Shown here: one piece after another, positions 1-64,000 of the stretch
How positions within the stretch are numbered: position 1 is the first letter of the stretch
How the letters are laid out: each line of letters starts with the position of its first letter
Source of the DNA: Escherichia coli O157:H7
GTDB taxonomy: Bacteria; Pseudomonadota; Gammaproteobacteria; Enterobacterales; Enterobacteriaceae
Length of the DNA: 64,000 nucleotides
Reading direction: 5' to 3' (one strand)
Assembly: GCF_013167455.1 (NCBI RefSeq)
Contig: NZ_CP038328.1
Notes under the pieces: generated by a model
Told to the model about the DNA's origin: nothing
Databases searched by the model: none
Seen by the model: the letters and a program-made list of their open reading frames with translations, nothing else
Made by a program: the position numbers and the translations under genes

Positions 1-1
1 T

Positions 2-214
2 CAATTTACCGCAAACGTAACCGAAGGCCGTAACAGTGGGATGACGAAAAGAGAATATTATCAGCGACTTGATAACATGAACGGTAAGGCCGACGTCACC
101 CAGCAGATGATAACGCTCTATAAGACTTTTGTTGACTACGTATATGAACATCCAAAGCAAGACGCAAAGATTTCAGGGACGTATATTTATACTAACTGTA
201 TGAACAACTTCTAG
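2..214 (+). CDS. Hypothetical protein, C-terminal ~70 codons only (5' end lies outside the window)
   Basis: Stop-free reading frame from the window edge to TAG at 212-214, same strand and 151 bp upstream of the 366..1682 gene; no recognisable family from the fragment. Confidence 0.35.
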   Translation, partial: QFTANVTEGRNSGMTKREYYQRLDNMNGKADVTQQMITLYKTFVDYVYEHPKQDAKISGTYIYTNCMNNF

Positions 215-365
215 AAACGTAGGTGCCTGAACATGATAGAACTCAGCTGCCAGCATAGAGTGGAAAGCGGAGGCTTACCATCGTATATTCATCGCGTTAT
301 CTTTCCGTAACTATAATCTGTCTCAGTTGATCTAGTGCCTTTCAGGGCTGAACTAAGGAATAAAG

Positions 366-1682
366 ATGAATGACGGTGTTATGCTAGATTCTGACGTTAT
401 TGCTGGTCTTGAGTGGTTAGCATCAACTCAAGAGAACAAACAACACTTTTACCAGCGCTTAGCAAAAGCACAGCAATTTTACATAGCTACAACCCAAAAA
501 GCTGCCAATTTCGGGAAACAGTTTGACCCAGAATGGTATGGTTCCGACGTGGTTGCTGGTTATTTCGCACAAGCAAAATCGCTTATCGATAATAGAAGGT
601 CTTACGAAGTTACTAATGCTTCAAATATAATACCATGGGTTAAACAATTAGGAGTGTGTGCTAAATCGCTCGATAGAATTACTGGCGCTAGAGATCGCGC
701 AATCAGAATGCTTAAGAATACAACAGTATTACCAGACACAGCCTTATTAGAGTTGGTTCTTGCTGGAAACTATGCATCAGAAGGTTATGAAGTTGAGTTC
801 ATTCCAGAACAAAAAGGGATAGCAAAAACCCCGGAGTTTCGTTGCCGCCTTGGAGATGGCGATTATTTCTTTGTCGAATGCAAAAGGCTTCAGAAAGGTC
901 CTTACGTAAAGCAGGAAATATTACAGCATCATATACGCTCACATCTTGCCGAACTTCATATCAAATCCAAAAAGATGAACGTATGGACTGATGTCACATA
1001 TTTATGTGAAGTTAAAGACGCGCCTGAAAACTATATCATTAGCCACTTAAAAAACTTTAAAGGTGTATTTTATGAATGGAATGATGATTATGGAAAAGGA
1101 ACGATTAGACCGGCCAACTTAAATCTTATCAGGGAAGATATCACTGAAAACGGCTCATTACTAGTCAACACTAAACTTGCTCGTCTTATCAAAGGCTCCC
1201 CTCTGGAAGATGAAAATTACCAAGTTGTTGCTATGGGACGACCAGATGAGCGCGACTCACGTTTCATAACCAAAGTTAAACTTGCTTCTTTGATAACATG
1301 GCGTTGTATCAATGAAAAATCTTTCGATGCACGTTCGCGACATGTAACAAAAACATTAGCAGAGATAGATAACCAGCTTTTGGATTATGGTCTAGGCGTA
1401 GGGCATATAGCTTTGGATGTAGATATTCAAAAGGATGTTGCCGATAAACGAAGGGAAAAAAACTATGCTGCCATAGTAAATTTTGAGCAAAAATCTAAAA
1501 TAGTCCGCCTGAATGTTCATTATCTCGTGCCACGCATAGATGAGAACTCTGCGTGGATGGTAGATGAAACTGCGGATGACTTTTTTACCCATGATCTGGT
1601 CAAATATGTTATCCCATTGACTAAAATATTCCCCGAGGCTGAGGTATTTGAGAATGACCAACCTGGCTGGCATCAAAATTAA
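366..1682 (+). CDS. Hypothetical 438-aa protein; possible PD-(D/E)xK-like nuclease motif (E142/E144 ... D164/D166 ... E171-x-K173)
   Basis: Long ORF with ATG at 366 preceded by AAGGAA RBS-like sequence; motif GYEVEF...GDGDYFFVECK read directly from the translation; family assignment not possible without HMM search. Confidence 0.6.
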   Translation: MNDGVMLDSDVIAGLEWLASTQENKQHFYQRLAKAQQFYIATTQKAANFGKQFDPEWYGSDVVAGYFAQAKSLIDNRRSYEVTNASNIIPWVKQLGVCAKSLDRITGARDRAIRMLKNTTVLPDTALLELVLAGNYASEGYEVEFIPEQKGIAKTPEFRCRLGDGDYFFVECKRLQKGPYVKQEILQHHIRSHLAELHIKSKKMNVWTDVTYLCEVKDAPENYIISHLKNFKGVFYEWNDDYGKGTIRPANLNLIREDITENGSLLVNTKLARLIKGSPLEDENYQVVAMGRPDERDSRFITKVKLASLITWRCINEKSFDARSRHVTKTLAEIDNQLLDYGLGVGHIALDVDIQKDVADKRREKNYAAIVNFEQKSKIVRLNVHYLVPRIDENSAWMVDETADDFFTHDLVKYVIPLTKIFPEAEVFENDQPGWHQN

Positions 1683-1880
1683 TTTATTTTTGATAGTATG
1701 AACGAGGGTAGCATTTCTATACAAATCAGTGTTCGGCTGATAGCGAGTTAAACAGTTTACTGAAATGTTCTCAGCAATTAGCTGTTGCCAGGACCTCAAA
1801 AATCCGATTCTGGCGGAAAGTGTGCTGTTTTACCAAGTATTGCTCGTATCTGCAAAGTGTTAGAGCATGTTTTAAGTATA

Positions 1881-2450
1881 TCAGTAACCCTTATTCAGTA
1901 ATGCAGCAAGCGTCGCTCTTGAAACACCGTATTCACGCGCCAATGCGCTAACACTAACCCCAGCGGCCCTTTTGTCTAAAATCGCTCCACGAGCTTCCGG
2001 TGCGATTTTAGCAGGCCTGCCCAATTTCCTGCCTTCAGCTTTTGCCCGTAACAGCCCCGCATTAGTCCGTTCAATCAGCAGGTCACGCTCCATCTCCGCA
2101 ACCGCTGCTAGCATCGACAACAGGAGCTTACCGGCAGCAGAGGTGAGATCAGTGGTGCCAAGCTGATGGACAATAACCTTGATGTTTCGGTCAGCCAACG
2201 TCCTGACAGTTTGCAGAACGTCAATTGCATCACGCCCGAGGCGGTCCAGCTTTGCAACTACCAACGTTTCCCCATCGCGGATTTTGCTGAGCATTTCAAA
2301 AAACGCTTTGCGTTGCACCGCAGGAACCTTTCCGCTGACTACATCAGAAAACCAAAAGTCGAACGTCCACCCAGCTTGTTCAAGTTCCATGCGCTGGTTC
2401 TCAGTATCCTGCTGGGATGTCGAAACACGCCCGTAGCCAAAAATAGCCAT
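1881..2450 (-). CDS. Serine recombinase (resolvase/invertase family)
   Basis: N-terminus MAIFGYGRVSTSQQ contains the catalytic-serine motif typical of resolvase/invertase enzymes; C-terminal helix-turn-helix-like region; GGAGA RBS 6 nt upstream of the chosen ATG (ORF track extends 23 codons further upstream). Confidence 0.8.
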   Translation of the reverse strand: MAIFGYGRVSTSQQDTENQRMELEQAGWTFDFWFSDVVSGKVPAVQRKAFFEMLSKIRDGETLVVAKLDRLGRDAIDVLQTVRTLADRNIKVIVHQLGTTDLTSAAGKLLLSMLAAVAEMERDLLIERTNAGLLRAKAEGRKLGRPAKIAPEARGAILDKRAAGVSVSALAREYGVSRATLAALLNKGY

Positions 2451-2642
2451 AGTCATCTCCTCATCCGGCCCCTGCCAGAAAACGGTGATGAAAATAGGAT
2501 GGCCTGCCGGAAAAGCCAAGGCTAATTTTCCAACAGTGTGAAAGCGTGCGGTTGGAGGATGCCGGAAAACGGTCGTTTGTTGGCGCTTAAAACGGGTGAA
2601 GACATGTTAGGCTGAAACCATCACTTCATAAGGACAACCGAA

Positions 2643-3110
2643 ATGATTAAAGACGCGATTTTTTCACCGTGCGGTAAGTATCGCTACTCGTTATCACGAG
2701 TCTGGGACGAATCAAAACCGTATACCCTTTTCATAGGGCTAAACCCTTCATACGCCGATGCCGAGAAGGATGATCGCACCTTGAGCCGCTGCATATCGTT
2801 TGCCAAAAGCTGGGGCTACGGTGGCGTATACATGGCCAACCTGTTCGCATTCGTTCACACCCAGCGACATGAAATGATGAAAGCGTCTGATCCCATTGGC
2901 AAAGATAACGATAGCCACTTGATACGTCTTGTTAGCGGTGCCGGACTGGTTGTCGCCGCATGGGGAAATGAAGGAAGACACCTCAAACGCTCAACGACCG
3001 TCCGACAGCTATTGCCAGAGAGCACAATGTGCTTCGTCTTAAACGCTACAGGTGAGCCGAAGCACCCTTTGTATATGAAAAACGACAGTGTTCTCATACC
3101 TTTAGGTTAA
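2643..3110 (+). CDS. DUF1643-family protein (155 aa), function unknown
   Basis: Translation (FSPCGKYRYSL...FIGLNPSYAD...) resembles DUF1643 proteins; AGGA RBS before ATG; followed by a 9-bp stem hairpin at 3120-3143. Confidence 0.65.
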   Translation: MIKDAIFSPCGKYRYSLSRVWDESKPYTLFIGLNPSYADAEKDDRTLSRCISFAKSWGYGGVYMANLFAFVHTQRHEMMKASDPIGKDNDSHLIRLVSGAGLVVAAWGNEGRHLKRSTTVRQLLPESTMCFVLNATGEPKHPLYMKNDSVLIPLG

Positions 3111-4113
3111 CATCGATAACTGCGTTCAGAATATGAACGCAGCCATATGATATATATGACTTTTCTTTAAAATGATGGTGTGCTAGCTTCTCTCCTGACA
3201 CCTACCTCATGCGGTAAACCGGTCCGGGTAGGTGGAGATCACCGCTGTTTAGCGGAAGACGTCAGGATGGGAACTCTGCGTAACGTTGATTGTGGTAGGT
3301 AGGGCGCGCAAGCGTTTGATGCAGCCAAGCAGAGGGTGAAAGTAGCTATCGGCGGATTCTTAAGTAGCTTCTTTTGCGCATAATGCATCTTTCAAGAAAG
3401 GTCGTCACACCACGAGGAAGACTTGATCTTCATCTGGCAAGGGGAACCGAGCAAACCTACAGGCTATCTTCTCAGATGGCCTTAGGGTTGATATGTCCGG
3501 CTTCCCCCCCGAGGAAGGGTTTACATCTTAAAGAACAAGTTATGTTTTAACATTTTTAACAATTACACTTCTCTGCTGTTTGGTGTCTTATGGCGTTCCC
3601 GTCAAAAGTAAAGCTGCCGTTTTTACCTCACATGCGTAACAACCAAACACGAACCAGAAGCTGCTAACGTTCAACGTGTTCGCGGTGTAAATGCAGCCGG
3701 ATAAGTTGGGAGCGAAAAAGTGGATGTCCTAGGTTTGGAAGCGCCCCTCTTAAGCATTGCATCCGATAATTTCCGTGGCGGTGAGACAGTCCTTATAGAG
3801 GCAATCAGCCTCCAAAGTTAAGCGACGCGGTAAAACTAAAGCTCGCCCAGATTTCTCATTGATTGCTCGAACTCCGCTACGCTTGTTTCAACTGGCTTCA
3901 CCAGTCACTCTATGAGAGCGCCGCGAATTCTGCACCATGATTTCGACTACCTTCTTTAAAACACTCGCCAGAGAGCCTTACAGCGCGTTTGAACCGCATA
4001 TCGCAGCTTCTGCTTACGGATGACTGTCTGATTAGCAGTAGCTTCATGGCCCAGTCCGGTTTACTTTATTGCTATCAACTAGGAGCCGCCCAAGGGCAAC
4101 ACGGAGATAACGC

Positions 4114-4446
4114 TTGAGAACCGTCGAAATACTGCAATACACCTTACGCAAAGGCAGCGGTGCCGCTTTTCACGCCATAATGCAGGAAATCAGTGTTCCC
4201 CTACACCAAAGCCACGGGATCGATGTTGTTTCGTTTGGCAACTCGCTTGATGACCTGGATTGCTACTACTTGATTCGCGCCTTTGACAGCGCTAAAAGCA
4301 TGACTGCGGTTCTCGATGCTTTTTACGCAAGCGCAGACTGGCGCAGCGGCCCACGCGAAGACATCATTGGCAGCATAGAGAACTGCATTAAAACAGTGAT
4401 TAGCCTACCATCAGAAAGCGTGAAAGGGCTGCGGATGCAATCGTAA
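4114..4446 (+). CDS. NIPSNAP-like small protein (110 aa), TTG start
   Basis: ORF bounded by an in-frame TAA at 4108-4110; GGAG 9 nt upstream of TTG; sequence resembles NIPSNAP/Dabb-like small proteins. Confidence 0.45.
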   Translation: MRTVEILQYTLRKGSGAAFHAIMQEISVPLHQSHGIDVVSFGNSLDDLDCYYLIRAFDSAKSMTAVLDAFYASADWRSGPREDIIGSIENCIKTVISLPSESVKGLRMQS

Positions 4447-4567
4447 GTAATCAAGTGTATTAGCTTAGATTTGACCTAAACAGCTTTGTGCCAAAAGTGG
4501 ACTAGGAAAAGCCTAGCGATAAAGAGTTGAGTTTAATAACTACTAACTGAAATTTAATGGGTGATAT

Positions 4568-4945
4568 ATGAATTTAGATGAAGAATTTTACGAATTACAA
4601 AAACTCTTTGCTCAGAAGGATCTACTGACTGAGAAAAGACGCTCTAGTGGCGGCGGATTCATGGAAATTCTCTTGGTGAAGAGACAGAACATGAAGATAA
4701 AAATATATCAAGAAAAAGGACATCAACTTCCCCATATTCATATTGACTATGGAAAACAAGCGCATGCTGCCAGTTATGCCATACAATCAGGAGACCGCAT
4801 AGAGGGAGATTTACCTAAGAAATATGATAGTGATGTTTCGAGTTGGTTGGGGAGAAATCGTGATAAAATTTTAGAAATCTGGAATGCACTACAAGCTGGC
4901 GCACCTTATGAACCACTAATCGCAGAATTGACTGGCGGAGTGTGA
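4568..4945 (+). CDS. DUF4160-family protein with ~30-aa N-terminal extension
   Basis: Core ...KIKIYQEKGHQLPHIHIDYGKQ...GDLPKK...W... matches the DUF4160 signature (HxPHFH...Y.G); start uncertain (internal Met at residue 42 is an alternative). Confidence 0.5.
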   Translation: MNLDEEFYELQKLFAQKDLLTEKRRSSGGGFMEILLVKRQNMKIKIYQEKGHQLPHIHIDYGKQAHAASYAIQSGDRIEGDLPKKYDSDVSSWLGRNRDKILEIWNALQAGAPYEPLIAELTGGV

Positions 4946-5127
4946 CTAACTAAATAATTTTCCCCTAAAAAAATTCGATGTAGGAAAATATATATAAGTA
5001 AGAATCATGAGTGTCCGCTCCTCGCTCAAGGCGGACTGTTAGACTTGATTGTATGCTGTCAGAGAAAACCGTCAGATCAATTCTGTGAACCGCCCCGGGT
5101 TTCCTGGAGAGTGTTTTATCTGTGAAC

Positions 5128-6018
5128 TCAGGCTGCCAGATCATCGTTTCCGATGGAAGCATAATAAGCTTTTTCTGCTTCTGCCGGAGGAGTATGGCCC
5201 AGCCTTCCCAGCAATCGTCGATTGTTATACCAGTCCACCCACGTTAGTGTGGCCAGTTCCACTTCTGCACGGTTTTTCCAGCTCTTACGGTGTATTACCT
5301 CCGCTTTGTAAAGACCATTGATGCTCTCAGCCATCGCGTTGTCATACGAGTCGCCTGTACTCCCTGTTGATGCCAGTAATCCGGCTTCTTTTAGTCGCTC
5401 CGTATAGGCCAGTGACACATACTGAGAGCCTTTATCGCTGTGATGGATGGTGCCAGACGGACGACGGGCCCACAACGCCTGCTCCAGCGCATCCAGCACG
5501 AATGTCGTTTCCATAGACGATGAGACCCGCCACCCCACGATGTATCCGGCAAACACATCAATGATAAACGCCACATAGACGAAGCCCTGCCATGTGCTGA
5601 CGTAAGTAAAATCAGCCACCCACAGCTGGTCAGGTCGTTCTGCCACGAACTGACGGTTTACGCGGTCGCCTGCGGCAACGGCTTTCCGGCTGATGGTCGT
5701 ACGGACCTTTTTACCCCGGAGAACACCGGCAAGTCCCATAACCGCCATGAGACGTGCCACTGTACATCTGGCCACCCTGATTCCTTCCCGTAACAACTGA
5801 CGCCAGACTTTACGCACACCGTACACCTGATGATTTTCATCGTATACGCGCTGTATCTCTCTCTTCAGCCAGTCGTCGTGCTGCGCACGGGCACTGCGTT
5901 TATCCGGATGATGTCGCTGTTGCTGACAATGGTAATACGTTGACGGGGCAATATGCAGTTCGCTGCATACCGGTCCGACCCCGTACTGCTCACGCAGCTT
6001 ATCCAGCAGTGGCATCAT
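5128..6018 (-). CDS. IS3-family transposase OrfB (integrase/DDE catalytic domain)
   Basis: 296-aa ORF with DDE-transposase features (..WVADFTYV.. / ..HSDKGSQY.. / ..DNAMAES..), overlapping OrfA in the -1 frame. Confidence 0.85.
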
Positions 6019-6341
6019 TTTTTCCAGAGGCGGTCGAACTCCGCCTTCGCAAAATAAGCGGAAGCCTGGCGAAGGATATCGTTACTGCGGCGCAGTTCAC
6101 GATTTTCACGTTCCAGCTCTTTCAGACGCTGACGTTCAGCGCTGGTGAGCCCACCATCACCGCCCCCGGTATCCCGCTCATGCTGGCGAACCCAGACACG
6201 CAGAGTCTCCGGCGTACAGCCAATCTTTGGGGCAATGGAACAAATTGCCGCCCACTGTGAGTCATATTCATCCTGACTTTCCAGAACCATACGAATCGCC
6301 CGCTGACGGACTTCGGGGGAAAAACGAGTATTTTTAGTCAT
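6015..6341 (-). CDS. IS3-family transposase OrfA (HTH / leucine-zipper part)
   Basis: 108-aa [22 protein letters not shown]... ending in the A-rich slippery region CTGGAAAAAATGA that overlaps the OrfB start. Confidence 0.85.
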
Positions 6342-6392
6342 CCTGTTTACCTCTTTCTCAGGGAGTTTAGTCTCCAGGATTTCCGGGGCGGT

Positions 6393-8366
6393 TCACTTTC
6401 TTCGCAGCGCATCTCTTACAGCATCCAGCCCATCAGGAATGTTGAATCTCGCTATCTCGGGCAAAGAAAAATCAATCTTTTCGACAACCTCAACCATGTG
6501 AACCGGTTTTAAATCTTTGCTGTATCGCACTTCAGTTTCTGTTTTGCCTCGCACATGCCCAAGTAGCTGCCCACGCAGTTCCGAACTAACACCCTTCTCT
6601 TTAAGCAAAGTTGAAACAGAATGCCGGAAAGAGTGGAAAGATTTGCTTCTGTCTCTTTCAAGTTTTAATCGACCCGCAAGCAATGATTCATTGAACCATG
6701 CGGAAACCGGCCTACCATAGCCTTTGGTTTTATGTGGTTTAAGCTCGGGAAAAAGACGGTCATACCCGGCAGCTTTCAACGCATCCACATACTCGATAAA
6801 ACCGAGTTCAATCAGCGTAGAATGAACCGGAATCTTGCGGCGGGAATTGGCGTTTTTTAGTTTCTTTCCGTTTTCGCTATCGCTTTCAAGGTTCAGGTAA
6901 TAAACGCCGTCATCTGCCAGAACATCGTCCAGCATTAACTGTGCAATCTCGTTAACCCTTGCCCCCGTCATCAAGCCCAACAACGGCGCCCAATAGTGAA
7001 ACGGGCAATATTGATGGAATCGCCCTTGCGCATTACGTTCAACAGTTCCAGCGACAAACCACGGTTGCGAAAAAATTGCCTTAATTTCATGCGGTTCAAA
7101 TATGTCAGTGTGATCCTGCTCTCGCTCACCTTTGTCATCGGGAGGGAAAAAGTTGTCGCATGGCGATTTCAGAAACTTACCATCATCAACAGCCCACTCC
7201 ATTGCACCATAAAGGCCGTTGATATACTTTTTGACAGACTCTTCTGTCATCAGTTTATCGCCACATTCTGCCGCTTTGGCGATTAACTCATCCAGCGTCT
7301 TAACCCCGTGCTTACCTTTCATCAAATTACGGTTAGCAGGAATTGTGCGCAACTTGCTCTCATAAGCCCGGAGGAAATCACGGTCGAAATCTTCCAACTG
7401 AATATCCCCCATCACTTCAATCATCAAATCGAAGTAATAGCGAATATCGCGGAGCGCCGCTTCTGATACCTTGCCCTTACGTCGATGTTTCAAATACTCT
7501 TCACGAAGCCATGACAAGTTTTCATTGTAATGTTTGCGGTGAACATATTCATTAGCGATAACAGGAGCGACAAGAGGCACGGCAGGGTGAATGCTAACTG
7601 CTGGTGGCGTGGTCTTAACCAGCCATGTAAGTCGAAGGCCTTCAGCATGAACTTTGCTAATCAACAGGCTATCAGCAGTTATATCTACGCCGGGTAAATC
7701 GAAGAACCAACCTCCACTTTGGTTATCACCACTAGTTCGAAATGCAGCCTCTCCTTCGGATACTCCAGCGCTCAACAGACAATCTAAAGTATGCCGGGGA
7801 TTGAAGGGGCGGAGATAACCATTTGCGAAGCTCTCGATACCCAGCTCAAACGCGCTATTGAGAATGATGACTTCTTTAGGTTGATCCTTTTCATCATCAG
7901 ACTGTTTTTCTCGTTTTGCACCCGGTTCCCGCTCTACTGCATTAAATTCATCAACATAGAAACCGAACTGACCAGTCGCCAGCCAGAATACCGGGAGGTT
8001 ACGATTAACCACCTCTCGAATCAATTGCGATATAGGCAACTCGATTGATTGAGCAAAGTTAGAAAGCGAGATCATACCCTCACCAGCAAGCAGTGGGGCG
8101 CAGTCACTTAAAGTTCGATAATCCAATTGTTCATACTCTTGTAAGGTCTGATACCAGACCGCCAACAGGAGCGCGGACTTCTGCTTTGCTTCATGAAGAT
8201 CGTGAGTGCCTGTTGAAGTGTGAATCTCACACTGTCCTGCGTATCGACGAAAACGTTGGGGAACGCTAATGCGGACAACATAAATGCCGCTGGTTCGACG
8301 ATAGAGTTTATATCGCTGAGACATCGCCTCGTATACCCTTTTGTAAGAGGGGCTACGCGATTTCAA
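6393..8366 (-). CDS. Tyrosine-type site-specific integrase (657 aa) of the leuX island
   Basis: C-terminal catalytic signature (R...HSFRHS...HVRGKTETEVRY); same strand as and immediately 3' of tRNA-Leu; stop codon coincides with the last 3 bp of the IS element. Confidence 0.85.
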   Translation of the reverse strand: MKSRSPSYKRVYEAMSQRYKLYRRTSGIYVVRISVPQRFRRYAGQCEIHTSTGTHDLHEAKQKSALLLAVWYQTLQEYEQLDYRTLSDCAPLLAGEGMISLSNFAQSIELPISQLIREVVNRNLPVFWLATGQFGFYVDEFNAVEREPGAKREKQSDDEKDQPKEVIILNSAFELGIESFANGYLRPFNPRHTLDCLLSAGVSEGEAAFRTSGDNQSGGWFFDLPGVDITADSLLISKVHAEGLRLTWLVKTTPPAVSIHPAVPLVAPVIANEYVHRKHYNENLSWLREEYLKHRRKGKVSEAALRDIRYYFDLMIEVMGDIQLEDFDRDFLRAYESKLRTIPANRNLMKGKHGVKTLDELIAKAAECGDKLMTEESVKKYINGLYGAMEWAVDDGKFLKSPCDNFFPPDDKGEREQDHTDIFEPHEIKAIFSQPWFVAGTVERNAQGRFHQYCPFHYWAPLLGLMTGARVNEIAQLMLDDVLADDGVYYLNLESDSENGKKLKNANSRRKIPVHSTLIELGFIEYVDALKAAGYDRLFPELKPHKTKGYGRPVSAWFNESLLAGRLKLERDRSKSFHSFRHSVSTLLKEKGVSSELRGQLLGHVRGKTETEVRYSKDLKPVHMVEVVEKIDFSLPEIARFNIPDGLDAVRDALRRK

Positions 8367-8414
8367 GCAAGATTATGAATTAAATTGTTTTAAAACAATA
8401 GTTTAGATGAGTCT

Positions 8415-8499
8415 TGGTGCCGAAGGCCGGACTCGAACCGGCACGTATTTCTACGGTTGATTTTGAATCAACTGCGTCTACCGATTTCGCCACTTCGGC
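8415..8499 (-). tRNA. leuX: tRNA-Leu (anticodon CAA)
   Basis: Reverse complement reads GCCGAAGTGGCGAAATCGGTAGACGCAGTTGATTCAAAATCAACC...GGTTCGAGTCCGGCCTTCGGCACCA: cloverleaf-compatible, CAA anticodon loop, CCA end. Confidence 0.9.
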
Positions 8500-8694
8500 A
8501 CTGAAGAGGTATGCGGAAAACGTTGTGGATTATACCTGTCGCACGCCACCATGCAAGCGCCAGCTTGCTCGCACCTCGCTAAGTGCTGAAATTTTCAGCA
8601 TTGCATACAGCGATGTGTAACCTTTGTCACACTCCAGGCACCCCGCCCTGCCATGCTCTACACTTCCCAAACAACACCAGAGAAGGACCAAAAA

Positions 8695-9714
8695 ATGTCG
8701 ATGATAAAAAGCTATGCCGCAAAAGAAGCGGGCGGCGAACTGGAAGTTTATGAGTACGATCCCGGTGAGCTGAGGCCACAAGATGTTGAAGTGCAGGTGG
8801 ATTATTGCGGGATCTGCCATTCCGATCTATCGATGATCGACAATGAATGGGGATTTTCACAATATCCGCTGGTTGCCGGGCATGAGGTGATTGGGCGCGT
8901 GGTGGCGCTCGGGAGCGCCGCGCAGGATAAAGGTTTGCAGGTCGGCCAGCGTGTCGGGATTGGCTGGACGGCGCGTAGCTGTGGTCACTGCGACGCCTGT
9001 ATTAGCGGTAATCAGATCAACTGCGAGCAAGGTGCTGTGCCGACGATTATGAATCGCGGTGGCTTTGCCGAGAAGTTGCGTGCGGACTGGCAATGGGTGA
9101 TTCCACTGCCAGAAAATATTGATATCGAGTCCGCCGGGCCGCTGTTGTGCGGCGGTATCACGGTCTTTAAACCACTGTTGATGCACCATATCACTGCTAC
9201 CAGCCGCGTTGGGGTAATTGGTATTGGCGGGCTGGGGCATATCGCTATAAAACTTCTGCACGCAATGGGATGCGAGGTGACGGCCTTTAGTTCTAATCCG
9301 GCGAAAGAGCAGGAAGTACTGGCGATGGGTGCCGATAAAGTGGTGAATAGCCGCGATCCGCAGGCACTGAAAGCCCTGTCGGGGCAGTTTGATCTCATTA
9401 TCAATACTGTGAACGTCAGCCTCGACTGGCAGCCTTATTTTGAGGCGCTGACCTATGGCGGTAATTTCCATACGGTCGGTGCGGTTCTCACGCCGTTGCC
9501 GGTTCCGGCCTTTACGCTGATTGCGGGCGATCGCAGTGTCTCTGGCTCTGCTACCGGTACACCTTATGAGTTGCGTAAGCTGATGCGCTTTGCCGCCCGC
9601 AGCAAGGTTGCGCCGACTACCGAATTGTTCCCGATGTCGAAAATTAACGATGCCATCAAGCATGTGCGCGACGGTAAGGCGCGTTACCGCGTGGTTCTGA
9701 AAGCTGACTTCTGA
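8695..9714 (+). CDS. ahr: NADPH-dependent aldehyde reductase (Zn-dependent alcohol dehydrogenase family)
   Basis: Translation [26 protein letters not shown]... with GHEVIG and CGxCxxC zinc motifs; ORF track start is 14 codons upstream. Confidence 0.9.
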
Positions 9715-9843
9715 TCTCTTTGCCGGGTGCCTGTCGCCCGGCACTTAAATCTCTTTGGAAGGCGTCTCGCAATCTGCTGAATTTAGCGGTGAAGAGTGCG
9801 CAGCCGTTGCCTATACTCCAGGCAGGAAACTGGAGGATATCTC

Positions 9844-11346
9844 ATGAGCGAACCCCTGTTAATTGCCCGCACGCCGGACACAGAACTATTTTTACTGCCG
9901 GGAATGGCTAACCGTCACGGGCTGATTACTGGCGCAACGGGGACGGGTAAAACTGTCACGCTGCAAAAACTGGCGGAGTCATTGTCGGAAATCGGCGTGC
10001 CGGTGTTTATGGCTGATGTGAAAGGCGATCTGACCGGTATCGCGCAGGCAGGAACGGCGTCGGAAAAACTGCTCGCAAGGCTTAAAAATATCGACGTCAA
10101 TGACTGGCAACCGCATGCTAATCCGGTGGTGGTGTGGGATATCTTTGGCGAGAAAGGCCATTCGGTACGGGCGACGGTTTCAGACCTGGGGCCACTGTTG
10201 CTGGCGCGGCTGTTGAATCTCAACGATGTGCAATCTGGCGTGCTGAATATCATCTTCCGCATTGCTGACGATCAGGGGCTGTTACTGCTCGACTTTAAAG
10301 ATCTGCGGGCGATTACCCAGTACATCGGCGATAACGCCAAATCTTTCCAGAATCAGTACGGAAATATCAGTAGCGCATCGGTTGGTGCCATCCAGCGCGG
10401 GCTGTTGTCGCTGGAACAGCAAGGCGCAGCACACTTCTTTGGTGAGCCGATGCTGGATATCAAAGACTGGATGCGCACCGATGCCAACGGTAAAGGCGTT
10501 ATCAATATCCTCAGCGCCGAGAAACTTTATCAGATGCCGAAACTGTACGCCGCCAGCCTGCTGTGGATGCTCTCAGAGTTGTATGAACAATTGCCGGAAG
10601 CGGGCGATCTGGAGAAACCAAAACTGGTGTTTTTCTTCGACGAAGCACATCTGCTGTTTAACGATGCACCGCAGGTACTGCTGGATAAGATTGAGCAGGT
10701 GATAAGGCTTATTCGCTCAAAAGGCGTGGGCGTCTGGTTCGTTTCGCAAAACCCGTCTGATATTCCGGATAATGTGCTCGGCCAGCTCGGTAATCGCGTT
10801 CAGCACGCTTTGCGGGCTTTTACGCCCAAAGATCAGAAAGCAGTAAAAGCTGCGGCGCAAACCATGCGGGCCAATCCGGCGTTTGATACCGAAAAGGCGA
10901 TTCAGGAACTGGGCACCGGCGAGGCGTTGATCTCTTTTCTGGATGCGAAAGGAAGCCCTTCTGTGGTGGAGCGTGCGATGGTGATCGCGCCTTGTTCGCG
11001 GATGGGGCCGGTGACGGAAGATGAGCGTAATGGCTTGATTAATCACTCTCCGGTGTATGGCAAATATGAGGATGAGGTGGACCGGGAATCCGCCTATGAG
11101 ATGTTGCAAAAAGGCTTTCAGGCCAGTACCGAGCAGCAAAATAATCCCCCCGCGAAAGGGAAAGAGGTAGCGGTGGATGACGGCATTCTTGGTGGATTGA
11201 AGGATATTTTGTTCGGCACTACCGGACCACGCGGCGGGAAGAAAGATGGTGTGGTGCAAACAATGGCCAAAAGCGCCGCTCGCCAAGTGACGAATCAGAT
11301 TGTACGCGGGATGTTGGGGAGTTTGCTGGGGGGGAGAAGAAGGTAA
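9844..11346 (+). CDS. yjgR: DUF853-family P-loop NTPase YjgR
   Basis: Translation [12 protein letters not shown]...GATGTGKT (Walker A); conserved position next to lptG. Confidence 0.85.
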
Positions 11347-11470
11347 GTCAGGCGAGATTTGTCTTTGCCTGATGCGACGCTGGCGCGTCTTATCATGCCC
11401 ACCCCACTGCAATATATTGAATTTTAATTATTTTTCAGGAATGAACGAAGCACACTTTGCTAACAATAAT

Positions 11471-11492
11471 AAAGGGAGCTTTCGCTCCCTTT
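11471..11492. terminator. Probable bidirectional intrinsic terminator between convergent yjgR and lptG
   Basis: Hairpin AAAGGGAGC-TTTC-GCTCCCTTT flanked by A/T runs. Confidence 0.5.
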
Positions 11493-11506
11493 ATTCGTTC
11501 ATTCGG

Positions 11507-12589
11507 TTACGATTTTCTCATTAACAGCCACAGGCTGATTAAGAAGAAGCTGGCGCTTGGCAACAGTGCGCCGATGATCGGCGGGATGCCATAAACCAAC
11601 GTCAGCGGGCCGAAGATCTGGTCCAGTACGTAGAAGACAAAACCGAAACTGATACCGGTGACCACACGCACGCCCATCGGTACGCTACGCAGTGGGCCAA
11701 AGATGAACGACAGCGCCATCAGCATCATCACCGCCACGGATAGCGGCTGGAAGATTTTGCTCCACATGTTGAGCTGATAACGTCCGGCATCCTGACCGCT
11801 CGACTTCAGATACTTCACATAGTTGTGCAAACCGCTGATAGAGAGTGCATCCGGGTCCAGCGCCACCACGCCCAGTTTGTCCGGCGTGAGGTTGGTTTTC
11901 CAGGTGCCGCTCACCGTCTGCGAACCGGTAATCTGTTTCGGATTGGTCAGATCAGATTCATCAACCTGCGACAAACGCCAGACTTTATGTTCCGGGTCAA
12001 ACTTCGCAGTAGCGGCATAGCGTACGGATTGCAGACGACGATTCTCGTTAAAGGCATAAATGCTGATGCCACCTAACTCTTCGTCACCTTTAACCCGCTC
12101 AATGTAGACGAAGTTGTTGCCATCTTTCGCCCATAAGCCTTGCTGGGTAGAGAGCAACGAGCCGCCGTACATCGCCTGCGCACGGTAGTTACGCGCCATC
12201 TGCTCGCCCTGCGGCGCGACCCATTCGCCAATCGCCATCGTCAGCAAGACCAGCGGAATGGCGGTTTTCATCACCGACAGCGCCACCTGCATACGGGTAA
12301 AACCAGAAGCCTGCATCACCACCAGTTCGCTGCGCTGCGCCAGCATCCCAAGACCAAGCAACGCCCCAAGCAGAGCCGCCATCGGGAAGAATATTTGCAC
12401 ATCTTTCGGCACGCTCAGCAAGGTATACATTCCTGCGCCTAACGCGTCGTAACTCCCCTGCCCGGCTTTTTTCAACTGATCGACAAACTTGATAATGCCC
12501 GACAGCGACACCAGCATGAACAGCGTCATCATGATGGTGGTGAAAATAGTTTTACCGATATAGCGGTCAAGTACGCCAAAAGGTTGCAT
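11507..12589 (-). CDS. lptG: LPS export ABC transporter permease LptG
   Basis: Translation MQPFGVLDRYIGKTIF..., multi-pass membrane protein, paired with lptF. Confidence 0.9.
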   Translation of the reverse strand: MQPFGVLDRYIGKTIFTTIMMTLFMLVSLSGIIKFVDQLKKAGQGSYDALGAGMYTLLSVPKDVQIFFPMAALLGALLGLGMLAQRSELVVMQASGFTRMQVALSVMKTAIPLVLLTMAIGEWVAPQGEQMARNYRAQAMYGGSLLSTQQGLWAKDGNNFVYIERVKGDEELGGISIYAFNENRRLQSVRYAATAKFDPEHKVWRLSQVDESDLTNPKQITGSQTVSGTWKTNLTPDKLGVVALDPDALSISGLHNYVKYLKSSGQDAGRYQLNMWSKIFQPLSVAVMMLMALSFIFGPLRSVPMGVRVVTGISFGFVFYVLDQIFGPLTLVYGIPPIIGALLPSASFFLISLWLLMRKS

Positions 12590-13689
12590 CACACCGCTCC
12601 TTTACGCGAAAAACTGGCGCGCAGGCGGCGGACCGGCACGGTGTCCCAAAGGTTGAGAACAATCGCCAAAGCCAGATAAATCAGGTTAACGGTCCACATC
12701 CACAGCGTCGGGTCCAGCTTACCTTTACCGCCGTTCGATTTCAGGGAGGTCTGGATCAGGAAGAAAAGTAGATACAGCAGCATGGCTGGCAGCATCGACA
12801 GTACGCGTCCCTGACGTGGGTTAACCACGCTCAGCGGTACGACCATAAGTGCCATCATAAACACGGTGAATACCAACGTGATACGCCAGTTCAGTTCTGC
12901 GCGAGCACGATCGGTGTCAGTGTTCCACAATGTGCGCATGTCCATCTGGTCGGTATCGTTCGGGTCGAGCGCCACCGCCTGGTGACCAATGATCGCCTGA
13001 TAATCCTGGAAATCCGTAATGCGGAAATCACGTAACAGTGCAGTGCCTTCGAAGCGCGTTCCCTGGTTGAGAGTGACGACCTGGGAGCCGTCGCGCAGCT
13101 GGGTTAAATGTCCGGAATCGGCCACCACCACAGAAGGACGTGCATTACCTTTTGGTCGAATTTGCGCGAGGAACACATCTTTGAAATCGCTGCCGTCAAC
13201 GCTTTCGATGAACAGCACCGAACTGCCATTAGTCGCTTGCTGGAATTGCCCTTGCGCCAGCGCCGCCATGCCAGGGTTCGCTTTCGCTTCTGCTAACACT
13301 TCATCCTGATGACGCGATGACCACGGTCCCGCCCACATCACGTTAACCGCCGCGACGATTGCCGTGAATACCGCAAGGATCATTGCCGCTTTCACCAGAA
13401 CCGCTTTGCTCAGGCCGCAGGCATGCATTACCGTAATTTCACTTTCGGTATACAGTTTGCCCAGCGTCATCAGCAGCCCGAGGAACAGGCTTAATGGCAG
13501 GATAAGCTGCGCCATTTCCGGCACGCCCAACCCGAGAAGGGAGAGCACCAGATTCGCCGGAATATCGCCGTCAACCGCTGCGCCGAGGATCCTCACTAAC
13601 TTTTGACAGAAGAAGATCAAAAGCAAGATGAAGAGTATCGCCAGCTGGCTTTTGAGCGTCTCCCGCACCAGATATCTTATGATTATCAC
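12589..13689 (-). CDS. lptF: LPS export ABC transporter permease LptF
   Basis: Translation MIIIRYLVRETLKSQ...; overlaps lptG start. Confidence 0.9.
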   Translation of the reverse strand: MIIIRYLVRETLKSQLAILFILLLIFFCQKLVRILGAAVDGDIPANLVLSLLGLGVPEMAQLILPLSLFLGLLMTLGKLYTESEITVMHACGLSKAVLVKAAMILAVFTAIVAAVNVMWAGPWSSRHQDEVLAEAKANPGMAALAQGQFQQATNGSSVLFIESVDGSDFKDVFLAQIRPKGNARPSVVVADSGHLTQLRDGSQVVTLNQGTRFEGTALLRDFRITDFQDYQAIIGHQAVALDPNDTDQMDMRTLWNTDTDRARAELNWRITLVFTVFMMALMVVPLSVVNPRQGRVLSMLPAMLLYLLFFLIQTSLKSNGGKGKLDPTLWMWTVNLIYLALAIVLNLWDTVPVRRLRASFSRKGAV

Positions 13690-13952
13690 TTTAAATACGC
13701 CCGTAAAAACTCGTCTTTTGCAGGATTTTAGCTTGTTTCATGGCTTAAACGTCATTTATTCTCTTGAGTCGTCGAAATCGTCGCTAAGATAATTATACTC
13801 AACGGATTCACCTCTCAGATTTTGTTCTGACGTGCCAATGCCGTAATAACGTTAAGATTAACACGAAGTCATCGCAACAGCGGACATGAGTTACGAAAGC
13901 TTGCAATTCTATCTGTAGCCACCGCCGTTGTCTTTAAGATTCAGGAGCGTAG

Positions 13953-15467
<1,515 letters not shown>

Positions 15468-15469
15468 TT

Positions 15470-15795
<326 letters not shown>

Positions 15796-15820
15796 AAATC
15801 CACCACAAGAAGCCCCATAT

Positions 15821-16264
15821 ATGAAAAACGCGACGTTCTACCTTCTGGACAATGACACCACCGTCGATGGCTTAAGCGCCGTTGAGCAACTGGTGTGTGA
15901 AATTGCCGCAGAACGTTGGCGCAGCGGTAAGCGCGTGCTCATCGCCTGTGAAGATGAAAAGCAGGCTTACCGGCTGGATGAAGCCCTGTGGGCGCGTCCG
16001 GCAGAAAGCTTTGTTCCGCATAATTTAGCGGGAGAAGGACCGCGCGGCGGTGCGCCGGTGGAGATCGCCTGGCCGCAAAAACGCAGCAGCAGCCCGCGCG
16101 ATATATTGATTAGTCTGCGAACAAGCTTTGCAGATTTTGCCACCGCTTTCACAGAAGTGGTAGACTTCGTTCCTTATGAAGATTCTCTGAAACAACTGGC
16201 GCGCGAACGCTATAAAGCCTACCGCGTGGCTGGTTTCAACCTGAATACGGCAACCTGGAAATAA
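15821..16264 (+). CDS. holC: DNA polymerase III chi subunit
   Basis: 147-aa translation [13 protein letters not shown]...; stop overlaps valS start. Confidence 0.9.
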
Positions 16265-19119
16265 TGGAAAAGACATATAACCCACAAGATATCGAACAGC
16301 CGCTTTACGAGCACTGGGAAAAGCAGGGCTACTTTAAGCCTAATGGCGATGAAAGCCAGAAAAGTTTCTGCATCATGATCCCGCCGCCGAACGTCACCGG
16401 CAGTTTGCATATGGGTCACGCCTTCCAGCAAACCATCATGGATACCATGATCCGCTATCAGCGCATGCAGGGCAAAAACACCCTGTGGCAGGTCGGTACT
16501 GACCACGCCGGGATCGCTACCCAGATGGTCGTTGAGCGCAAGATTGCCGCAGAAGAAGGTAAAACCCGTCACGACTACGGCCGCGAAGCTTTCATCGACA
16601 AAATCTGGGAATGGAAAGCGGAATCCGGCGGCACGATTACCCGTCAGATGCGCCGTCTCGGCAACTCCGTCGACTGGGAACGTGAACGCTTCACGATGGA
16701 CGAAGGCCTGTCCAATGCGGTGAAAGAAGTTTTCGTTCGTCTATATAAAGAAGACCTGATTTACCGTGGCAAACGCCTGGTAAACTGGGACCCGAAACTG
16801 CGCACCGCTATCTCTGACCTGGAAGTGGAAAACCGCGAATCGAAAGGTTCGATGTGGCACATCCGCTATCCGCTGGCTGACGGTGCGAAAACCGCAGACG
16901 GTAAAGATTATCTGGTGGTCGCGACTACCCGTCCGGAAACCCTGCTGGGCGATACTGGCGTAGCCGTTAACCCGGAAGATCCGCGTTACAAAGATCTGAT
17001 TGGCAAATATGTCATTCTGCCGCTGGTTAACCGTCGTATTCCGATCGTTGGCGACGAACACGCCGACATGGAAAAAGGCACCGGCTGCGTGAAAATCACT
17101 CCGGCGCACGACTTTAACGACTATGAAGTGGGTAAACGTCACGCGCTGCCGATGATCAACATCCTGACCTTTGACGGCGATATCCGTGAAAGCGCCCAGG
17201 TGTTCGATACCAAAGGTAACGAATCTGACGTTTATTCCAGCGAAATCCCGGCAGAGTTCCAGAAACTCGAGCGTTTTGCTGCACGTAAAGCGGTCGTTGC
17301 TGCGGTTGACGCACTCGGCCTGCTGGAAGAAATTAAACCGCACGACCTGACAGTTCCTTACGGCGACCGTGGCGGCGTAGTTATCGAACCAATGCTGACC
17401 GACCAGTGGTACGTACGTGCCGATGTACTGGCGAAGCCGGCAGTTGAAGCGGTTGAGAACGGCGACATTCAGTTCGTACCGAAGCAGTACGAAAACATGT
17501 ACTTCTCCTGGATGCGCGATATTCAGGACTGGTGTATCTCTCGTCAGCTGTGGTGGGGTCACCGTATCCCGGCATGGTACGACGAAGCGGGTAACGTTTA
17601 TGTTGGCCGCAACGAAGAAGAAGTGCGCAAGGAAAATAACCTCGGTGCCGACGTTGCCCTGCGTCAGGACGAAGACGTTCTCGACACCTGGTTCTCTTCT
17701 GCGCTGTGGACCTTCTCTACCCTAGGCTGGCCGGAAAACACCGACGCACTGCGCCAGTTCCACCCAACCAGCGTGATGGTATCTGGTTTCGACATCATCT
17801 TCTTCTGGATTGCCCGCATGATCATGATGACCATGCACTTCATCAAAGATGAAAATGGCAAACCGCAGGTGCCGTTCCACACCGTTTACATGACCGGTCT
17901 GATTCGTGACGACGAAGGCCAGAAGATGTCCAAATCCAAGGGTAACGTTATCGACCCGCTGGATATGGTTGACGGTATTTCGCTGCCAGAACTGCTGGAA
18001 AAACGTACCGGCAATATGATGCAGCCGCAGCTGGCGGACAAAATCCGTAAGCGCACCGAGAAGCAGTTCCCGAACGGTATTGAGCCGCACGGCACCGATG
18101 CCCTGCGCTTCACCCTGGCGGCACTGGCGTCTACCGGTCGTGACATCAACTGGGATATGAAGCGTCTGGAAGGCTACCGTAACTTCTGTAACAAGCTGTG
18201 GAACGCCAGCCGCTTTGTGCTGATGAACACGGAAGGTCAGGATTGCGGCTTCAACGGCGGCGAAATGACGCTGTCGCTGGCGGACCGCTGGATTCTGGCG
18301 GAGTTCAACCAGACCATCAAAGCGTACCGCGAAGCGCTGGACAGCTTCCGCTTCGATATCGCCGCAGGCATTCTGTATGAGTTTACCTGGAACCAGTTCT
18401 GTGACTGGTATCTCGAGCTGACCAAGCCGGTAATGAACGGTGGCACCGAAGCAGAACTGCGCGGTACTCGCCATACGCTGGTGACTGTACTGGAAGGTCT
18501 GCTGCGCCTCGCGCATCCGATCATTCCGTTCATCACCGAAACCATCTGGCAGCGTGTGAAAGTACTTTGCGGTATCACTGCCGACACCATCATGCTGCAG
18601 CCGTTCCCGCAGTACGATGCATCTCAGGTTGATGAAGCCGCACTGGCCGACACCGAATGGCTGAAACAGGCGATCGTTGCGGTACGTAACATCCGTGCAG
18701 AAATGAACATCGCGCCGGGCAAACCGCTGGAGCTGCTGCTGCGTGGTTGCAGCGCGGATGCAGAACGTCGCGTAAATGAAAACCGTGGCTTCCTGCAAAC
18801 CCTGGCGCGTCTGGAAAGCATCACCGTGCTGCCTGCCGATGACAAAGGTCCGGTTTCCGTTACGAAGATCATCGACGGCGCAGAGCTGCTGATCCCGATG
18901 GCTGGCCTCATCAACAAAGAAGATGAGCTGGCGCGTCTGGCGAAAGAAGTGGCGAAGATCGAAGGCGAAATCAGCCGTATCGAGAACAAGCTGGCGAATG
19001 AAGGCTTTGTCGCCCGCGCACCGGAAGCGGTCATCGCGAAAGAGCGTGAGAAGCTGGAAGGCTATGCGGAAGCGAAAGCGAAGCTGATTGAACAGCAGGC
19101 TGTTATCGCCGCGCTGTAA
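16264..19119 (+). CDS. valS: Valine--tRNA ligase
   Basis: 951-aa translation with HMGH and KMSKS class-I synthetase motifs. Confidence 0.95.
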
Positions 19120-19141
19120 TCAAAACACAGTGATGAAAACG

Positions 19142-19168
19142 AAGGCCGGAGCATGCTCCGGCCTTTTT
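19142..19168. terminator. Intrinsic terminator after valS
   Basis: AAGGCCGGAGC-ATG-CTCCGGCCTTTTT hairpin plus T-run. Confidence 0.6.
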
Positions 19169-19173
19169 ATCTC

Positions 19174-20397
19174 TTACAGAAATGGTAAAGAAGGCATAAT
19201 TCCCCGTGAAATACTGGCTAAGAAGCCTTTATCTGGTTGTTCTTCTTTATTGATTAAAGGAAGGTCATCCAAATCGCCCAGCAAATACGTATTTTTTGCC
19301 TGCCAGTCAATCATCCATATTTTCAGCAGTGGATAAGCCAGACCGCCCGTAATCCCGGATATCACCACCAACGCACACATGCGATAAAGCATACCGTGGT
19401 ATGTTAAAGTTGAGCGAAAACGAATACGCCCATCATTCAGTGACAGGTTGCTCATAAAATGATTTCGCAACGACACCGTTAAATAACTGGTGCTAACAGC
19501 AATCCCAAAATAATAGATTAACTGCGCGATTATCATTTTACGTTGCATTTCCATAAATTGCTGTAAATTCTCAATATCATCATTTGCATACACAGAACTA
19601 TCATACGCATTTAATATTTGATCGAAGATAATATAACCAGCAACAGCGAGAAAAGGTAATAAAGCTAAAAATGCGAGGATGGCATATTTTATACAATACG
19701 CAGTATCTAATTTCACCTTGAAACGATGTATACCGAAACTGGTATTGCTCCAGAGAAAACTCATTACCAGGCTATATAAAGTACCATTAAAAATACCAAT
19801 GGAAACAATACCAACTATTGCCATCAGAACCACAGATACAATAACACTACTTGAACTATTGGCATGTAGCATCTTTGTCGAGATAAAGAAAACAGTCCCC
19901 ATCCCAATGGCCATTAAAATCGGCAAGAAAAAGGTTACCCACCAGACCCCTTTCATAGAGCAATTAAAACTAAATCTTACGCCGTTGAGACTGGTCATCA
20001 AGGCCTGATAACGCAGTCCTTTTGCTGCCATAAATATAAGCAAAACCAACAGTGACAAAGTCAAAACACAGCCAATAAGCGGCATATCTGCTGACACTGT
20101 CATTAAGATTGCGAAATAGAAAAAAACAAAAACAAGACAACTAAAAAAAACATTCCCACCAGTAATTCCATAAGAAAATCGTTGTCCGTTAACTTCCATA
20201 TTAGCATAGAGATAACGCTTACATTTCATTAATGCCCATGGTAAATAGATACCTAGCGTTATAATCGTTAACAACACATTCACCACACAAATAAGAAAAT
20301 ATCTCTCACCTGTACCATGAAAAACAAACGAATGGGACGGAACATCCATTTCATTAATAACTTGAGCCATAAAAATTCCCTGAATTAAAAAATCCAT
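19174..20397 (-). CDS. yjgN: DUF898-family inner-membrane protein YjgN
   Basis: Multi-pass hydrophobic translation with LTIITLGIYLPWA motif; start may be the internal Met 9 codons downstream. Confidence 0.75.
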   Translation of the reverse strand: MDFLIQGIFMAQVINEMDVPSHSFVFHGTGERYFLICVVNVLLTIITLGIYLPWALMKCKRYLYANMEVNGQRFSYGITGGNVFFSCLVFVFFYFAILMTVSADMPLIGCVLTLSLLVLLIFMAAKGLRYQALMTSLNGVRFSFNCSMKGVWWVTFFLPILMAIGMGTVFFISTKMLHANSSSSVIVSVVLMAIVGIVSIGIFNGTLYSLVMSFLWSNTSFGIHRFKVKLDTAYCIKYAILAFLALLPFLAVAGYIIFDQILNAYDSSVYANDDIENLQQFMEMQRKMIIAQLIYYFGIAVSTSYLTVSLRNHFMSNLSLNDGRIRFRSTLTYHGMLYRMCALVVISGITGGLAYPLLKIWMIDWQAKNTYLLGDLDDLPLINKEEQPDKGFLASISRGIMPSLPFL

Positions 20398-20562
20398 TGA
20401 TATAATTTATAGATACAGACAGTAAAATGTTCTGCCACGTTACAATACTCTTATCAGTAATAGGCTGGCAAAAACTTTATTGCTTTATAAGACGCTTGCG
20501 CACGTAAGAAGAGAGTGGTATTAAACAAATGTATAATTACTTTATTTTTATTGGGTTAAACT

Positions 20563-21066
20563 ATGAATAACATTGCGCCGCAATCACCTGTAATGCGTCG
20601 CCTGACGCTGCAGGATAATCCTGCTATCGCCCGCGTCATTCGTCAGGTATCCGCCGAATACGGTCTTACCGCTGATAAAGGCTACACCGTCGCCGATCCG
20701 AATCTTGACGAGCTGTATCAAGTGTATAGTCAGCCGGGTCATGCATATTGGGTGGTTGAGTACGAGGGTGAAGTGGTCGGCGGCGGTGGGATTGCGCCAT
20801 TAGCAGGTAGTGAATCGGACATTTGCGAACTGCAAAAGATGTATTTTCTTCCGGCTATTCGCGGCAAAGGGCTGGCAAAAAAACTGGCCTTAAAGGCGAT
20901 GGAGGAGGCAAGAGAAATGGGCTTCAAACGCTGCTATCTGGAAACGACCGCTTTTTTGAAAGAAGCGATTGGTTTGTATGAACATTTAGGTTTTCAACAT
21001 ATCGACTATGCACTTGGCTGCACGGGCCATGTTGATTGTGAAGTGCGGATGCTACGCGAACTCTAA
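20563..21066 (+). CDS. yjgM: GNAT-family N-acetyltransferase YjgM
   Basis: 167-aa translation with acetyl-CoA-binding-like segment (...[13 protein letters not shown]...). Confidence 0.8.
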
Positions 21067-21100
21067 AAAAATGCCCGCTAGTGTGTGCTATCGGGCATTT
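21065..21100. terminator. Bidirectional intrinsic terminator between yjgM and rraB
   Basis: AAAAAATGCCCG...CGGGCATTTT hairpin with flanking A and T runs. Confidence 0.5.
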
Positions 21101-21111
21101 TAATCAATTAA

Positions 21112-21528
21112 TTAGTGGCGAACCCCGTCATCGTCTTCATCGACAAAATCTTCATCGTCGCCGTCTTCGCCGTTGGGATCTTCAAAGTAAGTGCCCCAAC
21201 CGTCGTACTCAACGTCAAATTTCTCCGCCAGCGTCATCAGTTGTTCAACCTGGGCATCGATCAGATCGGCATTCAACGCGCACTCGCTGAGGATGTCGCA
21301 GCAAATCACGATATCACCATCTTCAACTTCCAGCTCTTCTGGATCGGTCACTTCGTAACCGAGTTTAAACGCTTCAACTGCTGCTTTTTCCAGGGTTTCC
21401 AGATCGTCTGCGGAAAGATGGTGTTCGATGGTGTACAGCGCGTCCGGATCGCTGCCATCTTCCAGTAATTCTTCAATAATCAAACGTGTTTCTTCACGCT
21501 GTTCTTCCAGTTGTTCCGGGTTTGCCAT
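21112..21528 (-). CDS. rraB: RNase E regulator RraB
   Basis: 138-aa acidic protein [32 protein letters not shown]... Confidence 0.9.
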
Positions 21529-21625
21529 GGCTCATTCCTCTTAATGTCCTGCCGATACTCATATTGTCACACACCACTGGCATTGCCTCCACCTTTGTGA
21601 CAAAGATTTATGCTTTAGACTTGCA

Positions 21626-21664
21626 AATGAATAATCATCCATATAAATTGAATTTTAATTCATT
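21626..21664. promoter_or_regulatory. Tandem ARG boxes (ArgR operators) in the argI promoter
   Basis: Two adjacent matches to the ARG box palindrome: AATGAATAATCATCCATAT and AATTGAATTTTAATTCATT, about 25-60 bp upstream of argI. Confidence 0.6.
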
Positions 21665-21689
21665 GAGACGTTAGCCACAGGAGGGATCT

Positions 21690-22694
21690 ATGTCCGGGTT
21701 TTATCATAAGCATTTCCTGAAATTACTCGATTTCACGCCAGCTGAACTCAACAGCCTGCTGCAGTTAGCCGCGAAGCTGAAAGCCGATAAGAAAAGCGGC
21801 AAAGAAGAAGCCAAACTCACTGGTAAAAACATCGCGCTCATCTTCGAAAAAGACTCGACCCGTACCCGATGCTCTTTCGAAGTTGCCGCATATGACCAGG
21901 GTGCTCGCGTTACTTATCTCGGCCCAAGCGGCAGTCAGATTGGTCATAAAGAGTCGATTAAAGACACTGCCCGCGTGCTGGGTCGCATGTATGACGGTAT
22001 TCAGTATCGCGGCTATGGTCAGGAGATTGTCGAAACACTGGCGGAATACGCTGGCGTGCCGGTATGGAACGGCCTGACCAATGAGTTTCACCCCACGCAG
22101 TTGCTGGCGGATCTCCTCACCATGCAGGAGCATTTACCCGGTAAACCATTCAACGAAATGACGCTGGTCTATGCAGGTGACGCACGTAACAACATGGGCA
22201 ATTCGATGCTCGAAGCTGCGGCGCTTACCGGTCTGGATTTGCGTCTGGTCGCGCCACAGGCATGCTGGCCGGAAGCTGCGCTGGTTACGGAATGCCGCGC
22301 CCTGGCACAACAAAATGGCGGGAATATTACGCTGACGGAAGATGTAGCTAAAGGCGTTGAAGGTGCTGACTTTATCTATACCGATGTATGGGTGTCGATG
22401 GGTGAAGCAAAAGAAAAATGGGCTGAACGCATTGCATTACTGCGTGATTATCAGGTGAACAGCAAGATGATGCAGTTGACCGGTAACCCGGAGGTCAAAT
22501 TCCTCCACTGCCTGCCCGCGTTCCATGATGACCAAACGACGCTTGGCAAGAAAATGGCGGAAGAGTTTGGCCTACATGGCGGAATGGAAGTGACTGATGA
22601 GGTCTTCGAATCTGCCGCCAGCATTGTTTTTGATCAGGCGGAAAACCGCATGCACACCATCAAAGCGGTGATGGTCGCGACACTCAGTAAATAA
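21690..22694 (+). CDS. argI: Ornithine carbamoyltransferase
   Basis: 334-aa translation with STRTR carbamoyl-phosphate motif and HCLP motif; argI rather than argF inferred from neighbourhood (rraB, yjgL). Confidence 0.9.
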
Positions 22695-22750
22695 TTGATA
22701 TCGCTATAAAGATGCCGGGAAATACAGAAACATCCCGGCGTCAAATTATT

Positions 22751-33761: not shown

Positions 33762-35183
33762 ATGATGAGCAAAATAAACCAAACGGATATCGATCGGTTG
33801 ATTGAACTGGTCGGCGGGCGCGGCAATATTGCGACGGTGAGCCACTGTATTACTCGCCTGCGCTTTGTCCTCAACCAACCGGCCAATGCCAGACCGAAAG
33901 AAATTGAGCAACTCCCCATGGTGAAAGGCTGTTTCACCAATGCCGGGCAATTTCAGGTGGTGATTGGCACCAACGTGGGTGATTACTATCAAGCACTGAT
34001 AGCGTCAACCGGACAGGCGCAGGTTGATAAAGAGCAGGTAAAAAAAGCCGCCCGGCAGAATATGAAATGGCATGAGCAGTTGATCTCTCATTTCGCAGAG
34101 ATCTTCTTCCCGTTGCTGCCCGCGTTGATTAGCGGCGGTTTGATCCTCGGTTTTCGCAATGTGATCGGCGATTTGCCCATGAGCAACGGTCAAACGCTGG
34201 CGCAAATGTACCCTTCCCTGCAAACGATCTACGATTTTCTGTGGTTGATCGGTGAAGCGATCTTCTTCTACCTGCCGGTCGGGATTTGCTGGTCAGCGGT
34301 GAAAAAAATGGGCGGCACGCCGATCCTTGGTATCGTGCTTGGCGTGACACTGGTTTCCCCCCAACTGATGAACGCTTATCTGCTCGGGCAGCAGCTGCCG
34401 GAAGTGTGGGACTTTGGCATGTTCAGCATCGCCAAAGTGGGCTATCAGGCGCAGGTGATCCCGGCACTGTTAGCCGGGCTGGCGCTGGGCGTTATTGAAA
34501 CTCGCCTTAAACGCATCGTGCCGGATTACCTCTATCTGGTGGTGGTGCCCGTCTGTTCGCTGATCCTCGCGGTGTTCCTCGCCCATGCGCTGATTGGTCC
34601 GTTTGGTCGCATGATTGGCGATGGCGTTGCCTTTGCGGTACGTCACCTGATGACCGGCAGCTTTGCTCCGATTGGCGCGGCATTGTTTGGCTTCCTGTAC
34701 GCCCCGCTGGTGATCACCGGTGTACACCAGACCACGCTTGCTATTGATTTGCAGATGATTCAAAGCATGGGTGGTACGCCAGTGTGGCCGCTGATTGCGC
34801 TGTCGAATATCGCTCAGGGCTCCGCCGTGATAGGCATTATCATTTCCAGCCGCAAGCACAATGAACGCGAGATCTCCGTGCCTGCGGCGATCTCCGCCTG
34901 GCTTGGGGTCACTGAGCCTGCAATGTACGGCATCAACCTGAAATATCGCTTCCCGATGCTGTGCGCGATGATTGGTTCTGGTCTGGCAGGATTGCTATGC
35001 GGCCTGAACGGCGTTATGGCGAATGGCATCGGCGTAGGCGGCCTGCCGGGAATTCTCTCGATTCAACCGAGCTACTGGCAGGTGTTTGCGCTGGCAATGG
35101 CTATCGCCATCATCATCCCGATTGTACTCACCTCGTTTATCTATCAGCGGAAATACCGCCTGGGCACGCTGGACATTGTTTAA
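33762..35183 (+). CDS. treB: PTS trehalose-specific EIIBC component
   Basis: 473-aa translation with EIIB cysteine motif (..VSHCITRLR..) and a multi-pass EIIC domain. Confidence 0.9.
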   Translation: MMSKINQTDIDRLIELVGGRGNIATVSHCITRLRFVLNQPANARPKEIEQLPMVKGCFTNAGQFQVVIGTNVGDYYQALIASTGQAQVDKEQVKKAARQNMKWHEQLISHFAEIFFPLLPALISGGLILGFRNVIGDLPMSNGQTLAQMYPSLQTIYDFLWLIGEAIFFYLPVGICWSAVKKMGGTPILGIVLGVTLVSPQLMNAYLLGQQLPEVWDFGMFSIAKVGYQAQVIPALLAGLALGVIETRLKRIVPDYLYLVVVPVCSLILAVFLAHALIGPFGRMIGDGVAFAVRHLMTGSFAPIGAALFGFLYAPLVITGVHQTTLAIDLQMIQSMGGTPVWPLIALSNIAQGSAVIGIIISSRKHNEREISVPAAISAWLGVTEPAMYGINLKYRFPMLCAMIGSGLAGLLCGLNGVMANGIGVGGLPGILSIQPSYWQVFALAMAIAIIIPIVLTSFIYQRKYRLGTLDIV

Positions 35184-35232
35184 TTTTCTTCGGGGCGCAA
35201 TTGCGCCCCCTCGCATTTGCAGGAATAACGTA

Positions 35233-36888
35233 ATGACTAATCTTCCCCACTGGTGGCAAAACGGCGTTATCTACCAGATTTATCCAAAGAGTTTTCAGGA
35301 CACCACGGGTAGCGGCACCGGCGATTTACGTGGCGTTATCCAACGCCTGGACTATCTGCATAAACTGGGCGTTGATGCCATCTGGCTAACCCCCTTTTAT
35401 GTCTCTCCGCAGGTCGATAACGGTTACGATGTAGCGAACTATACGGCGATTGATCCCACCTACGGCACGCTGGACGATTTTGACGAACTGGTGACGCAGG
35501 CAAAATCGCGCGGGATTCGTATCATTCTCGATATGGTGTTTAACCATACCTCTACCCAACATGCCTGGTTTCGCGAGGCGCTGAACAAAGAAAGCCCTTA
35601 CCGCCAGTTTTATATCTGGCGCGATGGCGAACCAGAAACGCCACCGAACAACTGGCGTTCAAAATTTGGCGGTAGTGCGTGGCGCTGGCATGCGGAAAGC
35701 GAACAGTACTATTTGCATCTCTTTGCACCAGAACAGGCGGATCTCAACTGGGAGAATCCAGCGGTACGCGCAGAGCTGAAAAAAGTCTGTGAGTTCTGGG
35801 CCGATCGTGGGGTCGACGGGTTGCGCCTGGATGTGGTGAATCTGATCTCCAAAGACCCGCGTTTCCCTGATGACCTGGATGGCGACGGGCGTCGCTTCTA
35901 CACCGACGGGCCACGAGCACACGAGTTTTTGCACGAGATGAACCGCGATGTGTTTACGCCACGCGGGTTAATGACCGTAGGTGAAATGTCCTCCACCAGC
36001 CTTGAGCATTGCCAGCGATACGCGGCACTGACAGGCAGTGAATTGTCGATGACCTTTAATTTTCATCACCTGAAGGTCGATTATCCCGGTGGTGAAAAAT
36101 GGACGCTGGCTAAACCTGACTTTGTGGCGTTGAAAACATTGTTCCGCCACTGGCAACAAGGAATGCACAACGTAGCATTGAATGCCTTGTTCTGGTGTAA
36201 CCACGATCAGCCGCGCATTGTTTCTCGCTTTGGTGATGAAGGTGAATACCGCGTGCCTGCGGCAAAAATGCTGGCGATGGTGCTGCATGGCATGCAGGGA
36301 ACGCCGTATATCTACCAGGGCGAAGAGATTGGCATGACCAACCCGCATTTCACGCGCATTACTGACTATCGCGACGTAGAGAGCCTCAATATGTTTGCCG
36401 AGCTGCGCAACGATGGGCGTGATGCCGACGAGTTATTGGCAATCCTCGCCAGTAAATCCCGTGACAACAGCCGCACGCCCATGCAATGGAGCAACGGCGA
36501 TAATGCCGGGTTTACGGCTGGCGAACCGTGGATTGGCCTGGGCGATAACTATCAACAAATCAACGTAGAAGCCGCGCTGGCCGATGAGTCCTCGGTGTTT
36601 TACACCTACCAAAAGTTAATCGCACTGCGTAAGCAGGAAGCCATCCTGACATGGGGCAATTACCAGGATCTGCTGCCAAACAGCCCTGTATTGTGGTGCT
36701 ATCGCCGTGAATGGAAGGGGCAAACCTTGCTGGTCATTGCCAACCTTAGCCGTGAGATCCAACCCTGGCAGCCAGGGCAAATGCGCGGCAACTGGCAGCT
36801 TGTGATGCATAACTACGAAGAAGCCTCACCACAACCCTGTGCCATGACTTTACGGCCTTTTGAGGCTGTCTGGTGGTTACAGAAGTAA
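35233..36888 (+). CDS. treC: Trehalose-6-phosphate hydrolase
   Basis: GH13 translation MTNLPHWWQNGVIYQIYPKSF...; ORF track start is upstream, overlapping treB. Confidence 0.9.
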   Translation: MTNLPHWWQNGVIYQIYPKSFQDTTGSGTGDLRGVIQRLDYLHKLGVDAIWLTPFYVSPQVDNGYDVANYTAIDPTYGTLDDFDELVTQAKSRGIRIILDMVFNHTSTQHAWFREALNKESPYRQFYIWRDGEPETPPNNWRSKFGGSAWRWHAESEQYYLHLFAPEQADLNWENPAVRAELKKVCEFWADRGVDGLRLDVVNLISKDPRFPDDLDGDGRRFYTDGPRAHEFLHEMNRDVFTPRGLMTVGEMSSTSLEHCQRYAALTGSELSMTFNFHHLKVDYPGGEKWTLAKPDFVALKTLFRHWQQGMHNVALNALFWCNHDQPRIVSRFGDEGEYRVPAAKMLAMVLHGMQGTPYIYQGEEIGMTNPHFTRITDYRDVESLNMFAELRNDGRDADELLAILASKSRDNSRTPMQWSNGDNAGFTAGEPWIGLGDNYQQINVEAALADESSVFYTYQKLIALRKQEAILTWGNYQDLLPNSPVLWCYRREWKGQTLLVIANLSREIQPWQPGQMRGNWQLVMHNYEEASPQPCAMTLRPFEAVWWLQK

Positions 36889-36900
36889 ATCTTCCCTAAG

Positions 36901-36930
36901 CCCCGGTAATGCCGGTCATTCCGGGGTTTT
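36901..36930 (+). terminator. Intrinsic terminator after treC
   Basis: CCCCGG-TAATGCCGGTCATT-CCGGGG hairpin followed by TTTT. Confidence 0.5.
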
Positions 36931-37072
36931 GTCTGTCAGCATGTTGTTTTTGTTGATTTTTCAACCAGCAAATTCATTAAAAAATTTACATAACGCTGTA
37001 GCGCCCGTCATCCGTACGCTCTGCTTTTTACTTTGAGCTACATCAAAAAAAGTTCAAACATCCTTGATGCAA

Positions 37073-37134
37073 AGCACTATATATAGACTTTAAAATGCGT
37101 CCCAACCCAATATGTTGTATCAATCGACTATAAT
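37073..37134. promoter_or_regulatory. Two NrdR-box-like sites and a TATAAT -10 element upstream of nrdDG
   Basis: AGCACTATATATAGAC and ACCCAATATGTTGTAT spaced about three helical turns apart, followed by TATAAT. Confidence 0.5.
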
Positions 37135-37281
37135 TGCTACTACAGCTCCCCACGAAAAAGGTGCGGCGTTGTGGATAAGCGGATGGCGATTGCGGAAAGC
37201 ACCGGAAAACGAAACGAAAAAACCGGAAAACGCCTTTCCCAATTTCTGTGGATAACCTGTTCTTAAAAATATGGAGCGATC

Positions 37282-39420
37282 ATGACACCGCATGTGATGA
37301 AACGAGACGGCTGCAAAGTGCCGTTTAAATCAGAGCGCATCAAAGAAGCGATTCTGCGTGCAGCTAAAGCAGCGGAAGTCGATGATGCCGATTATTGCGC
37401 CACTGTTGCTGCAGTTGTCAGCGAGCAGATGCAGGGCCGCAACCAGGTGGATATCAATGAGATCCAGACCGCTGTTGAAAACCAGCTGATGTCAGGTCCA
37501 TACAAACAACTGGCTCGTGCTTACATCGAGTACCGTCACGATCGCGACATTGAACGTGAAAAACGCGGTCGCCTGAATCAGGAGATCCGTGGTCTGGTCG
37601 AGCAGACCAACGCCTCGTTACTCAACGAAAACGCCAACAAAGACAGCAAGGTGATTCCAACCCAGCGCGACCTGCTGGCCGGGATCGTGGCTAAACACTA
37701 TGCACGTCAGCACCTGCTGCCGCGTGACGTGGTGCAGGCACATGAGCGTGGCGATATTCACTATCACGATCTCGATTACTCACCGTTTTTCCCGATGTTC
37801 AACTGCATGTTGATCGACCTGAAAGGCATGCTGACCCAGGGCTTTAAGATGGGGAACGCCGAGATTGAACCGCCGAAGTCGATCTCTACGGCAACCGCGG
37901 TAACTGCGCAGATTATTGCTCAGGTTGCCAGCCATATTTATGGCGGCACCACCATTAACCGTATCGATGAAGTGCTGGCACCGTTTGTCACCGCCAGCTA
38001 CAACAAACATCGCAAGACCGCAGAAGAGTGGAACATCCCGGACGCCGAAGGCTACGCTAACTCTCGTACCATTAAAGAGTGCTACGATGCCTTCCAGTCG
38101 CTGGAGTACGAAGTAAACACCCTGCACACCGCCAACGGTCAGACGCCGTTTGTAACCTTTGGTTTTGGTCTGGGCACCAGCTGGGAGTCGCGCCTGATTC
38201 AGGAATCTATCCTGCGTAACCGTATCGCAGGCCTCGGTAAAAACCGTAAAACTGCGGTGTTCCCGAAACTGGTGTTTGCGATTCGCGATGGTCTGAACCA
38301 TAAAAAAGGCGATCCGAACTACGACATCAAACAGCTGGCGCTGGAGTGCGCAAGCAAGCGCATGTATCCGGATATCCTGAACTACGATCAGGTAGTGAAA
38401 GTCACCGGTTCGTTTAAAACCCCGATGGGCTGCCGCAGCTTCCTCGGCGTGTGGGAAAATGAAAACGGCGAGCAGATCCACGATGGTCGTAACAACCTCG
38501 GCGTGATCAGCCTGAACCTGCCGCGTATTGCTCTGGAAGCAAAAGGCGATGAAGCCACCTTCTGGAAGCTGCTGGATGAACGTCTGGTGCTGGCACGTAA
38601 GGCTCTGATGACCCGTATCGCTCGTCTCGAAGGCGTGAAAGCGCGCGTGGCCCCGATCCTCTATATGGAAGGTGCTTGTGGCGTGCGTCTCAATGCTGAC
38701 GATGATATTTCTGAAATCTTCAAAAACGGTCGTGCGTCTATTTCGCTGGGTTACATCGGCATCCACGAAACCATTAACGCGCTGTTCGGCGGCGAACATG
38801 TTTACGACAACGAGCAGCTCCGCGCGAAAGGTATCGCCATTGTTGAACGTCTGCGTCAGGCAGTGGATCAGTGGAAAGAAGAAACGGGTTATGGTTTCAG
38901 TCTCTACAGCACGCCGAGTGAAAACCTGTGCGACCGCTTCTGCCGTCTCGATACTGCTGAGTTTGGCGTGGTGCCGGGCGTGACCGATAAAGGTTACTAC
39001 ACCAACAGTTTCCACCTCGATGTGGAGAAGAAGGTGAACCCGTACGACAAGATCGACTTTGAAGCGCCTTACCCGCCGCTGGCGAACGGTGGTTTCATTT
39101 GCTACGGCGAGTATCCAAACATTCAGCACAACCTGAAGGCGCTGGAAGATGTCTGGGATTACAGCTATCAGCATGTACCGTATTACGGCACCAATACACC
39201 GATTGATGAGTGCTACGAGTGTGGCTTTACCGGTGAGTTCGAGTGCACCAGCAAAGGCTTCACCTGCCCGAAATGTGGTAACCATGACGCCTCCCGTGTG
39301 TCGGTAACTCGCCGCGTGTGCGGATATTTAGGTAGCCCGGATGCACGTCCGTTTAACGCCGGCAAGCAGGAAGAAGTTAAGCGCCGCGTTAAACATTTGG
39401 GAAATGGGCAGATAGGTTGA
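37282..39420 (+). CDS. nrdD: Anaerobic ribonucleoside-triphosphate reductase
   Basis: 712-aa translation with C-terminal glycyl-radical region and zinc-ribbon cysteines (CYECGF...CPKCG). Confidence 0.95.
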   Translation: MTPHVMKRDGCKVPFKSERIKEAILRAAKAAEVDDADYCATVAAVVSEQMQGRNQVDINEIQTAVENQLMSGPYKQLARAYIEYRHDRDIEREKRGRLNQEIRGLVEQTNASLLNENANKDSKVIPTQRDLLAGIVAKHYARQHLLPRDVVQAHERGDIHYHDLDYSPFFPMFNCMLIDLKGMLTQGFKMGNAEIEPPKSISTATAVTAQIIAQVASHIYGGTTINRIDEVLAPFVTASYNKHRKTAEEWNIPDAEGYANSRTIKECYDAFQSLEYEVNTLHTANGQTPFVTFGFGLGTSWESRLIQESILRNRIAGLGKNRKTAVFPKLVFAIRDGLNHKKGDPNYDIKQLALECASKRMYPDILNYDQVVKVTGSFKTPMGCRSFLGVWENENGEQIHDGRNNLGVISLNLPRIALEAKGDEATFWKLLDERLVLARKALMTRIARLEGVKARVAPILYMEGACGVRLNADDDISEIFKNGRASISLGYIGIHETINALFGGEHVYDNEQLRAKGIAIVERLRQAVDQWKEETGYGFSLYSTPSENLCDRFCRLDTAEFGVVPGVTDKGYYTNSFHLDVEKKVNPYDKIDFEAPYPPLANGGFICYGEYPNIQHNLKALEDVWDYSYQHVPYYGTNTPIDECYECGFTGEFECTSKGFTCPKCGNHDASRVSVTRRVCGYLGSPDARPFNAGKQEEVKRRVKHLGNGQIG

Positions 39421-39424
39421 TCTG

Positions 39425-39560
<136 letters not shown>

Positions 39561-39609
39561 TTGATTGCCTGATACAGCCTACACGCGGACTGATAAGCCA
39601 GGCGAAATA

Positions 39610-40074
39610 ATGAATTATCATCAGTACTATCCTGTCGACATCGTCAACGGTCCCGGCACTCGCTGCACCCTGTTTGTCTCCGGGTGTGTTCATGAATGCC
39701 CCGGTTGCTATAACAAAAGCACATGGCGGGTAAATTCCGGTCAGCCATTTACTAAAGCAATGGAAGACCAGATCATTAACGATCTGAATGACACTCGTAT
39801 CAAACGCCAGGGTATTTCCCTCTCCGGCGGCGATCCGCTGCATCCGCAAAACGTGCCGGATATTCTGAAACTGGTACAACGCATCCGCGCCGAGTGTCCG
39901 GGTAAAGACATCTGGGTGTGGACAGGCTATAAACTCGACGAACTCAACGCTGCGCAAATGCAGGTTGTTGATTTGATTAACGTGCTGGTCGACGGCAAAT
40001 TTGTGCAGGATTTAAAAGACCCTTCCCTGATCTGGCGCGGCAGCAGCAATCAGGTGGTGCATCATTTGCGATGA
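39610..40074 (+). CDS. nrdG: Anaerobic ribonucleotide reductase activating enzyme (radical SAM)
   Basis: 154-aa translation with CxxxCxxC cluster (CVHECPGC). Confidence 0.9.
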   Translation: MNYHQYYPVDIVNGPGTRCTLFVSGCVHECPGCYNKSTWRVNSGQPFTKAMEDQIINDLNDTRIKRQGISLSGGDPLHPQNVPDILKLVQRIRAECPGKDIWVWTGYKLDELNAAQMQVVDLINVLVDGKFVQDLKDPSLIWRGSSNQVVHHLR

Positions 40075-40118
40075 TAAGTTCCCTGTTACCTGAGTGCAGG
40101 CAACAGGGAAATGAGGAA

Positions 40119-40508
<390 letters not shown>

Positions 40509-40688
40509 TCACTTCCTTTTTTATTTACACTTCATCCTTCACACTGCCTCATCGACGACTACGCTCATTCGACCGGGTCACGTACTGCGAGTACGCTCCC
40601 CGGCCCTCATTCACTTTCCGTCTCGATGCAGTGCGAATGATTTTGTGTAATTTTTTAGTTTATAGCGCGGCAGGTCGCGCCAGTTTTT

Positions 40689-42041
40689 TTACTGTCCGGC
40701 GATTTTCATCTCCGGCAACAGCACAGAACCACACTGTATATTACTGCGTGTTTCAATATCGTTACCGACGGTGACAATATTGCGCCACATATCTTTTAAA
40801 TTACCTGCGATGGTGATTTCGCTAACCGGATACTGAATTTCGCCGTTTTCTACCCAGAAGCCCGCCGCACCACGGGAATAATCACCGGTAATTGCACTCA
40901 CGCCCTGGCCCATCAATTCCGTCACCACCAGCCCGGTGCCCATCTCTTTGAGCATCTGCTCGAAGCTTAGACCTTGTCCGGCAATCCGCCAGTTGTGAAT
41001 ACCGCCCGCATGTCCGGTGCTTTTCAGCCCCAGTTTCCGCGCCGAGTAGCTGGTCAGCAGCCACTGAGTCAGGATGCCATCTTTAATAATATCGCGACGC
41101 TCGGTGCGCACACCTTCGCTGTCAAATGGCGTCGATGCCAGCCCTTTCAGCAGATGCGGATGCTCTTCAATGGTCAGCCAGTCCGGCAGAATTTGTTTAC
41201 CCAGCGAATCCAGCAGGAAGGTAGATTTACGGTAAACCGATCCACCCGCTATCGCCCCCACCAGATGCCCAAAAAGCCCGGTTGCCACTTCATTGGCAAA
41301 AATGACCGGCGCTTTCATGGTGGAGAGTTTACGCGGTGACAGACGCGATAAAGTACGGCGAGCGCAATCGGCCCCGACCCACTCTGGCGTCTGCAAATCG
41401 CTCATCGCGCGGCCAATGGTGTAGGCGTAATCACGCTCCATATCGCCATTTTCTTCGGCAATTACACAGCTGGAGAGCGAATGACGCGTTGAGCAGTAAC
41501 CCTGCAACATGCCGTGGCTGTTGCCAAAAACTTTGACACCGTAGTGGCTGTTAAAGCTGCCACCTTCGGTATTGGTGATGCGTTTGTCCGCCTGCAATGC
41601 CGCCTGTTCTGCGCGGGCCGCCAGTTCAATGGCTTCATCCGGGGAAACTTCCGCAGGGTGGAACAAGTCGAGATCCGGTGCGTCAAAGGCCAGCAGCTCT
41701 TTGTCTGCCACGCCGGCACAGGGATCTGGCGAGGTATAACGGGCAATATCCAGCGCCGCCTGTACAGTACGGGCAATGGCCTGCGGGCTTAAATCGGTGG
41801 ATGATGCGCTACCTTTGCGGTTCTGGTGATAAACAGTGATCCCCAGCGCGCCATCGCTATTGAATTCAACATTCTCCACTTCACCATAACGCGTGCTTAC
41901 GCTAATGCCGGTGGTCTTGCTGACGGCAACTTCCGCACCGTCCGATTTGCCTGAGGCCAACTCCAGCGCAGTGGAAACTGCTTCTTCCAGAATCTTGCGC
42001 TGCGCTTCAACTTGAGAGATTACTTTCATTGCAAGTGCCAT
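40689..42041 (-). CDS. pmbA: Metalloprotease PmbA (TldE)
   Basis: 450-aa translation; TldD/PmbA family. Confidence 0.9.
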
Positions 42042-42134
42042 AATGTAGAGAGTTTCTCTGAAGTCTAACAGAGAACCGTTTTTCAGTGCGCATCTTAACT
42101 GGTAACATTAGCCTCTTTTTTTAAGGAGCCTGAG

Positions 42135-42686
42135 ATGACTAAGCAGCCCGAAGACTGGCTCGACGACGTTCCCGGTGATGACATCGAAGACGAAGACGAT
42201 GAAATTATCTGGGTCAGTAAAAGTGAAATTAAACGTGATGCCGAGGAGCTAAAACGCCTTGGCGCGGAAATTGTTGATCTGGGGAAAAACGCGCTGGATA
42301 AGATCCCGTTAGATGCGGATCTGCGCGCGGCTATTGAGCTCGCCCAGCGTATTAAGATGGAAGGTCGCCGCCGCCAGTTGCAGCTCATCGGTAAGATGCT
42401 GCGCCAGCGCGATGTAGAACCGATCCGTCAGGCGCTGGATAAGCTGAAAAACCGTCACAACCAGCAGGTGGTGCTGTTCCATAAACTGGAAAACCTGCGC
42501 GATCGTCTGATCGATCAAGGTGATGACGCCATCGCTGAGGTATTAAATCTGTGGCCCGATGCCGATCGTCAGCAACTGCGTACTCTGATCCGCAACGCGA
42601 AGAAAGAGAAAGAAGGGAATAAGCCGCCGAAATCCGCACGCCAGATTTTCCAGTATCTGCGCGAACTGGCGGAGAATGAAGGGTAA
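42135..42686 (+). CDS. yjgA: Ribosome-associated protein YjgA (DarP)
   Basis: 183-aa translation with acidic N-terminus, divergent from pmbA. Confidence 0.85.
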
Positions 42687-42699
42687 TTTTCGTTGTTGA

Positions 42700-42830
42700 T
42701 GTGAGTATGGTTTGCCGGATGCGGTGCACCTGTAGGCCTGATAAGACGCATCAAGCGTCGCATCAGGCACTATGCTCAAATGCCGGATGCGGCGTGAACG
42801 CCTTATCCGGCCTACGCACACTATCTCAGG
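42700..42830. repeat. REP/BIME elements between yjgA and mpl
   Basis: Repeated GCCGGATGCGG...CCTTATCCGGCCTAC / GCCTGATAAGACGC...GTCGCATCAGGC units. Confidence 0.75.
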
Positions 42831-42841
42831 CTGAGGCCGAA

Positions 42842-44215
42842 TTACTGCGCAGCTTCCGCCTTCTTCGCCAGACCATCCAGTAGTTTCTGATGGATCCCAC
42901 CAAAACCGCCGTTGCTCATCACCAGAATATGGTCGCCAGGCTGAGCGGTTTTCACCACCATATCTGCCAGCGTATCCACATCGCCACTCCAGTGTGCAGG
43001 CTGAACGCAGGCTTCTGCCACTTCTGCCACCTGCCACGGAATATGCGCCGGTTGCAGCAGGAAGACTTCATCGGCACGACCTAATGAAGGTGCCAGATCG
43101 TCTTTGCAGATCCCCATTTTCATGGTATTCGAGCGCGGCTCCAGCACAGCAATAATGCGCGCCGTACCACCAACTTTGCCACGCAGCGCCGCCAGCGTTG
43201 CCAGAATCGCCGTCGGATGATGGGCAAAATCGTCATATACCGTGACGCCATTCGCTTCACCACGCAACTCCAGACGGCGGCGAGCGTTAATAAACGAACC
43301 CAGCGCGTTAGCGGCATCTGCCGGCGCTACACCAACATGGCGAGCCGCTGCAATCGCCATCAGGCCATTGTGCATATTATGTTCGCCTACCAGCGACCAT
43401 TTCACTTCGCCCACTTTTTCGCCATCCAGCAAAACTTCCCATTCGGAAGCATCGGTGGTCAGCTTTTTCGCCTGCCAGTGACCCTGCTCACCCACCAGCT
43501 CCTGCTCGCTCCAGCAGCCCATCGCCATGGTCTGTTTCAGGTTGATGTCATTTTCCGGCCAGATAATACGACCCTGCCCCGGAACGATACGCACCAGATG
43601 GTGGAACTGTTTCTGGATCGCTTTCAGGTCGTCAAAGATATCGGCGTGATCGAACTCAAGGTTGTTGAGGATCAGCGTACGCGGGCAGTAATGGACAAAT
43701 TTAGAGCGTTTGTCGAAGAAGGCGCAGTCGTACTCATCCGCTTCGATAACAAAGAAGTCGCTTTCGCCCAGACGCGCCGAAACCTCAAAGTTCCCCGGCA
43801 CACCGCCGATTACAAAGCCCGGTTTGTAACCACACTGTTCCAGAATCCAAGTCGCCATTCCCGCGGTGGTGGTTTTGCCGTGTGTACCGGCAACGGCCAG
43901 CACCCAGCGGTCGCGCAGCACAAAATCGTGCAGCCACTGTGGACCTGACATATAAGGGATGTTTTTTTCCAGTACCGCTTCCACACACGGATTTCCACGG
44001 GTCATGGCGTTGCCAATAATCACCAGATCCGGCTGCGGGTCGAGCTGGCTGGCATCGTAACCCTGAATCAGCTCAATGCCTTGCTTCTCAAGTAAGGTGC
44101 TCATCGGCGGATACACATTGGCGTCCGAACCCGTTACTTCATGGCCTAACTGGCGCGCCAGCATCGCCAGACCGCCCATAAACGTGCCACAAATTCCTAA
44201 AATATGAATGCGCAT
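42842..44215 (-). CDS. mpl: UDP-N-acetylmuramate:L-alanyl-gamma-D-glutamyl-meso-diaminopimelate ligase
   Basis: 457-aa Mur-ligase-family translation (MRIHILGICGTFMGGLA...). Confidence 0.9.
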   Translation of the reverse strand: MRIHILGICGTFMGGLAMLARQLGHEVTGSDANVYPPMSTLLEKQGIELIQGYDASQLDPQPDLVIIGNAMTRGNPCVEAVLEKNIPYMSGPQWLHDFVLRDRWVLAVAGTHGKTTTAGMATWILEQCGYKPGFVIGGVPGNFEVSARLGESDFFVIEADEYDCAFFDKRSKFVHYCPRTLILNNLEFDHADIFDDLKAIQKQFHHLVRIVPGQGRIIWPENDINLKQTMAMGCWSEQELVGEQGHWQAKKLTTDASEWEVLLDGEKVGEVKWSLVGEHNMHNGLMAIAAARHVGVAPADAANALGSFINARRRLELRGEANGVTVYDDFAHHPTAILATLAALRGKVGGTARIIAVLEPRSNTMKMGICKDDLAPSLGRADEVFLLQPAHIPWQVAEVAEACVQPAHWSGDVDTLADMVVKTAQPGDHILVMSNGGFGGIHQKLLDGLAKKAEAAQ

Positions 44216-44390
44216 GCGTCACTATCCTTTTTTAATCTGCCGCTCATTTTACGCATATGTCGGGCAAGTGAGAAACGCATTTCAGGATAATCCGTAATTT
44301 GCTGGCGCGATTCACCTGAGCGCAACATTGAGATTATTTGTTAAGATTGTTGCGGTCGCTTTACTCCATAAACATTGCAGGGAAAGTTTT

Positions 44391-45389
44391 ATGAAAACGT
44401 TAGGTGAATTTATTGTCGAAAAGCAGCACGAGTTTTCTCATGCTACCGGTGAGCTCACTGCTTTGCTGTCGGCAATAAAACTGGGCGCCAAGATTATCCA
44501 TCGCGATATCAACAAAGCAGGACTGGTTGATATCCTGGGTGCCAGCGGTGCTGAGAACGTGCAGGGCGAGGTTCAGCAAAAACTCGACTTGTTCGCTAAT
44601 GAAAAACTGAAAGCCGCACTGAAAGCACGCGATATCGTTGCAGGCATTGCCTCTGAAGAAGAAGATGAGATTGTTGTCTTTGAAGGCTGTGAACATGCAA
44701 AATACGTGGTGCTGATGGACCCACTGGATGGCTCGTCCAACATCGATGTTAACGTCTCTGTCGGTACCATTTTCTCCATCTACCGCCGAGTTACGCCCGT
44801 CGGCACGCCGGTAACGGAAGAAGATTTCCTCCAGCCTGGTAACAAACAGGTTGCGGCAGGTTACGTGGTATACGGCTCCTCTACCATGCTGGTTTACAGT
44901 ACCGGATGCGGTGTTCACGCTTTTACTTACGATCCTTCGCTCGGCGTTTTCTGCCTGTGCCAGGAACGGATGCGCTTCCCGGAGAAAGGCAAAACCTACT
45001 CCATCAACGAAGGAAACTACATTAAGTTTCCGAACGGGGTGAAGAAGTACATTAAATTCTGCCAGGAAGAAGATAAATCCACCAACCGCCCGTATACCTC
45101 ACGTTATATCGGCTCACTGGTTGCGGATTTCCACCGTAACCTACTGAAAGGCGGTATTTATCTCTACCCAAGCACCGCCAGCCACCCGGACGGCAAACTG
45201 CGTTTGCTGTATGAGTGCAACCCGATGGCATTCCTGGCGGAACAAGCGGGCGGTAAAGCGAGCGATGGCAAAGAGCGTATTCTGGATATTATCCCGGAAA
45301 CCCTGCACCAGCGCCGTTCATTCTTTGTCGGCAACGACCATATGGTTGAAGATGTCGAACGCTTTATCTGTGAGTTCCCGGACGCGTAA
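44391..45389 (+). CDS. fbp: Fructose-1,6-bisphosphatase class I
   Basis: 332-aa translation [15 protein letters not shown]...; ORF track start is 21 codons upstream. Confidence 0.95.
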
Positions 45390-45421
45390 TCTCCTGCGCC
45401 TCTCCACACGGAGAGGCGATT

Positions 45422-46417
45422 TTATTGCTGCGCAATGTTGACTCTTGTCACAGGCGAACTCTGACGATTCTCCCACAGCACCGTTAATCCACGCTGTAAT
45501 GCTATAAAAATAAACAACAAAATACCGATGGCGATTTTCGTCCACCATGAGCTCAGCGTACCATCAAAGTTTATGTAAGTCTGAATCAGTCCCTGAATCG
45601 CCACGCCAAAAAGCGTCCCTAATACCGTTCCAACGCCACCGCTCAAAAGCGTACCGCCAATCACCACTGAGGCGATAGCGTCCAGTTCCACACCTACGCC
45701 CGCCAGCGCGTATCCGGCCTGGGTATAAATCGAGAAGACAATCCCCGCCAGTGTCGCCAGTCCGGTAGAGAGCATATAAATGCGAATAGTTGTGCTGCGA
45801 GTGGAAATCCCCATCAGGTTTGCCGACGTCGCATTGCCGCCAATGGCGTACACCTGATTACCAAAGCGGGTACGATGCGCGAGGAATATGCCGATAACCA
45901 CCACCGCCAGCATCAGCAGCCCCATCGCACTTAAGCGACCGCCGCCAGGAATTTTCCATGCAAGGCTTGAGAGCGTGTCATAAACAGGATGGTTTATCGG
46001 GATCGACTCTTCCGAAACGAGGTAGCTGACGCCGCGCAAAAAGAACATTCCTGCCAAAGTAATGATAAATGCCGGGATCTTCAGGGCGTCGATCAAAAGC
46101 CCCATAAATGCGCCAAAGGCACAGCCCATTACCAGCACCAGCGGAAATGCCAGCAACGGCGAGAGGCCGAAATCGCCAATCACTTTTGCCAGAAACACGC
46201 CGGTAAAGGCGATCACCGAACCAACGGAGAGATCGATCCCACCGGAGAGGATCACAAAGGTCATGCCAACGGCGATTATCCCAAGAAAGGCATTATCGGT
46301 CAGGATATTGCAGATCACTCTTGTGGAAGCAAAACCGGGAAACTGGGTCAGGCAGTAGAGATAACCCAGCACAAAGACGCCGATGGTGATCATCAGTGGC
46401 AAATTACGTTTTATCAC
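45422..46417 (-). CDS. yjfF: Galactofuranose ABC transporter permease
   Basis: 331-aa multi-pass permease, last gene of the ytfQRT-yjfF cluster. Confidence 0.85.
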   Translation of the reverse strand: MIKRNLPLMITIGVFVLGYLYCLTQFPGFASTRVICNILTDNAFLGIIAVGMTFVILSGGIDLSVGSVIAFTGVFLAKVIGDFGLSPLLAFPLVLVMGCAFGAFMGLLIDALKIPAFIITLAGMFFLRGVSYLVSEESIPINHPVYDTLSSLAWKIPGGGRLSAMGLLMLAVVVIGIFLAHRTRFGNQVYAIGGNATSANLMGISTRSTTIRIYMLSTGLATLAGIVFSIYTQAGYALAGVGVELDAIASVVIGGTLLSGGVGTVLGTLFGVAIQGLIQTYINFDGTLSSWWTKIAIGILLFIFIALQRGLTVLWENRQSSPVTRVNIAQQ

Positions 46418-47456
46418 GGCTACGCACTCCTTTAATCAGACTGATAAAGCGTTGCGACTGGACAATCAGCACGCAAAGCACCACCACCGCTTTCACCACC
46501 TGGTTCATCTCTGGCGGAAAGCCCGAAAGCAAAATTCCGGTGTTCATCCCCTGAATAATCAGCGCCCCCACCACCGAAAGCAGTAGGTTAAAACGTCCGC
46601 CCATCAGCGAACCACCGCCAATCACCACCGCGAGAATGGCGTCCAGCTCCAGCCATAATCCGGCGTTGTTGGCATCGGCACCGCGAATATCCGCCGCCAC
46701 GATAATGCCCGCAATCGCCGCACACAGCCCGCTCAACACGTAGGTAAGCATGACGATGATCCGCGTGTTTACCCCGGCATTTTTTGCCGCCCGAATGTTG
46801 ATACCAACGGCTTCGATAAACATCCCCAGCGCCGTTTTGCGGGTCAACAGCCAGAACAGGATAAGCGTCAGCACCGCGATAATGACCGGCGTTGGCAGGA
46901 ACAACAGCGATCCACTGCCGAACCATGAGAGATCCGGCGAGTTAAACGTGATGATCTGTCCGGAGGTGATCAGTTGCGCCACGCCGCGCCCGGCGACCAT
47001 CAGGATCAGAGTGGCGACAAACGGCTGAATTTTGAGGATCGCTACCAGTATGCCGTTCCACAATCCCGCCAGGATGCCGGTGCCCAGGGCGCTTAACAAA
47101 ACAATCGGCAGGCTGAATCCCGCGACCGTCATCGCAGCCGTTGTGGCTCCGGCGATAGCCATCACCGCCCCTACGGAGAGATCAATCCCACCTGTTGCGA
47201 TCACCAGCGTCATACCAATCGCCAGTAGCGCAACGGGGGCGGCGCGATTAAGAATGTCGATAGGGCTACCGAACAAACGCCCATCCTGAAGCACCACCTG
47301 CCAGAAATGCGGGGCCACCAGGCTATCGACCAGCAGCACCAGCAACAGTGCCGCCAGCTGCGGCATTCCCGTTGGCCAGCGAAAGCGCCTTTTTGGCGGC
47401 GTAGTGTCCGGGAGAGATTGAGGCATCACACTGTTCTCCTTACGCCGCAATGGCAT
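46404..47456 (-). CDS. ytfT: Galactofuranose ABC transporter permease
   Basis: Multi-pass permease; true start may be the internal Met 10 codons downstream. Confidence 0.8.
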   Translation of the reverse strand: MPLRRKENSVMPQSLPDTTPPKRRFRWPTGMPQLAALLLVLLVDSLVAPHFWQVVLQDGRLFGSPIDILNRAAPVALLAIGMTLVIATGGIDLSVGAVMAIAGATTAAMTVAGFSLPIVLLSALGTGILAGLWNGILVAILKIQPFVATLILMVAGRGVAQLITSGQIITFNSPDLSWFGSGSLLFLPTPVIIAVLTLILFWLLTRKTALGMFIEAVGINIRAAKNAGVNTRIIVMLTYVLSGLCAAIAGIIVAADIRGADANNAGLWLELDAILAVVIGGGSLMGGRFNLLLSVVGALIIQGMNTGILLSGFPPEMNQVVKAVVVLCVLIVQSQRFISLIKGVRSRDKT

Positions 47457-48942
47457 TCATGATCGCCGGAACGGAAAGCTCTGCCAGCGGGATCTCCGCC
47501 ACCTGTTTGCGATCGCGCATGATGATCACCCGGTCGGCATAGCCCACCAGTTCTTCCAGTTCGGAGGAGATCACCAGCAGCGCCAGACCATCGGCGCATA
47601 GCGTTTCAATCAGGCGGATGATCTCGGCGTGGGCACCAACATCAATGCCGCGGGTTGGCTCATCGAGGATCAGAAATTGCGGTCGGGTCAGTAGCCAACG
47701 TGAAAGCAACACTTTTTGCTGATTGCCGCCGGAGAGAAATTCAATCGGTTGTTCAGTTGAAGGTGTGCGAATGCCAAGCTGGCGGATAAAGCGTTCGGCA
47801 ATCTCTTGCTGTTCTTTGCGGGAAATGGGACGTAGCCAGCCGCGCCGGGCCTGGAGAGCGAGGATGATATTTTCCCGCACCGAGGCGGCAGCGATGATGC
47901 CATCGGTTTTCCTGTCTTCCGGGCAGAAGCCAATGCCAAGTACCGAAGCCTGATGTGGCGATCGCAGGTTTTGCGGTTTGCCTTTGATCAACGCCGTGCC
48001 GCTGTCAGCAGGTTTGATACCGAAGATCACTTCGGCGGTTTCGGTACGTCCTGATCCCAGCAATCCAGCCAGACCGACGATCTCGCCGGGGCGTACTTCG
48101 AGATCAAACGGTGCGATCGTTCCTTTTTTGCCGTAATTTTTGAACGCGGCAACGGGTTTGTCGCTCAACAATGTTCGCCCGGCACGCTGTAGCGCGTGGG
48201 TATCCAGCTCGCGCCCCAGCATCATTTTTACCAGTTCGATCTGCGGTAGCTCGCACGTTTCCCGACAGCCTACGAAACTGCCGTTGCGTAAGACGGTGAT
48301 CCGATCGCTGACCTGATAGACCTGATCGAGAAAGTGAGTGACAAAGATCAGGCTGACGCCGCGATCGCGCAACTGACGCATCAGGTCAAACAGTAACTCC
48401 ACTTCCTGGGTGTCGAGACTGGCGGTGGGTTCATCGAGGATCAGCACTTTGGCAGAGAGATCGATAGCCCGGCAAATAGCGACGATTTGCTGCATCGCGA
48501 CTGAAAAGCGGTTGAGCGGTTCGCGCACGTCGAGGGAGAAACCGTAAGATGCCATCAGTTCGGTGGCGCGCTTTTCCATCTCTTTGCGGCGTAGAAGGCC
48601 GAAGCGTTTGGGTTCGCGGCCTATAAATAGATTATCAGCGACCGACATATTGGGTAGCAGGTTGACTTCCTGATAGACGGTGCCAATGCCGAGTTGTTGC
48701 GCGTGGGCGGTATTTTTCGGTGAGATAGCCTGGCCTTCCAGCCAGATGGTGCCGCGATCAGCGTGGTATACACCAGTTAATGCTTTGATTAGCGTTGATT
48801 TTCCCGCCCCGTTTTCACCGAGCAGCGCCATGATTTCGCCACGGCGCAGGCTGAAATCAACGTTGTCTAACGCTTTGACGCCGGGGAAAAATTTACTTAA
48901 TCCTTCGGTGCGGAGGATCTCCTGGTGTTGGTCGGTCGTCAT
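47440..48942 (-). CDS. ytfR: Galactofuranose ABC transporter ATP-binding protein (duplicated ABC domains)
   Basis: 500-aa translation with two Walker A motifs (GENGAGKS; GLLGSGRT). Confidence 0.85.
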   Translation of the reverse strand: MTTDQHQEILRTEGLSKFFPGVKALDNVDFSLRRGEIMALLGENGAGKSTLIKALTGVYHADRGTIWLEGQAISPKNTAHAQQLGIGTVYQEVNLLPNMSVADNLFIGREPKRFGLLRRKEMEKRATELMASYGFSLDVREPLNRFSVAMQQIVAICRAIDLSAKVLILDEPTASLDTQEVELLFDLMRQLRDRGVSLIFVTHFLDQVYQVSDRITVLRNGSFVGCRETCELPQIELVKMMLGRELDTHALQRAGRTLLSDKPVAAFKNYGKKGTIAPFDLEVRPGEIVGLAGLLGSGRTETAEVIFGIKPADSGTALIKGKPQNLRSPHQASVLGIGFCPEDRKTDGIIAAASVRENIILALQARRGWLRPISRKEQQEIAERFIRQLGIRTPSTEQPIEFLSGGNQQKVLLSRWLLTRPQFLILDEPTRGIDVGAHAEIIRLIETLCADGLALLVISSELEELVGYADRVIIMRDRKQVAEIPLAELSVPAIMNAIAA

Positions 48943-48964
48943 GGTTTCCCCCGGTGTAAAGCGT

Positions 48965-49075
48965 GCTCCCAGTAGGCATGATAAGACGCGGTAAGCGTCG
49001 CATCAGGCTTCAGTGCACCATCGCCGGATGCGGCGCGAGCGCCTTATCCGGCCTACGAATCGGCATCAGGCATAG
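48965..49075. repeat. REP elements between ytfR and ytfQ
   Basis: GCATGATAAGACGCGGTAAGCGTCGCATCAGGC ... GCCGGATGCGGCGCGAGCGCCTTATCCGGCCTAC. Confidence 0.75.
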
Positions 49076-49081
49076 CAACCC

Positions 49082-50038
49082 TCAATACCCCATATTTTTC
49101 TTCTTCTCTAACTCTTCTTTTGCGGTATCAGGCAGGTAAAGGGTGGATTTGGTTAACGTCAGCTTTTCAGGCATGGTGCCGTCTTTTTTGTATTTCTCCA
49201 GCGCATCGAAAGCGGGTCCCGCCATGTTCGGCGTCAGTTCAACACTGGCGTTCGCTTCGCCATCCATCATCGCTTTGTAGATGTCCGGTACACCGTCAAT
49301 GGAACCCGTGAGGATATCTTTGCCCGGTTTCAGGCCCGCTTCTTTAATTGCCTGAATTGCACCAATCACCATGTCGTCGTTATGGGCGTAAACCATGCAG
49401 ATGTTTTTGCCGTTGTTTTCCGCTTTGATAAAGCTCTCCATGACTTCTTTGCCTTTACTGCGGGTGAAGTCACCTGACTGCGAGCGGATGATTTTGATAT
49501 TTGGCGCATTCTTAATGGCTTCGGCAAAGCCTTTCTTACGGTCAATGGCGACGCTGGCCCCAACGGTGCCCTGCAGCTCCACCACGTTGCATGGTTTGCC
49601 ATTCACTTCTTTTACCAGCCAGTCACCGATCAACTTACCTTCGAGGATGTTGTCGGCAGTAACGGTGGTCATATAGAGAGATTTGTCTTTCACATCGATG
49701 GAACGGTCGAGCAAGAAGACCGGGATTTCGGCATCTTTCGCCTCTTTTAATACCGGTTCCCAACCTGTCGCGACCACCGGAGCGATAAAGATCGCATCCA
49801 CCCCTTGTGCAACGAAGGAACGTACCGCTTTAATCTGGTTTTCCTGCTTTTGCTGACCATCGGCAATTTTCAGCGTAATTCCGCGTTTTTCGGCCTCACT
49901 TTTCGCCACATTGGTTTCTGCGGCGCGCCAGCCGGATTCCGATCCGACCTGCGAAAATCCTACGGTTAATGGAGCGGCCAACGCCATAGACGACATGGCT
50001 GCCGAGACTGCAGAGACTACAAGTAAGCGTTTCCACAT
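49082..50038 (-). CDS. ytfQ: Periplasmic galactofuranose-binding protein
   Basis: 318-aa translation with N-terminal signal peptide, periplasmic-binding-protein fold. Confidence 0.85.
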   Translation of the reverse strand: MWKRLLVVSAVSAAMSSMALAAPLTVGFSQVGSESGWRAAETNVAKSEAEKRGITLKIADGQQKQENQIKAVRSFVAQGVDAIFIAPVVATGWEPVLKEAKDAEIPVFLLDRSIDVKDKSLYMTTVTADNILEGKLIGDWLVKEVNGKPCNVVELQGTVGASVAIDRKKGFAEAIKNAPNIKIIRSQSGDFTRSKGKEVMESFIKAENNGKNICMVYAHNDDMVIGAIQAIKEAGLKPGKDILTGSIDGVPDIYKAMMDGEANASVELTPNMAGPAFDALEKYKKDGTMPEKLTLTKSTLYLPDTAKEELEKKKNMGY

Positions 50039-50347
50039 AGGGTTGTCCTCGTCGGAGTAATTATTATTGGTGAAAAGATGTTCGCGAAAAAACTATAGAC
50101 AATTCGTTATGTAACGGATTGCGTTACATCACACTTCAAAAAAGTAAATAAAACGTTAATCACAAGTTTGTAATCGCTTTCATCTCACTATGAAAAATGC
50201 GGCTACGGTTATGGATTTTCCTGCTCTGCATACCGTCTTAAAACTGGCGAAAAAGGAAAATGAAGACGAAAACAAGCGAAGACATTCGGCGCGAGTTGGC
50301 TATAATACTCGGCACTTGTTTGCCACATATTTTTAAAGGAAACAGAC

Positions 50348-50878
50348 ATGAGCTTACTCAACGTCCCTGCGGGTAAAGATCTGCCGGAAGACATCTACGT
50401 TGTTATTGAGATCCCGGCTAACGCAGATCCGATCAAATACGAAATCGACAAAGAGAGCGGCGCACTGTTCGTTGACCGCTTCATGTCCACCGCGATGTTC
50501 TATCCGTGCAACTACGGTTACATCAACCACACCCTGTCTCTGGACGGTGACCCAGTTGACGTACTGGTCCCAACTCCGTACCCGCTGCAGCCGGGTTCTG
50601 TGATCCGTTGCCGTCCGGTTGGCGTTCTGAAAATGACCGACGAAGCCGGTGAAGATGCGAAACTGGTTGCGGTTCCGCACAGCAAGCTGAGCAAAGAATA
50701 CGATCACATTAAAGACGTTAACGATCTGCCTGAACTGCTGAAAGCGCAAATCGCTCACTTCTTCGAGCACTACAAAGACCTCGAAAAAGGCAAGTGGGTG
50801 AAAGTTGAAGGTTGGGAAAACGCAGAAGCCGCTAAAGCTGAAATCGTTGCCTCCTTCGAGCGCGCAAAGAATAAATAA
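50348..50878 (+). CDS. ppa: Inorganic pyrophosphatase
   Basis: 176-aa translation [24 protein letters not shown]... Confidence 0.95.
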
Positions 50879-50893
50879 GTTCTTCTGGCGTAA

Positions 50894-50932
50894 TAACCCT
50901 GAACGCCGGGCTTCGGTTAGTAAGGGTTTTTT
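50894..50932 (+). terminator. Intrinsic terminator after ppa
   Basis: AACCCT...AGGGTT hairpin followed by TTTTTTT. Confidence 0.6.
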
Positions 50933-50957
50933 TATGCCCGCGATAAATAAACACACC

Positions 50958-51308
50958 TTATTCCACCACCGCCTGCAAGCGTAATAACGCCTCTTCCACC
51001 ACCTCATCCGCAGCCAGACCAATACGCTTTGCCAGCCGGGCGCGTAGATCCATCATCCGCACCTGATTAACCAGCACCACGCCGTGCACATCGCCTTCTT
51101 CGCAATGTAAAGGAACGCTAAATCCGGCATAACGGGCAAAATTTCCACCCTGCGTAATGGGGGCCACCAGCGTCATTCCCAGTTGATTAAAGGCTTGAAC
51201 GGAGAGCACAAGCGCAGGTCGACCAGCACCTTGCTGTTCATGGCCGCTTGCTGGATCAAAGCCAACCAGCACAATGTCTCCCCGTTCAAATTCACTTTTC
51301 TTTACCAT
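50958..51308 (-). CDS. chpB: MazF-like endoribonuclease toxin ChpB
   Basis: 116-aa translation MVKKSEFERGDIVLVGFDPASGHEQ... Confidence 0.85.
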   Translation of the reverse strand: MVKKSEFERGDIVLVGFDPASGHEQQGAGRPALVLSVQAFNQLGMTLVAPITQGGNFARYAGFSVPLHCEEGDVHGVVLVNQVRMMDLRARLAKRIGLAADEVVEEALLRLQAVVE

Positions 51309-51553
51309 ATTTCGTCACCCGCAGGGGTGGATTTACCCCAGACATCCTGCTCGCTAAGTTCCGCGGCGTTCATGTCACACTGTGCCAGCAGTTCATCAAG
51401 CGAGTAGCGCCTGGAGATGGGTGTCAGAATCAGTTGGTTGTTGCTCACCTGCACTTCCACGCTCTGCCCCGGCTGTAAGTTAAGTTCTTTCATTACGATA
51501 TTGGGAATGACCATACCTGCACTGTTCCCCCATCTTTTTATGGTAATACGCAT
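51302..51553 (-). CDS. chpS: Antitoxin ChpS (AbrB/MazE-like)
   Basis: Translation MRITIKRWGNSAGMVIPNIVMKEL...; overlaps chpB start; ORF track begins 2 codons upstream. Confidence 0.85.
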   Translation of the reverse strand: MRITIKRWGNSAGMVIPNIVMKELNLQPGQSVEVQVSNNQLILTPISRRYSLDELLAQCDMNAAELSEQDVWGKSTPAGDEIW

Positions 51554-51764
51554 CTGCACCTCCTTAAGTTATACAAAGTATAACTCACGGTGCTACAGGA
51601 AACGTTTTACCCCTGCGCATTTGTGAATGCCAGCAGAGTTTTTTATGCGTTAATAGATATGGAAAGCGGCTCGGAGAGAAAAGCAAAAGGTGAGGGAATT
51701 ACAAAACAGAATGCGAGTCGTCTCGCAAAAAACAACGCCACCCGAAGGTGGCGTATGCATAGGG

Positions 51765-52106
51765 TTACTTATCCCTGTCTAACCAGTCGCCGCTTTCAAT
51801 TAGCTTTAATCCATCGACGGGTCGTTGATAAACGTACATCCATGCACTCCCGTACGGCGTCTGAATCAACTGGCGCGCGTATTCACCGCCCCTGGTGCGC
51901 AAGGCATCAAGTTCGGCCAGCGTGGCGTTGTCAATACGATAAACTTCACCGTGTACCGTTCCGTTCCCCGGAACTGCGCCTGGATAGTGGCCCAGGCTAT
52001 ACAACTGGTAGTTATCGATACTGAAATCGCCCAGTAACTGGGCATTGGTCATCCAGTGACTGTTGCCTTGTTTGTGGCGTAAACTGCCGTAGACAAATAT
52101 TCGCAT
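51765..52106 (-). CDS. ytfP: Gamma-glutamylcyclotransferase-family protein YtfP
   Basis: 113-aa translation MRIFVYGSLRHKQGNSHWM... Confidence 0.8.
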   Translation of the reverse strand: MRIFVYGSLRHKQGNSHWMTNAQLLGDFSIDNYQLYSLGHYPGAVPGNGTVHGEVYRIDNATLAELDALRTRGGEYARQLIQTPYGSAWMYVYQRPVDGLKLIESGDWLDRDK

Positions 52107-52108
52107 TG

Positions 52109-57660
<5,552 letters not shown>

Positions 57661-57823
57661 TTAAACGGCTTAACAAAAATCCAGTAATATGGATTAAAAA
57701 GCAGACTAAACCCCAAATATTTCTTATGTTTTACTTTAGACCTATTCACGGTGGTTATTGTGTGCAAATACGCCTCTTGTTACAACCTTAACCCCAATGA
57801 CCGATTTTCGGGAGAGCGACACC

Positions 57824-58462
57824 ATGAGTTTATTTGATAAAAAGCATCTGGTTTCCCCCGCCGATGCCCTGCCTGGACGTAACACCCCGATGCCCGTAGC
57901 CACGCTGCATGCGGTTAACGGTCACTCAATGACCAATGTACCTGACGGAATGGAGATTGCCATTTTTGCGATGGGTTGTTTCTGGGGTGTGGAGCGTCTG
58001 TTCTGGCAGTTACACGGCGTTTACAGCACCGCCGCAGGTTATACCGGCGGCTATACGCCAAATCCGACTTATCGGGAAGTGTGCTCCGGTGATACTGGTC
58101 ATGCCGAAGCGGTACGCATTGTTTACGATCCTTCCGTCATCAGCTATGAGCAGTTGCTACAGGTATTTTGGGAGAATCACGATCCCGCCCAGGGAATGCG
58201 TCAGGGCAATGACCACGGCACGCAGTATCGTTCAGCGATTTATCCGCTGACCCCAGAACAGGATGCCGCAGCTCGCGCCAGTCTGGAACGTTTTCAGGCG
58301 GCGATGCTTGCCGCCGATGACGATCGTCACATCACCACGGAAATCGCTAACGCCACACCGTTTTATTATGCCGAAGATGACCACCAGCAATATCTGCATA
58401 AAAACCCGTACGGTTACTGTGGAATTGGCGGAATTGGCGTCTGTCTGCCACCGGAAGCATAG
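57824..58462 (+). CDS. msrA: Peptide methionine sulfoxide reductase A
   Basis: 212-aa translation with GCFWG active-site motif; ORF track start is 22 codons upstream. Confidence 0.9.
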
Positions 58463-58507
58463 CGTTACGGGTACAAATGTAGATTGTTGATAAAGTGCGT
58501 TTTGTTT

Positions 58508-58612
58508 ATGCCGGATGCGGCGTAAACGCCTTGCCAGGCCTACAAAATCGTCCAAATTCAATATATTGCAAGGACTGCGTAGGCCTGATCGGCATAGCGC
58601 ATCAGGCAGTTT
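58508..58612. repeat. REP elements downstream of msrA
   Basis: GCCGGATGCGGCGTAAACGCCTTGCCAGGCCTACA ... GTAGGCCTGATCGGCATAGCGCATCAGGC. Confidence 0.65.
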
Positions 58613-58784
58613 TGCATTTTTCAGCTGTCTGAATTTTAACCCTCTGGCGGCTTTACAGTACCTTACGCTATACTAGCCACTGAAAATGCCGGTTCACTTT
58701 CTTCGAATCGGCTTTCAATGTGTATTTCACACAAATTAATCAACTTCCCCTTCCGAGGATCTGGCCTGAAAGGTCGGATAAGAT

Positions 58785-60128
58785 ATGTTAAACAGTATTT
58801 TAGTCATACTCTGCTTGATCGCTGTAAGTGCGTTCTTCTCGATGTCTGAGATCTCACTTGCCGCCTCACGCAAAATCAAACTTAAACTGCTGGCTGATGA
58901 AGGCAATATAAATGCCCAACGCGTTCTGAATATGCAGGAAAATCCCGGCATGTTCTTTACCGTGGTCCAAATCGGTCTGAACGCAGTGGCGATTCTCGGC
59001 GGTATCGTCGGTGATGCGGCATTTTCTCCAGCTTTTCACAGCCTGTTCTCCCGCTATATGTCGGCAGAGCTCTCTGAGCAACTGAGCTTTATTCTCTCTT
59101 TCTCGTTAGTGACTGGCATGTTTATCCTGTTTGCGGATTTAACCCCGAAACGCATCGGTATGATTGCGCCAGAAGCTGTGGCTTTGCGTATCATCAACCC
59201 GATGCGCTTCTGCCTGTACGTTTGCACCCCGCTGGTGTGGTTCTTCAACGGCCTGGCGAACATAATCTTCCGTATTTTCAAACTGCCAATGGTACGTAAA
59301 GATGACATCACTTCTGATGACATCTACGCGGTAGTGGAAGCCGGTGCGCTGGCGGGCGTGTTACGTAAACAGGAACACGAGCTGATTGAAAACGTCTTTG
59401 AGCTGGAATCCCGTACCGTTCCGTCTTCAATGACACCGCGTGAAAACGTGATTTGGTTTGATCTCCACGAAGATGAGCAAAGTCTGAAAAATAAGGTGGC
59501 GGAACATCCGCACTCTAAGTTCCTCGTCTGTAATGAAGATATTGACCACATCATCGGCTATGTCGATTCTAAAGACCTGCTGAACCGCGTGCTGGCTAAC
59601 CAAAGCCTGGCACTGAACAGCGGCGTACAAATTCGCAACACGCTGATTGTGCCGGATACGTTAACCCTTTCAGAGGCGTTGGAAAGTTTTAAAACCGCAG
59701 GAGAAGACTTCGCGGTGATCATGAACGAGTACGCGCTGGTAGTGGGGATCATCACCCTCAACGACGTGATGACCACGCTGATGGGCGATCTGGTCGGTCA
59801 GGGACTGGAAGAGCAGATTGTCGCCCGTGATGAGAACTCATGGCTGATTGACGGCGGCACTCCGATTGACGACGTCATGCGCGTGCTGGATATTGACGAG
59901 TTCCCGCAGTCGGGCAACTACGAAACCATCGGCGGCTTTATGATGTTTATGCTGCGTAAGATCCCGAAACGCACCGATTCGGTGAAATTCGCCGGCTACA
60001 AATTTGAAGTGGTGGATATCGATAACTACCGCATCGACCAGCTGCTGGTGACCCGGATCGACAGCAAGGCCACAGCCCTTTCGCCAAAACTGCCTGACGC
60101 TAAAGATAAAGAAGAAAGCGTCGCGTAA
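58785..60128 (+). CDS. ytfL: CNNM/CorC-family inner-membrane protein YtfL (DUF21 + CBS + CorC_HlyC)
   Basis: 447-aa translation with N-terminal membrane domain and C-terminal CBS-pair region. Confidence 0.85.
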   Translation: MLNSILVILCLIAVSAFFSMSEISLAASRKIKLKLLADEGNINAQRVLNMQENPGMFFTVVQIGLNAVAILGGIVGDAAFSPAFHSLFSRYMSAELSEQLSFILSFSLVTGMFILFADLTPKRIGMIAPEAVALRIINPMRFCLYVCTPLVWFFNGLANIIFRIFKLPMVRKDDITSDDIYAVVEAGALAGVLRKQEHELIENVFELESRTVPSSMTPRENVIWFDLHEDEQSLKNKVAEHPHSKFLVCNEDIDHIIGYVDSKDLLNRVLANQSLALNSGVQIRNTLIVPDTLTLSEALESFKTAGEDFAVIMNEYALVVGIITLNDVMTTLMGDLVGQGLEEQIVARDENSWLIDGGTPIDDVMRVLDIDEFPQSGNYETIGGFMMFMLRKIPKRTDSVKFAGYKFEVVDIDNYRIDQLLVTRIDSKATALSPKLPDAKDKEESVA

Positions 60129-60144
60129 CCCCCATAAACATCAA

Positions 60145-60165
60145 CGGCTCCTGAATCAGGAGCCG
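60145..60165. terminator. Hairpin terminator between convergent ytfL and ytfK
   Basis: CGGCTCCTGA-ATC-AGGAGCCG perfect hairpin. Confidence 0.5.
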
Positions 60166-60170
60166 TCTTA

Positions 60171-60221
60171 TTACTGCATAGCACTTTTTACTGCATAGCA
60201 CTTTTTACTGCATAGCACTTT
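60171..60221. repeat. Three perfect tandem copies of a 17-bp unit (TTACTGCATAGCACTTT)
   Basis: Counted base by base; located immediately 3' of ytfK and of the ytfL terminator hairpin. Confidence 0.85.
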
Positions 60222-60223
60222 GG

Positions 60224-60430
60224 TTAAGCCATCTCTGTTTGCAGACGCATAACCTGACGGTTAACTTCGGACATCACTGACAAATGCAGCTTATCCTTCA
60301 CTTTTGGGATAAGAATCTTACCCTTATCGAATTCAAAAGCGCCAACGTCCTTGATGTATAATCGTCCACGGAACAGGATCTTTACGTACTTCGCCACCTG
60401 AAGTGGGTTGTACCGTTGGAAAATTTTCAT
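60224..60430 (-). CDS. ytfK: Small protein YtfK (DUF1107)
   Basis: 68-aa translation [28 protein letters not shown]...; ORF track begins 22 codons upstream. Confidence 0.8.
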
Positions 60431-60754
60431 TGTTATCTCCTGCTGAGTATTACGCCTGTGCGGTGCCACAATCGGCCCAACTATTATGAGGCGCAAATTT
60501 TAATGCTTAGTGACTATAGACTATCCGGGCAATGTTTCCACCGCGTATAACTTTTTTTACCTAAAGGTTACAATTATTCAGAATTATCTTTTTACCGAAG
60601 CGCGGTCTTCAGTATAAGCATTCATTTTTCATATGATTTGTGCGCTTGACCGCAAACTGGCATCACACTTGCGGGAAATTCGATAAATAGCACATATGAT
60701 TAAAACTCAGACCCAAGTGGTCGGATCACCTGCATATCATAAGAAGGAAACACC

Positions 60755-61309
60755 ATGACCCTACGCAAGATTCTGGCACTCACCTGCCTGCTGTTGCCGA
60801 TGATGGCTTCCGCACATCAGTTCGAAACCGGTCAGCGAGTGCCGCCGATTGGCATTACCGATCGGGGCGAGTTGGTGCTTGATAAAGATCAGTTTAGCTA
60901 CAAAACCTGGAACAGCGCGCAGTTAGTGGGAAAAGTGCGAGTACTGCAACATATTGCTGGTCGCACCTCTGCAAAAGAGAAAAACGCGACGCTGATTGAA
61001 GCGATTAAATCAGCGAAGTTACCGCACGATCGTTACCAGACCACCACCATTGTTAACACCGACGACGCGATTCCGGGTTCCGGCATGTTTGTGCGCAGCA
61101 GTCTGGAGAGTAATAAAAAGCTTTATCCCTGGTCGCAGTTTATTGTCGATAGCAATGGCGTCGCGCGCGGTGCCTGGCAGCTGGATGAAGAAAGTTCCGC
61201 TGTAGTGGTGCTGGATAAAGACGGTCGCGTGCAATGGGCCAAAGACGGGGCGCTCACTCAGGAAGAGGTGCAGCAAGTGATGGACCTGCTGCAAAAGTTG
61301 CTCAAATAA
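60755..61309 (+). CDS. ytfJ: Periplasmic protein YtfJ
   Basis: 184-aa translation with signal peptide. Confidence 0.8.
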   Translation: MTLRKILALTCLLLPMMASAHQFETGQRVPPIGITDRGELVLDKDQFSYKTWNSAQLVGKVRVLQHIAGRTSAKEKNATLIEAIKSAKLPHDRYQTTTIVNTDDAIPGSGMFVRSSLESNKKLYPWSQFIVDSNGVARGAWQLDEESSAVVVLDKDGRVQWAKDGALTQEEVQQVMDLLQKLLK

Positions 61310-61371
61310 TGGCAATAACATAAATTCTGCAAAAATAATTTTCCCCTATCGTTATCTATGGGATAGGGGAA

Positions 61372-62310
61372 TTAAGTCTCTGAGTTCTTACGCCGAACTA
61401 ATACTGGTAACGCTAGTTGCTCTTTTTTAAACGCCTCAATGGTCGATTTATATTTCTCGCAAATCTTTTCTTTGGTAATATCACTATCTGCGGCCAGATT
61501 CGCACTTACTATCGCATCCACTTGTTCGGCTAATTCGACTTGTTGGCAACCCGCATTAACCAGAAAATTATAAATAAGAGAGTAATCTTCATCCTCCAAG
61601 ACAACAGAGGAACCATTACGAAAACGTTCATCCCCTCCATAGATTTTAAGCGCAAAGCCCAAAGATTCTATGACTATGGCAAAATTATCATCAATTATTT
61701 TTTCGTAAATATACCATCCATCGCACTGTTTAATTCCACCTCCTGGCCCTTGTAGTTCAAATTTACCCCGTTTTAATTTGCTTACTATATCATCCAATAA
61801 AGCATAACCTAAAGACACGTCACCAATCGCCTGGTGAATATAACCTTTAATCCTTTTCGGTATGTCAGACTGTTTTTTCTGCAGAATATCCCAGGCATAC
61901 AATCGTCTGTTTTGTTCTAACGGAAATTCACGGTTCTTGAAATCCATGAATGAGTTATACTCATTTATTGTTATGGGGATTTCTTCGTATTCAAATCCAC
62001 TGCCTCGCAATGTCATTGTATATTCGGCACCGTTATCTTTAAGGCTGAAACTGATAAGAAACTTATCCATAGCGTTAACAGTTTCATTTTTTGATGAAAG
62101 CACCTGATAACTACTTTTATCAATCTGAGTTGCGCAACGAAAGAACTCCCTCAAAGTTAACAGGCTATCATAATTCGAAATCCAATCTTTTTTCTTAAAT
62201 GCATGATGGATGTTGTTAAAAAAATTGTTTGAATGTGTTTTTGTATACGAAGACTTTACAAATAACTCCACCGCACCAATAAAATTATTGTGTCTGATCC
62301 TGGGTAACAT
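61372..62310 (-). CDS. ytfI: Uncharacterised AT-rich protein YtfI
   Basis: 312-aa ORF, visibly AT-rich compared with neighbours; position between ytfJ and cysQ. Confidence 0.7.
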   Translation of the reverse strand: MLPRIRHNNFIGAVELFVKSSYTKTHSNNFFNNIHHAFKKKDWISNYDSLLTLREFFRCATQIDKSSYQVLSSKNETVNAMDKFLISFSLKDNGAEYTMTLRGSGFEYEEIPITINEYNSFMDFKNREFPLEQNRRLYAWDILQKKQSDIPKRIKGYIHQAIGDVSLGYALLDDIVSKLKRGKFELQGPGGGIKQCDGWYIYEKIIDDNFAIVIESLGFALKIYGGDERFRNGSSVVLEDEDYSLIYNFLVNAGCQQVELAEQVDAIVSANLAADSDITKEKICEKYKSTIEAFKKEQLALPVLVRRKNSET

Positions 62311-62521
62311 ATGACAACCTTATTTTATTTGGTTACTTTATATCGCCATTAAATATCTCACTATAGAAGTAAACTATCAAAAAACGCTCATTATTAAAAT
62401 GTAACTTATTAGCAATTGAATTTTTGCACTTTAAATACAATCTCTTTTTATTTATAACTTTTTAGGTTGGGAGAAATCAGGATGGCAGAATCAGGAAATA
62501 CACTGTTTCTGCCATCTGAAT

Positions 62522-63262
62522 TTAGTAAATAGACACTCTGAACCCCGGATTCAGGAACGACTCGCGCGGAGTGTAATCCAGCGGTTTACCCTGCCAGTCG
62601 TGAACGTGCGCTCCGGCAGCTGCAGCCACAGCATGTCCAGCGGCGGTGTCCCAAATATTCGTTGGTCCGAAACGCGGGTACAGCTGCGCCTGTCCTTCCG
62701 CCACCAGGCAGAACTTCAGCGAAGAGCCGATGGACGTGGTCTGATGTTCGCCAAGCTGTTGCAGATACTCTTTCAGCTCCGCATCCGCATGAGAGCGGCT
62801 GATCACCACCAGCGGCGGGCGCGCATCGCGGACCTGAATCTGCTTGCGCACGCCGCACTCTTCTTTCCAGGCCTTGCCTTCTGCCGCGCTGTACATTACG
62901 TTCATTACCGGCGCATACACCACACCTAAAATCGGTTTGCCATGGTCAATGAGCGCAATGTTAACGGTGAATTCGCCATTACGTTTAATAAACTCTTTCG
63001 TACCATCCAGCGGGTCTACCAGCCAGTAACGCTGCCAGTGCTGACGGACTTCCCAACCGGGAGGATCTTCTTCAGAAAGGACCGGAATATCCGGTGTCAG
63101 CGTACGTAAACCGTCCATGATAACGGTGTGAGCGGCAATATCCGCTGCCGTTACCGGAGAATTGTCCGCTTTGCTGACGACGTCCATCGGTTTCGCCCCG
63201 TCGTAGACCTGCATAATGGCATCGCCTGCATTCCGTGCAAGCTGGCATACTTGATCTAACAT
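62522..63262 (-). CDS. cysQ: 3'(2'),5'-bisphosphate nucleotidase
   Basis: 246-aa inositol-monophosphatase-family translation (DPLDGT motif). Confidence 0.9.
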
Positions 63263-63451
63263 TTCTCCACCTCGTCTCTGTGAGCGGTGTTAACTTATTG
63301 TTTTACTTATACCCTATCATTAATGAATGCGCCAACTGTGATAGTGTCATCATTTTCAAAGCGTAAAATTGTGGCATTCTTCACTGTTCTATAAGTAAGA
63401 CGTTTATTCTCCCTTTTCTTTCGTATTCCCGATGATAAAAGGATGTCCCTG

Positions 63452-64000
63452 ATGATTAAGTTTAGCGCAACGCTCCTGGCCACGCTGATTGCCGCCAGTG
63501 TGAATGCAGCGACGGTCGATCTGCGTATCATGGAAACCACTGATCTGCATAGCAACATGATGGATTTCGATTATTACAAAGACACCGCCACGGAAAAATT
63601 CGGACTGGTACGTACGGCAAGCCTGATTAACAATGCCCGCAATGAAGTGAAAAACAGCGTACTGGTCGATAACGGCGATTTGATTCAGGGGAGTCCGCTG
63701 GCCGATTACATGTCGGCGAAAGGATTAAAAGCAGGTGATATTCACCCGGTCTATAAGGCATTAAATACGCTGGACTATACCGTCGGAACGCTTGGCAACC
63801 ACGAGTTTAACTACGGTCTGGATTACCTGAAAAATGCGCTGGCAGGAGCGAAATTCCCTTATGTAAATGCCAACGTCATTGACGCCAGAACCAAACAGCC
63901 AATGTTTACACCGTATTTAATTAAAGACACCGAAGTGGTCGATAAAGACGGAAAAAAACAGACGCTGAAGATTGGCTATATTGGCGTCGTGCCGCCGCAA
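63452..64000 (+). CDS. cpdB: 2',3'-cyclic-nucleotide 2'-phosphodiesterase / 3'-nucleotidase, N-terminal part (continues beyond window)
   Basis: Translation [42 protein letters not shown]... with signal peptide and metallophosphatase motifs; no stop before window end. Confidence 0.9.

Follow-up and report, generated by a model that had tools for sequence, protein, structure and literature searches.

A conserved 113-bp res-like array upstream of a small serine recombinase gene in the leuX-integrated island SpLE5 of Escherichia coli O157:H7

The window analysed here, a stretch of 64,000 nucleotides of Escherichia coli O157:H7 DNA (contig NZ_CP038328.1), carries in its left part a small serine recombinase gene which is divergent from a DUF1643 gene, with a gap of 192 bp between the two. 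The first-pass annotation had described this divergence together with three similar motifs in the gap, and both descriptions are borne out, as the motifs are found exactly where they had been placed (GCCAGAAAACGGTG at 2474-2487, TGCCGGAAAAGCC at 2505-2517 and TGCCGGAAAACGGTCG at 2560-2575). Among the matches listed, no RefSeq feature is annotated on the array to which these motifs belong. The genes and features of the locus are the following.

1881-2450, minus strand: small serine recombinase gene (189 aa; PF00239, E=5e-36), 'recombinase family protein' in RefSeq with identical coordinates and start
2473-2585: whole res-like array, 113 bp, consisting of site III, a 7-bp gap, site II, a 24-bp variable spacer and site I
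2473-2497, plus strand: site III (gene-proximal), half-sites a and b as a direct repeat, 12+1+12 = 25 bp
2473-2484, forward: half-site a, TGCCAGAAAACG
2486-2497, forward: half-site b, TGATGAAAATAG, degenerate in O157, TGYCAGAATAG in most relatives
2491-2519, minus strand: candidate sigma-70 promoter of the recombinase gene, -35 TTGGCT at 2519-2514, 17-bp spacer, -10 TATTTT at 2496-2491
2505-2535: site II, half-sites c and d as an inverted dyad, 12+7+12 = 31 bp
2505-2516, forward: half-site c, TGCCGGAAAAGC, conserved at about +55 from the start codon
2524-2535, inverted: half-site d, minus-strand reading TGTTGGAAAATT, conserved at about +75 from the start codon
2536-2559: spacer between sites II and I, 24 bp, length kept, sequence variable
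2560-2585: site I, 26-bp inverted dyad TGCCGGAAAACG-GT-CGTTTGTTGGCG, 12+2+12, candidate crossover site
2560-2571, forward: half-site e, left half of site I
2574-2585, inverted: half-site f, right half of site I, three mismatches in the O157 lineage
2643-3110, plus strand: DUF1643 gene (PF07799, E=1.3e-42), which fills a cargo slot starting at site I
6393-8366, minus strand: large tyrosine integrase gene (DUF6538 + Phage_integrase), of the 40 related loci L007-L046, at least 20 have a homologue no more than 6 kb from the recombinase
8413-8499, minus strand: tRNA-Leu(CAA) gene leuX (8415-8499, ARAGORN), with the 26-bp att repeat at 8413-8438 as the island end

Many O157 chromosomes are 100% identical to the window over positions 1700-3200, and the Sakai annotation of the region reads 'phage-like element SpLE5'. 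A second copy of the 26-bp tRNA 3'-end repeat is located at 16666-16691 of sequence L001, approximately 1.6 kb outside the left end of the window, and the paired repeats thus bound an integrative element of approximately 10.2 kb, SpLE5. The far end of the island is occupied by an uncharacterised HTH gene, and no Rep or relaxase gene is annotated in it. SpLE5 is arranged in tandem with a second island which harbours Zorya II, a DEAD-box/methyltransferase cluster and a truncated integrase; tandem integration at leuX does occur in this O157 genome. The recombinase belongs to the conserved backbone of a family of small (7-10 kb) tRNA-integrated islands, all of which in addition encode a large tyrosine integrase and, at their end, an HTH protein. 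Pipolins could be rejected as the host element, as they use a different tRNA-Leu site and carry piPolB.

The match of the recombinase to PF00239 is full-length (1-144 of 145), and the C-terminus shows weak similarity to HTH_7 (E=8e-4) and HTH_23 (E=7e-4), both below the Pfam gathering scores. The protein aligns end to end with gamma-delta resolvase, the alignment with the DNA-binding domain reaching residue 187. The nearest solved structures are gamma-delta resolvase (E=8.6e-27), followed by Tn3 resolvase and Gin, with Sin as a more distant match (E=3e-13). Residues R8, S10, D36, R70 and R73 are invariant or nearly so among 12 homologues. As judged from its sequence, the protein is a small serine recombinase of the resolvase/invertase family with predicted catalytic activity. 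The family is large and strongly conserved, with 72-74% identity between E. coli and Pseudomonas homologues, some of which are labelled 'DNA invertase Pin-like' by their sources. Among the NCBIfam serine-recombinase equivalogs (Mpi, XisF, Ccr, IS607, YneB), the recombinase falls below every cut-off, with Mpi as the best model at 94 bits versus a cut-off of 272.

In the 64-kb window, the consensus GCCRGAAAAS of the three motifs occurs six times versus 0.81 occurrences expected, a number that none of 100 shuffles reaches, and three of the six occurrences fall inside 97 bp; the three motifs are non-random, far beyond chance. They represent, though, only the best forward half-sites and half of a larger array, which consists of six half-sites of the type TGYYRGAAAACG when both strands are read and homologues are compared. 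A half-site matrix derived from 25 other loci, with their site I half-sites as the only input, places position 2473 (half-site a, 19.6 bits) first, position 2560 second and position 2574 on the minus strand sixth over both strands of the whole window, and half-sites c and d are also scored by this matrix. The centre of site I is an asymmetric GT at 2572/2573. Site II has a 7-bp spacer, CAAGGCT, with CAAGGCTA nearly invariant in alignment A3, which comprises 26 diverse recombinase upstream regions.

Conservation of the motifs upstream of homologous recombinase genes had been named beforehand as a test of their significance, and such conservation is indeed found in approximately 40 loci. A scan of 100,044 species genomes yielded 60 loci, 40 of which have recombinases 59-94% identical to the one in the window, and the half-sites recur at unchanged offsets from the recombinase start codon in about 40 gamma- and betaproteobacterial loci, belonging to Enterobacterales, Pseudomonas, Burkholderia, Methylococcaceae, Gallionella, Duganella, Massilia and others. 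The conserved blocks of A3 coincide exactly with the half-sites and the site II spacer; the spacer between sites II and I (columns 90-112) is devoid of conservation, as is everything beyond half-site f. The architecture is equally constant: in 40 of 41 loci each, the array measures 111-114 bp in total (mode 113), half-sites a and e are 85-88 bp apart, and half-site b begins 13 bp after a in the same orientation. Site I spans 26 bp in 39 of the 41 loci and site II 31-33 bp, and the site I dyad with the core ACGGTCGT is kept in approximately 38 loci. The array is always located directly upstream of the recombinase gene, whatever adjoins it on the other side; loci L011 and L013 share the block of recombinase gene and array at 99% and have unrelated flanks.

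A consensus promoter scan gave no match in the intergenic region at the threshold of the tool. The candidate sigma-70 promoter of the recombinase gene is a manual reading with eight of twelve consensus matches, below the threshold of the scanner; it overlaps both site II and half-site b, and the TTG of its -35 and the TA of its -10 element coincide with nearly invariant A3 columns. As sites II and III overlap the probable recombinase promoter, their occupancy should also repress transcription of the recombinase gene itself, and autoregulation at res is established for Tn3 (PMC7157771).

The arrangement closely resembles the res sites of the Tn3/gamma-delta type, a divergent intergenic array upstream of the resolvase gene with three dimer-sized sites, of which site III is gene-proximal. 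In the published order for the Tn3 family, site III likewise adjoins tnpR (PMC7157771). As a reference, a gamma-delta-like transposon res on a plasmid (L069) was read from the tnpR start codon, which gave dyads of 25, 34 and 28 bp, preceded by 5, 5 and 22 bp, respectively, with a total of 114 bp; the published sizes of sites III, II and I agree with these dyad lengths (PMC2602789). Compared to L069, the distance between the centres of sites I and II is 52.5 versus 53 bp, that between sites II and III 35 versus 34.5 bp and the total length 113 versus 114 bp, and the half-site patterns are related (TGTCYGWTAWWT versus TGYCRGAAAACG, TGYC.GA followed by an A/T-rich part). As in Tn3 res, the candidate promoter lies inside the array, so that autoregulation is likely, and cargo modules abut site I.

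In other respects the array departs from these type systems. Site I has 26 instead of 28 bp with an asymmetric GT core instead of a palindromic TA/AT, site II has 31 bp compared to 34 bp in gamma-delta, and the half-sites of site III form a direct repeat instead of an inverted one, with sites I and II being inverted dyads. The protein identity of the Tn3 and gamma-delta resolvases to the recombinase is only modest (E ~1e-26). In the structure-match alignment, the residues R2, R32, K54 and E56 of the Tn3 2-3' interface (PMC2602789), which keeps the complex at the accessory sites together, correspond to A2, F32, K56 and R58 of the recombinase, three of which (A2, K56 and R58) are invariant across its homologues; as these residues differ, the regulatory complex cannot be a simple copy of that of Tn3. 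Furthermore, unlike in Tn3-family transposons, there is no adjoining DDE transposase, the host element being a tRNA-integrated island with a tyrosine integrase.

The res site of Sin, a resolvase of Gram-positive plasmids, consists of two recombinase sites and an HU/IHF site, unlike the three recombinase-type sites of the present array. The head-to-tail arrangement of site III is shared with site II of Sin (PMC9943657). The dimensions of site I in turn are those of a crossover site of the Hin/Gin/Pin type (12-2-12, 26 bp), in which an A-tract half-site is likewise combined with a 2-bp core that is asymmetric. These properties characterise the hix and gix sites. Invertases, however, require a pair of inverted crossover sites together with an enhancer bound by Fis, and accessory sites do not adjoin their crossover sites, in contrast to the single site with two accessory sites observed here, for which no inversion was seen.

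The number of copies of site I bears directly on this distinction. The search with a 26-bp site I matrix covered the window, L001 (41.5 kb) and, as far as fim, L067 (30 kb). This matrix scores 39.4 bits at position 2560, with shuffled sequence reaching 15 bits, and detects no second site I in either orientation in the 64-kb window (next best 11.2 bits, shuffle level) nor elsewhere in the two tandem islands up to fim (best 9.3 bits). A 126-bp array query was found in 740 of 5,426 complete E. coli genomes, with one copy in 738 of the 740 and two places in the remaining two. In each of 618 E. coli genomes, a 300-bp query centred on site I matched a single collinear place (at an identity of at least 99% in 228 of these), and none of these genomes showed a split, inverted or opposite-strand double match. 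A tandem res pair was not seen in any genome examined. The few copies on plasmids are not native plasmid res sites, a candidate explanation that was rejected, as they are island fragments located between IS26 and IS1 beside chromosomal phs genes. The single-copy state argues against an invertible switch and fits a resting res site. The proposal of a DNA switch in the first-pass annotation is thus not upheld. The same annotation had listed the lack of a partner site in the island among the observations that would speak against its reading, and no partner is found there indeed; this yardstick, though, is inapplicable to res, which is single-copy per element and meets a partner only when the element is duplicated or present in tandem.

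Evidence for recombination at site I comes from the comparison of islands with each other. Islands were compared pairwise over 700 bp on either side of the site I centre, and in eight pairs, which involve at least five recombinase lineages, the cargo side is 97-100% identical with a recombinase side of only 74-84% identity; examples are the window versus Nissle 1917, AF14 and the Enterobacter vonholyi loci L009 and L021, and L007 versus L018. The DUF1643 gene of the window belongs to such a block (2573 to approximately 3750), 97-100% identical between islands. In all eight pairs, the last difference is located 8-11 bp to the left of the site I centre, inside half-site e. The reciprocal constellation, a recombinase side 96-98% identical with unrelated cargo, was observed in three independent pairs, and L011/L013 as well as L024/L026 are identical through half-site e and the centre with the first difference 7 bp to the right, inside half-site f. 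From where the differences begin and end in both classes of pairs, half-site e travels with the recombinase and half-site f with the cargo. Approximately eight independent comparisons bracket the junctions to 2565-2579 (-8 to +7; AAAACGG/TCGTTTGT), a 15-bp interval of conserved bases which cannot be narrowed to the GT. This mosaic pattern is the signature described for recombination between transposons at site I of Tn3-family res (PMC7157771), where toxin-antitoxin modules adjoining site I are swapped (PMC7157771).

Whether ordinary homologous or illegitimate recombination combined with selection could have generated the mosaic, with the block of recombinase gene and operator merely a conserved module, has to be weighed against these data. 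Between islands, homology is also lost at the 3' end of the recombinase gene, a place at which no conserved motif indicative of a second recombination site was found, and there is mosaicism within the recombinase gene itself (the window versus L007, 94-98% identity at 1901-2100 and 80-92% at 2151-2400). A homology break at the recombinase 3' end in the absence of a recognisable site means that other processes also contribute to the mosaic. Stretches of shared identity of about 26 bp are at or below the minimal length for RecA-dependent exchange. At the junctions, the shared identity amounts to only approximately 26 bp, between a saturated spacer and unrelated cargo, which makes ordinary homologous recombination a poor explanation. 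In addition, approximately five diverged recombinase lineages join one near-identical cargo block within the same 15 bp, and two independent pairs break inside the 26-bp site and not at its outer edge, so that we consider this origin of the junctions unlikely. Equally improbable appears a function of the array solely as a transcriptional operator for the recombinase promoter and a divergent promoter, bound by the recombinase or a domesticated form of it, with recombination occurring elsewhere or not at all. The overlap of sites II and III with the best promoter candidate, the conserved TTG and TA columns, the partner site that was never seen and the precedent of Tn3 res autoregulation (PMC7157771) are in line with it. 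However, the catalytic residues are conserved across the family, site I shows the highest conservation of all elements and is a perfect 26-bp dyad of the crossover type even though it is located 110 bp upstream, past the promoter, and the mosaic junctions fall into its core. Moreover, regulation and recombination are compatible, as Tn3 res does both.

Two further readings find still less room. That a Hin/Gin-like invertase uses the array as one end of a DNA switch, inverting or excising the segment, is suggested by the invertase-like half-site and core of site I, the Pin-like labels of homologues and the GRP arm motif of the recombinase, which presumably resembles that of invertases; with no second site I in the window or the rest of the island, collinearity in 618 genomes and accessory sites flanking the crossover site, a trait of resolvases and not of invertases, such a switch is hardly tenable. 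Repeated intergenic 12-mers are also typical of iterons, and with the uncharacterised HTH gene in the island, the repeats could be thought to bind another factor such as the HTH protein of the island, a nucleoid protein of the host or an initiator of replication or transfer (iterons, oriT). This is very improbable given that the array accompanies the recombinase gene in every locus, including L011 and L013 with their unrelated flanks, that its pattern of dyads and spacings reproduces the geometry of res and that the island has no annotated Rep or relaxase gene.

The region 2473-2585 is hence probably the res site, and at the same time an autoregulatory operator, of the adjacent island-borne resolvase. 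The earlier suggestion of a res-like, resolvase-bound and possibly autoregulatory site is in this way well supported by conservation, a Tn3-like geometry and mosaic junctions in the core of the outermost site, from which we infer binding by the recombinase. According to this model, recombinase dimers would bind to sites I, II and III. In an island present in a single copy, occupancy would mainly repress the recombinase promoter, with the site otherwise silent. When two res copies are present as direct repeats on one supercoiled molecule, sites II and III would build a Tn3-like synapse that may act as a topological filter, restricting recombination to directly repeated res copies of the same molecule, and site I would be the crossover site, cut and exchanged at the central GT at 2572/2573. 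Such pairs could arise via tandem integration of islands at one tRNA gene or via dimers of the excised circle, and a circle and a single island of unit length, which may be chimeric, are predicted to result. Over evolution, exchange between res sites at site I would have joined recombinase-side and cargo-side halves of different origin.

The cargo which adjoins site I is diverse. In O157, the slot consists of the DUF1643 gene and approximately 1 kb of non-coding DNA. This stretch (3100-4150) gave no match in Rfam even at E<=1 and, according to blastn, is pieced together from backbone fragments which other islands carry separately. DUF1643 is present beside site I in only a subset of loci; it is optional there and no partner of the recombinase. 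PADLOC and NCBIfam returned nothing for DUF1643, a 438-aa protein, NIPSNAP and DUF4160. In other loci, GajA and GajB (Gabija), two forms of PDC-S06, or a type II methyltransferase followed by an open reading frame adjoin site I; the latter two genes likely are a restriction-modification pair, of which the methyltransferase alone was scanned. E. coli relatives harbour Shedu and an AIPR protein elsewhere in the island. On the opposite side, the gene downstream of the recombinase varies between islands and is sometimes DUF4062, approximately 13 bp past the stop codon of the recombinase, a distance that suggests co-transcription.

This composition touches upon two observations on bacterial immunity. 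The leuX locus is E. coli defence hotspot #37, described as the most occupied one, and how its cargo is mobilised 'could not be readily determined' (Hochhauser et al. 2023, PMC10121019; see also PMC12707154). Small serine recombinases, used as RADS bait, are reported to mark defence systems across phyla, with a function which that study states to be unknown (Andersen et al. 2025 preprint, PMC12632615). As in those systems, the small serine recombinase is located beside anti-phage genes in a defence island and is sometimes upstream of and co-oriented with them; a recombination site is described in neither of the two papers (PMC12632615, PMC10121019), and searching the text of PMC12632615 for res, recombination site, crossover and resolvase gave no match. 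Our tentative proposal, which we regard as possible and on balance somewhat doubtful, is that the res/resolvase module exchanges the defence cargo of these tRNA-integrated islands, part of leuX hotspot #37 among them. Tandem islands would be resolved at site I into a chimeric island with the integrase and cargo of the one and the recombinase and cargo of the other, and the reciprocal chimera would be released as a circle which the integrase could insert again.

A resolvase acting on res is a textbook system, and as far as the searchable literature shows, this member has not been described; nothing relevant to the site was found in the literature on DUF1643, DUF6538 and SpLE5. When tested against the type systems, it differs in the host element, the direct-repeat site III, the 26-bp site I and the interface residues. 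The array family spans integrase-bearing islands of gamma- and betaproteobacteria, with a slot at site I which holds Gabija, PDC-S06, restriction-modification and other cargo, and for annotators the array is a landmark of the cargo boundary. With a defined 113-bp site and a predicted crossover point, the question of how cargo at leuX is mobilised becomes directly testable. If the cargo-swap proposal holds true, it would provide a function for the unexplained linkage of small serine recombinases with anti-phage genes and would explain the modular replacement of cargo at such hotspots.

The leuX locus carries two islands in tandem, one of them the 10.2-kb SpLE5-type element that contains the recombinase and its res array, the other larger and seen in the sequence left of the window (positions 1-16700 of L001, the locus of strain PV15-279, and 1-17000 of L067, a further locus covering this region). 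The larger island has a type II Zorya system and a phosphorothioate-dependent restriction endonuclease along with a huge DEAD/DEAH helicase, methyltransferase and STY4851-family cluster; its truncated integrase adjoins the middle att repeat, and neither res nor the recombinase is present in it.

In the window, the slot 3' of the recombinase gene is variable, being occupied in other islands by DUF4062 or AIPR proteins. Here it holds the gene for a 438-aa protein, a candidate uncharacterised defence gene whose product has no match in Pfam, NCBIfam or PADLOC:
41-214, +, stretch listed together with the gene for the 438-aa protein
366-1682, +, gene for the 438-aa protein

The defence-cargo slot adjoining site I, the inferred crossover site of the res array, is occupied by a DUF1643 gene, which is followed by about 1 kb without an open reading frame above 60 aa:
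window 2643-3110, DUF1643 gene
L002 (Nissle 1917) 8732-9198, DUF1643 gene
L003 (a further compared locus) 8730-9197, DUF1643 gene
window 3111-4113, non-coding stretch between the DUF1643 and NIPSNAP genes

The DUF1643 reading frame is intact in O157, but despite 98-100% identity at the DNA level its annotation shows a frameshift in Nissle 1917 and an internal stop codon in AF14; in APEC37 and strain 16843 only a 3' remnant of the gene is left. From 3111 to about 3750 the non-coding stretch is 97-100% identical among O157, Nissle, AF14 and Enterobacter vonholyi, and in the compared loci L007 and L018 it is, up to the same point, 92-100% identical, whereas the DUF1643 coding sequence reaches only 80-96%. 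An Rfam search of the entire stretch gave no match even at E<=1. By blastn it is a patchwork, as segments 3640-3880 and 3884-3991 are found separately in other islands, the latter usually directly downstream of the integrase gene.

Further along the island, between DUF4160 and the integrase, an IS1203 copy (IS3 family) differs in position and is opposite in orientation between the window and PV15-279, an IS polymorphism among O157 strains that offsets the coordinates beyond it by about 150-170 bp:
window 5128-6341, -, IS1203
L001 23260-24473, +, IS1203

Outside the island, Rfam matches at the gathering threshold are ordinary core-genome features, namely Ysr276, STnc450, ES036, ES239, the Mg riboswitch upstream of mgtA and five copies of the REP-type naRNA4:
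window 14514-14708, 15542-15713, 32411-32526, 39436-49053, 58544-58723 and 63329-63451, Rfam matches

Recombinase and res also occur on IncF-type plasmids, where they are flanked by IS26 and IS1 copies beside the chromosomal phs (thiosulfate reductase) operon:
L068 (plasmid NZ_CP062909.1) 9001-9701, recombinase and res, 84% identical

This copy is a piece of the island that IS26 has moved, not a plasmid resolution system. The enterobacterial island is found on contigs labelled Chryseobacterium sp., Bacillota MAG and Collinsella MAG (L007, L010, L020), with 83-94% recombinase identity. Within the stretch compared, L020 and E. coli Nissle do not differ in their identity values to the window. Contaminating or mis-binned Enterobacterales DNA is the probable source of all three contigs, not real cross-phylum transfer.

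Almost all loci compared have GT at the centre of site I; a few distant lineages (L033, L034, L036, L041) instead have AT, AA, TT or GA. Should this central dinucleotide be the crossover overlap, the islands would fall by such differences into groups unable to recombine with one another.

Follow-up and report, generated by a model that had tools for sequence, protein, structure and literature searches.

A composite one-kilobase gap in a tRNA-Leu island of Escherichia coli O157:H7 and its candidate structured RNA cassette

The gap and its island

The window, a stretch of 64,000 nucleotides from Escherichia coli O157:H7 (contig NZ_CP038328.1), contains a gap at positions 3111-4113 between a DUF1643 gene and a NIPSNAP gene. 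The gap is located inside an island, as the initial annotation had proposed; this is a 10.2-kb integrative island at tRNA-Leu (leuX), and 26-bp direct repeats of the tRNA-Leu 3' end, which form the island ends, lie on both sides. Islands of this family range from 6.6 to 10.2 kb and are arranged in the order tRNA, tyrosine integrase, variable cargo, serine recombinase and HTH regulator. The small recombinase near the gap (1881-2450) is indeed the serine enzyme that had been reported there, and the large integrase adjoining the tRNA is a tyrosine recombinase. In O157 all of the flanking cargo genes lie on the plus strand. Comparison of modules and their distribution across 50-odd islands displays mosaics with frequent module exchange, in which integrases are swapped and cargo is replaced. 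Beside the small serine recombinase, the island slots hold Shedu, AIPR, AbiJ-like, HNH and PD-DExK/NucC-like genes together with unknown genes. Integration functions are encoded in the islands, but no recognisable transfer or replication genes were found, and the islands are nearly missing from viral-contig collections.

The gap region is carried by 660 of 5426 complete E. coli genomes and is unannotated in every record listed. At least 80% of it was found at one place in 583 genomes. Every listed record has it as one co-linear piece, and its orientation relative to the recombinase and integrase is constant in all loci. The literature on the leuX island, OI-172/SpLE6, DUF1643, DUF6538 and EcOnc sRNAs yielded nothing on the gap region, and a look-up by locus names in the EHEC Hfq cross-linking catalogue of island sRNAs gave no mention of the locus.

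As previously described, no open reading frame of at least 60 aa exists on either strand of the gap (the longest has 58 aa, 3374-3550, with a TTG start; the longest stop-free stretch has 60 codons, 3368-3547), and the sequence is not of low complexity (GC 0.46-0.50). The three inverted repeats named earlier are real, with small slips in their coordinates, and read as follows:

3120-3142: inverted repeat 1, CTGCGTTCA-GAATA-TGAACGCAG, in which one T had been counted twice
3199-3206/3227-3234: inverted repeat 2, CACCTACC/GGTAGGTG
3501-3517: inverted repeat 3, CTTCC-CCCCCGA-GGAAG

An Infernal scan of the whole window against Rfam 15 at gathering thresholds returned nothing in 3111-4113. With permissive filters and E up to 10, the sole match in 2900-4400 was a 13-bit chance hit to a eukaryotic snoRNA, and sister islands gave only tRNAs. 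The suggestion of a recombination or replication site received no positive evidence: iterons, flanking inverted repeats and similarity to plasmids or phages were not found. As a site for the neighbouring serine recombinase, whether invertible segment or res site, the gap was rejected on the missing inverted repeats and the constant orientation, and as an iteron-type replication origin on the finding that 3111-4113 contains no repeat family beyond chance two-copy matches. A known-plasmid oriT was also rejected: blastn with 11-base words against 72,556 plasmids recovered two plasmid-borne island fragments, which match the core and not cassette A1 (both described below). When the whole region is folded to its energy minimum, the long-range helices obtained are disrupted in other copies, and they were discarded.

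Four kinds of sequence make up the gap, and only one part, cassette A1, is strongly constrained. The features are as follows:

3111-3189, plus strand: module L, the 3' flank of the DUF1643 gene, containing a 9-bp hairpin (3120-3142)
3190-3535, plus strand: cassette A1, a candidate structured RNA with low divergence, hairpins and no conserved reading frame
3536-3688: AT-rich spacer from A1 to the core, with mean divergence 0.17-0.21 and maximum 0.27-0.43 (approximately neutral)
3689-3821, plus strand: core, with common part 3689-3803, present in every island of the family
3720-3821, plus strand: doubtful micro-ORF of 33 aa with a GTG start
3839-3880, minus strand: p71 remnant found by tblastn, last 14 codons VAEFEQSMRNLGEL, with the stop at 3836-3838
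3884-3991, no strand assigned: module C, the former p71 upstream region and integrase-proximal sequence
3992-4113, plus strand: NIPSNAP upstream region, which travels with NIPSNAP

Backbone sequence and gene remnants around A1

The left edge of the slot repeatedly carries the hairpin of module L, followed downstream by a 'TATGCT'-type motif. Both are kept where DUF6602 lies upstream (island L002) or where a 338-aa gene occupies the slot (L005, L007, L010 and L022), and divergence of the module is high (mean 0.20, maximum 0.51). A weak promoter-like site was noticed by eye on the plus strand, composed of ATGACT (3156-3161), a 17-nt spacer and TGTGCT (3179-3184); because a consensus scan of the gap found no canonical promoter or terminator, it is regarded only as a putative promoter.

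Downstream of A1, the spacer has a positive folding z, and its predicted helices are broken in other copies. An AT-rich stretch at approximately 3530-3570 is present but not conserved. The core was found in all 20 of the distinct copies first collected, and its pattern matched one viral contig. A sharp cargo junction follows TCCTTAT, before the next A, at 3797, where at least 5 different sequences join exactly. An all-pairs scan of either strand found no covarying helices in the core, its consensus-fold z is -1.95 on the plus strand and -0.7 on the minus strand, and its divergence is approximately neutral relative to synonymous sites; on these grounds it was rejected as a structured RNA or strongly selected site. 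Its presence in all islands may mean only that it has not yet diverged, as became evident after the synonymous-site calibration.

The frame of the micro-ORF is intact in 20 of the 22 copies with the start motif, and the motif is missing in 5 copies. Its pS is 0.31 and its pN 0.19-0.20. The resulting pN/pS of 0.61-0.64 is equal to that of the antisense frame, compared with 0.84-1.07 in four control frames and 0.09-0.25 in island genes, and a ratio of approximately 0.6 indicates little protein-level constraint. With this equivocal ratio, and with neither a family match nor a phage match by tblastn, the micro-ORF was not accepted as a clear small gene. The core also bears some likeness to a type I toxin-antitoxin locus (peptide plus antisense RNA), being a short unannotated ORF in an 'intergenic' region, with a TATAAG -10-like hexamer seen by eye on the opposite strand exactly at the core conservation boundary. 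However, the peptide lacks the hydrophobicity needed to cross a membrane and no conserved RNA structure was found in the core; with these differences and the pN/pS, the core is not classified as such a locus. In the explanation of the whole gap proposed below, 3536-3821 is taken as backbone DNA evolving at close to the neutral rate, with a doubtful ORF of 33 aa.

The initial annotation had also considered highly decayed pseudogenes. This holds for 3839-3880 and, by position, for 3884-3991, but not for the rest of the gap, whose open stretches match no protein family. The intact 71-aa protein p71 of island L005 (5172-5387, minus strand) was used as a tblastn query, and full-length copies with 95-100% identity were found in L005, L009, L011, L012, L015, L018 and L022. 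Only residues 58-71 are matched in the window and in L001, L003, L004, L017 and L021, and residues 54-71 in L008. In the window these residues are 93% identical and the stop codon is retained. The segment 3839-3880 is thus the 3' stump of a deleted p71 gene. The intact protein, with a pN/pS of 0.09, matches phrog_27283 over its full length (E = 9e-19) and has no match in Pfam; its 83 homologous clusters are all labelled 'hypothetical'. Part of the 'empty' kilobase is ordinary, consisting of neutral backbone and a gene stump, and a widespread 71-aa gene has been overlooked by annotation in the examined island records.

Module C is 72-85% identical to what lies immediately next to the integrase stop codon in other islands. 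There, on the integrase strand, a AAAAAACGCGCC...GGCGCGTTT hairpin is followed by a T run, and module C contains a degenerate copy of this integrase terminator at approximately 3957-3989. In O157, the NIPSNAP gene, the DUF4160 gene and IS1203 lie between module C and the integrase. The NIPSNAP upstream region has no folding signal in 3992-4113. Matches to 3968-4200 or 3878-4200 are located beside the NIPSNAP genes of L016, L018 and L019, and match H60 covers query positions 847-1003.

Constraint and hairpins in cassette A1

The mean pairwise distance of A1 is 0.046 (3236-3530), compared to 0.17-0.21 in its flanks, and the synonymous distance of island genes, used as calibration, is 0.26-0.56. 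Divergence is 5-10 times slower than in the flanks and at synonymous sites of neighbouring genes. In record NZ_CP008957.1 the cassette occupies 5,401,013-5,401,358, and the minus strand of that record corresponds to the plus strand of the window. The cassette is at least 99% identical in 551 E. coli genomes, whereas the adjoining core is only about 90% identical in 304. The block is conserved in every sampled lineage, including copies 83-85% identical overall, several genera and metagenomes, and its boundaries are identical in independent copies. It is seen with at least 4 integrase types, always in the same orientation and approximately 377 nt upstream of the core. No similarity was detected by blastn in 72,556 plasmids and 50,697 phages, and none in viral contigs; likewise, no phage, plasmid or viral-contig relatives of A1, A2 (see below) or p71 were found.

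Every frame of A1 contains 2-7 stops, indels at approximately 3431, 3453 and 3505 would shift any reading frame, codon-phase entropy is flat (0.08, 0.11 and 0.09, without 3-base periodicity), and open stretches of at least 30 aa match neither PHROGs nor NCBIfam. A protein gene or pseudogene was rejected on these grounds: A1 is constrained and has conserved hairpins, but no conserved reading frame. The helices, all on the plus strand, are as follows:

3199-3207/3226-3234: P1
3242-3246/3251-3255: P2
3302-3307/3312-3317: hairpin with a GNRA loop
3336-3349/3364-3377: P3
3414-3421/3427-3434: P4
3441-3507: P5

The stretch 3375-3413 hardly varies, and most of it is predicted to be single-stranded. 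Among 8 copies, 98.5% of the cells are paired, a percentage inflated by the structure string being that of O157 itself. Changes on both sides of a pair occur in 4 pairs among these 8 copies, a number reached by 3 of 500 shuffles, and in 5 pairs among 21 copies, reached by 0 of 500; since the sequences are related, these shuffle counts are not probabilities. Slid controls gave 0-3 such pairs. In one of the alignments the L018 row is shifted and consists mostly of gaps, and in another comparison an L017 row with wrong coordinates was disregarded. Compensatory substitutions above controls, the generic sign of a structured RNA, are thus present in A1. The both-side changes are concentrated in P1, P2 and P3, most of them in P1/P2 at the 5' edge and in few lineages, and the centre is too invariant for a covariation test.

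Individual helices display the same tendency. P1 exists in three versions, each fully complementary, and the closing pair of P2 is found as U:A, A:U and G·U. The GNRA loop is found as GCAA, GAAA and GUAA, so that only N varies. In L017 the stem sequence of P4 is replaced with pairing kept, a compensatory change, and P3 is a perfect 17-bp helix. Approximately 10 of the 74 pairs are G·U, many of which fit the plus strand only. Variable columns amount to 24% in stems and 23% in loops, and several single changes break pairs.

The folding z is -2.2 for 3190-3545 on the plus strand and -2.8 for 3430-3530; for the conserved block 3236-3530 it is about -1, compared with -1.7 to +1.6 in coding controls. 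In every A1 sub-window (3190-3545) the folding energy is lower on the plus strand. The earlier impression that the gap is dense in hairpins depends on the segment when compared with chance: z is modest in 3190-3545 and 3430-3530, and near 0 or positive in 3545-4113. A large structured noncoding RNA, also suggested earlier, is moderately supported for about 340 nt (3190-3535) and not for the whole 1 kb. This assessment is based on strong sequence constraint, compensatory changes in the hairpins, a GNRA loop varying only at N and G·U pairs fitting the plus strand only.

In many islands of the family A1 is missing, and its slot is occupied by a protein gene (the 338-aa gene in L005, L007, L010 and L022) or by another RNA-like module, A2 (4479-4716 in L008), which has homologs in Enterobacter, Kosakonia and Yersinia ruckeri. 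A2 resembles A1 in its slot between the recombinase-side cargo and the core, in being noncoding and highly conserved across genera, in its plus-strand-specific fold and in having no Rfam match. It differs in a clear intrinsic terminator, with a U run and compensatory changes, in a promoter-like site and in a much stronger strand asymmetry (folding z -3.5 on the plus strand vs -0.3 on the minus strand). By analogy, these features would support A1 as an RNA. The 3' part of A1 had looked, by eye, homologous to the second half of A2; this was rejected, since nhmmer with E up to 10 gave no match.

Possible nature of cassette A1

With moderate support, A1 is proposed as a new candidate structured RNA. 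There is about an even chance that A1 is an accessory RNA cargo on the plus strand, within a composite gap whose remainder is near-neutral backbone, p71 stump with its old upstream region and NIPSNAP leader. We infer the transcription, strand, ends and any function of A1 as follows. Transcription would run along the plus strand, as in the flanking cargo genes, and would start at the weak promoter-like site of module L or reach A1 as read-through from DUF1643. In the RNA, P1-P5 and the GNRA-capped hairpin would form a series of hairpins around the almost invariant single-stranded stretch 3375-3413, and this stretch may make sequence-specific contacts with a protein or another nucleic acid.

Hairpins that are strand-specific, contain G·T pairs and carry stable G-N-(N)-A loops are also known from single-stranded DNA origins. 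A1 could accordingly act in cis as single-stranded DNA, for instance as an origin of transfer or of single-strand replication, and so allow mobilisation of the excised island by a helper plasmid or phage; in that case A2 would be an alternative version for another helper. A mobilisation site in cis is to be expected, since the islands encode integration but no recognisable transfer or replication genes. The missing canonical promoter and terminator, and the very strong conservation, like that of transfer origins within a family, are also in agreement with this explanation. It is nevertheless unlikely: A1 has no similarity in the plasmid, phage and viral-contig collections searched, repeats resembling iterons or nick sites were not found, many islands of the family carry a protein gene or A2 instead, and the signals of A2 are those of an ordinary RNA gene.

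The constant orientation of A1 and its fixed distance upstream of the core and micro-ORF could instead reflect a long structured leader, 3'UTR or intercistronic element of the cargo operon that acts in cis on the downstream micro-ORF and cargo, controlling their translation or stability. The plus-strand orientation of the flanking cargo genes in O157, the failure to detect a promoter or terminator belonging to A1, and the hairpin after DUF1643, which has no T run, all fit such an element. Against it, neutral evolution and no folding are seen in the spacer that separates A1 from the micro-ORF, and the micro-ORF itself is doubtful. Because the core is followed by different sequences in different islands (NIPSNAP, hyp190, p71 or directly the integrase), there is no constant gene for A1 to regulate, and this role is quite unlikely.

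Low divergence could also arise in a functionless segment by a recent sweep or by repeated gene conversion, as the islands are mosaics with frequent module exchange. Copy C5 (L002) is 98% identical to O157 over 3236-3530 (p-distance 0.02), with complete identity at 3261-3350 and 3381-3500, and this identity lies between diverged flanks in a manner resembling a recombination tract; moreover, variable columns are at least as common in stems as in loops. Such an origin is clearly improbable, however, considering that the block is conserved in all sampled lineages of several genera and metagenomes, that its boundaries agree between independent copies, and that its changes are non-random, being found at the N of GNRA, as compensatory stem changes and at loop positions. 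Decayed protein-gene debris or unannotated small proteins throughout the gap, A1 included, are very improbable: the p71 stump, the 33-aa frame open in most copies and the overlooked p71 gene are in favour, but A1 fails every coding test above and is the most conserved segment of the island, unlike decaying DNA, and the pN/pS of the micro-ORF is no different from that of its antisense frame.

If A1 is an RNA, as preferred here, it would be a transcript of about 340 nt, so far undescribed and under very strong constraint, that lies unannotated in much-studied E. coli strains; A1 is carried by EDL933, Sakai-type O157:H7, Nissle 1917, 042 and ATCC 25922. ROOL, GOLLD, HEARO and STAXI are large or medium structured noncoding RNAs of mobile elements, found by comparative genomics. 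A1 resembles them in its length of several hundred nt, in its location in a mobile element near an integrase and tRNA, in conservation without a reading frame and in multiple hairpins including a GNRA loop. It differs in lying outside all Rfam 15 families and in its much thinner covariation support, which results from a narrow taxonomic range (Enterobacterales) and very low sequence diversity.

Small integrative elements and satellites have cargo hotspots that exchange anti-phage genes. The present islands are similar to such hotspots (cf. PMC11551731, PMC12632615) in tRNA integration, direct repeats, a conserved backbone and defence-type slots; the difference is that in these islands a noncoding cassette can take the place of a protein gene in one slot. 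Should A1 be an RNA, noncoding cargo in defence-type island hotspots becomes a testable idea. It is conceivable, though rather unlikely, that A1 and the unrelated A2 represent an unrecognised class of interchangeable RNA cargo cassettes in a hotspot of anti-phage protein genes, in which the RNA itself performs the accessory function. Such an RNA could, for example, act against phages or helper elements, or could hijack a helper element to spread the island, and the class would then exist in approximately one ninth of complete E. coli genomes, including the O157:H7, Nissle 1917, 042 and ATCC 25922 strains.

A gene-free kilobase and its modules

The gap at window 3111-4113 is 100% identical to EDL933 (NZ_CP008957.1 5,400,435-5,401,437, reverse strand) and to the corresponding segment of many other O157 genomes, and it is carried by 660 of 5426 complete E. 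coli genomes. No RefSeq annotation lies under it in any E. coli record listed. The initial annotation had described a long gap without any ORF of 60 aa or more, and this was confirmed: the longest overlapping ORF has 58 aa, and stops are frequent in every frame. The inverted repeats named there are all present, with coordinates off by small slips. A scan against Rfam 15 gave no match to the gap, even at E values up to 10 with permissive filters, and neither tRNAs nor a canonical promoter or terminator were found in it. The finding is real and partly interesting.

By comparison of about 55 loci, taken from E. coli genomes, one representative genome per species and metagenomes, the gap can be divided into the following modules.

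Modules of the gap (window coordinates)
3111-3189: module L, 3' flank of the DUF1643 gene, with a hairpin
3190-3535: A1, constrained noncoding cassette
3536-3688: spacer, AT-rich, near neutral
3689-3803: core, in every island; micro-ORF at 3720-3821
3797-3880: B2, includes the stump of the 71-aa gene p71 (3839-3880)
3884-3991: module C, former upstream region of p71
3992-4113: NIPSNAP leader, travels with the NIPSNAP gene

The position of A1 is taken by a 338-aa protein gene in four sister islands (L005, L007, L010, L022) and by a different noncoding module, A2, in five others (L008, L012, L016, L019, L020). The gap as a whole is not a 1-kb RNA. About one third of it is A1, a new RNA-like cassette under strong constraint; A1 is widespread in E. 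coli, and none of the records examined annotates it. Backbone DNA close to neutrality, the stump of a gene and the leader of a cargo gene make up the rest. The large structured noncoding RNA suggested initially would apply to A1 only. In L022 (Citrobacter sp. NCU1), two core-plus-C units, at oriented coordinates 2320-2704 and 4126-4703, lie on either side of the 338-aa cargo gene, representing either a partial tandem fusion of two islands or a unit that can be duplicated along with its cargo.

The A1 cassette as a candidate structured RNA

The mean pairwise distance among distinct A1 copies is 0.046 over 3236-3530 versus 0.17-0.21 in the immediate flanks, and between O157 and the A1 copy of locus L002 (C5) the distances are 0.02 and 0.25-0.32, respectively. 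Window 3111-3620 is at least 99% identical in 551 E. coli genomes and the adjacent 3620-3900 only about 90% in 304. A1 is seen solely in this family of integrative islands; it keeps a single orientation about 377 nt upstream of the core and occurs with at least 4 integrase types and varying neighbours. Five hairpins, P1 to P5, are predicted. P1 (3199-3207/3226-3234) occurs as CACCTACC/GGTAGGTG, CATCTATC/GATAGATG and CATTTATC/GATAAATG, and the closing pair of P2 as U:A, A:U or G·U. The tetraloop at 3308-3311 reads GCAA, GAAA or GUAA, with variation at the N of GNRA only. P3 (3336-3349/3364-3377) shows a C:G to U:A change and forms a perfect 17-bp helix in L017, and the P4 stem is GAGGAAGA/UCUUCAUC in O157 versus AAGAGAA/UUCUCUU in L017. 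P5 (3441-3507) changes only in ways that preserve pairing, with a folding energy of -39.7 kcal/mol for the segment 3440-3535 and z = -2.8 for 3430-3530. One metagenome copy (L038) bears a 17-nt tandem duplication (AGATGGCCTTAGGGTTG) inside P5, possibly genuine and possibly an artefact of assembly; it was excluded from the pair counts.

Among 8 A1 copies, 98.5% of cells were paired and 4 pairs had changed on both sides, a number reached by 3 of 500 shuffles and compared with 0-2 in slid controls; the covariation score was 0.041 versus 0.026 (0/500 shuffles). Our own count over 21 copies gave 5 pairs changed on both sides (0/500 shuffles; slid controls 0-3). About 10 of the 74 pairs are G·U, where the minus strand would have A·C mismatches, and folding energy is lower on the plus strand in every sub-window of 3190-3545. 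Against this, the conserved block as a whole reaches a folding z of only about -1, and other copies do not preserve the long-range helices predicted at minimum energy. Variable columns are equally frequent in stems and loops, and several single changes break pairs. Few lineages contribute to the covariation, most of which lies in the 5' hairpins; the structure was derived from O157 itself, and no canonical promoter or terminator was found. A plus-strand structured RNA is therefore the best reading of A1, with only moderate confidence.

An analogy is provided by A2. Its first half (L008 4479-4716) has a plus-strand folding energy of -89 kcal/mol (z = -3.5), compared with -57 for the minus strand (z = -0.3), and 13 variable pairs in it remain canonical. 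At its end is an intrinsic terminator with compensatory stem changes between species, and a promoter-like site, TTGMAC-16-TACTAT, lies ahead of it. A2 is a candidate RNA gene, about 240 nt long, that has no match in Rfam and is shared in conserved form by E. coli, Enterobacter, Kosakonia and Yersinia ruckeri. Another conserved noncoding stretch, of about 150 nt, follows it. No homology between A1 and A2 was detectable. A2 shows that the slot is able to hold RNA genes, and by analogy the RNA reading of A1 therefore becomes more plausible.

If so, A1 would be transcribed co-directionally with the cargo genes, either by read-through from DUF1643 or from ATGACT-17-TGTGCT (3156-3184), a weak promoter-like site recognised by eye in module L; this module also precedes the 338-aa gene in other islands. 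The RNA is proposed to act through 3375-3413, a nearly invariant stretch predicted to be single-stranded and displayed by a scaffold of hairpins.

Four other explanations were weighed against the RNA reading. A1 might instead be a cis site that works as single-stranded DNA in mobilisation or replication; this is unlikely, and no phage or plasmid relatives of A1 were found. A cis-acting leader or intercistronic element is slightly less likely still. A neutral, recently swept segment is considered improbable: across 22 distinct versions, metagenome copies included, overall identity is 83-98.5% with a central block that is nearly invariant in all of them. Coding debris is highly improbable for A1, which has stops in all frames, frame-shifting indels at about 3431, 3453 and 3505, no 3-base periodicity in its variation, and no match of its open stretches of at least 30 aa to PHROGs or NCBIfam; A1 is noncoding. 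No A1 relatives were detected by nhmmer in islands lacking it.

The core and the p71 stump

The core, common to all islands and containing conserved blocks, was considered as the functional centre and dropped after covariation, fold and peptide tests. No stacked covarying pairs occur on either strand (all-pairs scan, 19 distinct copies), and the consensus-fold z is -1.95 (plus) and -0.7 (minus). One plus-strand frame reads as the peptide VDVLGL.APLSGIA..NF.GG...LI in nearly all copies, its O157 version being a 33-aa ORF with a GTG start (3720-3821). Despite this promising look the numbers are weak: pS is 0.31, pN 0.19-0.20 and pN/pS 0.61-0.64, compared with pN/pS of 0.09-0.25 and pS of 0.26-0.56 for island genes; the antisense frame scores equally, the frame is shifted in 2 copies, the start motif is missing in 5, and the peptide has no family or phage match. 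The core thus diverges roughly as fast as neutral sequence in these young islands and is alignable backbone DNA, under weak constraint at most. At least 5 unrelated right-hand sequences join it at one exact base, TCCTTAT|A (window 3797), just downstream of a hypervariable 7-nt patch; the minus strand here reads TATAAG, like a -10 element. Exchange of cargo at a specific site, a promoter boundary or the micro-ORF's end could account for the junction.

Intact p71 lies on the minus strand, between core and integrase, in 7 islands (L005, L009, L011, L012, L015, L018, L022) as well as in several metagenome loci, and is omitted from annotation in the E. coli records examined.

Reference copy of p71
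L005 5172-5387, minus strand: p71, sequence begins MLMATYRQIADDVKSRTGRTVKTCWIAHVK...

Identity among its copies is 95-100%, and pN/pS is 0.09. The protein has a full-length match to phrog_27283 (E = 9e-19) but none in Pfam. Its 83 homologous clusters range from Enterobacterales to Deltaproteobacteria, and every one carries the name 'hypothetical'. By eye, the N-terminal half resembles a LuxR/GerE-type helix-turn-helix. In O157 and several others only the last 14 codons are left (window 3839-3880, stop 3836-3838), and module C matches the sequence running from p71 to the integrase stop codon in other islands, integrase terminator hairpin included. The decayed-pseudogene option of the initial annotation is therefore right for roughly 3839-3991; it does not apply to A1.

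The surrounding island

The O157 island is 10.2 kb long, bounded by a 26-bp direct repeat of the tRNA-Leu(CAA) 3' end; sister islands at tRNA-Leu or tRNA-Gly measure 6.6-9.7 kb with repeats of 18-28 bp. Four genes form the backbone.

Backbone genes of the island
Large integrase: about 650 aa, adjoins the tRNA; tyrosine recombinase with Phage_integrase and DUF6538 domains
Small serine recombinase: window 1881-2450; invertase/resolvase type
HTH regulator
Small hypothetical protein

The slots between them hold variable cargo: DUF1643, NIPSNAP, DUF4160, DUF6602 (PD-DExK/NucC-like), Shedu, AIPR, AbiJ-like, HNH, NUDIX and several unknowns. Across islands, protein identity is 80-97% in the half with the HTH regulator and the serine recombinase. 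The integrase module (window 6393-8366) is swapped among at least 4 types (79%, 43-45%, 36-37% and 31% identity to that of O157), and the target tRNA (Leu or Gly) changes with it while the other backbone stays 80-97% identical. The islands are almost absent from viral contigs.

Several further features were observed. The motif TGCC(A/G)GAAAA(C/G)(G/C)... occurs three times (window 2473-2487, 2505-2517, 2560-2575) in the divergent region between the serine recombinase and DUF1643, is conserved in all aligned islands, and could be bound by the recombinase or the HTH regulator, as in a res-like region or an operator. The DUF4160 protein (window 4568-4945) matches the NCBIfam DhiT type II toxin at E = 6e-13 with 49 bits, against a cut-off of 100, and may be toxin-like. 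Between DUF4160 and the integrase lies IS1203 (IS3 family; window 5085-6396; 26-bp terminal inverted repeats), with an ALIL frameshift pseudoknot (RF01497, 5944-6060); sister islands are without it. Island fragments were seen on E. fergusonii plasmid pTB31P2 (L010), between IS1 copies and beside MobH/MobI genes, and on E. coli plasmid pCP53-92k (L011), with the core truncated at window 3727 and resistance genes adjacent. Enterobacterial-type islands in assemblies labelled as an alphaproteobacterium ('Martelella alba', L017) and an actinobacterium ('Collinsella' MAG, L021, E. coli-like) probably reflect contamination or mis-binning and not true hosts. Outside the gap, Rfam matches unrelated to it (window 14514-14708, 32411-32526, 63329-63451 and others) include Ysr276 antisense RNA, Mg riboswitch, ES239, STnc450, ES036 and five naRNA4/REP elements.

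Follow-up and report, generated by a model that had tools for sequence, protein, structure and literature searches.

A 166-bp deletion abutting IS629 clips the SpLE5 integrase gene in a sublineage of Escherichia coli O157:H7

The integrase gene of the leuX island of Escherichia coli O157:H7 ends, in the strain studied here, inside an insertion sequence. The analysed stretch of 64,000 nucleotides (the window; contig NZ_CP038328.1) includes the end of the integrative element SpLE5 (OI-172) that lies next to leuX; there, the integrase stop codon TGA at 6395..6393 on the minus strand is formed by the last 3 bp of a complete IS629. Comparison with related genomes shows that the element entered a CTG triplet outside the integrase gene and that a later 166-bp deletion, which starts at one end of the IS, clipped the integrase; the deletion was probably produced by IS629 itself. 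The window strain belongs to the FRIK1989 sublineage of LSPA-6 lineage I/II.

Structure of the locus

The features of the locus are collected in Table 1. Beyond leuX lies the core chromosome (ahr, yjgR, lptGF and onward). The integrase frame has an alternative TTG start at 8366.

Table 1. Features at the leuX-proximal end of SpLE5 in the window
Feature	Position	Strand	Remarks
Surviving copy of the target-site duplication, CTG	5083..5085		Comparison with Sakai and the empty site
IS629 (=IS1203, IS3 family), complete, 1310 bp	5086..6395	-	Identity to the Sakai copy
IRR, orfB-distal terminal inverted repeat	5086..5111		TGAACCGCCCCGGGTTTCCTGGAGAG
IS629 orfB, 296 aa, HTH_21 and rve DDE core	5128..6018	-	Open frame, Pfam
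ALIL pseudoknot (RF01497)	5944..6060	-	Full-length match, 121.5 bits against a gathering score of 50
IS629 orfA, 108 aa, HTH_Tnp_1	6015..6341	-	Open frame, Pfam
IRL, orfA-proximal terminal inverted repeat	6370..6395		Last 3 bp TCA (TGA on the minus strand) form the integrase stop codon
Deletion junction	6395..6396		166 bp of Sakai (L001 8797..8962) gone between these bases; boundary ambiguous by 2 bp (CT)
SpLE5 tyrosine-recombinase integrase, clipped allele, 643 aa (native 649 aa)	6393..8324	-	WP_001694485.1
tRNA-Leu(CAA) leuX, island integration site	8415..8499	-	

The element starts at 5086 with TGAACCGCCCCGGG... and ends at 6395 with ...CCGGGGCGGTTCA. Its full length is 100% identical to the annotated copy in SpLE5 of Sakai and to IS629/IS1203 copies in many other E. 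coli genomes. The initial annotation had described a 1310-bp IS629-like element with matching inverted repeats and two intact reading frames, and this identity bears the description out. The repeat arms are imperfect: they were detected at 5085-5110 and 6371-6396, are 88% complementary and carry the ends TGAACC...GGTTCA. By chance, the left-end 26-mer is expected 0.00 times in the window. Because the transposase genes are on the minus strand and IRL is defined as the repeat upstream of orfA, IRL is the repeat at 6395 and IRR the one at 5086.

The orfB product is made as an OrfAB fusion protein through a -1 frameshift, which takes place on the A-run 6023..6018 ahead of the orfA stop codon. The programmed frameshift is annotated by PGAP in FRIK1989 for the identical IS629 sequence, and the ALIL pseudoknot which covers this region is known as a frameshift stimulator of IS3-family transposases (RF01497). 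Since the element is intact and identical to the consensus, it is plausibly active, in line with the earlier suggestion that it probably is. The copy itself is ordinary, and our findings leave the understanding of IS629 unchanged.

A target-site duplication of 3-4 bp is absent in the window. The flanking triplets are CTG (5083-5085) and CTT (6396-6398), a mismatch which had already been recorded in the initial annotation together with the stop codon provided by the right end of the IS; both readings are correct. The assignment to IS629 and the IS3 family is nevertheless safe, because the 166-bp deletion accounts for the loss of the duplication and the Sakai copy has CTG on both sides.

The ancestral site and the deletion

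The ancestral arrangement can be reconstructed from two groups of genomes. Sakai, EDL933 and some 110 further complete genomes carry this IS629 copy downstream of the integrase gene, 145 bp from its stop codon, and a perfect 3-bp CTG duplication flanks it (ATTCTG[IS]CTGAGC in Sakai). In the genomes PV15-279 and CFSAN029787, which are free of IS629 at this position, the site is uninterrupted and reads ATCAATTCTGAGCTAATGC. The 166 bp missing from the window are present in this empty site and are thus ancestral. The site is known to be polymorphic and has been designated 'IS.23, SpLE5' (Rump et al. 2011, PMC3271280); in the same work, matching duplications were found at only 21 of the 47 IS629 sites of four O157 genomes. 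The window shares element, left junction, orientation and island with the Sakai IS.23 copy (ECs_5243/ECs_5244; PMC3271280). It differs in the right junction, where the 166 bp including the right CTG and the 3′ end of the integrase gene are absent.

The alignment of the window with Sakai shows 100% identity on either side of a single 166-bp gap which starts at the IS end. The IS terminus is exactly kept and abuts DNA which is located further away in the ancestral arrangement, as is characteristic of an IS-adjacent deletion. Lost with it were the right CTG copy and another 142 bases of intergenic DNA, then the stop codon of the integrase gene together with the six codons before it. A deletion of adjacent island DNA had been proposed in the initial annotation as one possibility. 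The deletion is confirmed, yet island cargo was not part of it: beyond the 21 bp taken from the integrase gene, only a short intergenic stretch is gone. This stretch included a predicted integrase terminator, a 13-pair hairpin followed by a T-run on the integrase strand (L001 8910..8881); in the window, no terminator-like site was found between the integrase stop codon and orfA.

The junction is rare. It was searched with a query whose IS part measured 20 bp, below the megablast word size, and which thereby separates deleted from undeleted genomes. A single one of 5,426 complete genomes carries it, FRIK1989, which is 3 SNPs away from the window; overall it was found on 22 contigs. The identical junction is present in two NCBI draft assemblies and several independent Logan assemblies. 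The clipped integrase is encoded on 22 contigs, whereas its full-length counterpart is encoded on at least 1000. Literature searches on SpLE5, ECs5242-5244 and FRIK1989 turned up no account of the 166-bp junction.

Consequences for the integrase

With its stop codon and the six terminal residues RGKQTG removed, the integrase is shortened from 649 to 643 amino acids. It ends in ...DALRRK and gains no foreign residues, the IS terminus opening with TGA on the integrase strand. The suspected loss of native C-terminal residues is therefore real and amounts to six, with none added.

The protein belongs with the tyrosine-recombinase integrases of tRNA-linked islands (PF00589 and N-terminal DUF6538), with which it shares the domains, the adjacency to leuX and the pattern R..H-x-x-R..H..Y; it differs from them in the absence of the six C-terminal residues and in a stop codon derived from an IS. 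The Pfam domain Phage_integrase PF00589 spans residues 449-595 and scores 36.8 bits in both alleles (gathering score 27.1). R456, H564, R567, H590 and Y601, which we take to be the catalytic residues according to the family pattern, are invariant in 24 homologues and are all upstream of the truncation at 643. Because these residues and all nearly invariant positions up to K643 are kept, the clipped integrase is probably still active.

The truncation may all the same affect its function, since none of the compared homologues stops at K643 and most of them conserve R644. Homologues from Enterobacter, Cronobacter, Yersinia and others carry a tail past ...RRK; natural C-termini read ...LIKR, ...RRKRD, ...RRKRC and ...RRKRG. 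This comparison answers positively the earlier question of whether the integrase is truncated. A profile search with the integrase against the PDB sequences found no solved relative, and in a low-confidence AlphaFold2 model (mean pLDDT 66, pTM 0.40) residues 630-648 form a terminal helix with a pLDDT of about 50-59.

Sister alleles and rival explanations

Four variant alleles were found at this locus (156 bp, 166 bp, IS + 187 bp and about 11 kb), and all of them lose DNA on the integrase side. The 156-bp deletion, present in four complete genomes (08-3914 and three others), keeps an IS629 which is 100% identical, shares the left junction with the window, starts from exactly the same IS terminus and shows no microhomology. 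In 29 genomes, among them TW14359, EC4115, SS17 and SS52, the IS is lost together with 187 bp on the same side; here the left breakpoint is inside the CTG target and the microhomology is 1 nt. As two other alleles touch the IS end from which the window deletion starts, the locus is, on sequence comparison, a recurrent site of IS629-associated deletion. The three independent alleles with the IS insertion point as breakpoint lead us to infer that the deletion was transposase-dependent.

Another history would yield the same product. A second, co-oriented IS629 could have inserted at CTT in the 3′ end of the integrase gene, 166 bp away, and homologous recombination between the two copies would then have dropped one of them together with the intervening 166 bp. 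This route gives exactly the observed ATTCTG[IS]CTTTCTTCG, with an exact terminus and two different flanking triplets, so that the sequence alone looks the same for recombination and for direct adjacent deletion. IS3-family elements move by a copy-out-paste-in process which does not by itself delete donor flanks, and this favours the two-copy route, as does the repeated insertion of IS629 into the region: PV15-279 carries a separate copy 184 bp away with a clean 3-bp duplication. However, no two-copy intermediate was found among the complete genomes, in which this flank is joined to an IS629 end in FRIK1989 only. Given the 156-bp allele, the route would be needed twice, and it leaves the third allele, which has no IS at all, unexplained. 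We therefore regard recombination between two copies as unlikely, and direct deletion from the IS end as the preferred reading.

A deletion independent of the IS, by replication slippage or illegitimate recombination at the 2-bp CT repeat, would abut the element by coincidence. The CT microhomology at the breakpoints is compatible with such an event, but a match of two bases should arise by chance in about 6% of cases, and the 156-bp allele combines an exact IS terminus with no microhomology. By our estimate, a breakpoint in the ~ 330 bp intergenic region would coincide with the IS end by chance in roughly 1% of events; all three independent alleles break at the point where IS629 inserted, or no more than 1 nt from it. 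Coincidence is accordingly a very improbable explanation.

In the initial annotation the insertion was put at the very 3′ end of the integrase gene, and a duplication altered by mutation was considered. CTG and CTT are indeed one base apart, but the window shares its left junction with Sakai, whose right flank contains the 166 bp that are absent from the window and that the empty site proves ancestral; the flanks of the related islands, both Sakai-type and empty, thus differ from the window. The Sakai junctions and the empty site lead us to reject direct insertion with a mutated duplication, to which we assign hardly any probability: the target was the CTG 145 bp downstream, and the later deletion brought the IS end in. 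IS copies often break or confuse assemblies, yet an artefact at the repeat boundary is practically inconceivable for this junction: a closed genome has it, and so do the window, which comes from another strain 3 SNPs away, the NCBI drafts and Logan assemblies made independently.

A model of the deletion

The comparisons show the first two events. IS629 entered the CTG triplet that lies 145 bp beyond the integrase stop codon on the downstream side, and generated the 3-bp duplication. The sublineage of the window then lost 166 bp from the orfA-proximal IS terminus, so that the integrase frame now runs into the TGA of the IS. The deletion would be the work of IS629 itself, through transposase acting at the IS end either alone or with IEE (IS-excision enhancer), a process expected to leave the IS terminus exact while it takes out adjacent DNA. 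Finally, integrase activity was probably kept, and the loss of the terminator may let transcription enter the co-oriented transposase genes of IS629. Read-through from the integrase gene may thus occur, as judged from the missing predicted hairpin.

According to the literature, almost all O157 strains carry both IEE and IS629; the iee gene is on SpLE1, outside the window. Small deletions associated with IS629 and IEE-promoted excision and deletion have been described in O157 (Ooka et al. 2009 and Kusumoto et al. 2011, both cited through PMC9943667 and PMC8860574). As in these events, the window deletion starts at an IS629 end, and one of the sister alleles has lost the IS with flanking DNA, the pattern described for IEE-dependent events; the window, by contrast, keeps its IS fully. 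IEE-type events are marked by loss of the IS, with or without flanking DNA, and by short microhomology. With its IS kept and a junction ambiguity of only 2 bp, the window departs from this pattern, which fits the TW14359-type allele (IS + 187 bp lost, 1-nt microhomology). IEE possibly helped in the deletion.

Another parallel is provided by the adjacent deletions of IS3 in the insertion-deletion-excision model, where DNA between the IR and a neighbouring gene is lost while the IS is preserved and comes to abut that gene, as in the window (Kanai et al. 2022, PMC8860574). That system (PMC8860574) is a plasmid with induced transposase, whereas the allele in the window is natural, lies on the chromosome and is passed on within a clade.

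A further proposal, which we consider improbable, is that the IS629 end is a directional 'nibbling' site at which repeated deletions would step by step clip the integrase C-terminus and remove the terminator. If this were true, the island could become immobile, or integrase transcription could be coupled to IS629 transposase expression, linking the activities of island and IS in some O157 lineages.

Significance

The junction is a new example of the well-known microevolution driven by IS elements, and a compact natural one of the way in which an IS3-family element reshapes the surrounding DNA once it has inserted. Within O157:H7 it is a lineage-specific marker in lineage I/II. The proteins WP_001694485.1, WP_000083141.1 and WP_000083140.1 are IS-clipped or IS-chimeric integrases which automatic annotation names plainly 'site-specific integrase'. 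Where TW14359 and EC4115 are 'IS-negative' at IS.23, they carry the scar of a deletion and not an empty site, a distinction which matters where the presence or absence of IS629 serves as a phylogenetic character.

Insertion of IS629 and loss of adjacent DNA

In E. coli O157:H7, IS629 inserted at a CTG in the leuX-proximal end of SpLE5 (OI-172), an integrative element, and a later loss of 166 bp starting at the IS terminus clipped the SpLE5 tyrosine-recombinase integrase. The genes lie in the order DUF1643, NIPSNAP, DUF4160, IS629, integrase and tRNA-Leu(CAA) leuX, after which the core genes start (ahr, yjgR, lptG, lptF through cpdB). The element begins with TGAACCGCCCCGGG and ends with CCGGGGCGGTTCA; a repeat finder gives its terminal inverted repeats 88% complementarity, and its left-end 26-mer has 0.00 chance occurrences expected in the window. 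Over its entire length it is 100% identical to IS629/IS1203 copies of many E. coli genomes and to the Sakai SpLE5 copy, and it carries a full-length IS3-type ALIL frameshift pseudoknot (121.5 bits; gathering score 50). The initial annotation, with its 1310-bp element, overlapping TGA and unmatched CTG and CTT flanks, is accurate in every observed detail (see table).

Coordinates of the IS629 element, its junctions and related alleles
Feature	Position	Strand	Description
IS629 (= IS1203, IS3 family), complete	window 5086..6395	- (transposase genes)	1310 bp
orfA	window 6341->6015	-	108 aa, HTH_Tnp_1
orfB	window 6018->5128	-	296 aa; HTH_21, rve
Integrase stop	window 6395..6393	-	TGA, final three IS bases
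Left bordering triplet	window 5083-5085		CTG
Right bordering triplet	window 6396-6398		CTT
DNA missing from window	Sakai L001 8797..8962		166 bp directly after IS end: right-hand CTG copy of target duplication; 142 more intergenic bases, incl. terminator-like hairpin; integrase stop codon; last six integrase codons
Allele b	L018 (08-3914) 2489-2520; L016 4877-4956		156-bp deletion vs Sakai; 4 complete genomes (08-3914, 06-3462, CEC13004, 93_161312)
Allele c	L019 (TW14359) 2500-2530; L014 4836-4915; Sakai L001 7486..8983		IS lost; 29 complete genomes (incl. TW14359, EC4115, SS17, SS52, JEONG-1266, TR01)
Allele d	L017 4560-5400		integrase (...GLDAVS) joined to zorE-adjacent DNA; one draft assembly (GCA_054591075.1)
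PV15-279 IS629	L004 3344-4655		separate inverted copy

Comparison with Sakai gives a single gap with 100% identity on either side. The Sakai junctions (...ATCAATTCTG[IS629]CTGAGCTAATGC...) form a perfect 3-bp target duplication, and genomes without the IS at this site (PV15-279, which is O157:H7, and CFSAN029787, which is more distant) read ...ATCAATTCTGAGCTAATGC..., with CTG once. Together, these arrangements show that IS629 landed outside the gene, 145 bp beyond the integrase stop, and that the window deletion came later. The earlier proposals that adjacent island DNA had been deleted and that native C-terminal residues were missing are thus upheld, whereas the supposed insertion at the extreme 3′ end of the integrase gene is not.

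The native protein ends in ...DALRRKRGKQTG (649 aa) and the window protein in ...DALRRK (643 aa), with the TGA of the IS itself as stop. One in three deletion endpoints would put the integrase in frame with this terminal TGA; read from the sequence, the remaining two frames meet stops within the IS after 8 or 15 codons. The deletion boundary has a 2-bp ambiguity (CT).

Sister alleles at the same site

Other C-terminal variants in the integrase protein cluster were traced back to DNA. In allele b, the deletion begins at exactly the same IS terminus as in the window, microhomology is absent, and the IS and left junction are identical. Its integrase reads ...RRKRGK followed by LNRPGNPGD, nine residues translated from the IS629 inverted repeat; PGAP labels this chimeric protein (WP_000083141.1) an ordinary integrase. 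Allele c lacks IS629, a single base of the left CTG, and 187 bp towards the integrase; its integrase ends in ...GLDAV plus ELI. In allele d, integrase homology ends at Sakai L001 8982, at most 2 nt from the TW14359 breakpoint. The DNA joined there comes from beside zorE (type II Zorya), at a distance of about 10.8 kb in other O157, which implies that a large deletion removed the SpLE5 cargo. PV15-279 has its IS629 at the 3′ end of the DUF4160 gene, whose product is 121 aa there instead of 125 aa; this copy lies 184 bp to the left of the site used in the window and is flanked by a clean 3-bp duplication of its own. The int-proximal part of SpLE5 seems to attract IS629.

Origin of the deletion

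IS629 itself probably made the 166-bp deletion, because its insertion point is the breakpoint in three independent alleles, and because the base-exact IS terminus in two of them is expected of transposase chemistry and not of random end-joining. Furthermore, IS3-family elements are reported to produce variable-length deletions beside their ends, some of them leaving the IS whole and arising without the IS-excision enhancer IEE (PMC8860574); as in the window, the IS end adjoins the deleted DNA and the IS is preserved. A direct adjacent deletion is the course we somewhat favour. A second co-oriented IS629 inserted at CTT, followed by recombination between both copies, would yield the same product and fits the sequence equally, but no such two-copy intermediate occurs among the complete genomes and we consider this route rather unlikely. 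A deletion independent of the IS is very improbable.

Distribution and strain setting

Among 5,426 complete E. coli genomes, 250 of which carry this integrase, the window junction occurs only in FRIK1989, and the Sakai arrangement in about 111 (116 after subtraction of one genome of the window type and of four that carry the 156-bp allele). In a large protein collection, the exact 643-aa integrase is found in 22 contigs and the full-length form in at least 1000. The identical junction is also present in independent draft and Logan assemblies. The 166-bp deletion is genuine and inherited, and limited to a small clade.

FRIK1989 (LSPA-6 lineage I/II, bovine origin) differs from the window by 3 SNPs over 63.4 kb, so that the window belongs to a near relative and not to FRIK1989 itself. 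The SNPs are G in the window for A at 1112, C for T at 5410 in orfB (presumably synonymous, since the protein accession is unchanged) and a third within 14001-64000. Elsewhere, about 1 kb of SpLE5 between DUF1643 and NIPSNAP (3110-4114) holds short ORFs only, carries no gene annotation in Sakai or FRIK1989, and gave no Rfam match at the gathering threshold. Between pepA and holC (15470-15768), a segment of about 200 bp matches itself at an offset of 96-98 bp (92.6% identity, window-versus-FRIK1989 BLAST); this tandem-like repeat possibly reflects REP/BIME-type intergenic repeats.

Consequences for integrase and transcription

Both alleles give the same score for the Pfam integrase domain (residues 449-595), and the clipped protein keeps the invariant R456, H564, R567, H590 and Y601 and every nearly invariant position to K643. 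Natural homologues end variously in ...RRKRGKQTG, ...RRKRD, ...RRKRC, ...RRKRG or ...LIKR, so the final five residues are dispensable in nature; no homologue ending exactly at K643 was found, and R644 is mostly conserved. In a weak AlphaFold2 model (pLDDT 66, pTM 0.40), residues 630-648 form a terminal helix of low confidence. The 643-aa integrase is probably functional. The TW14359-type protein has lost 13 residues, nearly invariant ones among them, and is more likely to be impaired.

The deleted hairpin (13 pairs and a T-run, on the integrase strand) is a predicted terminator, and no terminator-like site was found between the window integrase stop and orfA, which follows 51 nt downstream in the same orientation. 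For this reason integrase transcripts may, speculatively, read through into the transposase genes.

Relation to the IS.23 site

Small deletions tied to IS629 are well documented as a source of diversity in O157. At IS.23, the polymorphic IS629 site in SpLE5, published scoring has the element present in Sakai and EDL933 but missing from EC4115 and TW14359, and only 21 of 47 IS629 sites had matching duplications (PMC3271280). Our literature search found no description of this 166-bp junction or of the clipped-integrase allelic series at the site. The element, the polymorphic site and the kind of deletion are already known; this junction and the allele series appear to be new. The junction shows that what was scored 'absent' for TW14359 and EC4115 is a deletion scar rather than an empty site, and the published IS-negative call at IS.23 in allele c strains reflects that scar, not a vacant target.

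Follow-up and report, generated by a model that had tools for sequence, protein, structure and literature searches.

The window analysed here is a stretch of 64,000 nucleotides of Escherichia coli O157:H7 DNA in which the tRNA gene leuX, the aldehyde reductase gene ahr and the ATPase gene yjgR follow one another, with a short intergenic spacer between the last two. The genes and the spacer are as follows:

6393-8366: open reading frame of a leuX-adjacent site-specific integrase, on the lower-coordinate side of leuX
8415-8499, minus strand: leuX, tRNA-Leu(CAA) (ARAGORN; Rfam tRNA, 59.4 bits; annotation of strain CDC#03-98)
8695-9714, plus strand: ahr (yjgB), NADPH-dependent aldehyde reductase of 339 amino acids (ADH_N and ADH_zinc_N domains; annotation of CDC#03-98)
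9715-9843, plus strand: ahr-yjgR spacer, 'empty-site' allele, 129 bp (ORF ends and K-12 alignment)
9844-11346, plus strand: yjgR, ATPase of 500 amino acids with a HerA-like C-terminal domain (DUF853) (HerA_C, E = 1e-253)

The 3' end of leuX is oriented toward an island at lower coordinates. As ahr ends with the stop codon TGA at 9712-9714 and yjgR starts with ATG at 9844, the spacer measures 129 bp, which matches the approximately 130 bp stated in a sequence-only reading of this DNA. Downstream of yjgR lie lptG, lptF, and pepA, and the remainder of the window, from argI to cpdB, belongs to the ordinary core genome. A search of positions 8300-10100 for known RNA families in Rfam returned leuX alone, plus one sub-threshold chance match.

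The window is 99.95-100% identical to the complete genome of strain CDC#03-98 across nearly its entire length, and the Ahr, YjgR, and leuX-adjacent integrase proteins are identical in CDC#03-98 and O157:H7 Z885, which identifies the window as a chromosome of the O157:H7 type. Furthermore, the same junction between ahr and yjgR was found in 3,217 complete genomes. Against this evidence, an assembly or reading artefact has practically no probability as the source of the adjacency.

The integrase ORF beside leuX (approximately 6393-8366) is unusually long, with about 650 amino acids, and is shared with O157:H7 Z885. Near position 6397, the window lacks 164 bp that are present in CDC#03-98 between a copy of IS1203 and the integrase gene; no other difference from CDC#03-98 was seen. 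In the pepA-holC spacer, positions 15473-15768 hold a tandem array of REP/BIME-type palindromic units (96-bp unit, 3.1 copies, 93% match); this spacer measures 353 bp in CDC#03-98, with the window in agreement, and 159 bp in K-12.

The annotated gene order of E. coli K-12 MG1655 is yjgR, idnR, idnT, idnO, idnD, idnK, ahr, leuX. The sequence-only reading had given precisely this placement of the idn cluster between yjgR and ahr next to leuX, and ahr and yjgR are indeed not adjacent in K-12. It had also proposed an alignment with K-12 and a search for idn scars in the spacer. In the alignment, homology extends over 8414-9714 and resumes from 9805 onward, and the K-12 idnK-idnDOTR block of 5,074 bp starts directly after the ahr stop codon, that is, between 9714 and 9715. 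The elements of the spacer which this comparison and the subsequent scans delimited are:

9715-9726, plus strand: 12-mer TCTCTTTGCCGG, directly 3' of the ahr stop codon here and directly 3' of the idn block in idn+ E. coli such as K-12
9721-9743, plus strand: GC-rich hairpin with a 9-bp stem (UGCCGGGUG/CGCCCGGCA), a 5-nt loop and a U-containing tail (terminator-like site in the scan)
9727-9804, plus strand: 78-bp segment of idn-less genomes only, with one A in its place in idn+ E. coli (junction comparison)
9805-9843, plus strand: yjgR-proximal 39 bp, conserved in all alleles and genera examined, also in Enterobacter (alignments)
within 9805-9843, plus strand: CGTTGCC, part of the shared yjgR-proximal region
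9812-9817, plus strand: TATACT hexamer, -10-like by eye
9816-9821 and 9830-9835: inverted repeat CTCCAG/CTGGAG
9832-9837, plus strand: GGAGGA, Shine-Dalgarno sequence of yjgR

At the right end of the idn block, K-12 reads TCTCTTTGCCGG, one A, and then CGTTGCCTATACT. The window, by comparison, continues after the ahr stop codon with TCTCTTTGCCGG, followed by the 78 bp without a K-12 counterpart and then by CGTTGCCTATACT. The K-12 allele differs from the window allele in two respects: 5,074 bp are inserted, and one base takes the place of 78 bp. Identical junctions were found in all four sampled idn+ E. coli genomes, and in idn+ E. coli the 12-mer ends one base short of the resumed homology. Possibly, TCTCTTTGCCGG is a relic of the left boundary of the empty site. 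As a database match the 12-mer was rejected, given that 25 of 200 shuffles scored equally; it is noteworthy solely for its location at both breakpoints.

The search for scars had a negative outcome: the spacer holds no idn remnant and is a conserved region common to E. albertii and Citrobacter werkmanii. When 9715-9804 was aligned locally to the idn blocks from K-12, Citrobacter FP75, and Salmonella, shuffled sequences scored equally well. No direct or inverted repeat and no target-site duplication was found at the two idn breakpoints, and neither K-12 nor CFT073 has an insertion sequence annotated within the idn cluster or next to it. Similarly, the K-12 annotation shows no integrase or other mobile-element genes at the ends of idn, and the idn junctions contain no direct repeats derived from the 3' end of a tRNA gene. 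The GC content of idn is 47.3%, compared to about 54-55% in the flanks.

These boundaries bear on the possibility that idn is part of the leuX genomic island and was moved by a tRNA-linked integrase. The neighborhood speaks for such an event, as ahr begins 195 bp from leuX and integrase genes stand beside leuX in every genome examined. The islands, however, are located at the 3' end of leuX, toward lower coordinates in the window, whereas idn lies on the 5' side of the tRNA gene, beyond the conserved ahr. In addition, the idn state is independent of the type of leuX island. With idn on the wrong side of the tRNA, and with neither integrase nor att repeats at its boundaries, an origin as a leuX-island event is highly improbable.

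The hairpin at 9721-9743 gave a folding energy of -17.3 kcal/mol (z -3.6), and the same hairpin is found in E. albertii (-17.9 kcal/mol, z -3.4). The tail on its 3' side, CUUAAAUCUCUUU, is interrupted and meets the loose terminator scan only with a shifted stem. From its predicted structure, the hairpin is likely to be the intrinsic terminator of ahr. Conservation of the structure into Citrobacter werkmanii was considered and rejected, as the fold is not distinctive there (z -1.4); the claim of a conserved hairpin is therefore restricted to Escherichia. Within 9727-9804, the block CTCGCAATCTGCTGAATTTAGCGGTGAAGAGTGC is conserved in both E. albertii and Citrobacter werkmanii.

In the yjgR-proximal part, the sequence CTCCAG(N8)CTGGAG (9816-9835) overlaps the -10-like hexamer as well as the Shine-Dalgarno sequence of yjgR. 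It is kept in Escherichia, with a 5-bp version in Citrobacter, and may serve as an operator or form a translational hairpin. The consensus scan called no complete sigma-70 promoter for yjgR on the plus strand. The 129-bp spacer as a whole appears to be a working intergenic region, consisting of a putative ahr terminator, the yjgR upstream region, and the ribosome binding site.

The corresponding idnR-yjgR spacer of K-12 (6065-6141 of the extracted locus) contains no stable hairpin (-3.6 kcal/mol, z +1). Since the hairpin is missing between idnR and yjgR, read-through or co-transcription from idnDOTR into yjgR is possible in idn+ strains, and yjgR may receive such transcripts there. If yjgR is co-transcribed with idnDOTR, the two alleles would regulate yjgR differently.

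The distribution of the alleles was determined in 5,426 complete E. coli genomes. The whole spacer was present in 3,217 of them (59%), with ahr and yjgR contiguous in 3,212, while any idn sequence was found in 2,055 (38%) and the entire idn block in 2,038-2,039. The idn-less examples include O157:H7, O111:H8, O103:H2, O145, and one O78:H51 APEC strain, and the idn+ examples K-12, BL21, and CFT073. Both states segregate within E. coli; the idn-less state is the majority state, and K-12 belongs to the minority class. Of the strain-specific presence/absence polymorphism proposed in the sequence-only reading, the polymorphism was borne out; with 3,217 idn-less genomes versus 2,055 with idn, the difference is not strain-specific. 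Across six divergent E. coli genomes without idn, and in E. albertii, the spacer keeps its length and nearly all of its sequence. For the source genome, the 64 kb of the window were read; on the chromosome of O157:H7 Z885 there was one match locus, which covered ahr and yjgR only, and idn had no match elsewhere on it.

A third allele with a degraded ahr accounts for approximately 141 of the 5,426 genomes, a count taken from the 80-90% identity band of the spacer search. In strain 673, which carries this allele (8468-9095 of the extracted locus), an ahr pseudogene remnant of about 236 bp is 77-78% identical to E. coli ahr. Its spacer is a variant with 88.5% identity over 9765-9860, idn is missing, and the locus adjoins a different leuX island. 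The allele of strain 673 has the appearance of DNA acquired from a less closely related enterobacterium.

Outside E. coli, the YjgR matches listed contained seven useful enterobacterial loci, with E. fergusonii and the cryptic Escherichia clades not among them; the other matches listed were mainly distant betaproteobacterial loci. In E. albertii and Citrobacter werkmanii, ahr adjoins yjgR across a homologous spacer of about 130-140 bp, which is partly conserved in C. werkmanii. Citrobacter sp. FP75 has the order ahr-idnK-idnDOTR-yjgR, and its right junction (TCTCTTTGATGGACATTGCC) is homologous to that of K-12. The nucleotide identity between K-12 and FP75 is 78-83% for the idn genes, 83.6% for ahr, and 82.2% for yjgR. 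Between genera, ahr and yjgR group by genus and follow the species tree, not the idn state. In Salmonella enterica, idnK is convergent with ahr and lies beside an integrase island, yjgR is missing, and idnR abuts lptG. Trabulsiella carries the idn cassette at an unrelated locus.

The spacer between idnR and lptG in Salmonella enterica (4303-4521 of the extracted locus) comprises 217 bp with REP-like palindromes and includes 27 bp that may be left over from the 3' end of yjgR (81% identity, E 0.005). Two Enterobacter genomes have a gene of the Dak1-Dak2 (dihydroxyacetone kinase) type on the opposite strand in the ahr/yjgR slot, at 8217-9863 (minus strand) and 8224-9930 (minus strand) of the two extracted loci. 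Conservation with E. coli restarts at GTTGCCTATACT in these loci.

Among the enterobacteria, the cargo of the ahr/yjgR slot is thus nothing, idn, or a Dak1-Dak2 kinase gene. The same junctions in Citrobacter, the adjacency of idn and ahr in Salmonella, and a divergence of the idn genes similar to that of the flanks together indicate great age: as judged from these comparisons, both alleles are old and common to several genera. The turnover of the slot looks slow, as its cargo shows divergence at the level of genera.

A different account of the idn-less state is a recent lineage-specific deletion, by which the O157:H7 lineage or its close ancestors lost a K-12-like idn cluster from between ahr and yjgR. 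The neighborhood of idn and ahr in Escherichia, Citrobacter, and Salmonella, with a divergence typical of vertical descent, favors this account to some extent: a common ancestor with idn beside ahr is plausible, and in that case a loss is required somewhere. However, the 78 bp of the window spacer were found in no sampled idn+ genome, and, being private to the empty site, they make the window allele impossible to derive from a K-12-type allele by deletion. The occurrence of the 129-bp spacer in all 3,217 genomes, which represent many serotypes, and in E. albertii, together with the lack of idn remnants in the spacer, argues in the same direction. A recent deletion is hence very unlikely.

Compared to K-12, the divergence of the window peaks at the junction. 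In ahr it amounts to 4-9% over the final approximately 400 bp, where it reaches 6-9 differences per 100 bp, and in yjgR to 2.5-5% over the initial approximately 600 bp; toward leuX and lptG, respectively, it drops to at most 1% over some 1-1.5 kb. The flanks were further analyzed in ten E. coli genomes taken from a 'spread' ranking, so that divergent alleles are over-represented in the values that follow. The mean difference was 4.1% for ahr (maximum 6.7%) and 5.2% for yjgR (maximum 7.6%), mostly synonymous, and 500-bp segments of the two genes differed by as much as 8.8% between pairs. Overall, ahr and yjgR were 3-8% divergent among these ten genomes and mosaic. For example, the idn-less window has an ahr block in common with the idn+ strain CFT073, and for certain yjgR 5' alleles E. 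albertii is no farther away than other E. coli.

The genes lptG and lptF, as well as the idn genes, are much more conserved than ahr and yjgR. A partition of the flank alleles by idn state, as expected for a linked ancient haplotype, was examined and rejected: only three sites are fixed between idn+ and idn- genomes, all of them in the last 18 bp of ahr.

These mosaic and highly divergent ahr and yjgR alleles bear out the description of the region as recombinationally active in the sequence-only reading, in agreement with published work (PMC2617782); the integration mechanism at leuX is not involved. The pattern is consistent with homologous recombination in the flanks that would repeatedly have moved both alleles between genetic backgrounds. 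The idn genes themselves differ by 0-1.2% among K-12, CFT073, and two other genomes, and the idn block is at least 99% identical to that of K-12 in 1,973 of the 2,055 carriers. This suggests a relatively recent coalescence or spread of the idn copy in E. coli.

Taken together, we consider it very probable that the window represents an old and widespread idn-less allele of the ahr-yjgR interval, shuffled by recombination in its flanks, and not a recent deletion. The K-12/CFT073-type allele would be its counterpart, in which the stop codon of ahr is directly followed by a lower-GC cassette of 5,074 bp and a single base stands in for 78 bp of the spacer. Both alleles would be older than E. coli, or would go back to an ancient exchange between Escherichia, Citrobacter, and Salmonella. 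Among E. coli strains, homologous recombination in ahr and yjgR would transfer the alleles between genetic backgrounds, and a site-specific or transposase-driven event would have no part in their movement.

Regarding the direction of change, the empty site may be ancestral. The idn cassette, horizontally acquired, would then have been inserted once immediately behind the ahr stop codon, with the 78 bp lost, in an ancestor of Salmonella, Citrobacter, and Escherichia, and one copy would recently have spread among the E. coli phylogroups by homologous recombination. The low GC content of idn relative to its flanks, the cassette at an unrelated locus in Trabulsiella, and the kinase gene in the same slot in Enterobacter support this course of events, as do the 12-mer on the right-hand side of idn in genomes that carry the cluster and the near identity of idn in most carriers compared to 3-8% differences in the flanks. 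On the other hand, the junctions do not give the direction and two events are needed either way, the 12-mer is significant by position alone, and no insertion machinery was seen. We regard a single insertion into an ancestral empty site as having an even chance.

A further possibility is a trans-species polymorphism, in which both alleles have persisted since before the split of Escherichia and Citrobacter, or have been re-exchanged repeatedly. Niche-dependent (balancing) selection on the use of idonate and 5-ketogluconate would maintain them, and the diverse mosaic flanks would be its linked footprint. The very low idn diversity in E. coli fits poorly with a simple polymorphism maintained for a long time within the species, and we offer this possibility as a tentative and rather doubtful one.

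The variable presence of idn is already known, and the case described here is an instance of a reported accessory polymorphism inside a known recombination hotspot. The genes idnK/D/O/T/R are accessory, occurring in 83% of pks+ and approximately 31.5% of pks- genomes (PMC8545132), ST131 H30 and H22 are without idnK (PMC5369007), and a subset of STEC shows an enrichment of L-idonate GO terms and degradation genes (PMC4216125). An explicit statement that idn is absent from EDL933 or Sakai was not found in the literature search; the absence reported here comes from the genomes. The accessory GntII cluster idnK-idnDOTR of K-12 occupies the same slot between ahr and yjgR, with essentially no difference. 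Added here to the published variability of GntII are the exact breakpoints, the 78-bp segment of the empty allele, and the occurrence of both alleles in other genera.

Touchon et al. (2009) described a leuX-centered region of about 200 kb with strong phylogenetic incongruence, at 4,421-4,618 kb in K-12 (PMC2617782). The ahr/yjgR locus, at approximately 4.49 Mb in K-12, falls inside this region, and the core-genome incongruence described there corresponds to what is observed here for the alleles of ahr and yjgR, which are mosaic and deeply divergent. In contrast to the non-homologous inserts of the leuX hotspot, which adjoin the 3' end of the tRNA, the idn indel is a polymorphism of two alleles (plus one minor allele) beyond ahr. 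Hotspots of integration where conserved core genes enclose varying cargo were reportedly described by Oliveira et al. in 2017. The ahr/yjgR interval resembles these hotspots in holding alternative cargo between conserved core genes, but differs from them in having three cargo states only and no mobile-element genes.

The GntII system provides L-idonate/5-ketogluconate catabolism together with a second gluconate kinase and transporter. From this established role, idn-less strains would be expected to lack L-idonate/5-ketogluconate catabolism as well as the second kinase and transporter. The idn-less allele accounts for the missing GntII/L-idonate pathway and second gluconate kinase in O157:H7-type and many other E. 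coli, which bears on models of carbon-source use in the gut. It also means that the gene order of K-12 is not the default at ahr/yjgR. Beyond such bookkeeping the importance of the finding is limited, and its evolutionary interest is mild: with both alleles present at the same junctions in more than one genus, and with hyper-diverse recombining flanks, the locus would be a tidy example for the upkeep of a catabolic-cassette polymorphism.

Follow-up and report, generated by a model that had tools for sequence, protein, structure and literature searches.

The NrdR operator of the nrdDG promoter in Escherichia coli O157:H7: box register, spacing and position relative to the promoter

Upstream of nrdD in Escherichia coli O157:H7 are two 16-bp sequences that resemble the palindromic NrdR box. 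The locus raises the question of whether these sequences form an operator for NrdR and, if so, where that operator lies relative to the start of transcription and to the sites of other regulators. The original prediction, made from the sequence, had proposed an NrdR operator at the nrdDG promoter, with two sites about 32 bp apart and just upstream of a TATAAT element. We find that the two sites are almost certainly the NrdR operator of nrdDG in E. coli.

The window (the whole 64-kb stretch of DNA that was analysed) contains treR-treB-treC followed by nrdD-nrdG, with open reading frames identified using NCBIfam equivalog models. The regulated gene, nrdD (37282-39420, + strand), encodes the anaerobic ribonucleoside-triphosphate reductase (712 aa); it matches the equivalog model NF006732 with 1220 bits and carries the nrdD annotation in RefSeq E. 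coli genomes. The activating enzyme (154 aa) is encoded by nrdG (39610-40074, + strand), which the equivalog model NF008335 places at residues 16-169 of its open reading frame. The frame as listed begins earlier than nrdG itself, at 39565 rather than 39610. The two sites lie within the treC-nrdD intergenic spacer, 162-208 bp 5' of the nrdD ATG, and nrdD and nrdG are the genes downstream. NrdR is encoded by E. coli (PMC12176259), and the nrdR gene is outside the 64-kb window. The 421 bases around the site have 100% identity with E. coli O157:H7 chromosomes and were found in 5425 of 5426 complete E. coli genomes.

At the other end of the spacer, 13 nt past the treC stop codon, there is a GC-rich hairpin (CCCCGGtAATG ... 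CATTCCGGGG, then TTTT, at 36901-36930) that is probably the intrinsic terminator of treBC. This hairpin was missed by the built-in scan, probably owing to a bulged base. A search for known RNA families and riboswitches gave no credible Rfam match, at a permissive threshold, in the intergenic region or in the 178-nt nrdD leader.

NrdR boxes are described in the literature as 16-bp partial palindromes with highly conserved C4, A6, A8, T9, T11 and G13. The register of the upstream site is set by a perfect palindrome, CTATATATAG, whose centre at 37081.5 places box 1 (GCACTATATATAGACT) at 37074-37089. Box 2 (ACCCAATATGTTGTAT) is at 37105-37120, and neither box is assigned to a strand. In these registers all six conserved positions are present in box 1 and all six in box 2. 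The strings of the original prediction are in place (AGCACTATATATAGAC at 37073-37088, ACCCAATATGTTGTAT at 37105-37120 and TATAAT at 37129-37134), and its box 1 was out of register by 1 nt: a position weight matrix (PWM) for NrdR boxes gives -48 at 37073 and +16.1 bits at 37074. The distance between the boxes, start to start and centre to centre, is 31 bp rather than about 32 bp, and the inter-box linker (37090-37104, + strand) is 15 bp long. The optimum reported for NrdR operators is a linker of 15-16 bp and 31-32 bp between centres, that is, an integer number of helical turns (about three), and binding of NrdR needs both boxes. No C.A.AT.T.G core that could belong to a third NrdR box was found 31-32 bp 3' of box 2 or inside the TATAAT element.

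It is conceivable that sequences of this kind are chance AT-rich palindromes, generic promoter or curvature elements, or sites for H-NS, Fis or IHF rather than for NrdR. When the matches are counted singly, the numbers are compatible with chance. The consensus ACACWATATATWGTGT, with up to three mismatches, matches at the two box sites only in the 64 kb; 0.56 matches are expected, and at least two were reached in 13 of 100 shuffles. The core C.A.AT.T.G, as a single site, occurs 24 times in the 64 kb versus 17.5 expected. The best single PWM match per simulated window had a mean of 12.4 bits and was as high as 17.7 bits. The count of single consensus matches is not significant and we reject it as evidence; the significance lies in the pairing and the spacing only.

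Chance becomes a poor explanation once the boxes are taken as a pair. The cores at 37077 and 37108 are the only pair at 31-32 bp in the 64 kb, 0.01 correctly spaced pairs are expected per window, and any such pair was present in 3 of 300 simulations. The PWM was trained on 42 boxes, comprising the nrdD boxes of distant Enterobacterales families and the E. coli nrdAB and nrdHIEF boxes (PMC12176259), and the training set excluded boxes from the window and from Enterobacteriaceae nrdD. With this matrix, boxes 1 and 2 rank first and second in the 64-kb window, at 16.1 and 14.0 bits, respectively. Their pair score (30.1) is far over the null, in which the best pair over 40 simulated windows scored 2.9 on average and 14.5 at most.

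The conservation of the pair also argues against chance and against a site for another protein. One scan of species-representative genomes with NrdD gave 80 loci from 80 Enterobacterales species, ranging from Escherichia to Budvicia. In 80 of the 80 species, the 450 bp 5' of nrdD hold two boxes spaced 31 or 32 bp apart that keep all 12 invariant positions, and this includes species whose linker is unrelated to the E. coli linker. When the window was aligned by MAFFT to 46 Enterobacteriaceae (47 sequences), the invariant positions of both boxes were kept in 47/47, and the degenerate positions were variable: T or C at 37080 (24 and 23 sequences), C or T at 37111 (28 and 19), and A, C or G at 37114 (19, 10 and 18). 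Conservation thus matches the NrdR logo exactly. As judged from the aligned sequences, this combination of an invariant core with freely varying degenerate positions is what marks selection for the NrdR logo and not for AT-richness. Within E. coli, an 81-bp segment of the region is found in 5422 of 5426 complete genomes, and both boxes are identical among the four E. coli sequences compared, the most divergent strain included. The PWM scan and the comparison of orthologous promoters, both proposed as checks with the original prediction, came out in its favor. The sites, their register and spacing, their statistical uniqueness and their deep conservation are direct observations.

Comparison with the characterised promoter leads to the same operator. 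The 57-bp nrdDG fragment of K-12 (whole, GCAAAGCACTATATATAGACTTTAAAATGCGTCCCAACCCAATATGTTGTATTAATC) consists of GCAAA, GCACTATATATAGACT, TTAAAATGCGTCCCA, ACCCAATATGTTGTAT and TAATC (Rozman Grinberg et al. 2025, PMC12176259). The window is the same at 56 of the 57 positions, and box 1, the linker and box 2 are base-for-base identical, so the two sites are the published box 1 and box 2 of an NrdR-bound oligonucleotide. The window has C37121, just outside box 2, versus T in K-12 and in 41 of the 47 Enterobacteriaceae sequences. Farther upstream, between the two sites for the anaerobic activator FNR, T37053 of the window is C in K-12. The two promoters share their flanking genes, FNR sites and DnaA boxes.

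NrdR binding, its nucleotide dependence, repression and the position of the start site at nrdDG are known from the literature. E. coli NrdR binds the 57-mer with a KD of 160 nM in the presence of ATP and dATP and 152 nM in the presence of ADP and dATP, and the 57-mer is not bound with ATP alone (PMC12176259). Repression of E. coli PnrdD by dATP-loaded NrdR has also been observed in vitro. Against the operator reading, nrdD is only weakly derepressed in an aerobic nrdR mutant of E. coli; the quantitative weight of the nrdDG operator depends on FNR activation. H-NS is also said to act at nrdDG, which would favor a site for another protein, and yet direct binding of NrdR to the nrdDG sequence has been published (PMC12176259). 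Considering the spacing, the conservation and this binding together, we give almost no credence to the boxes being chance palindromes, generic elements or sites of a protein other than NrdR.

The position of the operator relative to the start of transcription depends on the FNR sites. FNR site 2 (TTGAGCTACATCAA, 37033-37046) and FNR site 1 (TTGATGCAAAGCAC, 37064-37077), neither of which is assigned to a strand, resemble TTGAT-N4-ATCAA and are at the published nrdDG positions. Site 2 is inside the published nrdDG FNR-binding 54-mer, to which the window is identical at 53 of 54 positions, and its TTG....ATCAA is conserved; site 1 is conserved in the Enterobacteriaceae alignment. The published centres of sites 2 and 1, as given in a secondary citation, are -64.5 and -33.5, and therefore +1 would be at 37104. 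With +1 at 37104, the -10 hexamer (TAAAAT, 37091-37096) is within the inter-box linker, which also holds the inferred start site. Box 1 would then be at about -30 to -15 and box 2 at about +2 to +17. These positions relative to +1 rest on the secondary citation and on the conservation of the -10 in the linker: the hexamer TA[A/G]AAT is invariant in 47 of 47 Enterobacteriaceae, and TAnnnT is found in the linker in 68 of 80 Enterobacterales species. The copy of the region that diverges most within E. coli, that of strain N50 (L081), has a G-to-A change in FNR site 1 (TTAATG) and TATACT in place of TATAAT, but both NrdR boxes are unchanged.

A different geometry for the same NrdR operator would make TATAAT (37129-37134) the functional -10, as the original prediction implied. 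The start site would be near 37141-37142, the boxes would extend from about -67 to -21, and NrdR would block the -35 region and activator contacts, not the -10 and start site. In favor of this geometry, the hexamer agrees with the -10 consensus at every base and has conserved key positions (T 47/47, A 46/47, T 46/47). Furthermore, a start at 37142 would put the FNR centres (37070.5 and 37039.5) at -71.5 and -102.5, less odd than -33.5, which is an unusual position for an FNR activator. Positions of -71.5 and -102.5 are typical of class I activators. However, TATAAT is without a -35 partner: the hexamers 16-18 bp upstream (CCCAAT, CCAATA and ACCCAA) have at most two of six matches to a -35. Relative to the published start site, as cited secondarily, TATAAT is at +26 to +31 and is not the mapped -10. 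The nrdDG promoter is also listed, in an entry that follows Roca 2008, as 87 bp to the transcription start site. The linker hexamer is fully invariant, whereas other Enterobacterales families have a double DnaA box in place of TATAAT and many of them keep TAnnnT in the linker. Lastly, the built-in promoter scan found no sigma70-like promoter on the + strand in 36850-37320. This result gives TATAAT no support; it fits an activator-dependent promoter and is of no help in choosing between the two -10 candidates. On balance, we regard the downstream start as unlikely and prefer the geometry in which the -10 and the start site lie between the boxes.

This preferred geometry suggests how NrdR might repress nrdDG. 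By analogy with published structures, an NrdR tetramer loaded with ATP and dATP would bind the two boxes from the same face of bent DNA. Judging from the layout, bound NrdR would lie over the -10 hexamer and the start site, both of which are in the linker between the boxes, and so would occlude RNA polymerase. A promoter core placed in this way makes simple occlusion the likely mechanism of repression. The layout further indicates that NrdR at box 1 would probably also compete with FNR at site 1, because box 1 and the promoter-proximal FNR site overlap by 4 bp (37074-37077). At low dATP, NrdR carrying ATP alone assembles into higher oligomers unable to bind DNA, which frees the promoter.

If TATAAT is not the mapped -10, it is still part of a conserved sequence. 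A 14-bp element (TWATCGWCTAYWAT, 37121-37134, + strand) directly follows box 2 and includes TATAAT, which starts 8 bp 3' of the box and, by inspection, has no -35 partner. Among the 47 Enterobacteriaceae sequences, T37129 is kept in 47, A37130 in 46, A37133 in 41 and T37134 in 46. A second start site may arise from this TATAAT. It is possible, if doubtful, that TWATCGWCTAYWAT is a functional part of the nrdDG control region and not neutral sequence. It may be what is left of a double DnaA box after decay, act as a secondary -10, or cause sigma70-dependent pausing early in the transcript.

The first of these roles is of interest in light of the DnaA boxes in the nrdD leader. Perfect DnaA boxes (TTATCCACA) occur just twice in the 64 kb, both times in this leader and on the - strand. 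One, at 37170-37178 (about +67 to +75), is a predicted site based on a sequence match. The other, at 37247-37255, forms a double box (TTAAGAACAggTTATCCACA, 37247-37266) together with TTAAGAACA. Both are near-invariant in the 46 other Enterobacteriaceae species, and their flanks vary. The TTATCCACA/TTAAGAACA double box at 37247-37266 is the DnaA site listed at the nrdD ChIP-seq peak (PMC11317965), and the conserved DnaA boxes in the nrdD leader are already published. By sequence match, the leader 9-mers appear to fit the DnaA box TTATNCACA, including the closely spaced pair at the published ChIP-seq peak, and at least one TTATNCACA is found between box 2 and the start codon in 72 of 80 species.

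NrdR box 2 is followed, with no spacer, by a double box (TTATCCACA-n3-4-ATCCACA) in Yersiniaceae, Pectobacteriaceae, Hafniaceae and Budviciaceae (loci L051-L057, L059-L073, L075, L077 and L078). The same loci have a further TGTGNATAA about 55 nt downstream. Two other loci, from Escherichia sp. ESNIH1 (L031) and Enterobacteriaceae bacterium UBA7338 (L041), have a 16-bp linker and a box pair 103 bp from the ATG. Their leader is 55 nt long and is without both DnaA boxes; it looks like a natural leader deletion.

Enterobacteriaceae carry TWATCGWCTAYWAT where the double DnaA box sits in other families, and the distribution of predicted sites suggests a pairing of NrdR with DnaA sites at nrdD throughout the order. 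If TWATCGWCTAYWAT is a decayed double DnaA box, then DnaA would bind next to NrdR. Enterobacterales nrdDG would in that case be a compact, conserved switch with three inputs: oxygen through FNR, the dATP/ATP ratio through NrdR, and replication status through DnaA.

The box pair at nrdDG was already known; it was predicted in 2005 and has since been studied genetically, biochemically and structurally. The prediction of the E. coli nrdDG boxes is reportedly that of Rodionov and Gelfand in 2005, and Torrents et al. are said to have described the E. coli boxes, box 1 and box 2, in 2007. What we describe is thus a rediscovery of a characterised operator, and it adds nothing new to the operator itself. 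Its value is that of a positive control, in which a genuine operator was placed within 1 nt from sequence alone. The corrections made here are of use, namely the register of box 1, the 31-bp spacing, and the finding that TATAAT is not the mapped -10.

The nrdDG operator is closely related to several known systems. NrdR1 and NrdR2 at nrdDG of Salmonella Typhimurium have the same architecture as the boxes in the window, including an upstream box that overlaps an FNR site, and mutating either box causes strong derepression of nrdDG-lacZ (PMC2892513). Binding of Salmonella NrdR in vitro could not be demonstrated because the protein is insoluble (PMC2892513). The Salmonella boxes are nearly identical to those of the window: S. 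enterica subsp. arizonae (L003) has the same box 2, and its box 1 is changed at two degenerate positions. The box pairs of E. coli nrdHIEF and nrdAB are likewise composed of 16-bp boxes with C4, A6, A8T9, T11 and G13 and a 15-bp linker. They likewise overlap the site for RNA polymerase, and the KD values are similar (113-160 nM; PMC12176259). Lastly, in the cryo-EM structure of Streptomyces coelicolor NrdR with DNA, a tetramer loaded with ATP and dATP is bound to two boxes with a sharp kink at each, and this NrdR (ScoNrdR) also binds the E. coli promoters (PMC9110341).

What the first reader, a model, noticed from the sequence alone, without database searches (positions are those of the whole stretch)
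50958..51553. chpSB toxin-antitoxin module next to ppa
A MazEF-paralogous type II toxin-antitoxin pair (antitoxin ChpS upstream, overlapping the toxin ChpB) is present and apparently intact. It is a known chromosomal module, noted for completeness.
Basis: established knowledge. Interest (0 to 1): 0.15.

Follow-up and report, generated by a model that had tools for sequence, protein, structure and literature searches.

The report
Intact chpS-chpB toxin-antitoxin operon
This is the ordinary, already well-studied chpS-chpB toxin-antitoxin gene pair of E. coli, complete and undamaged in its usual place beside the pyrophosphatase gene ppa.

Summary
The observation and the interpretation both hold. 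On the minus strand, chpS (51302-51553, 83 aa) precedes chpB (50958-51308, 116 aa), with a 7-nt overlap (ATGGTAA). The 761 bp around the pair are 100% identical to many E. coli O157:H7 chromosomes, where the genes are annotated chpS/chpB. Against K-12 MG1655 there is no indel, frameshift or truncation; each protein has one substitution (ChpS A34V, ChpB H89R, K-12 to window).

- **Family scores:** both proteins score far above the NCBIfam ChpS/ChpB equivalog cut-offs and above the Pfam MazE_antitoxin/PemK_toxin cut-offs.
- **Synteny:** the order ytfP, 211 bp, chpS-chpB, 79 bp, ppa (convergent) matches K-12 exactly.
- **One nuance:** ChpB is slightly closer to plasmid PemK/Kid (about 44-45% identity) than to MazF (37-40%).
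- **Likely operator:** a perfect palindrome (GTTATAC-N3-GTATAAC) next to the Shine-Dalgarno sequence shares half-sites with the pemI upstream palindrome.

Two side observations came out of the comparison. The locus is dimorphic in E. coli: 57% of complete genomes carry the intact pair and 43% carry one shared decayed chpB remnant. K-12's H89 is the unusual ChpB allele, and the window carries the consensus R89.

Verdict: already known, low interest.

The parts
51302..51553 (-). chpS (chpBI) antitoxin gene, 83 aa. It has an AbrB/MazE-type N-terminal DNA-binding domain (residues 5-49) and a C-terminal toxin-binding tail.
   Evidence: ORF; Pfam PF04014 E=2.3e-12; NCBIfam ChpS equivalog 195.9 bits against a cut-off of 101; 82/83 identical to K-12 ChpS; annotated chpS in an identical O157:H7 record.
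50958..51308 (-). chpB (chpBK) toxin gene, 116 aa, a PemK/MazF-family sequence-specific endoribonuclease.
   Evidence: ORF; Pfam PF02452 E=7.8e-26 over profile positions 1-108 of 109; NCBIfam ChpB equivalog 228.9 bits against a cut-off of 129; 115/116 identical to K-12 ChpB; R30 and T52 align with MazF R29/T52.
51302..51308 (-). 7-nt overlap ATGGTAA: the chpB start codon overlaps the chpS stop codon, an arrangement typical of translational coupling.
   Evidence: Read directly from the sequence; identical in K-12.
51559..51564 (-). Shine-Dalgarno AGGAGG, 5 nt upstream of the chpS ATG.
   Evidence: Sequence. The motif GGAGGTG-AGA(A)TG is shared with the pemI upstream region.
51568..51584 (.). 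Perfect inverted repeat GTTATAC-N3-GTATAAC, the core of a 45-bp imperfect palindrome (51554-51598). It is the probable ChpS/ChpS-ChpB operator for autorepression (inferred).
   Evidence: the repeat finder I1. It is the only exact match in 64 kb, with 0.11 expected at up to 2 mismatches. Its half-sites are shared with the 18-bp palindrome GTTATATTT/AAATATAAC at the same position upstream of pemI. It is identical in K-12.
51712..51754 (-). Two terminator-like hairpins downstream of ytfP. They probably insulate chpSB from ytfP read-through.
   Evidence: scan_promoters_terminators.
50892..50931 (.). Hairpin in the 79-bp chpB-ppa spacer. The T-run lies on the ppa (+) side, so this is the ppa terminator. 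It may also end the chpSB transcript.
   Evidence: the repeat finder I3; RNA folds of both strands, -21.8 kcal/mol (+) and -17.5 kcal/mol (-).

Best explanation
This is the chromosomal type II toxin-antitoxin operon chpS-chpB (also called chpBI-chpBK) of E. coli, in an O157:H7-type genome, intact and in its canonical site between ytfP and ppa.

Shown here: gene identity, full length, operon architecture, synteny, and conservation of the residues that align with the MazF catalytic Arg/Thr.

Taken from published K-12 work: ChpB is a ribosome-independent endoribonuclease. It cuts single-stranded RNA before or after the A of ACY (Y = U, A or G), leaving a 2',3'-cyclic phosphate. It lowers protein synthesis and arrests growth rather than killing the cell, and it is a weaker toxin than MazF. 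ChpS binds and neutralises it.

Inferred here: ChpS, alone or in complex with ChpB, represses the operon by binding the GTTATAC-N3-GTATAAC palindrome that abuts the ribosome-binding site, as PemI/Kis does at the homologous palindrome of pem/parD. The 7-nt overlap couples translation of the toxin to that of the antitoxin. The physiological role (stress response, addiction-like stabilisation or phage defence) is unsettled in the literature and cannot be decided from sequence.
For: - **DNA identity:** 100% to annotated chpS/chpB in many O157:H7 chromosomes.
- **K-12 comparison:** no indels, with one substitution per protein.
- **Family scores:** above the NCBIfam equivalog and Pfam cut-offs.
- **Solved relatives:** Kid 1m1f E=1.8e-21 and MazF; MazE 1mvf/1ub4 for ChpS.
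- **Conserved residues:** E24, R30, T52 and R91 are invariant across ChpB, PemK and MazF.
- **Spacers:** 211 bp and 79 bp, identical to those tabulated for K-12 (PMC5120126).
- **Operator candidate:** palindrome with half-sites shared with pemI.
- **Biochemistry:** from PMC5408214 section 2.6, PMC8406201 and PMC12151602.
- **Allele frequency:** both exact protein sequences occur on at least 1000 contigs each.
Against: No sigma-70 consensus promoter was found upstream of chpS, even at relaxed thresholds, so the transcription start is undefined here. Nothing about activity, neutralisation or operator binding was tested for this allele. ChpB carries H89R and ChpS carries A34V relative to the K-12 proteins on which all the biochemistry was done. 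ChpB lacks the residues that align with Kid R73 and D75 (it has L79 and N81), so its chemistry presumably follows the MazF pattern rather than the Kid pattern.
Confidence: 0.94

Rival explanations
1. The genes are intact in sequence but the module is silent or on its way to decay. It is poorly transcribed, encodes a weak toxin, and is kept only because losing the antitoxin first would be harmful.
For: No consensus promoter was found. ChpBK is reported as a weak toxin with an acidic pI; I computed pI 5.58 for this allele against 8.49 for MazF. 43% of complete E. coli genomes carry only a decayed remnant at this site, so the module is dispensable.
Against: Both ORFs are full length, and this ChpB sequence equals the consensus of 12 sampled variants. 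The strong SD, the overlap and the palindrome are perfectly conserved between O157 and K-12. The K-12 alleles are functional when expressed.
Confidence: 0.05
2. It is a plasmid-derived pemIK/kis-kid module that integrated into the chromosome, not chpSB proper.
For: Kid/PemK is the best solved and best plasmid relative of ChpB. The upstream palindrome and SD also resemble those of pemI.
Against: Identity to PemK is only 44-45% and to PemI only 36%, against 99% to K-12 ChpB/ChpS. The synteny is canonical for the chromosome. GC content is 52.5%, close to its neighbours at 51-55%. The records labelled plasmid with at least 99% matches carry chromosomal tamAB-ytfP-ppa-ytfQRT-fbp context.
Confidence: 0.01

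Closest known systems
E. coli K-12 ChpS/ChpB (ChpBI/ChpBK; b4224/b4225)
   Same: Same genes, same lengths (83 and 116 aa), same 7-nt overlap, same SD and palindrome, same 211-bp and 79-bp spacers and the same neighbours.
   Different: ChpB has R89 instead of H89 and ChpS has V34 instead of A34, plus a few synonymous changes. R89 is the consensus of sampled Escherichia variants, so K-12's H89 is the outlier.
PemI/PemK (Kis/Kid) of plasmids R100/R1
   Same: Same Pfam families and the closest solved structure (1m1f, E=1.8e-21). Same antitoxin-then-toxin order. Homologous upstream palindrome half-sites (GTTATA...TATAAC) and the same SD.
   Different: Only 44-45% (toxin) and 36% (antitoxin) identity. 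PemK is plasmid-borne and strongly basic (pI 10.6 against 5.6). Kid residues R73 and D75 align with L79 and N81 in ChpB. The published cleavage specificity differs: UAH/UUACU for Kid against ACY for ChpBK.
E. coli MazE/MazF (ChpAI/ChpAK)
   Same: Paralogous type II module with the same domain families. The residues aligning with MazF E24, R29, T52 and R86 are conserved. The recognition core (ACA) is related.
   Different: 37-40% (toxin) and 33-35% (antitoxin) identity. The mazEF operator uses different palindromes (ATGTAGAT/ATCTACAT). The literature describes MazF as much more toxic.

Membership tests
ChpB/ChpS (NCBIfam equivalogs NF007320 / NF008463) | Whole-protein score above the curated equivalog cut-off, with end-to-end profile coverage | tested here: met
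   ChpB scores 228.9 bits against 129, covering 1-116 of 116. ChpS scores 195.9 bits against 101, covering 1-83 of 83.
ChpB/ChpS (NCBIfam equivalogs NF007320 / NF008463) | Colinear with K-12 chpS/chpB, with no frameshift or truncation | tested here: met
   115/116 and 82/83 identical with 0 gaps. The nucleotide alignment has no internal gaps.
ChpB/ChpS (NCBIfam equivalogs NF007320 / NF008463) | Canonical chromosomal position ytfP-chpS-chpB-ppa | tested here: met
   Same gene order and the same 211-bp and 79-bp spacers as K-12.
ChpB/ChpS (NCBIfam equivalogs NF007320 / NF008463) | ACY-specific endoribonuclease activity of the toxin, neutralised by the antitoxin | not testable with these tools
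   Known for the K-12 proteins (PMC5408214, PMC8406201). Not measured for the R89/V34 alleles.
PemK/MazF toxin superfamily (PF02452) | Domain match above the gathering score | tested here: met
   90.9 bits against 23.1, covering profile positions 1-108 of 109.
PemK/MazF toxin superfamily (PF02452) | Conserved residues aligning with the MazF catalytic Arg29/Thr52 (their catalytic roles are from my knowledge of the MazF literature) | tested here: met
   R30 and T52 are invariant in the ChpB/PemK/MazF alignment.
PemK/MazF toxin superfamily (PF02452) | SH3-like barrel fold forming a dimer | not tested
   No structure was predicted. The only support is sequence homology to solved Kid (1m1f) and MazF chains.
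MazE/AbrB-type antitoxins (PF04014) | N-terminal swapped-hairpin DNA-binding domain match above the gathering score | tested here: met
   47.1 bits against 24.7, residues 5-49. Homology to MazE 1mvf/1ub4 extends to the C-terminal Trp.
Type II toxin-antitoxin operon | Small antitoxin gene upstream of and overlapping a small toxin gene, with a palindromic operator at the promoter or RBS | tested here: met
   7-nt overlap and a perfect 7+3+7 palindrome 4 nt upstream of the SD. Operator function is inferred from its similarity to the pem palindrome.

The most novel reading that the evidence does not exclude
The ppa-ytfP spacer carries an old two-allele polymorphism that crosses phylogroups and may be maintained by selection rather than being neutral decay. 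57% of complete E. coli genomes have intact chpSB. 43% have one and the same deletion remnant, with identical junctions in ATCC 8739, DA33135 and ATCC 25922. The remnant is only about 72% identical to live chpB, and the adjacent intergenic DNA is 81-88% identical, even though YtfP is identical in protein sequence. Separately, the K-12 ChpB used in all the biochemistry carries the atypical H89. The consensus R89 allele found here might therefore be a stronger RNase than the reputedly weak ChpBK.
Probability: 0.15. Interest if true: 0.35.

Novelty: already known. Interest (0 to 1): 0.07.

Why it matters
It matters little beyond correct annotation. chpSB is one of the first chromosomal toxin-antitoxin modules described and has been characterised biochemically in K-12. 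Confirming that it is intact in this O157:H7-type window adds no new biology. Two points have modest value. The lab-standard K-12 ChpB (H89) is not the species consensus (R89). The locus is cleanly dimorphic (intact pair or one shared remnant), which makes it a convenient natural system for asking why chromosomal TA modules persist or decay.

Tried and rejected
- **Promoter search:** the sigma-70 consensus scan and my relaxed scan found no promoter upstream of chpS, so the transcription start is unresolved.
- **RNA families:** the Rfam search of 50800-51800 at E<=1 found nothing, so no known RNA element sits in the locus.
- **Empty-site alignment:** the global MAFFT alignment of the 'empty' ATCC 8739 site misplaced the chpB remnant. 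A local blastn with short words resolved it.
- **Plasmid-borne chpSB:** the plasmid records with at least 99% ChpB matches carry chromosomal context (tamAB...fbp). I rejected them as evidence that the module is mobile.
- **Original paper:** the Masuda et al. 1993 chpA/chpB paper (PMC206809) is not held, so I used secondary sources.
- **Not run:** I judged structure prediction, fold search and the large homology scans unnecessary for a 99-100% match to characterised genes.

Full report
**Observation**

The ORF list and the raw sequence show two overlapping minus-strand ORFs at exactly the reported coordinates. One is a 116-aa ORF at 50958..51308. The other is an 83-aa ORF whose ATG is at 51551-51553 and whose stop is at 51302-51304. 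The mechanical ORF caller extends the upstream ORF to a GTG at 51559, but that codon lies inside the Shine-Dalgarno AGGAGG (51559-51564, 5 nt before the ATG). RefSeq and K-12 both annotate the ATG. The two genes overlap by 7 nt (ATGGTAA, 51302-51308).

**Identity**

- A 761-bp query spanning the pair (50880-51640) is 100% identical to many E. coli O157:H7 chromosomes, where the genes are annotated 'type II toxin-antitoxin system antitoxin ChpS' and 'endoribonuclease toxin ChpB'.
- The window as a whole is collinear with O157:H7 strain PV15-279 from 6396 to 64000 at 99.94%.
Over 901 nt there is 99% identity and no internal gap. ChpB is 115/116 identical (H89R, K-12 to window) and ChpS is 82/83 identical (A34V). 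There is no frameshift and no truncation.
- NCBIfam equivalog models give ChpB 228.9 bits (cut-off 129) and ChpS 195.9 bits (cut-off 101), both end to end.
- Pfam gives PemK_toxin (E=7.8e-26) and MazE_antitoxin (E=2.3e-12).

**Context**

The gene order is ytfQ(-), ppa(+, 50348-50878), chpB(-), chpS(-), ytfP(-, 51765-52106), tamB(-, 52109-55888). The spacers are 79 bp (ppa-chpB) and 211 bp (chpS-ytfP), the same values tabulated for K-12 in PMC5120126. Two terminator-like hairpins follow ytfP (51712-51754). A hairpin with a T-run on the ppa side lies in the 79-bp spacer. GC content of the pair (52.5%) matches its neighbours. Rfam finds no RNA family in 50800-51800.

**Family relations**

'MazEF-paralogous' is right. 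ChpB-MazF identity is 40% over 103 aa by BLASTP (37% in the MAFFT alignment), and ChpS-MazE is 33-35%. The closest solved and plasmid relative is Kid/PemK:
- 1m1f at E=1.8e-21, against about 6e-10 for E. coli MazF.
- 43.9% identity by tblastn to pemK on thousands of IncF-type plasmids.
- 45% identity in the MAFFT alignment.

In the four-way alignment, E24, R30, T52 and R91 are invariant. R30 and T52 align with MazF R29 and T52, which I know from the MazF literature as the catalytic pair. Kid R73 and D75 align with L79 and N81 in ChpB, so ChpB follows the MazF pattern rather than the Kid pattern.

**Mechanism**

Published K-12 work describes ChpBK as follows (PMC5408214 section 2.6; PMC8406201; PMC12151602):
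- It is a ribosome-independent endoribonuclease that cuts before or after the A of ACY (Y = U, A or G) and leaves a 2',3'-cyclic phosphate.
- It reduces protein synthesis only partly.
- It arrests growth rather than killing.
- It is neutralised by ChpBI (ChpS).

I computed an acidic pI for this allele (5.58, against 8.49 for MazF and 10.58 for PemK). This is consistent with the published explanation that the weak activity reflects low RNA affinity.

I inferred the regulation from the sequence. A perfect inverted repeat GTTATAC-N3-GTATAAC (51568-51584) is the core of a 45-bp imperfect palindrome (51554-51598) and lies 4 nt upstream of the SD. It is the only exact occurrence in the 64-kb window. 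The pemI upstream region has an 18-bp perfect palindrome GTTATATTT/AAATATAAC at the equivalent distance from its start codon, with the same outer half-sites and the same SD (GGAGGTG). mazEF uses unrelated palindromes. I therefore take this element to be the ChpS/ChpS-ChpB operator. That is an inference, not a test. No sigma-70 consensus promoter was detected, even with relaxed criteria, so the transcription start remains undefined.

**The two substitutions**

Both exact protein variants, window and K-12, are abundant, each seen on at least 1000 contigs. Among 12 distinct ChpB variants in the 90% cluster, 11 have R89, including one from 'unclassified Escherichia'. The window sequence equals the consensus, and K-12's H89 is the outlier. 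MazF has R and PemK has K at this column. ChpS V34 is likewise hydrophobic, as in MazE (I) and PemI (M). Neither change suggests loss of function.

**Population context (side finding)**

Of 5,426 complete E. coli genomes, 3,097 carry at least 80% of the 761-bp query. A further 2,321 carry at least 80% of the 379-bp ppa-ytfP spacer of ATCC 8739, which lacks the module. Together these account for essentially all genomes.

The 'empty' allele is not empty. Local alignment shows about 127 nt corresponding to chpB codons 7-48, at about 72% identity and with a frameshift, joined to the last few nucleotides of chpB. All of chpS, the palindrome and SD, and the first six chpB codons are absent. ATCC 8739, DA33135 and ATCC 25922 share the same junctions, which implies one old decay event. 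The adjacent upstream intergenic DNA is only 81-88% identical between the two alleles, although YtfP is the same RefSeq protein in both.

In ATCC 25922, esiB lies between the remnant and ytfP. One strain (2000-3039) combines intact chpSB with the remnant-type upstream haplotype, which indicates recombination. That chpB/chpS is accessory in E. coli is already known from pan-genome work (PMC6096937). Records labelled as plasmids that hold a chpSB at least 99% identical carry chromosomal neighbours, so they are not evidence of mobility.

**Verdict**

This is a known module in its known place, intact, carrying the species-consensus alleles. Novelty: already known. Interest: low.

Noticed in passing
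window 50879-51764 (ppa-ytfP spacer); L003 2500-2878, L009, L010, L011: The locus is dimorphic across E. coli. 3,097 of 5,426 complete genomes have intact chpSB and 2,321 have a 379-bp allele holding a decayed chpB remnant (about 127 nt, about 72% identity, frameshifted). In the remnant allele, chpS and the operator are deleted. The junctions are identical in ATCC 8739, DA33135 and ATCC 25922. One chpSB+ strain (2000-3039) carries the remnant-type upstream haplotype.
   Followed up: yes
window 51042-51044 (ChpB codon 89): ChpB R89 in the window is the consensus of sampled Escherichia variants (11 of 12) and matches the basic residue in MazF (R84) and PemK (K83). The K-12 reference protein used for biochemistry has H89.
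   Followed up: partly
L009 (E. coli ATCC 25922) 714-968: In this strain esiB (secretory IgA-binding protein) is inserted between the chpB remnant and ytfP, so the same spacer is also an insertion point for other accessory DNA.
   Followed up: no
window ~60165-60221: The 17-bp tandem repeat TTACTGCATAGCACTTT is present in 3 copies here and 2 copies in O157:H7 PV15-279. By coordinate mapping it lies in or next to the ytfK gene region. This is the only indel between the two sequences over 57.6 kb.
   Followed up: partly
window 1-8499: tRNA-Leu (8418-8499, minus strand) is followed by an integrase-bearing island. The island contains an IS3-family IS1203 copy (ALIL frameshift pseudoknot at 5944-6060). 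The IS segment (5084-6395) is inverted or repositioned relative to strain PV15-279.
   Followed up: partly
window 15542-15713, 39436-39506, 42735-42812, 48975-49053: There are five naRNA4/REP325-type repeat copies, two of them in tandem in the holC-pepA spacer. Other Rfam matches are the Mg2+ riboswitch of the mgtA leader (32411-32526) and the sRNA families Ysr276 (14514-14708), STnc450 (58666-58723), ES036 (58544-58586) and ES239 (63329-63451).
   Followed up: no

Follow-up and report, generated by a model that had tools for sequence, protein, structure and literature searches.

The region between the convergent genes ytfL and ytfK of Escherichia coli O157:H7 contains three perfect 17-bp tandem repeats, and our analysis suggests that this array is probably a tandemly amplified pairing site for the small RNA FnrS in the 3'UTR of ytfK. 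That FnrS really pairs at the sites of the array can be stated with high confidence. The best reading of the data is that an ancient single FnrS site has recently been multiplied in K-12, in some uropathogenic strains and in O157:H7. An earlier note on this DNA had described the array without its complementarity to FnrS, and the unit as FnrS docking site is a new finding. All positions given below refer to the window, by which we mean the whole 64-kb stretch of DNA that was analysed, and the features of the locus are summarized in Table 1.

Table 1. Features of the ytfL-ytfK intergenic region and its neighbouring genes
Feature	Position	Strand	Description
17-nt unit x3, perfect	60171..60221	-	variable-number array; each unit reads AAAGUGCUAUGCAGUAA on the ytfK mRNA
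Hairpin, GC-rich	60143..60167	both strands	GACGGCUCC-UGAUUCA-GGAGCCGUU on the ytfK strand; scored terminator-like
FnrS site 1, terminator-proximal	60170..60184	-	mRNA GUGCUAUGCAGUAAU, 15-nt perfect complement of FnrS nt 64-78; duplex -24.8 kcal/mol
FnrS site 2	60188..60201	-	14-nt perfect complement of FnrS nt 65-78; duplex -23.7 kcal/mol
FnrS site 3, nearest to the stop codon	60205..60218	-	14-nt perfect complement of FnrS nt 65-78
ytfK	60224..60430	-	68 aa, DUF1107, annotated as stringent-response modulator; stop codon 2 nt from the array
ytfL (now annotated paeA)	58785..60128	+	convergent with ytfK; transcript expected to stop at the hairpin and not to reach the array

The repeat array and its copy number

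The sequence TTACTGCATAGCACTTT occurs three times head to tail without a single mismatch (60171-60187, 60188-60204 and 60205-60221), and the array is followed by GG (60222-60223) and then by TTA (60224-60226), the minus-strand stop codon of ytfK. Tandem Repeats Finder reported the array at 60167-60221 with a period of 17, a copy number of 3.2 and a score of 103. When the 64-kb window was searched for TTACTGCATAGCACTTT with up to three mismatches allowed, only the three array sites were found, and three matches were reached in none of 100 shuffles (mean 0.15). Thus, the three perfect 17-bp tandem repeats that the earlier note had described were confirmed by sequence reading, by Tandem Repeats Finder and by pattern search. 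Its placement of the array after a hairpin and 2 bp before the ytfK stop codon agrees with the sequence, and the convergent genes had been correctly identified.

The hairpin (60143/4-60166/7) is located 4 nt upstream of the first unit, has an intrinsic-terminator score on both strands and is kept across genera in our alignment. It is predicted to form the end of the ytfK 3'UTR and to serve as terminator of ytfL/paeA. Because the hairpin terminates in both directions, the array should be located inside the ytfK transcript (3'UTR) and outside of the terminated ytfL transcript. This has consequences for the previous suggestion that the repeats might affect the 3'-end of either gene. Such an effect is plausible for ytfK, which carries the array in its 3'-end, but not for ytfL, the terminated transcript of which does not include it.

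An action in cis on termination or 3'-end stability of ytfK or ytfL, which would be independent of FnrS and would operate via stop-hairpin spacing or hairpin folding, appears improbable to us. It is true that the array abuts a two-way terminator and that the distance between the ytfK stop codon and the hairpin increases from 22 nt in the one-unit allele to 56 nt in the three-unit allele. However, the predicted hairpin is not altered by the repeats, and in the predicted centroid fold of the 3'UTR the terminator hairpin is formed and the array remains almost unpaired. The units do not involve a stable stem, and the combination of GC-rich hairpin and U-tract that characterizes intrinsic terminators is present in the neighbouring hairpin and not in the units. 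For ytfL, the array is located downstream of the hairpin. Moreover, the spacer length varies freely among genera, whereas the FnrS-complementary block does not.

An Rfam scan of positions 59500-61000 yielded no match at E ≤ 1. The array does not belong to a dispersed intergenic family such as REP/BIME or ERIC: it is a single site in the 64-kb window, and a flanked-unit probe hit a median of one place per genome in complete E. coli genomes. A LexA box or another operator was considered by eye and rejected, the motif TACTG recurring as direct repeat only without an inverted half-site.

Two other repeats were observed in the window. At 23773-23950, Tandem Repeats Finder detected an 18-bp repeat (9.9 copies, 93% identity), which is located inside a 584-aa open reading frame (22751-24505, minus strand) and encodes hexapeptide repeats of the QKLNN / QELNNS type; presumably, it resembles the coding repeat with an 18-bp unit used for MLVA typing of O157:H7. 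At 15473-15768, a 96-bp unit (3.1 copies, 93% identity) contains GCCGGATGCGGCGTGAACGCCTTATCCGAC-type sequence and, judged by this sequence, resembles a group of palindromic REP/BIME elements.

Of 5,426 complete E. coli genomes screened with a 501-nt query, 5,420 contained the ytfL-ytfK locus, and spans of 501, 484 and 467 nt corresponded to three, two and one units, respectively. Genomes of O157:H7 were 100% identical to the window. The alleles were counted as exact matches to probes in which n units were framed by 30 nt of flank on each side. The 80%-coverage figure of the short probes was unusable because offset pieces were joined into one place, and the band of at least 99% identity, the surplus places and the spans were used instead. 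One unit was present in 3,857 genomes (about 71%), which include ST131 and most strains, two units in 1,022 genomes (K-12 derivatives, CFT073, NC101, BEN2908 and some O157:H7 strains, namely PV15-279, 644-PT8 and DEC4E), three units in about 213-219 genomes (O157:H7 Sakai, EDL933 and Xuzhou21) and four units in 3 genomes (strain 472, O157:H7 PA20 and 20R2R, a "culture mutant"); these counts refer to exact probe sequences, SNPs being present in the probe region of about 320 further genomes, and alleles of five or more units may exist. Among the three-unit genomes listed, all were O157:H7 or O157-like, and inside O157:H7 the copy number ranged from 2 to 4. When the one-, two- and three-unit alleles were aligned directly, the units were perfect and the flanks identical, and the four-unit allele of strain 472 was also read directly.

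These data show that the array is a true VNTR, the number of units varying between strains within a single species. The alleles are scattered over unrelated lineages and vary between 2 and 4 units inside O157:H7, a pattern that indicates recurrent gain and loss of units. The extra units may have originated from replication slippage or from unequal exchange between the AA-flanked copies. The strain comparison that the earlier note had proposed thus yielded alleles of 1, 2, 3 or 4 perfect units, and this finding supports both its suggestion of a variable-number repeat and its assumption of a recent expansion. Of the two outcomes it had named as speaking against its view, invariance and membership in a known dispersed family, neither was observed. 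In the literature searched, we found no paper that uses the ytfL-ytfK repeat as typing marker.

One genome, that of E. coli RM13745 (NZ_CP044312.1), deviates from this pattern. In place of the 3' half of paeA, the repeat and the terminal part of ytfK, it has poly-G-rich sequence (about 200 nt) and then AT-rich sequence of low complexity (extracted-locus positions 150-780). Most likely, this replacement is due to an error of assembly or sequencing in the record.

Complementarity to FnrS and Hfq-bound chimeras

As reference sequence we employed fnrS of MG1655, an annotated ncRNA that matches Rfam RF01796 at 134.8 bits. On the plus strand, window positions 60170-60184 are identical to FnrS nucleotides 64-78 (AUUACUGCAUAGCAC, exact word match); for units 2 and 3, the identity covers nucleotides 65-78. 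Because the plus strand of the unit is identical to an FnrS segment, the ytfK mRNA carries three perfect FnrS-complementary sites, and in each unit it is GUGCUAUGCAGUAA that constitutes the perfect complement of nucleotides 65-78. Site 1 is the one that is also found in single-copy strains and in other genera. No other FnrS words of 14 nt or longer were detected on either strand of the 64 kb. A simple calculation shows that only about 0.01 chance matches of 15 nt would be expected between an RNA of 122 nt and the two strands of 64 kb. The literature searched, which was mostly outside subscription journals, gave no paper describing the ytfK-FnrS complementarity or the repeat, and ytfK was mentioned together with FnrS or with a sponge only in a RIL-seq preprint and in one prediction paper.

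When the full-length RNAs were analysed with RNAduplex, pairing was found all over and shuffles were nearly as good; single-site duplexes, co-folding and a sliding window were used instead. Compared with the free RNAs, co-folding of full FnrS with the 3'UTR gave an energy gain of -17 to -19 kcal/mol if at least one unit was present and of -1.9 kcal/mol if there was none. In multi-strand folding, each FnrS molecule up to the number of units contributed about -18 kcal/mol and surplus FnrS only about -9 kcal/mol. When the whole ytfK transcript was scanned with the sliding window, the repeat region turned out to be the best FnrS-pairing stretch. FnrS nucleotides 64-78 are located inside stem-loop II of the Rfam consensus structure, outside of the established seed region, and thus FnrS must partly unfold for pairing. 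The cost of opening is included in the co-folding energies, and according to this prediction both RNA partners are opened and a net gain is kept.

In the ytfK mRNA, AGUAAAAAG is found at the junctions between units and AGUAAUAAG behind the last unit, and both represent three A-R-N triplets. If we read the sequence correctly, these triplets constitute a motif of the Hfq distal-face type, which would be consistent with the effect of Hfq Y25D reported below. As a separate observation, UAAGACGG, which follows the terminator-proximal unit (60160-60184, minus strand), could also pair with FnrS nucleotides 43-50 (UUGUCUUA) via 6 Watson-Crick and 2 G·U pairs, and the lowest sliding-window energy (-29.1 kcal/mol) was obtained here. 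This extra pairing would need opening of the hairpin, GACGG being part of the terminator stem.

In another part of the window, the ribosome-binding region of cybC (cytochrome b562; 40119-40522, minus strand) involves AAAAAAGGAAGU (40511-40522), a 12-nt perfect complement of FnrS nucleotides 50-61 (U-rich stretch), and cybC codons near 40417-40429 form a 13-nt perfect complement of nucleotides 37-49. Judged by this complementarity, cybC is a candidate for an FnrS target of O157:H7 that has so far been overlooked; in the K-12 RIL-seq supplements examined it is absent.

In published RIL-seq data of K-12 (PMC12262471, Table S4), the pair ytfK.EST3UTR-FnrS heads the list in each of the two replicates of the wild type (112,573 and 85,192 chimeras), and the paper gives this pair one sentence without explanation. 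With Hfq R16A (rim), 11 chimeras were counted in one replicate and none was detected in the other. With Hfq Y25D (distal face), the numbers were 995 and 1,985, which corresponds to an approximately 50-100-fold drop, and with Hfq K31A they were 11,463 and 14,864, the pair then ranking second. In all cases listed, ytfK is RNA1 and FnrS is RNA2. The ytfK region in this data set is a broad interval (4439412-4439899) labelled 3'UTR, which is coarser than nucleotide resolution, and the evidence concerns the two-unit allele of K-12. For RIL-seq the cells were pelleted for 10 min, and pelleting itself may induce FnrS; with in-vivo-ligation iRIL-seq, the ytfK-FnrS pair was not detected. A mapping artefact was considered as origin of the chimeras and dismissed: the FnrS-identical sequence is located on the strand opposite to ytfK and the chimeras are on the ytfK sense strand. 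In Salmonella, ytfK was enriched 31.8-fold by Hfq co-immunoprecipitation (PMC2515195). We found no mention of ytfK in the Hfq-CLASH, RNase E-CLASH and Tree 2014 supplements. Taken together, the literature documents a physical association of ytfK and FnrS on Hfq in vivo in K-12, and the repeat unit explains, at the level of sequence, the RNA pair that was found most often on Hfq in a recent RIL-seq study of E. coli.

The ytfK-first orientation and the dependence on the distal face represent the behaviour of an mRNA target and not that of an sRNA-like sponge, and neither of them decides the outcome. Alternatively, the ytfK 3'UTR might mainly be an FnrS sponge. According to this scenario, phosphate starvation or oxidative stress would induce ytfK, FnrS would be titrated or destabilised and its targets would be de-repressed, with ytfK expression being unaffected. 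We consider this scenario a possible but somewhat doubtful one, and the same reserve applies to its extension that more units make a stronger sponge. It is backed by the 14-15-nt perfect complementarity, which exceeds typical seed pairing, and by the fact that the ytfK pair accounts for 112,573 of the approximately 539,000 FnrS chimeras in replicate 1 (about 21%; PMC12262471). In addition, the folding data support multivalency, mRNA-embedded sponges are a known class and enterohaemorrhagic E. coli already has another anti-FnrS RNA, AsxR (PMC4104026). On the other hand, ytfK is listed only as RNA1, its pairing depends on the distal face as for mRNA targets, and the site leaves the seed region of FnrS free.

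Conservation of the site and of FnrS

A YtfK scan with one genome per species yielded 80 loci. In the majority of the Enterobacteriaceae genera covered, a single GTGCTATGCAGTA(A) block is located 2-12 nt past the stop codon of ytfK. It was found in Escherichia species, Salmonella, Citrobacter, Enterobacter, Kosakonia and Trabulsiella as well as in Lelliottia, Leclercia, Yokenella, Pluralibacter and Phytobacter. Contiguous pairing of at least 12 nt that ends at FnrS nucleotide 78 and is located at most 60 nt from the ytfK stop codon was observed in 66 of the 80 species versus 17 of 400 shuffles. In an alignment of 16 genera the GTGCTATGCAGTA block was conserved and the spacers on either side were rich in indels. 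In the Citrobacter freundii group, one A of the site is replaced by G, and a G·U pair is kept. The site is degraded or lost in Klebsiella, some Raoultella, Franconibacter and a few other genera, which means that it is dispensable there. Outside E. coli, no full tandem duplication was found among the 80 species loci.

FnrS was recovered from eight further genera via its zntB neighbours. Nucleotides 1-93 were identical in nine genera, and in 5,389 of 5,392 E. coli genomes FnrS was at least 99% identical. FnrS is thus a fixed partner that offers no changes for compensatory covariation. A conserved island that faces an invariant partner is what one would predict for a functional pairing site.

In several genera, the full site is followed at a distance of 5-8 nt downstream by a second, partial copy of its 3' half (GCAGTA or GCAGTAA), for instance GTGCTATGCAGTAGTTAAAGCAGTATA. 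Such copies were seen in Lelliottia, Leclercia, Citrobacter sp. and Phytobacter/Kosakonia sp. (extracted-locus positions ~1725-1745), and their sequences hint at independent partial duplications of the FnrS-site element outside E. coli. In the ytfK 5'UTR, 13-nt matches to FnrS nucleotides 25-38 (extracted-locus positions 1471-1487) were noticed in the Citrobacter freundii group and in Kosakonia. They are probably not meaningful, being G·U-rich and directed to the inside of the stable first FnrS stem-loop; in E. coli and Salmonella they are absent.

The conservation pattern also bears on the idea that the array might be a protein-binding iteron or operator, that is, a DNA site for a replication or regulatory protein, which had been put forward in the earlier note. 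We regard this idea as extremely improbable. Its one argument is the form of the array, tandem direct repeats with a 17-bp unit similar to iteron sizes. Iterons are located beside an origin or a rep gene and are present in several copies wherever the element is found. In contrast, the locus described here is chromosomal, lies between convergent genes and has no replication gene nearby. The unit is found nowhere else in the window, it is present only once in about 71% of E. coli and in other genera, and it is not in tandem in the 80 loci of other species. Moreover, conservation matches the RNA partner exactly, and TGC..GCA is the only inverted symmetry seen in the unit.

Possible consequences and comparison with known systems

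Both the tolerance of H2O2 and the SpoT-dependent synthesis of ppGpp are supported by YtfK, and FnrS turns down aerobic and oxidative-stress functions. According to our preferred reading of the array as an amplified FnrS site, FnrS, which is induced anaerobically, would dock on the ytfK 3'UTR, and the ytfK mRNA would probably be held on the distal face of Hfq via its A-rich AGUAAAAAG and AGUAAUAAG. Docking would couple the fate of the ytfK mRNA to FnrS, and the most likely outcome would be destabilisation. This outcome is favoured because it fits both the shut-off of aerobic and oxidative-stress functions by FnrS and the connection of YtfK with H2O2 and the stringent response. Since the ytfK mRNA is abundant, docking may also draw FnrS away from its other targets. 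We infer that ytfK is an FnrS target, an FnrS soak or both. Whether FnrS changes ytfK expression appears evenly balanced to us, and we only tentatively expect, with slightly less than even confidence, that the ytfK 3'UTR measurably titrates FnrS.

If docking takes place in this way, the number of units would set the number of FnrS molecules held per ytfK mRNA, and O157:H7 with its three, rarely four, units would have the largest FnrS capacity. A measurable effect of the unit copy number is conceivable, but we are inclined to doubt it. The competing reading is that the FnrS site is functional and that its copy number is neutral. The ancestral site would then suffice, and the extra units would be slippage products that serve as strain marker only. 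We give this reading appreciable weight, if not quite an even chance. Most E. coli manage with one unit (~71%), the 80 loci of other species are free of full duplications, and the units are perfect and thus young. The scatter of the alleles (two units in K-12, CFT073, NC101 and some O157:H7, one in ST131, 2-4 within O157:H7) is typical of a mutation-driven pattern. However, every added unit is a full-strength and accessible FnrS site in the folding model, the two-unit allele of K-12 gives the top RIL-seq chimera, and the three-unit allele is widespread among the listed genomes of the successful O157:H7 lineage.

One may go further and suppose that the number of sites is a heritable tuning knob driven by slippage. 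Above all in O157:H7, more FnrS would then be held, repression of the regulon (sodB, chuS) would be weaker and the link between oxygen and ppGpp synthesis via YtfK/SpoT would be tighter. We consider this rather unlikely. If it were true, O157:H7 would have two independent routes to dampen FnrS, the phage RNA AsxR and an expanded array of the core genome, and the array would be the first copy-number-variable, multivalent small-RNA binding array in bacteria. The amplified FnrS site, which we regard as the more general reading, would represent a deeply conserved 3'UTR site that employs a part of FnrS outside of the seed region reported for other targets, and it would connect the control exerted by a small RNA in anaerobiosis with YtfK, which activates the SpoT-dependent stringent response. 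Since the number of units is 2 in K-12, 1 in the majority of commensal and clinical strains and 3, sometimes 4, in O157:H7, results on FnrS or ytfK obtained with K-12 may not hold for other strains.

The FnrS targets described so far pair with the seed region at or near their ribosome-binding sites. ytfK resembles the validated targets (sodB, maeA, gpmA, folE and folX, and chuS in enterohaemorrhagic E. coli) in Hfq-dependent antisense pairing, in its role as RNA1 and in the need for both the rim and the distal face of Hfq, and it fits their oxidative-stress theme. It differs from them in that its site is located in the 3'UTR past the stop codon and not at the ribosome-binding site, and that the pairing is perfect over 14-15 nt and occurs in tandem 1-4 times. 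Unlike chuS and the other seed-paired targets, ytfK involves FnrS nucleotides 64-78 (stem-loop II).

AsxR, an anti-sRNA encoded by the Stx2 phage of O157:H7, pairs with the terminator loop of FnrS and destabilises FnrS (PMC4104026, Tree et al. 2014). Like AsxR, the ytfK sites belong to an O157:H7 RNA that base-pairs with FnrS and might lower FnrS activity. Whereas AsxR is a phage sRNA directed to the terminator loop, the ytfK sites are part of the core genome, are located in an mRNA 3'UTR, pair with nucleotides 64-78 and are present in several copies. With sponges that are embedded in longer transcripts (the chbBC spacer with ChiX, SroC with GcvB, 3'ETS-leuZ with RyhB/RybB, skatA with PrrF1, and AspX), the ytfK site shares an extended complementarity to an Hfq-bound sRNA. 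In contrast to these, it is amplified as identical tandem units, the number of which depends on the strain, and its sponge function is putative. In the literature searched, a strain-variable tandem array of sRNA sites was not found described for any bacterial sponge.

Eukaryotic 3'UTRs may carry multiple microRNA response elements, and microRNA sponges consist of identical sites in a row, the number of sites setting the dose response. The resemblance of the ytfK array to such microRNA sites is an analogy only, since it concerns another domain of life, involves Hfq and not Argonaute, and is not based on homology. As a repeat locus, the array resembles the VNTR loci used for MLVA of O157:H7, its repeats being perfect and arranged head to tail and its copy number varying between strains and within O157:H7 (2-4). 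Unlike these loci, it has a very low range (1-4), and its unit has an identifiable, predicted role at the RNA level.

Follow-up and report, generated by a model that had tools for sequence, protein, structure and literature searches.

ytfI of Escherichia coli: probably the lone gene of an old, H-NS-coated islet at the ytfJ/cysQ junction

How does a conspicuously AT-rich gene, encoding a protein that belongs to no recognised family, come to lie between two core genes of Escherichia coli, and is its product under selection? Here, we address these questions for ytfI, using a stretch of 64,000 nucleotides from E. coli O157:H7 (contig NZ_CP038328.1) that is referred to throughout as the window. The gene is an ATG-to-stop open reading frame (ORF) of 312 codons on the minus strand (61372–62310), encoding a protein of 312 amino acids with a mass of 35.9 kDa and a pI of 6.3, and it is found between ytfJ (60755–61309, plus strand) and cysQ (62522–63262, minus strand). 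It is 100% identical to the ytfI annotated in genomes of E. coli O157:H7 and 98% identical to that of K-12, as are the 1351 bases around it (100% to O157:H7 genomes, annotated as ‘ytfI: protein YtfI’, and 98% to K-12); a full-length match at high identity, with the same cysQ and ytfJ neighbours, places the product with the protein that NCBI names YtfI. Inspection of the sequence by eye predicted no signal peptide or membrane segment, and YtfI is predicted to be soluble.

The original prediction held that ytfI is AT-rich relative to cysQ and ytfJ, and quantitative analysis agrees. The GC content of the gene is 0.365 (0.438, 0.313 and 0.345 at the first, second and third codon positions), against 0.526 for ytfJ and 0.557 for cysQ, where GC3 is 0.605 and 0.603, respectively; this is markedly below both the host and the flanking core genes, as is characteristic of xenogeneic DNA. 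Only one of the 42 long ORFs in the window has a lower GC than ytfI, and comparison with the other 41 gives ordinary z-scores of −3.0 for GC and −2.5 for GC3, or −5.9 and −6.0 when median and MAD are used. Codon usage deviates as well, with a synonymous-codon score of z = −2.6 against the GC-normal genes of the window. In composition, ytfI is thus clearly distinct from its neighbours. AT-rich genes are not unique to ytfI here, since four of the 42 long ORFs have a GC content below 0.40. In a 300-nt profile, GC runs at approximately 0.50–0.52, falls to 0.31–0.40 at around 61350–62550 and then returns to 0.61. GC3 is 0.30–0.35 in every ytfI allele, and synonymous change between the alleles is near saturation, yet there has been no shift towards host composition. 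The mutational equilibrium of E. coli is AT-biased, and the low GC3 fits a rarely expressed gene that lies at this equilibrium; it would also fit selection that retains H-NS binding.

The distribution of the gene is patchy. Of 5426 complete E. coli genomes, 1621 (30%) contain ytfI DNA, in backgrounds that include O157:H7/O55:H7, K-12, O145 and many others, while 3795 (70%) have a compact ytfJ/cysQ junction and about ten have other junction states. The gene had been described as an orphan embedded in the core genome; this is accurate for the flanks, which are core, and inaccurate for ytfI, an accessory gene placed between core genes that is carried by 30% of genomes and is often a pseudogene. 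Across species-representative loci of the Enterobacteriaceae, the coding ends of ytfJ and cysQ lie no more than 30 bp apart in 72 of 80 and 68–81 bp apart in three more, and the taxa with a compact junction include Citrobacter, Salmonella, Klebsiella, Enterobacter, Kluyvera and four other Escherichia lineages. The compact arrangement is therefore ancestral and, with an ancestral empty site and a patchy distribution, ytfI lies on an inserted AT-rich segment of 1.2 kb, as expected if the gene had been horizontally acquired.

Relatives of YtfI were sought in 5.8 billion proteins with a word-indexed search and, exhaustively, in 1.84 billion representatives with phmmer, and none outside Escherichia and Shigella was accepted; every relative found is an Escherichia/Shigella protein that is at least 69% identical, or a fragment of one. 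The lone outside match, P0036 (E = 5.5 × 10^−4), is a 1100-residue repeat surface protein aligned via a short repeated motif, and was rejected as chance. No relative is encoded by the phage genomes and IMG/VR contigs that were searched. Four matches to ‘plasmids’ were also set aside, as these are non-mobilizable records of chromosome size (0.66–4.9 Mb). Since neither a donor nor a relative was found beyond Escherichia, the case for foreign origin is made by composition and by insertion relative to the outgroups.

The anatomy of the insertion can be read from an alignment of filled and empty junctions. In the compact junction of E. coli, ytfJ and cysQ are arranged tail to tail with stop codons overlapping by 11 bp, and the ancestral sequence reads ...TTG CTC AAT AAA TAG.... 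The island (61306–62525; 1220 bp, ~35% GC, with a GC of 0.349 over 61300–62521) splits these overlapping stop codons; its left limit is set by CTCAA (61301–61305) and its right limit by TAAATAGACAC (from 62526), both of which are common to the two alleles. Both reading frames are rebuilt by the insertion, such that ytfJ ends in QKLLK* instead of HKLLNK*, while cysQ still ends in SIY*. The island has no transposase or integrase, and IS ends, terminal repeats and a clear target-site duplication are all absent at its boundaries and junctions, no ORF longer than ~80 codons is found in the island besides ytfI, and no Rfam family matched within it.

Between the stop codons of ytfJ and ytfI, a GC-stemmed hairpin at 61341–61371 is formed by the inverted repeat TTCCCCTATC-N11-GATAGGGGAA (10 of 10 positions complementary; RNA fold −23.4 kcal/mol, z = −3.6). 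It is kept in allele groups B and C (defined below). Because AAUUAUUUUU, a U-run, comes after it on the ytfI strand, it evidently acts as the intrinsic terminator of ytfI; it is probably bidirectional, terminating ytfJ too. At the other end of the island, directly after the cysQ stop codon, a stem-loop on the minus strand (62474–62523, core 62481–62516; inverted repeat GATGGCAGAA...TTCTGCCATC) has a predicted fold of −22.1 kcal/mol (z = −4.1), occurs once in the window and is invariant in all allele groups. It lies almost entirely within the island, only its outermost two bases belonging to the cysQ stop codon, and is probably a new cysQ terminator or insulator. The leader from cysQ to ytfI (62311–62521, minus strand; 211 bp, 28% GC) is conserved between allele groups, with a nucleotide identity of 83–88% compared with 77–83% for the coding sequence of ytfI; it differs by 12–17% where the synonymous sites of ytfI differ by 29–45% (pS 0.29–0.45). 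Within its most conserved block is a candidate sigma-70-like promoter (62352–62380, minus strand), TTGATA-17 nt-GATATT with an extended −10 TG, which is kept across groups A, B and C; it was found by a consensus scan that gave a count of sites no higher than in shuffled sequence. The putative Shine–Dalgarno motif AAGG, read from the sequence at 62318–62321 (minus strand), is 7 nt upstream of the ATG and has an AGG core that is invariant in all allele groups (AAGG or GAGG). Conservation of the leader and candidate promoter makes regulated expression of ytfI likely and, given a hairpin after cysQ, a leader with promoter, ytfI and a terminator, the island is apparently a complete single-gene transcription unit.

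The junction has been used more than once. Besides ytfI in E. coli, the same few bases between ytfJ and cysQ have received unrelated cargo elsewhere: E. albertii encodes a pentapeptide-repeat protein there, Citrobacter youngae a membrane protein together with a radical-SAM/SPASM enzyme, and Kluyvera carries an S11 peptidase-like gene. In every case, the cargo rebuilds the final codons of ytfJ. In holding unrelated cargo the site resembles the integration hot spots known between core genes of Enterobacteriaceae for defence and accessory islets; it differs from these in that its target is a pair of overlapping convergent stop codons, and neither an integrase nor a tRNA, an attachment-site repeat or the boundary of a mobile element marks it. 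In sequence, YtfI resembles neither the E. albertii cargo nor any other AT-rich ORF in the window.

The original prediction also supposed that ytfI is silenced by H-NS, and published data for K-12 support binding. In ChAP-seq of K-12, H-NS is found on the ytfI insertion and spreads to cpdB, cysQ, ytfJ and ytfK (Higashi et al. 2016, PLoS Genet, PMC4720273); according to the legend of its S10 Fig, no such binding occurs in SE11 and SE15, which lack ytfI (PMC4720273). That study, which compares three strains, uses the locus to illustrate an inserted segment that is strain-specific, and the binding, observed on the K-12 allele rather than the O157-type allele, thus depends on the insertion (PMC4720273). 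H-NS would coat the islet because it is AT-rich, and we infer that this keeps ytfI essentially off under laboratory conditions. Like other acquired E. coli genes bound by H-NS, as that study presents them, ytfI is AT-rich and patchily distributed, with binding that is centred on the insertion and spreads to neighbours; it also shares with them a higher non-synonymous rate than that of flanking core genes that H-NS does not bind. One difference concerns upstream regions: those bound by H-NS are reported to show a tendency towards faster divergence (PMC4720273), whereas the ytfI leader is more conserved than the coding sequence and far more so than synonymous sites.

Taken together, we consider it probable that ytfI is the lone gene of an old, foreign, H-NS-coated islet of 1.22 kb, and that it encodes a functional but dispensable accessory factor. 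A foreign segment of 35% GC would have entered where the stop codons of ytfJ and cysQ overlap, at an early stage of the genus Escherichia. It would be self-contained, consisting of a hairpin that re-terminates cysQ, an AT-rich leader with a sigma-70-like promoter, ytfI and a terminator shared with ytfJ. Coating of this AT-rich DNA by the xenogeneic silencer H-NS would leave ytfI mostly off, while the soluble 36-kDa product would remain under purifying selection, with the N-terminal half constrained and the C-terminal half evolving faster. In E. coli, the gene would persist as a presence/absence polymorphism (~30%/70%) with three deep classes and frequent inactivation by frameshift or IS1.

Three classes of ytfI allele are found, all at one locus. 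Class A comprises the O157 and K-12 alleles and a variant of 303 amino acids, with at least 89% identity; class B (307 amino acids) is 77% identical, and class C (304–306 amino acids) is 69% identical. Synonymous divergence (dS) between classes is 0.36–0.85. Between alleles, dN/dS is 0.12–0.38 for ytfI, compared with 0.01–0.05 for cysQ and 0.02–0.12 for ytfJ, and dN is ~20 times that of cysQ. The two halves of the coding sequence (61372–62310, minus strand) evolve differently: dN/dS is 0.13–0.23 in the conserved N-terminal half (codons 1–145) and 0.40–0.67 in the faster-evolving C-terminal half (codons 146–312). There is no sign of positive selection, as no 50-codon window of ytfI has a pN/pS above 1, the peak being 0.98 at codons 151–200. 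When the window is compared with a class B strain, divergence climbs from 1–2.5% in the background through 8.5% (3′ half of cysQ) and 12% (leader) to 16–22% (3′ half of ytfI), and falls sharply to ~2% at ytfJ. A peak centred on ytfI is the pattern of what appears to be an old haplotype with flanks homogenised by recombination.

What might such a protein do? Searches of protein families returned little, in line with the earlier description of an orphan that lacks recognisable domains and whose function is unknown. No NCBIfam family matches YtfI, and Pfam yields no match except LisH at E = 0.79. The PADLOC and PHROGs matches are weak; that in PHROGs is to phrog_3250 (function unknown; E = 0.0015), and it covers the same conserved stretch of YtfI as a PADLOC match to Cas6b; we judged both insufficient for an assignment. 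A sequence profile search of the PDB returned just nitrogenase (E = 1.2), and an internal duplication was rejected when hhalign gave a probability of 0.2% for a match between the two halves. AlphaFold models are poor, with low confidence, and fold searches with these models gave no match; they suggest that a helical/beta module at the N terminus is followed by a long helix and, at the C terminus, by a five-stranded sheet with helices. Beyond H-NS binding, the literature that mentions ytfI offers three experimental results together with gene lists, and a search for b4215 found no relevant papers. In the ASKA over-expression collection, ytfI is among 23 clones that tolerate 3 mM NaOCl (PMC8228696), a weak and non-specific effect; YtfI is among the matches on a proteome chip probed with lactoferricin B, also non-specific; and a re-investigation failed to reproduce an early, disputed sigma-32 ChIP-chip peak at ytfI, citing it as a false-positive region. 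Our best guess is that YtfI is an accessory factor of a niche or conflict type, expressed under certain conditions, and not a housekeeping enzyme, and the reading to which we commit is that of a conditionally expressed accessory protein controlled by H-NS.

Among specific guesses, a conflict-type role is the most attractive, given a conserved N-terminal half joined to a variable C-terminal half, the polymorphism and the hot-spot site. Here, YtfI would be a novel single-gene system for anti-phage, anti-plasmid or inter-bacterial conflict, with the conserved half as effector and the variable half as sensor, and with balancing or diversifying selection keeping the polymorphism. In keeping with this, the gene is accessory (30%), its insertion point has been used repeatedly, and its three alleles share a locus with identities as low as 69%; dN/dS in the C-terminal half is two to three times that in the N-terminal half; divergence peaks on ytfI between homogenised flanks, while the promoter is conserved; and the islet is AT-rich and bound by H-NS. 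Many defence islets are AT-rich and H-NS-bound. On the other hand, PADLOC-DB v2 identifies no known defence system or family beyond the Cas6b match of 40 residues and 18 bits, ytfI has housekeeping neighbours and lacks a partner gene, and no nuclease, ATPase, TIR, SIR2 or transmembrane motif was detected in YtfI. No codon window has a dN/dS greater than 1, pseudogenes are frequent and, although K-12 carries ytfI, no phage phenotype is reported in the literature examined. We therefore regard a conflict system as unlikely, and its most elaborate version, a new Escherichia-restricted conflict family maintained as a trans-species polymorphism by balancing selection at the overlapping-stop site with H-NS as its off-switch, as unlikely too.

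Alternatively, ytfI could be a relic in decay, or its ORF could be spurious and lie in AT-rich junk DNA, where the DNA alone matters, for example as an H-NS-bound spacer or terminator module. Inactivation is indeed frequent. The forms encountered include a frameshifted allele, copies disrupted by IS1 and N-terminally truncated products of 251 amino acids, which form one protein cluster of 729 members. When 60 ytfI-positive genomes were sampled at even spacing, the gene looked disrupted in about ten; eight of these were judged by a match length of 938 bp (one of them checked against the annotation) and two by an annotated IS1. Since ytfI is missing from 70% of genomes and frameshifted, IS1-disrupted and truncated copies exist, it is evidently dispensable, and the relic explanation draws further on the lack of homologues and domains and on the low-confidence AlphaFold models. 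Against this explanation, the frame is intact in three classes that differ by a dS of 0.36–0.85, with dN/dS of 0.22–0.38, and in the N-terminal half dN/dS is 0.13 between the window and L090 and ~0.2 between classes, values that are unexpected if there were no selection on the protein. The reading frame, start codon, AGG core and candidate promoter are all kept in the three classes and, together with the low dN/dS and the conserved leader, they point to selection on both YtfI and its regulation. A relic is accordingly very unlikely, and ytfI evidently is a constrained protein-coding gene under purifying selection, not junk.

It could also be argued that the insertion is a recent, strain- or lineage-specific event and that ytfI has spread by recent transfer. 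The description as a strain-specific segment in the three-strain comparison (PMC4720273) is compatible with a recent event; so too is the presence of an identical CysQ protein (WP_000886909.1) beside both filled and empty sites, which shows that recombination switches the state between close relatives. The flanks of filled and empty haplotypes are otherwise alike within E. coli. The alleles tell of a longer history. Class C is carried by L011, a non-coli Escherichia genome that is a separate species in GTDB and whose flank is 95.5% identical to that of E. whittamii and 89.7% to the window. Between E. coli and L011, dS is 0.67–0.70 for ytfI, 0.66 for cysQ and 0.56–0.59 for ytfJ (0.67, 0.66 and 0.56 for the window allele), a comparison that dates ytfI on the assumption of similar synonymous rates in the gene and its flanks. 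Because the synonymous divergence of ytfI matches that of its flanks, the island was either already at the site when the lineages split or moved between lineages long ago. The filled allele retains the ancestral ytfJ end GTTGCTCAA, while the empty sites of E. coli carry the derived AAATTAATTAAT, so that neither state is a recent derivative of the other.

Given that dS between classes reaches 0.85, that in a non-coli lineage the gene has diverged in step with its native flanks, and that ytfI is found in O157:H7/O55:H7, K-12, O145 and many other backgrounds, a recent insertion has very little to recommend it, and the simplest reading is an insertion early in the genus Escherichia, or else a very old transfer between lineages. 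The age assigned in the original prediction, which called the acquisition ancient, is thus upheld by a 69%-identical allele at the same site in L011 and by synonymous divergence equal to that of the flanks. L010 and L012, the sisters of L011, have a compact junction; a single ancient insertion would consequently need either a long-lived polymorphism or replacement by recombination.

That YtfI is a highly diverged Cas6-like RNA endonuclease has next to no chance of being correct: all six alleles match the PADLOC Cas6b profile (PDLC02103; E ~3 × 10^−4, residues 112–152), and a glycine-rich loop read from the sequence at residues 189–199, GPGGGIKQCDGW, is loosely like G-x-G-x5-G, which we take to be a Cas6 motif, but we treat this weak 40-residue likeness as spurious, as Cas6 models in Pfam and NCBIfam, PDB sequences and fold comparison lend no support, and neither a Cas6-profile match over both RRM-like domains, a ferredoxin-like fold nor an adjacent CRISPR-cas locus was found.

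That ytfI exists, that it is an orphan and that it is an inserted segment bound by H-NS are all known already. The present analysis adds the exact anatomy of the insertion at overlapping stop codons; the recognition that the insertion is ancient and has co-diverged with its flanks, rather than being specific to K-12; purifying selection on YtfI and its conserved leader; and the recurrent entry of unrelated cargo into the overlapping stops of ytfJ and cysQ across Enterobacteriaceae. These details are incremental, and the finding is of little weight alone. Among the orphan y-genes of K-12, such as yjgL in the same window, ytfI is typical in being domainless, low in GC, uncharacterised and genus-restricted, and differs in being accessory rather than fixed in the species. 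For the assignment of function to a y-gene it is tractable, given that natural knock-outs, strains with an empty site and three allele classes already exist.

The junction between ytfJ and cysQ, at which the 1220-bp ytfI island is found, also houses unrelated cargo in other species, and this cargo occupies the same few bases of the overlapping stop codons as the island. In Escherichia albertii NBRC 107761 (locus L015:5556-7059, the L-numbers denoting ytfJ/cysQ loci of the other genomes compared), the cargo is an AT-rich gene for a 385-aa pentapeptide-repeat protein (PF00805, E 7.6e-12). Citrobacter youngae ATCC 29220 carries a 298-aa membrane protein, with a tail rich in Cys, Gly and Ser, alongside a radical-SAM/SPASM enzyme (L043:5559-7678), and the two resemble a RiPP-type pair. 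In Kluyvera, the site is taken by a gene resembling S11 D-Ala-D-Ala carboxypeptidase (L067:5556-6462 and L070). The final codons of ytfJ are rewritten by each of these three cargoes.

The island is itself a target of insertion sequences (L004:6967-7421 and L005:4146-5126; L092:2620-3317; hit H87). A DDE_Tnp_1/DUF772 transposase gene lies immediately downstream of the class C allele of ytfI (304-306 aa, 69% identical to the window allele), strain AST81 has a ytfI copy broken by IS1, and in strain XJ5.2 only the first 63 nt of the gene are left, the rest having been removed by IS1.

Elsewhere in the window, three further long ORFs of low GC (0.32-0.40) stand among GC-normal genes, at 366-1682 (+), 19174-20397 (-) and 22751-24505 (-). 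The 584-aa ORF among them is probably yjgL, another AT-rich orphan gene named in the original prediction; no similarity was found between YtfI and any of the three. At about 60000-60200 (the paeA 3′ end and paeA-ytfK intergenic region), strains that are 98-99% identical outside this short segment differ at 17-42 positions per 150-200 nt, probably reflecting a variable intergenic repeat or indel. In the cysQ-cpdB intergenic region, the Rfam model of the ES239 sRNA is matched over its full length (63329-63451 (-); 157 bits, E 6e-32).

Within the 3′ end of the cysQ coding sequence lies a conserved hairpin, CTGAATCCGGGGTTCAG (62538-62554 (-)). When ytfJ and cysQ are compact, it falls just past the ytfJ stop codon, and on this positional basis could be the ancestral ytfJ terminator. 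The compact junction (L001:1540-1565) reads AAATTAATTAATAAATAG in E. coli and in Escherichia sp. MOD1-EC7003, whereas other Escherichia species and outgroups have AAGTTGCTCAATAAATAG (compared in L010, L012, L013 and L016 at 5540-5565). The haplotype lacking the island has thus itself grown more AT-rich, and the end of its ytfJ has changed from ...KLLNK to ...KLINK.
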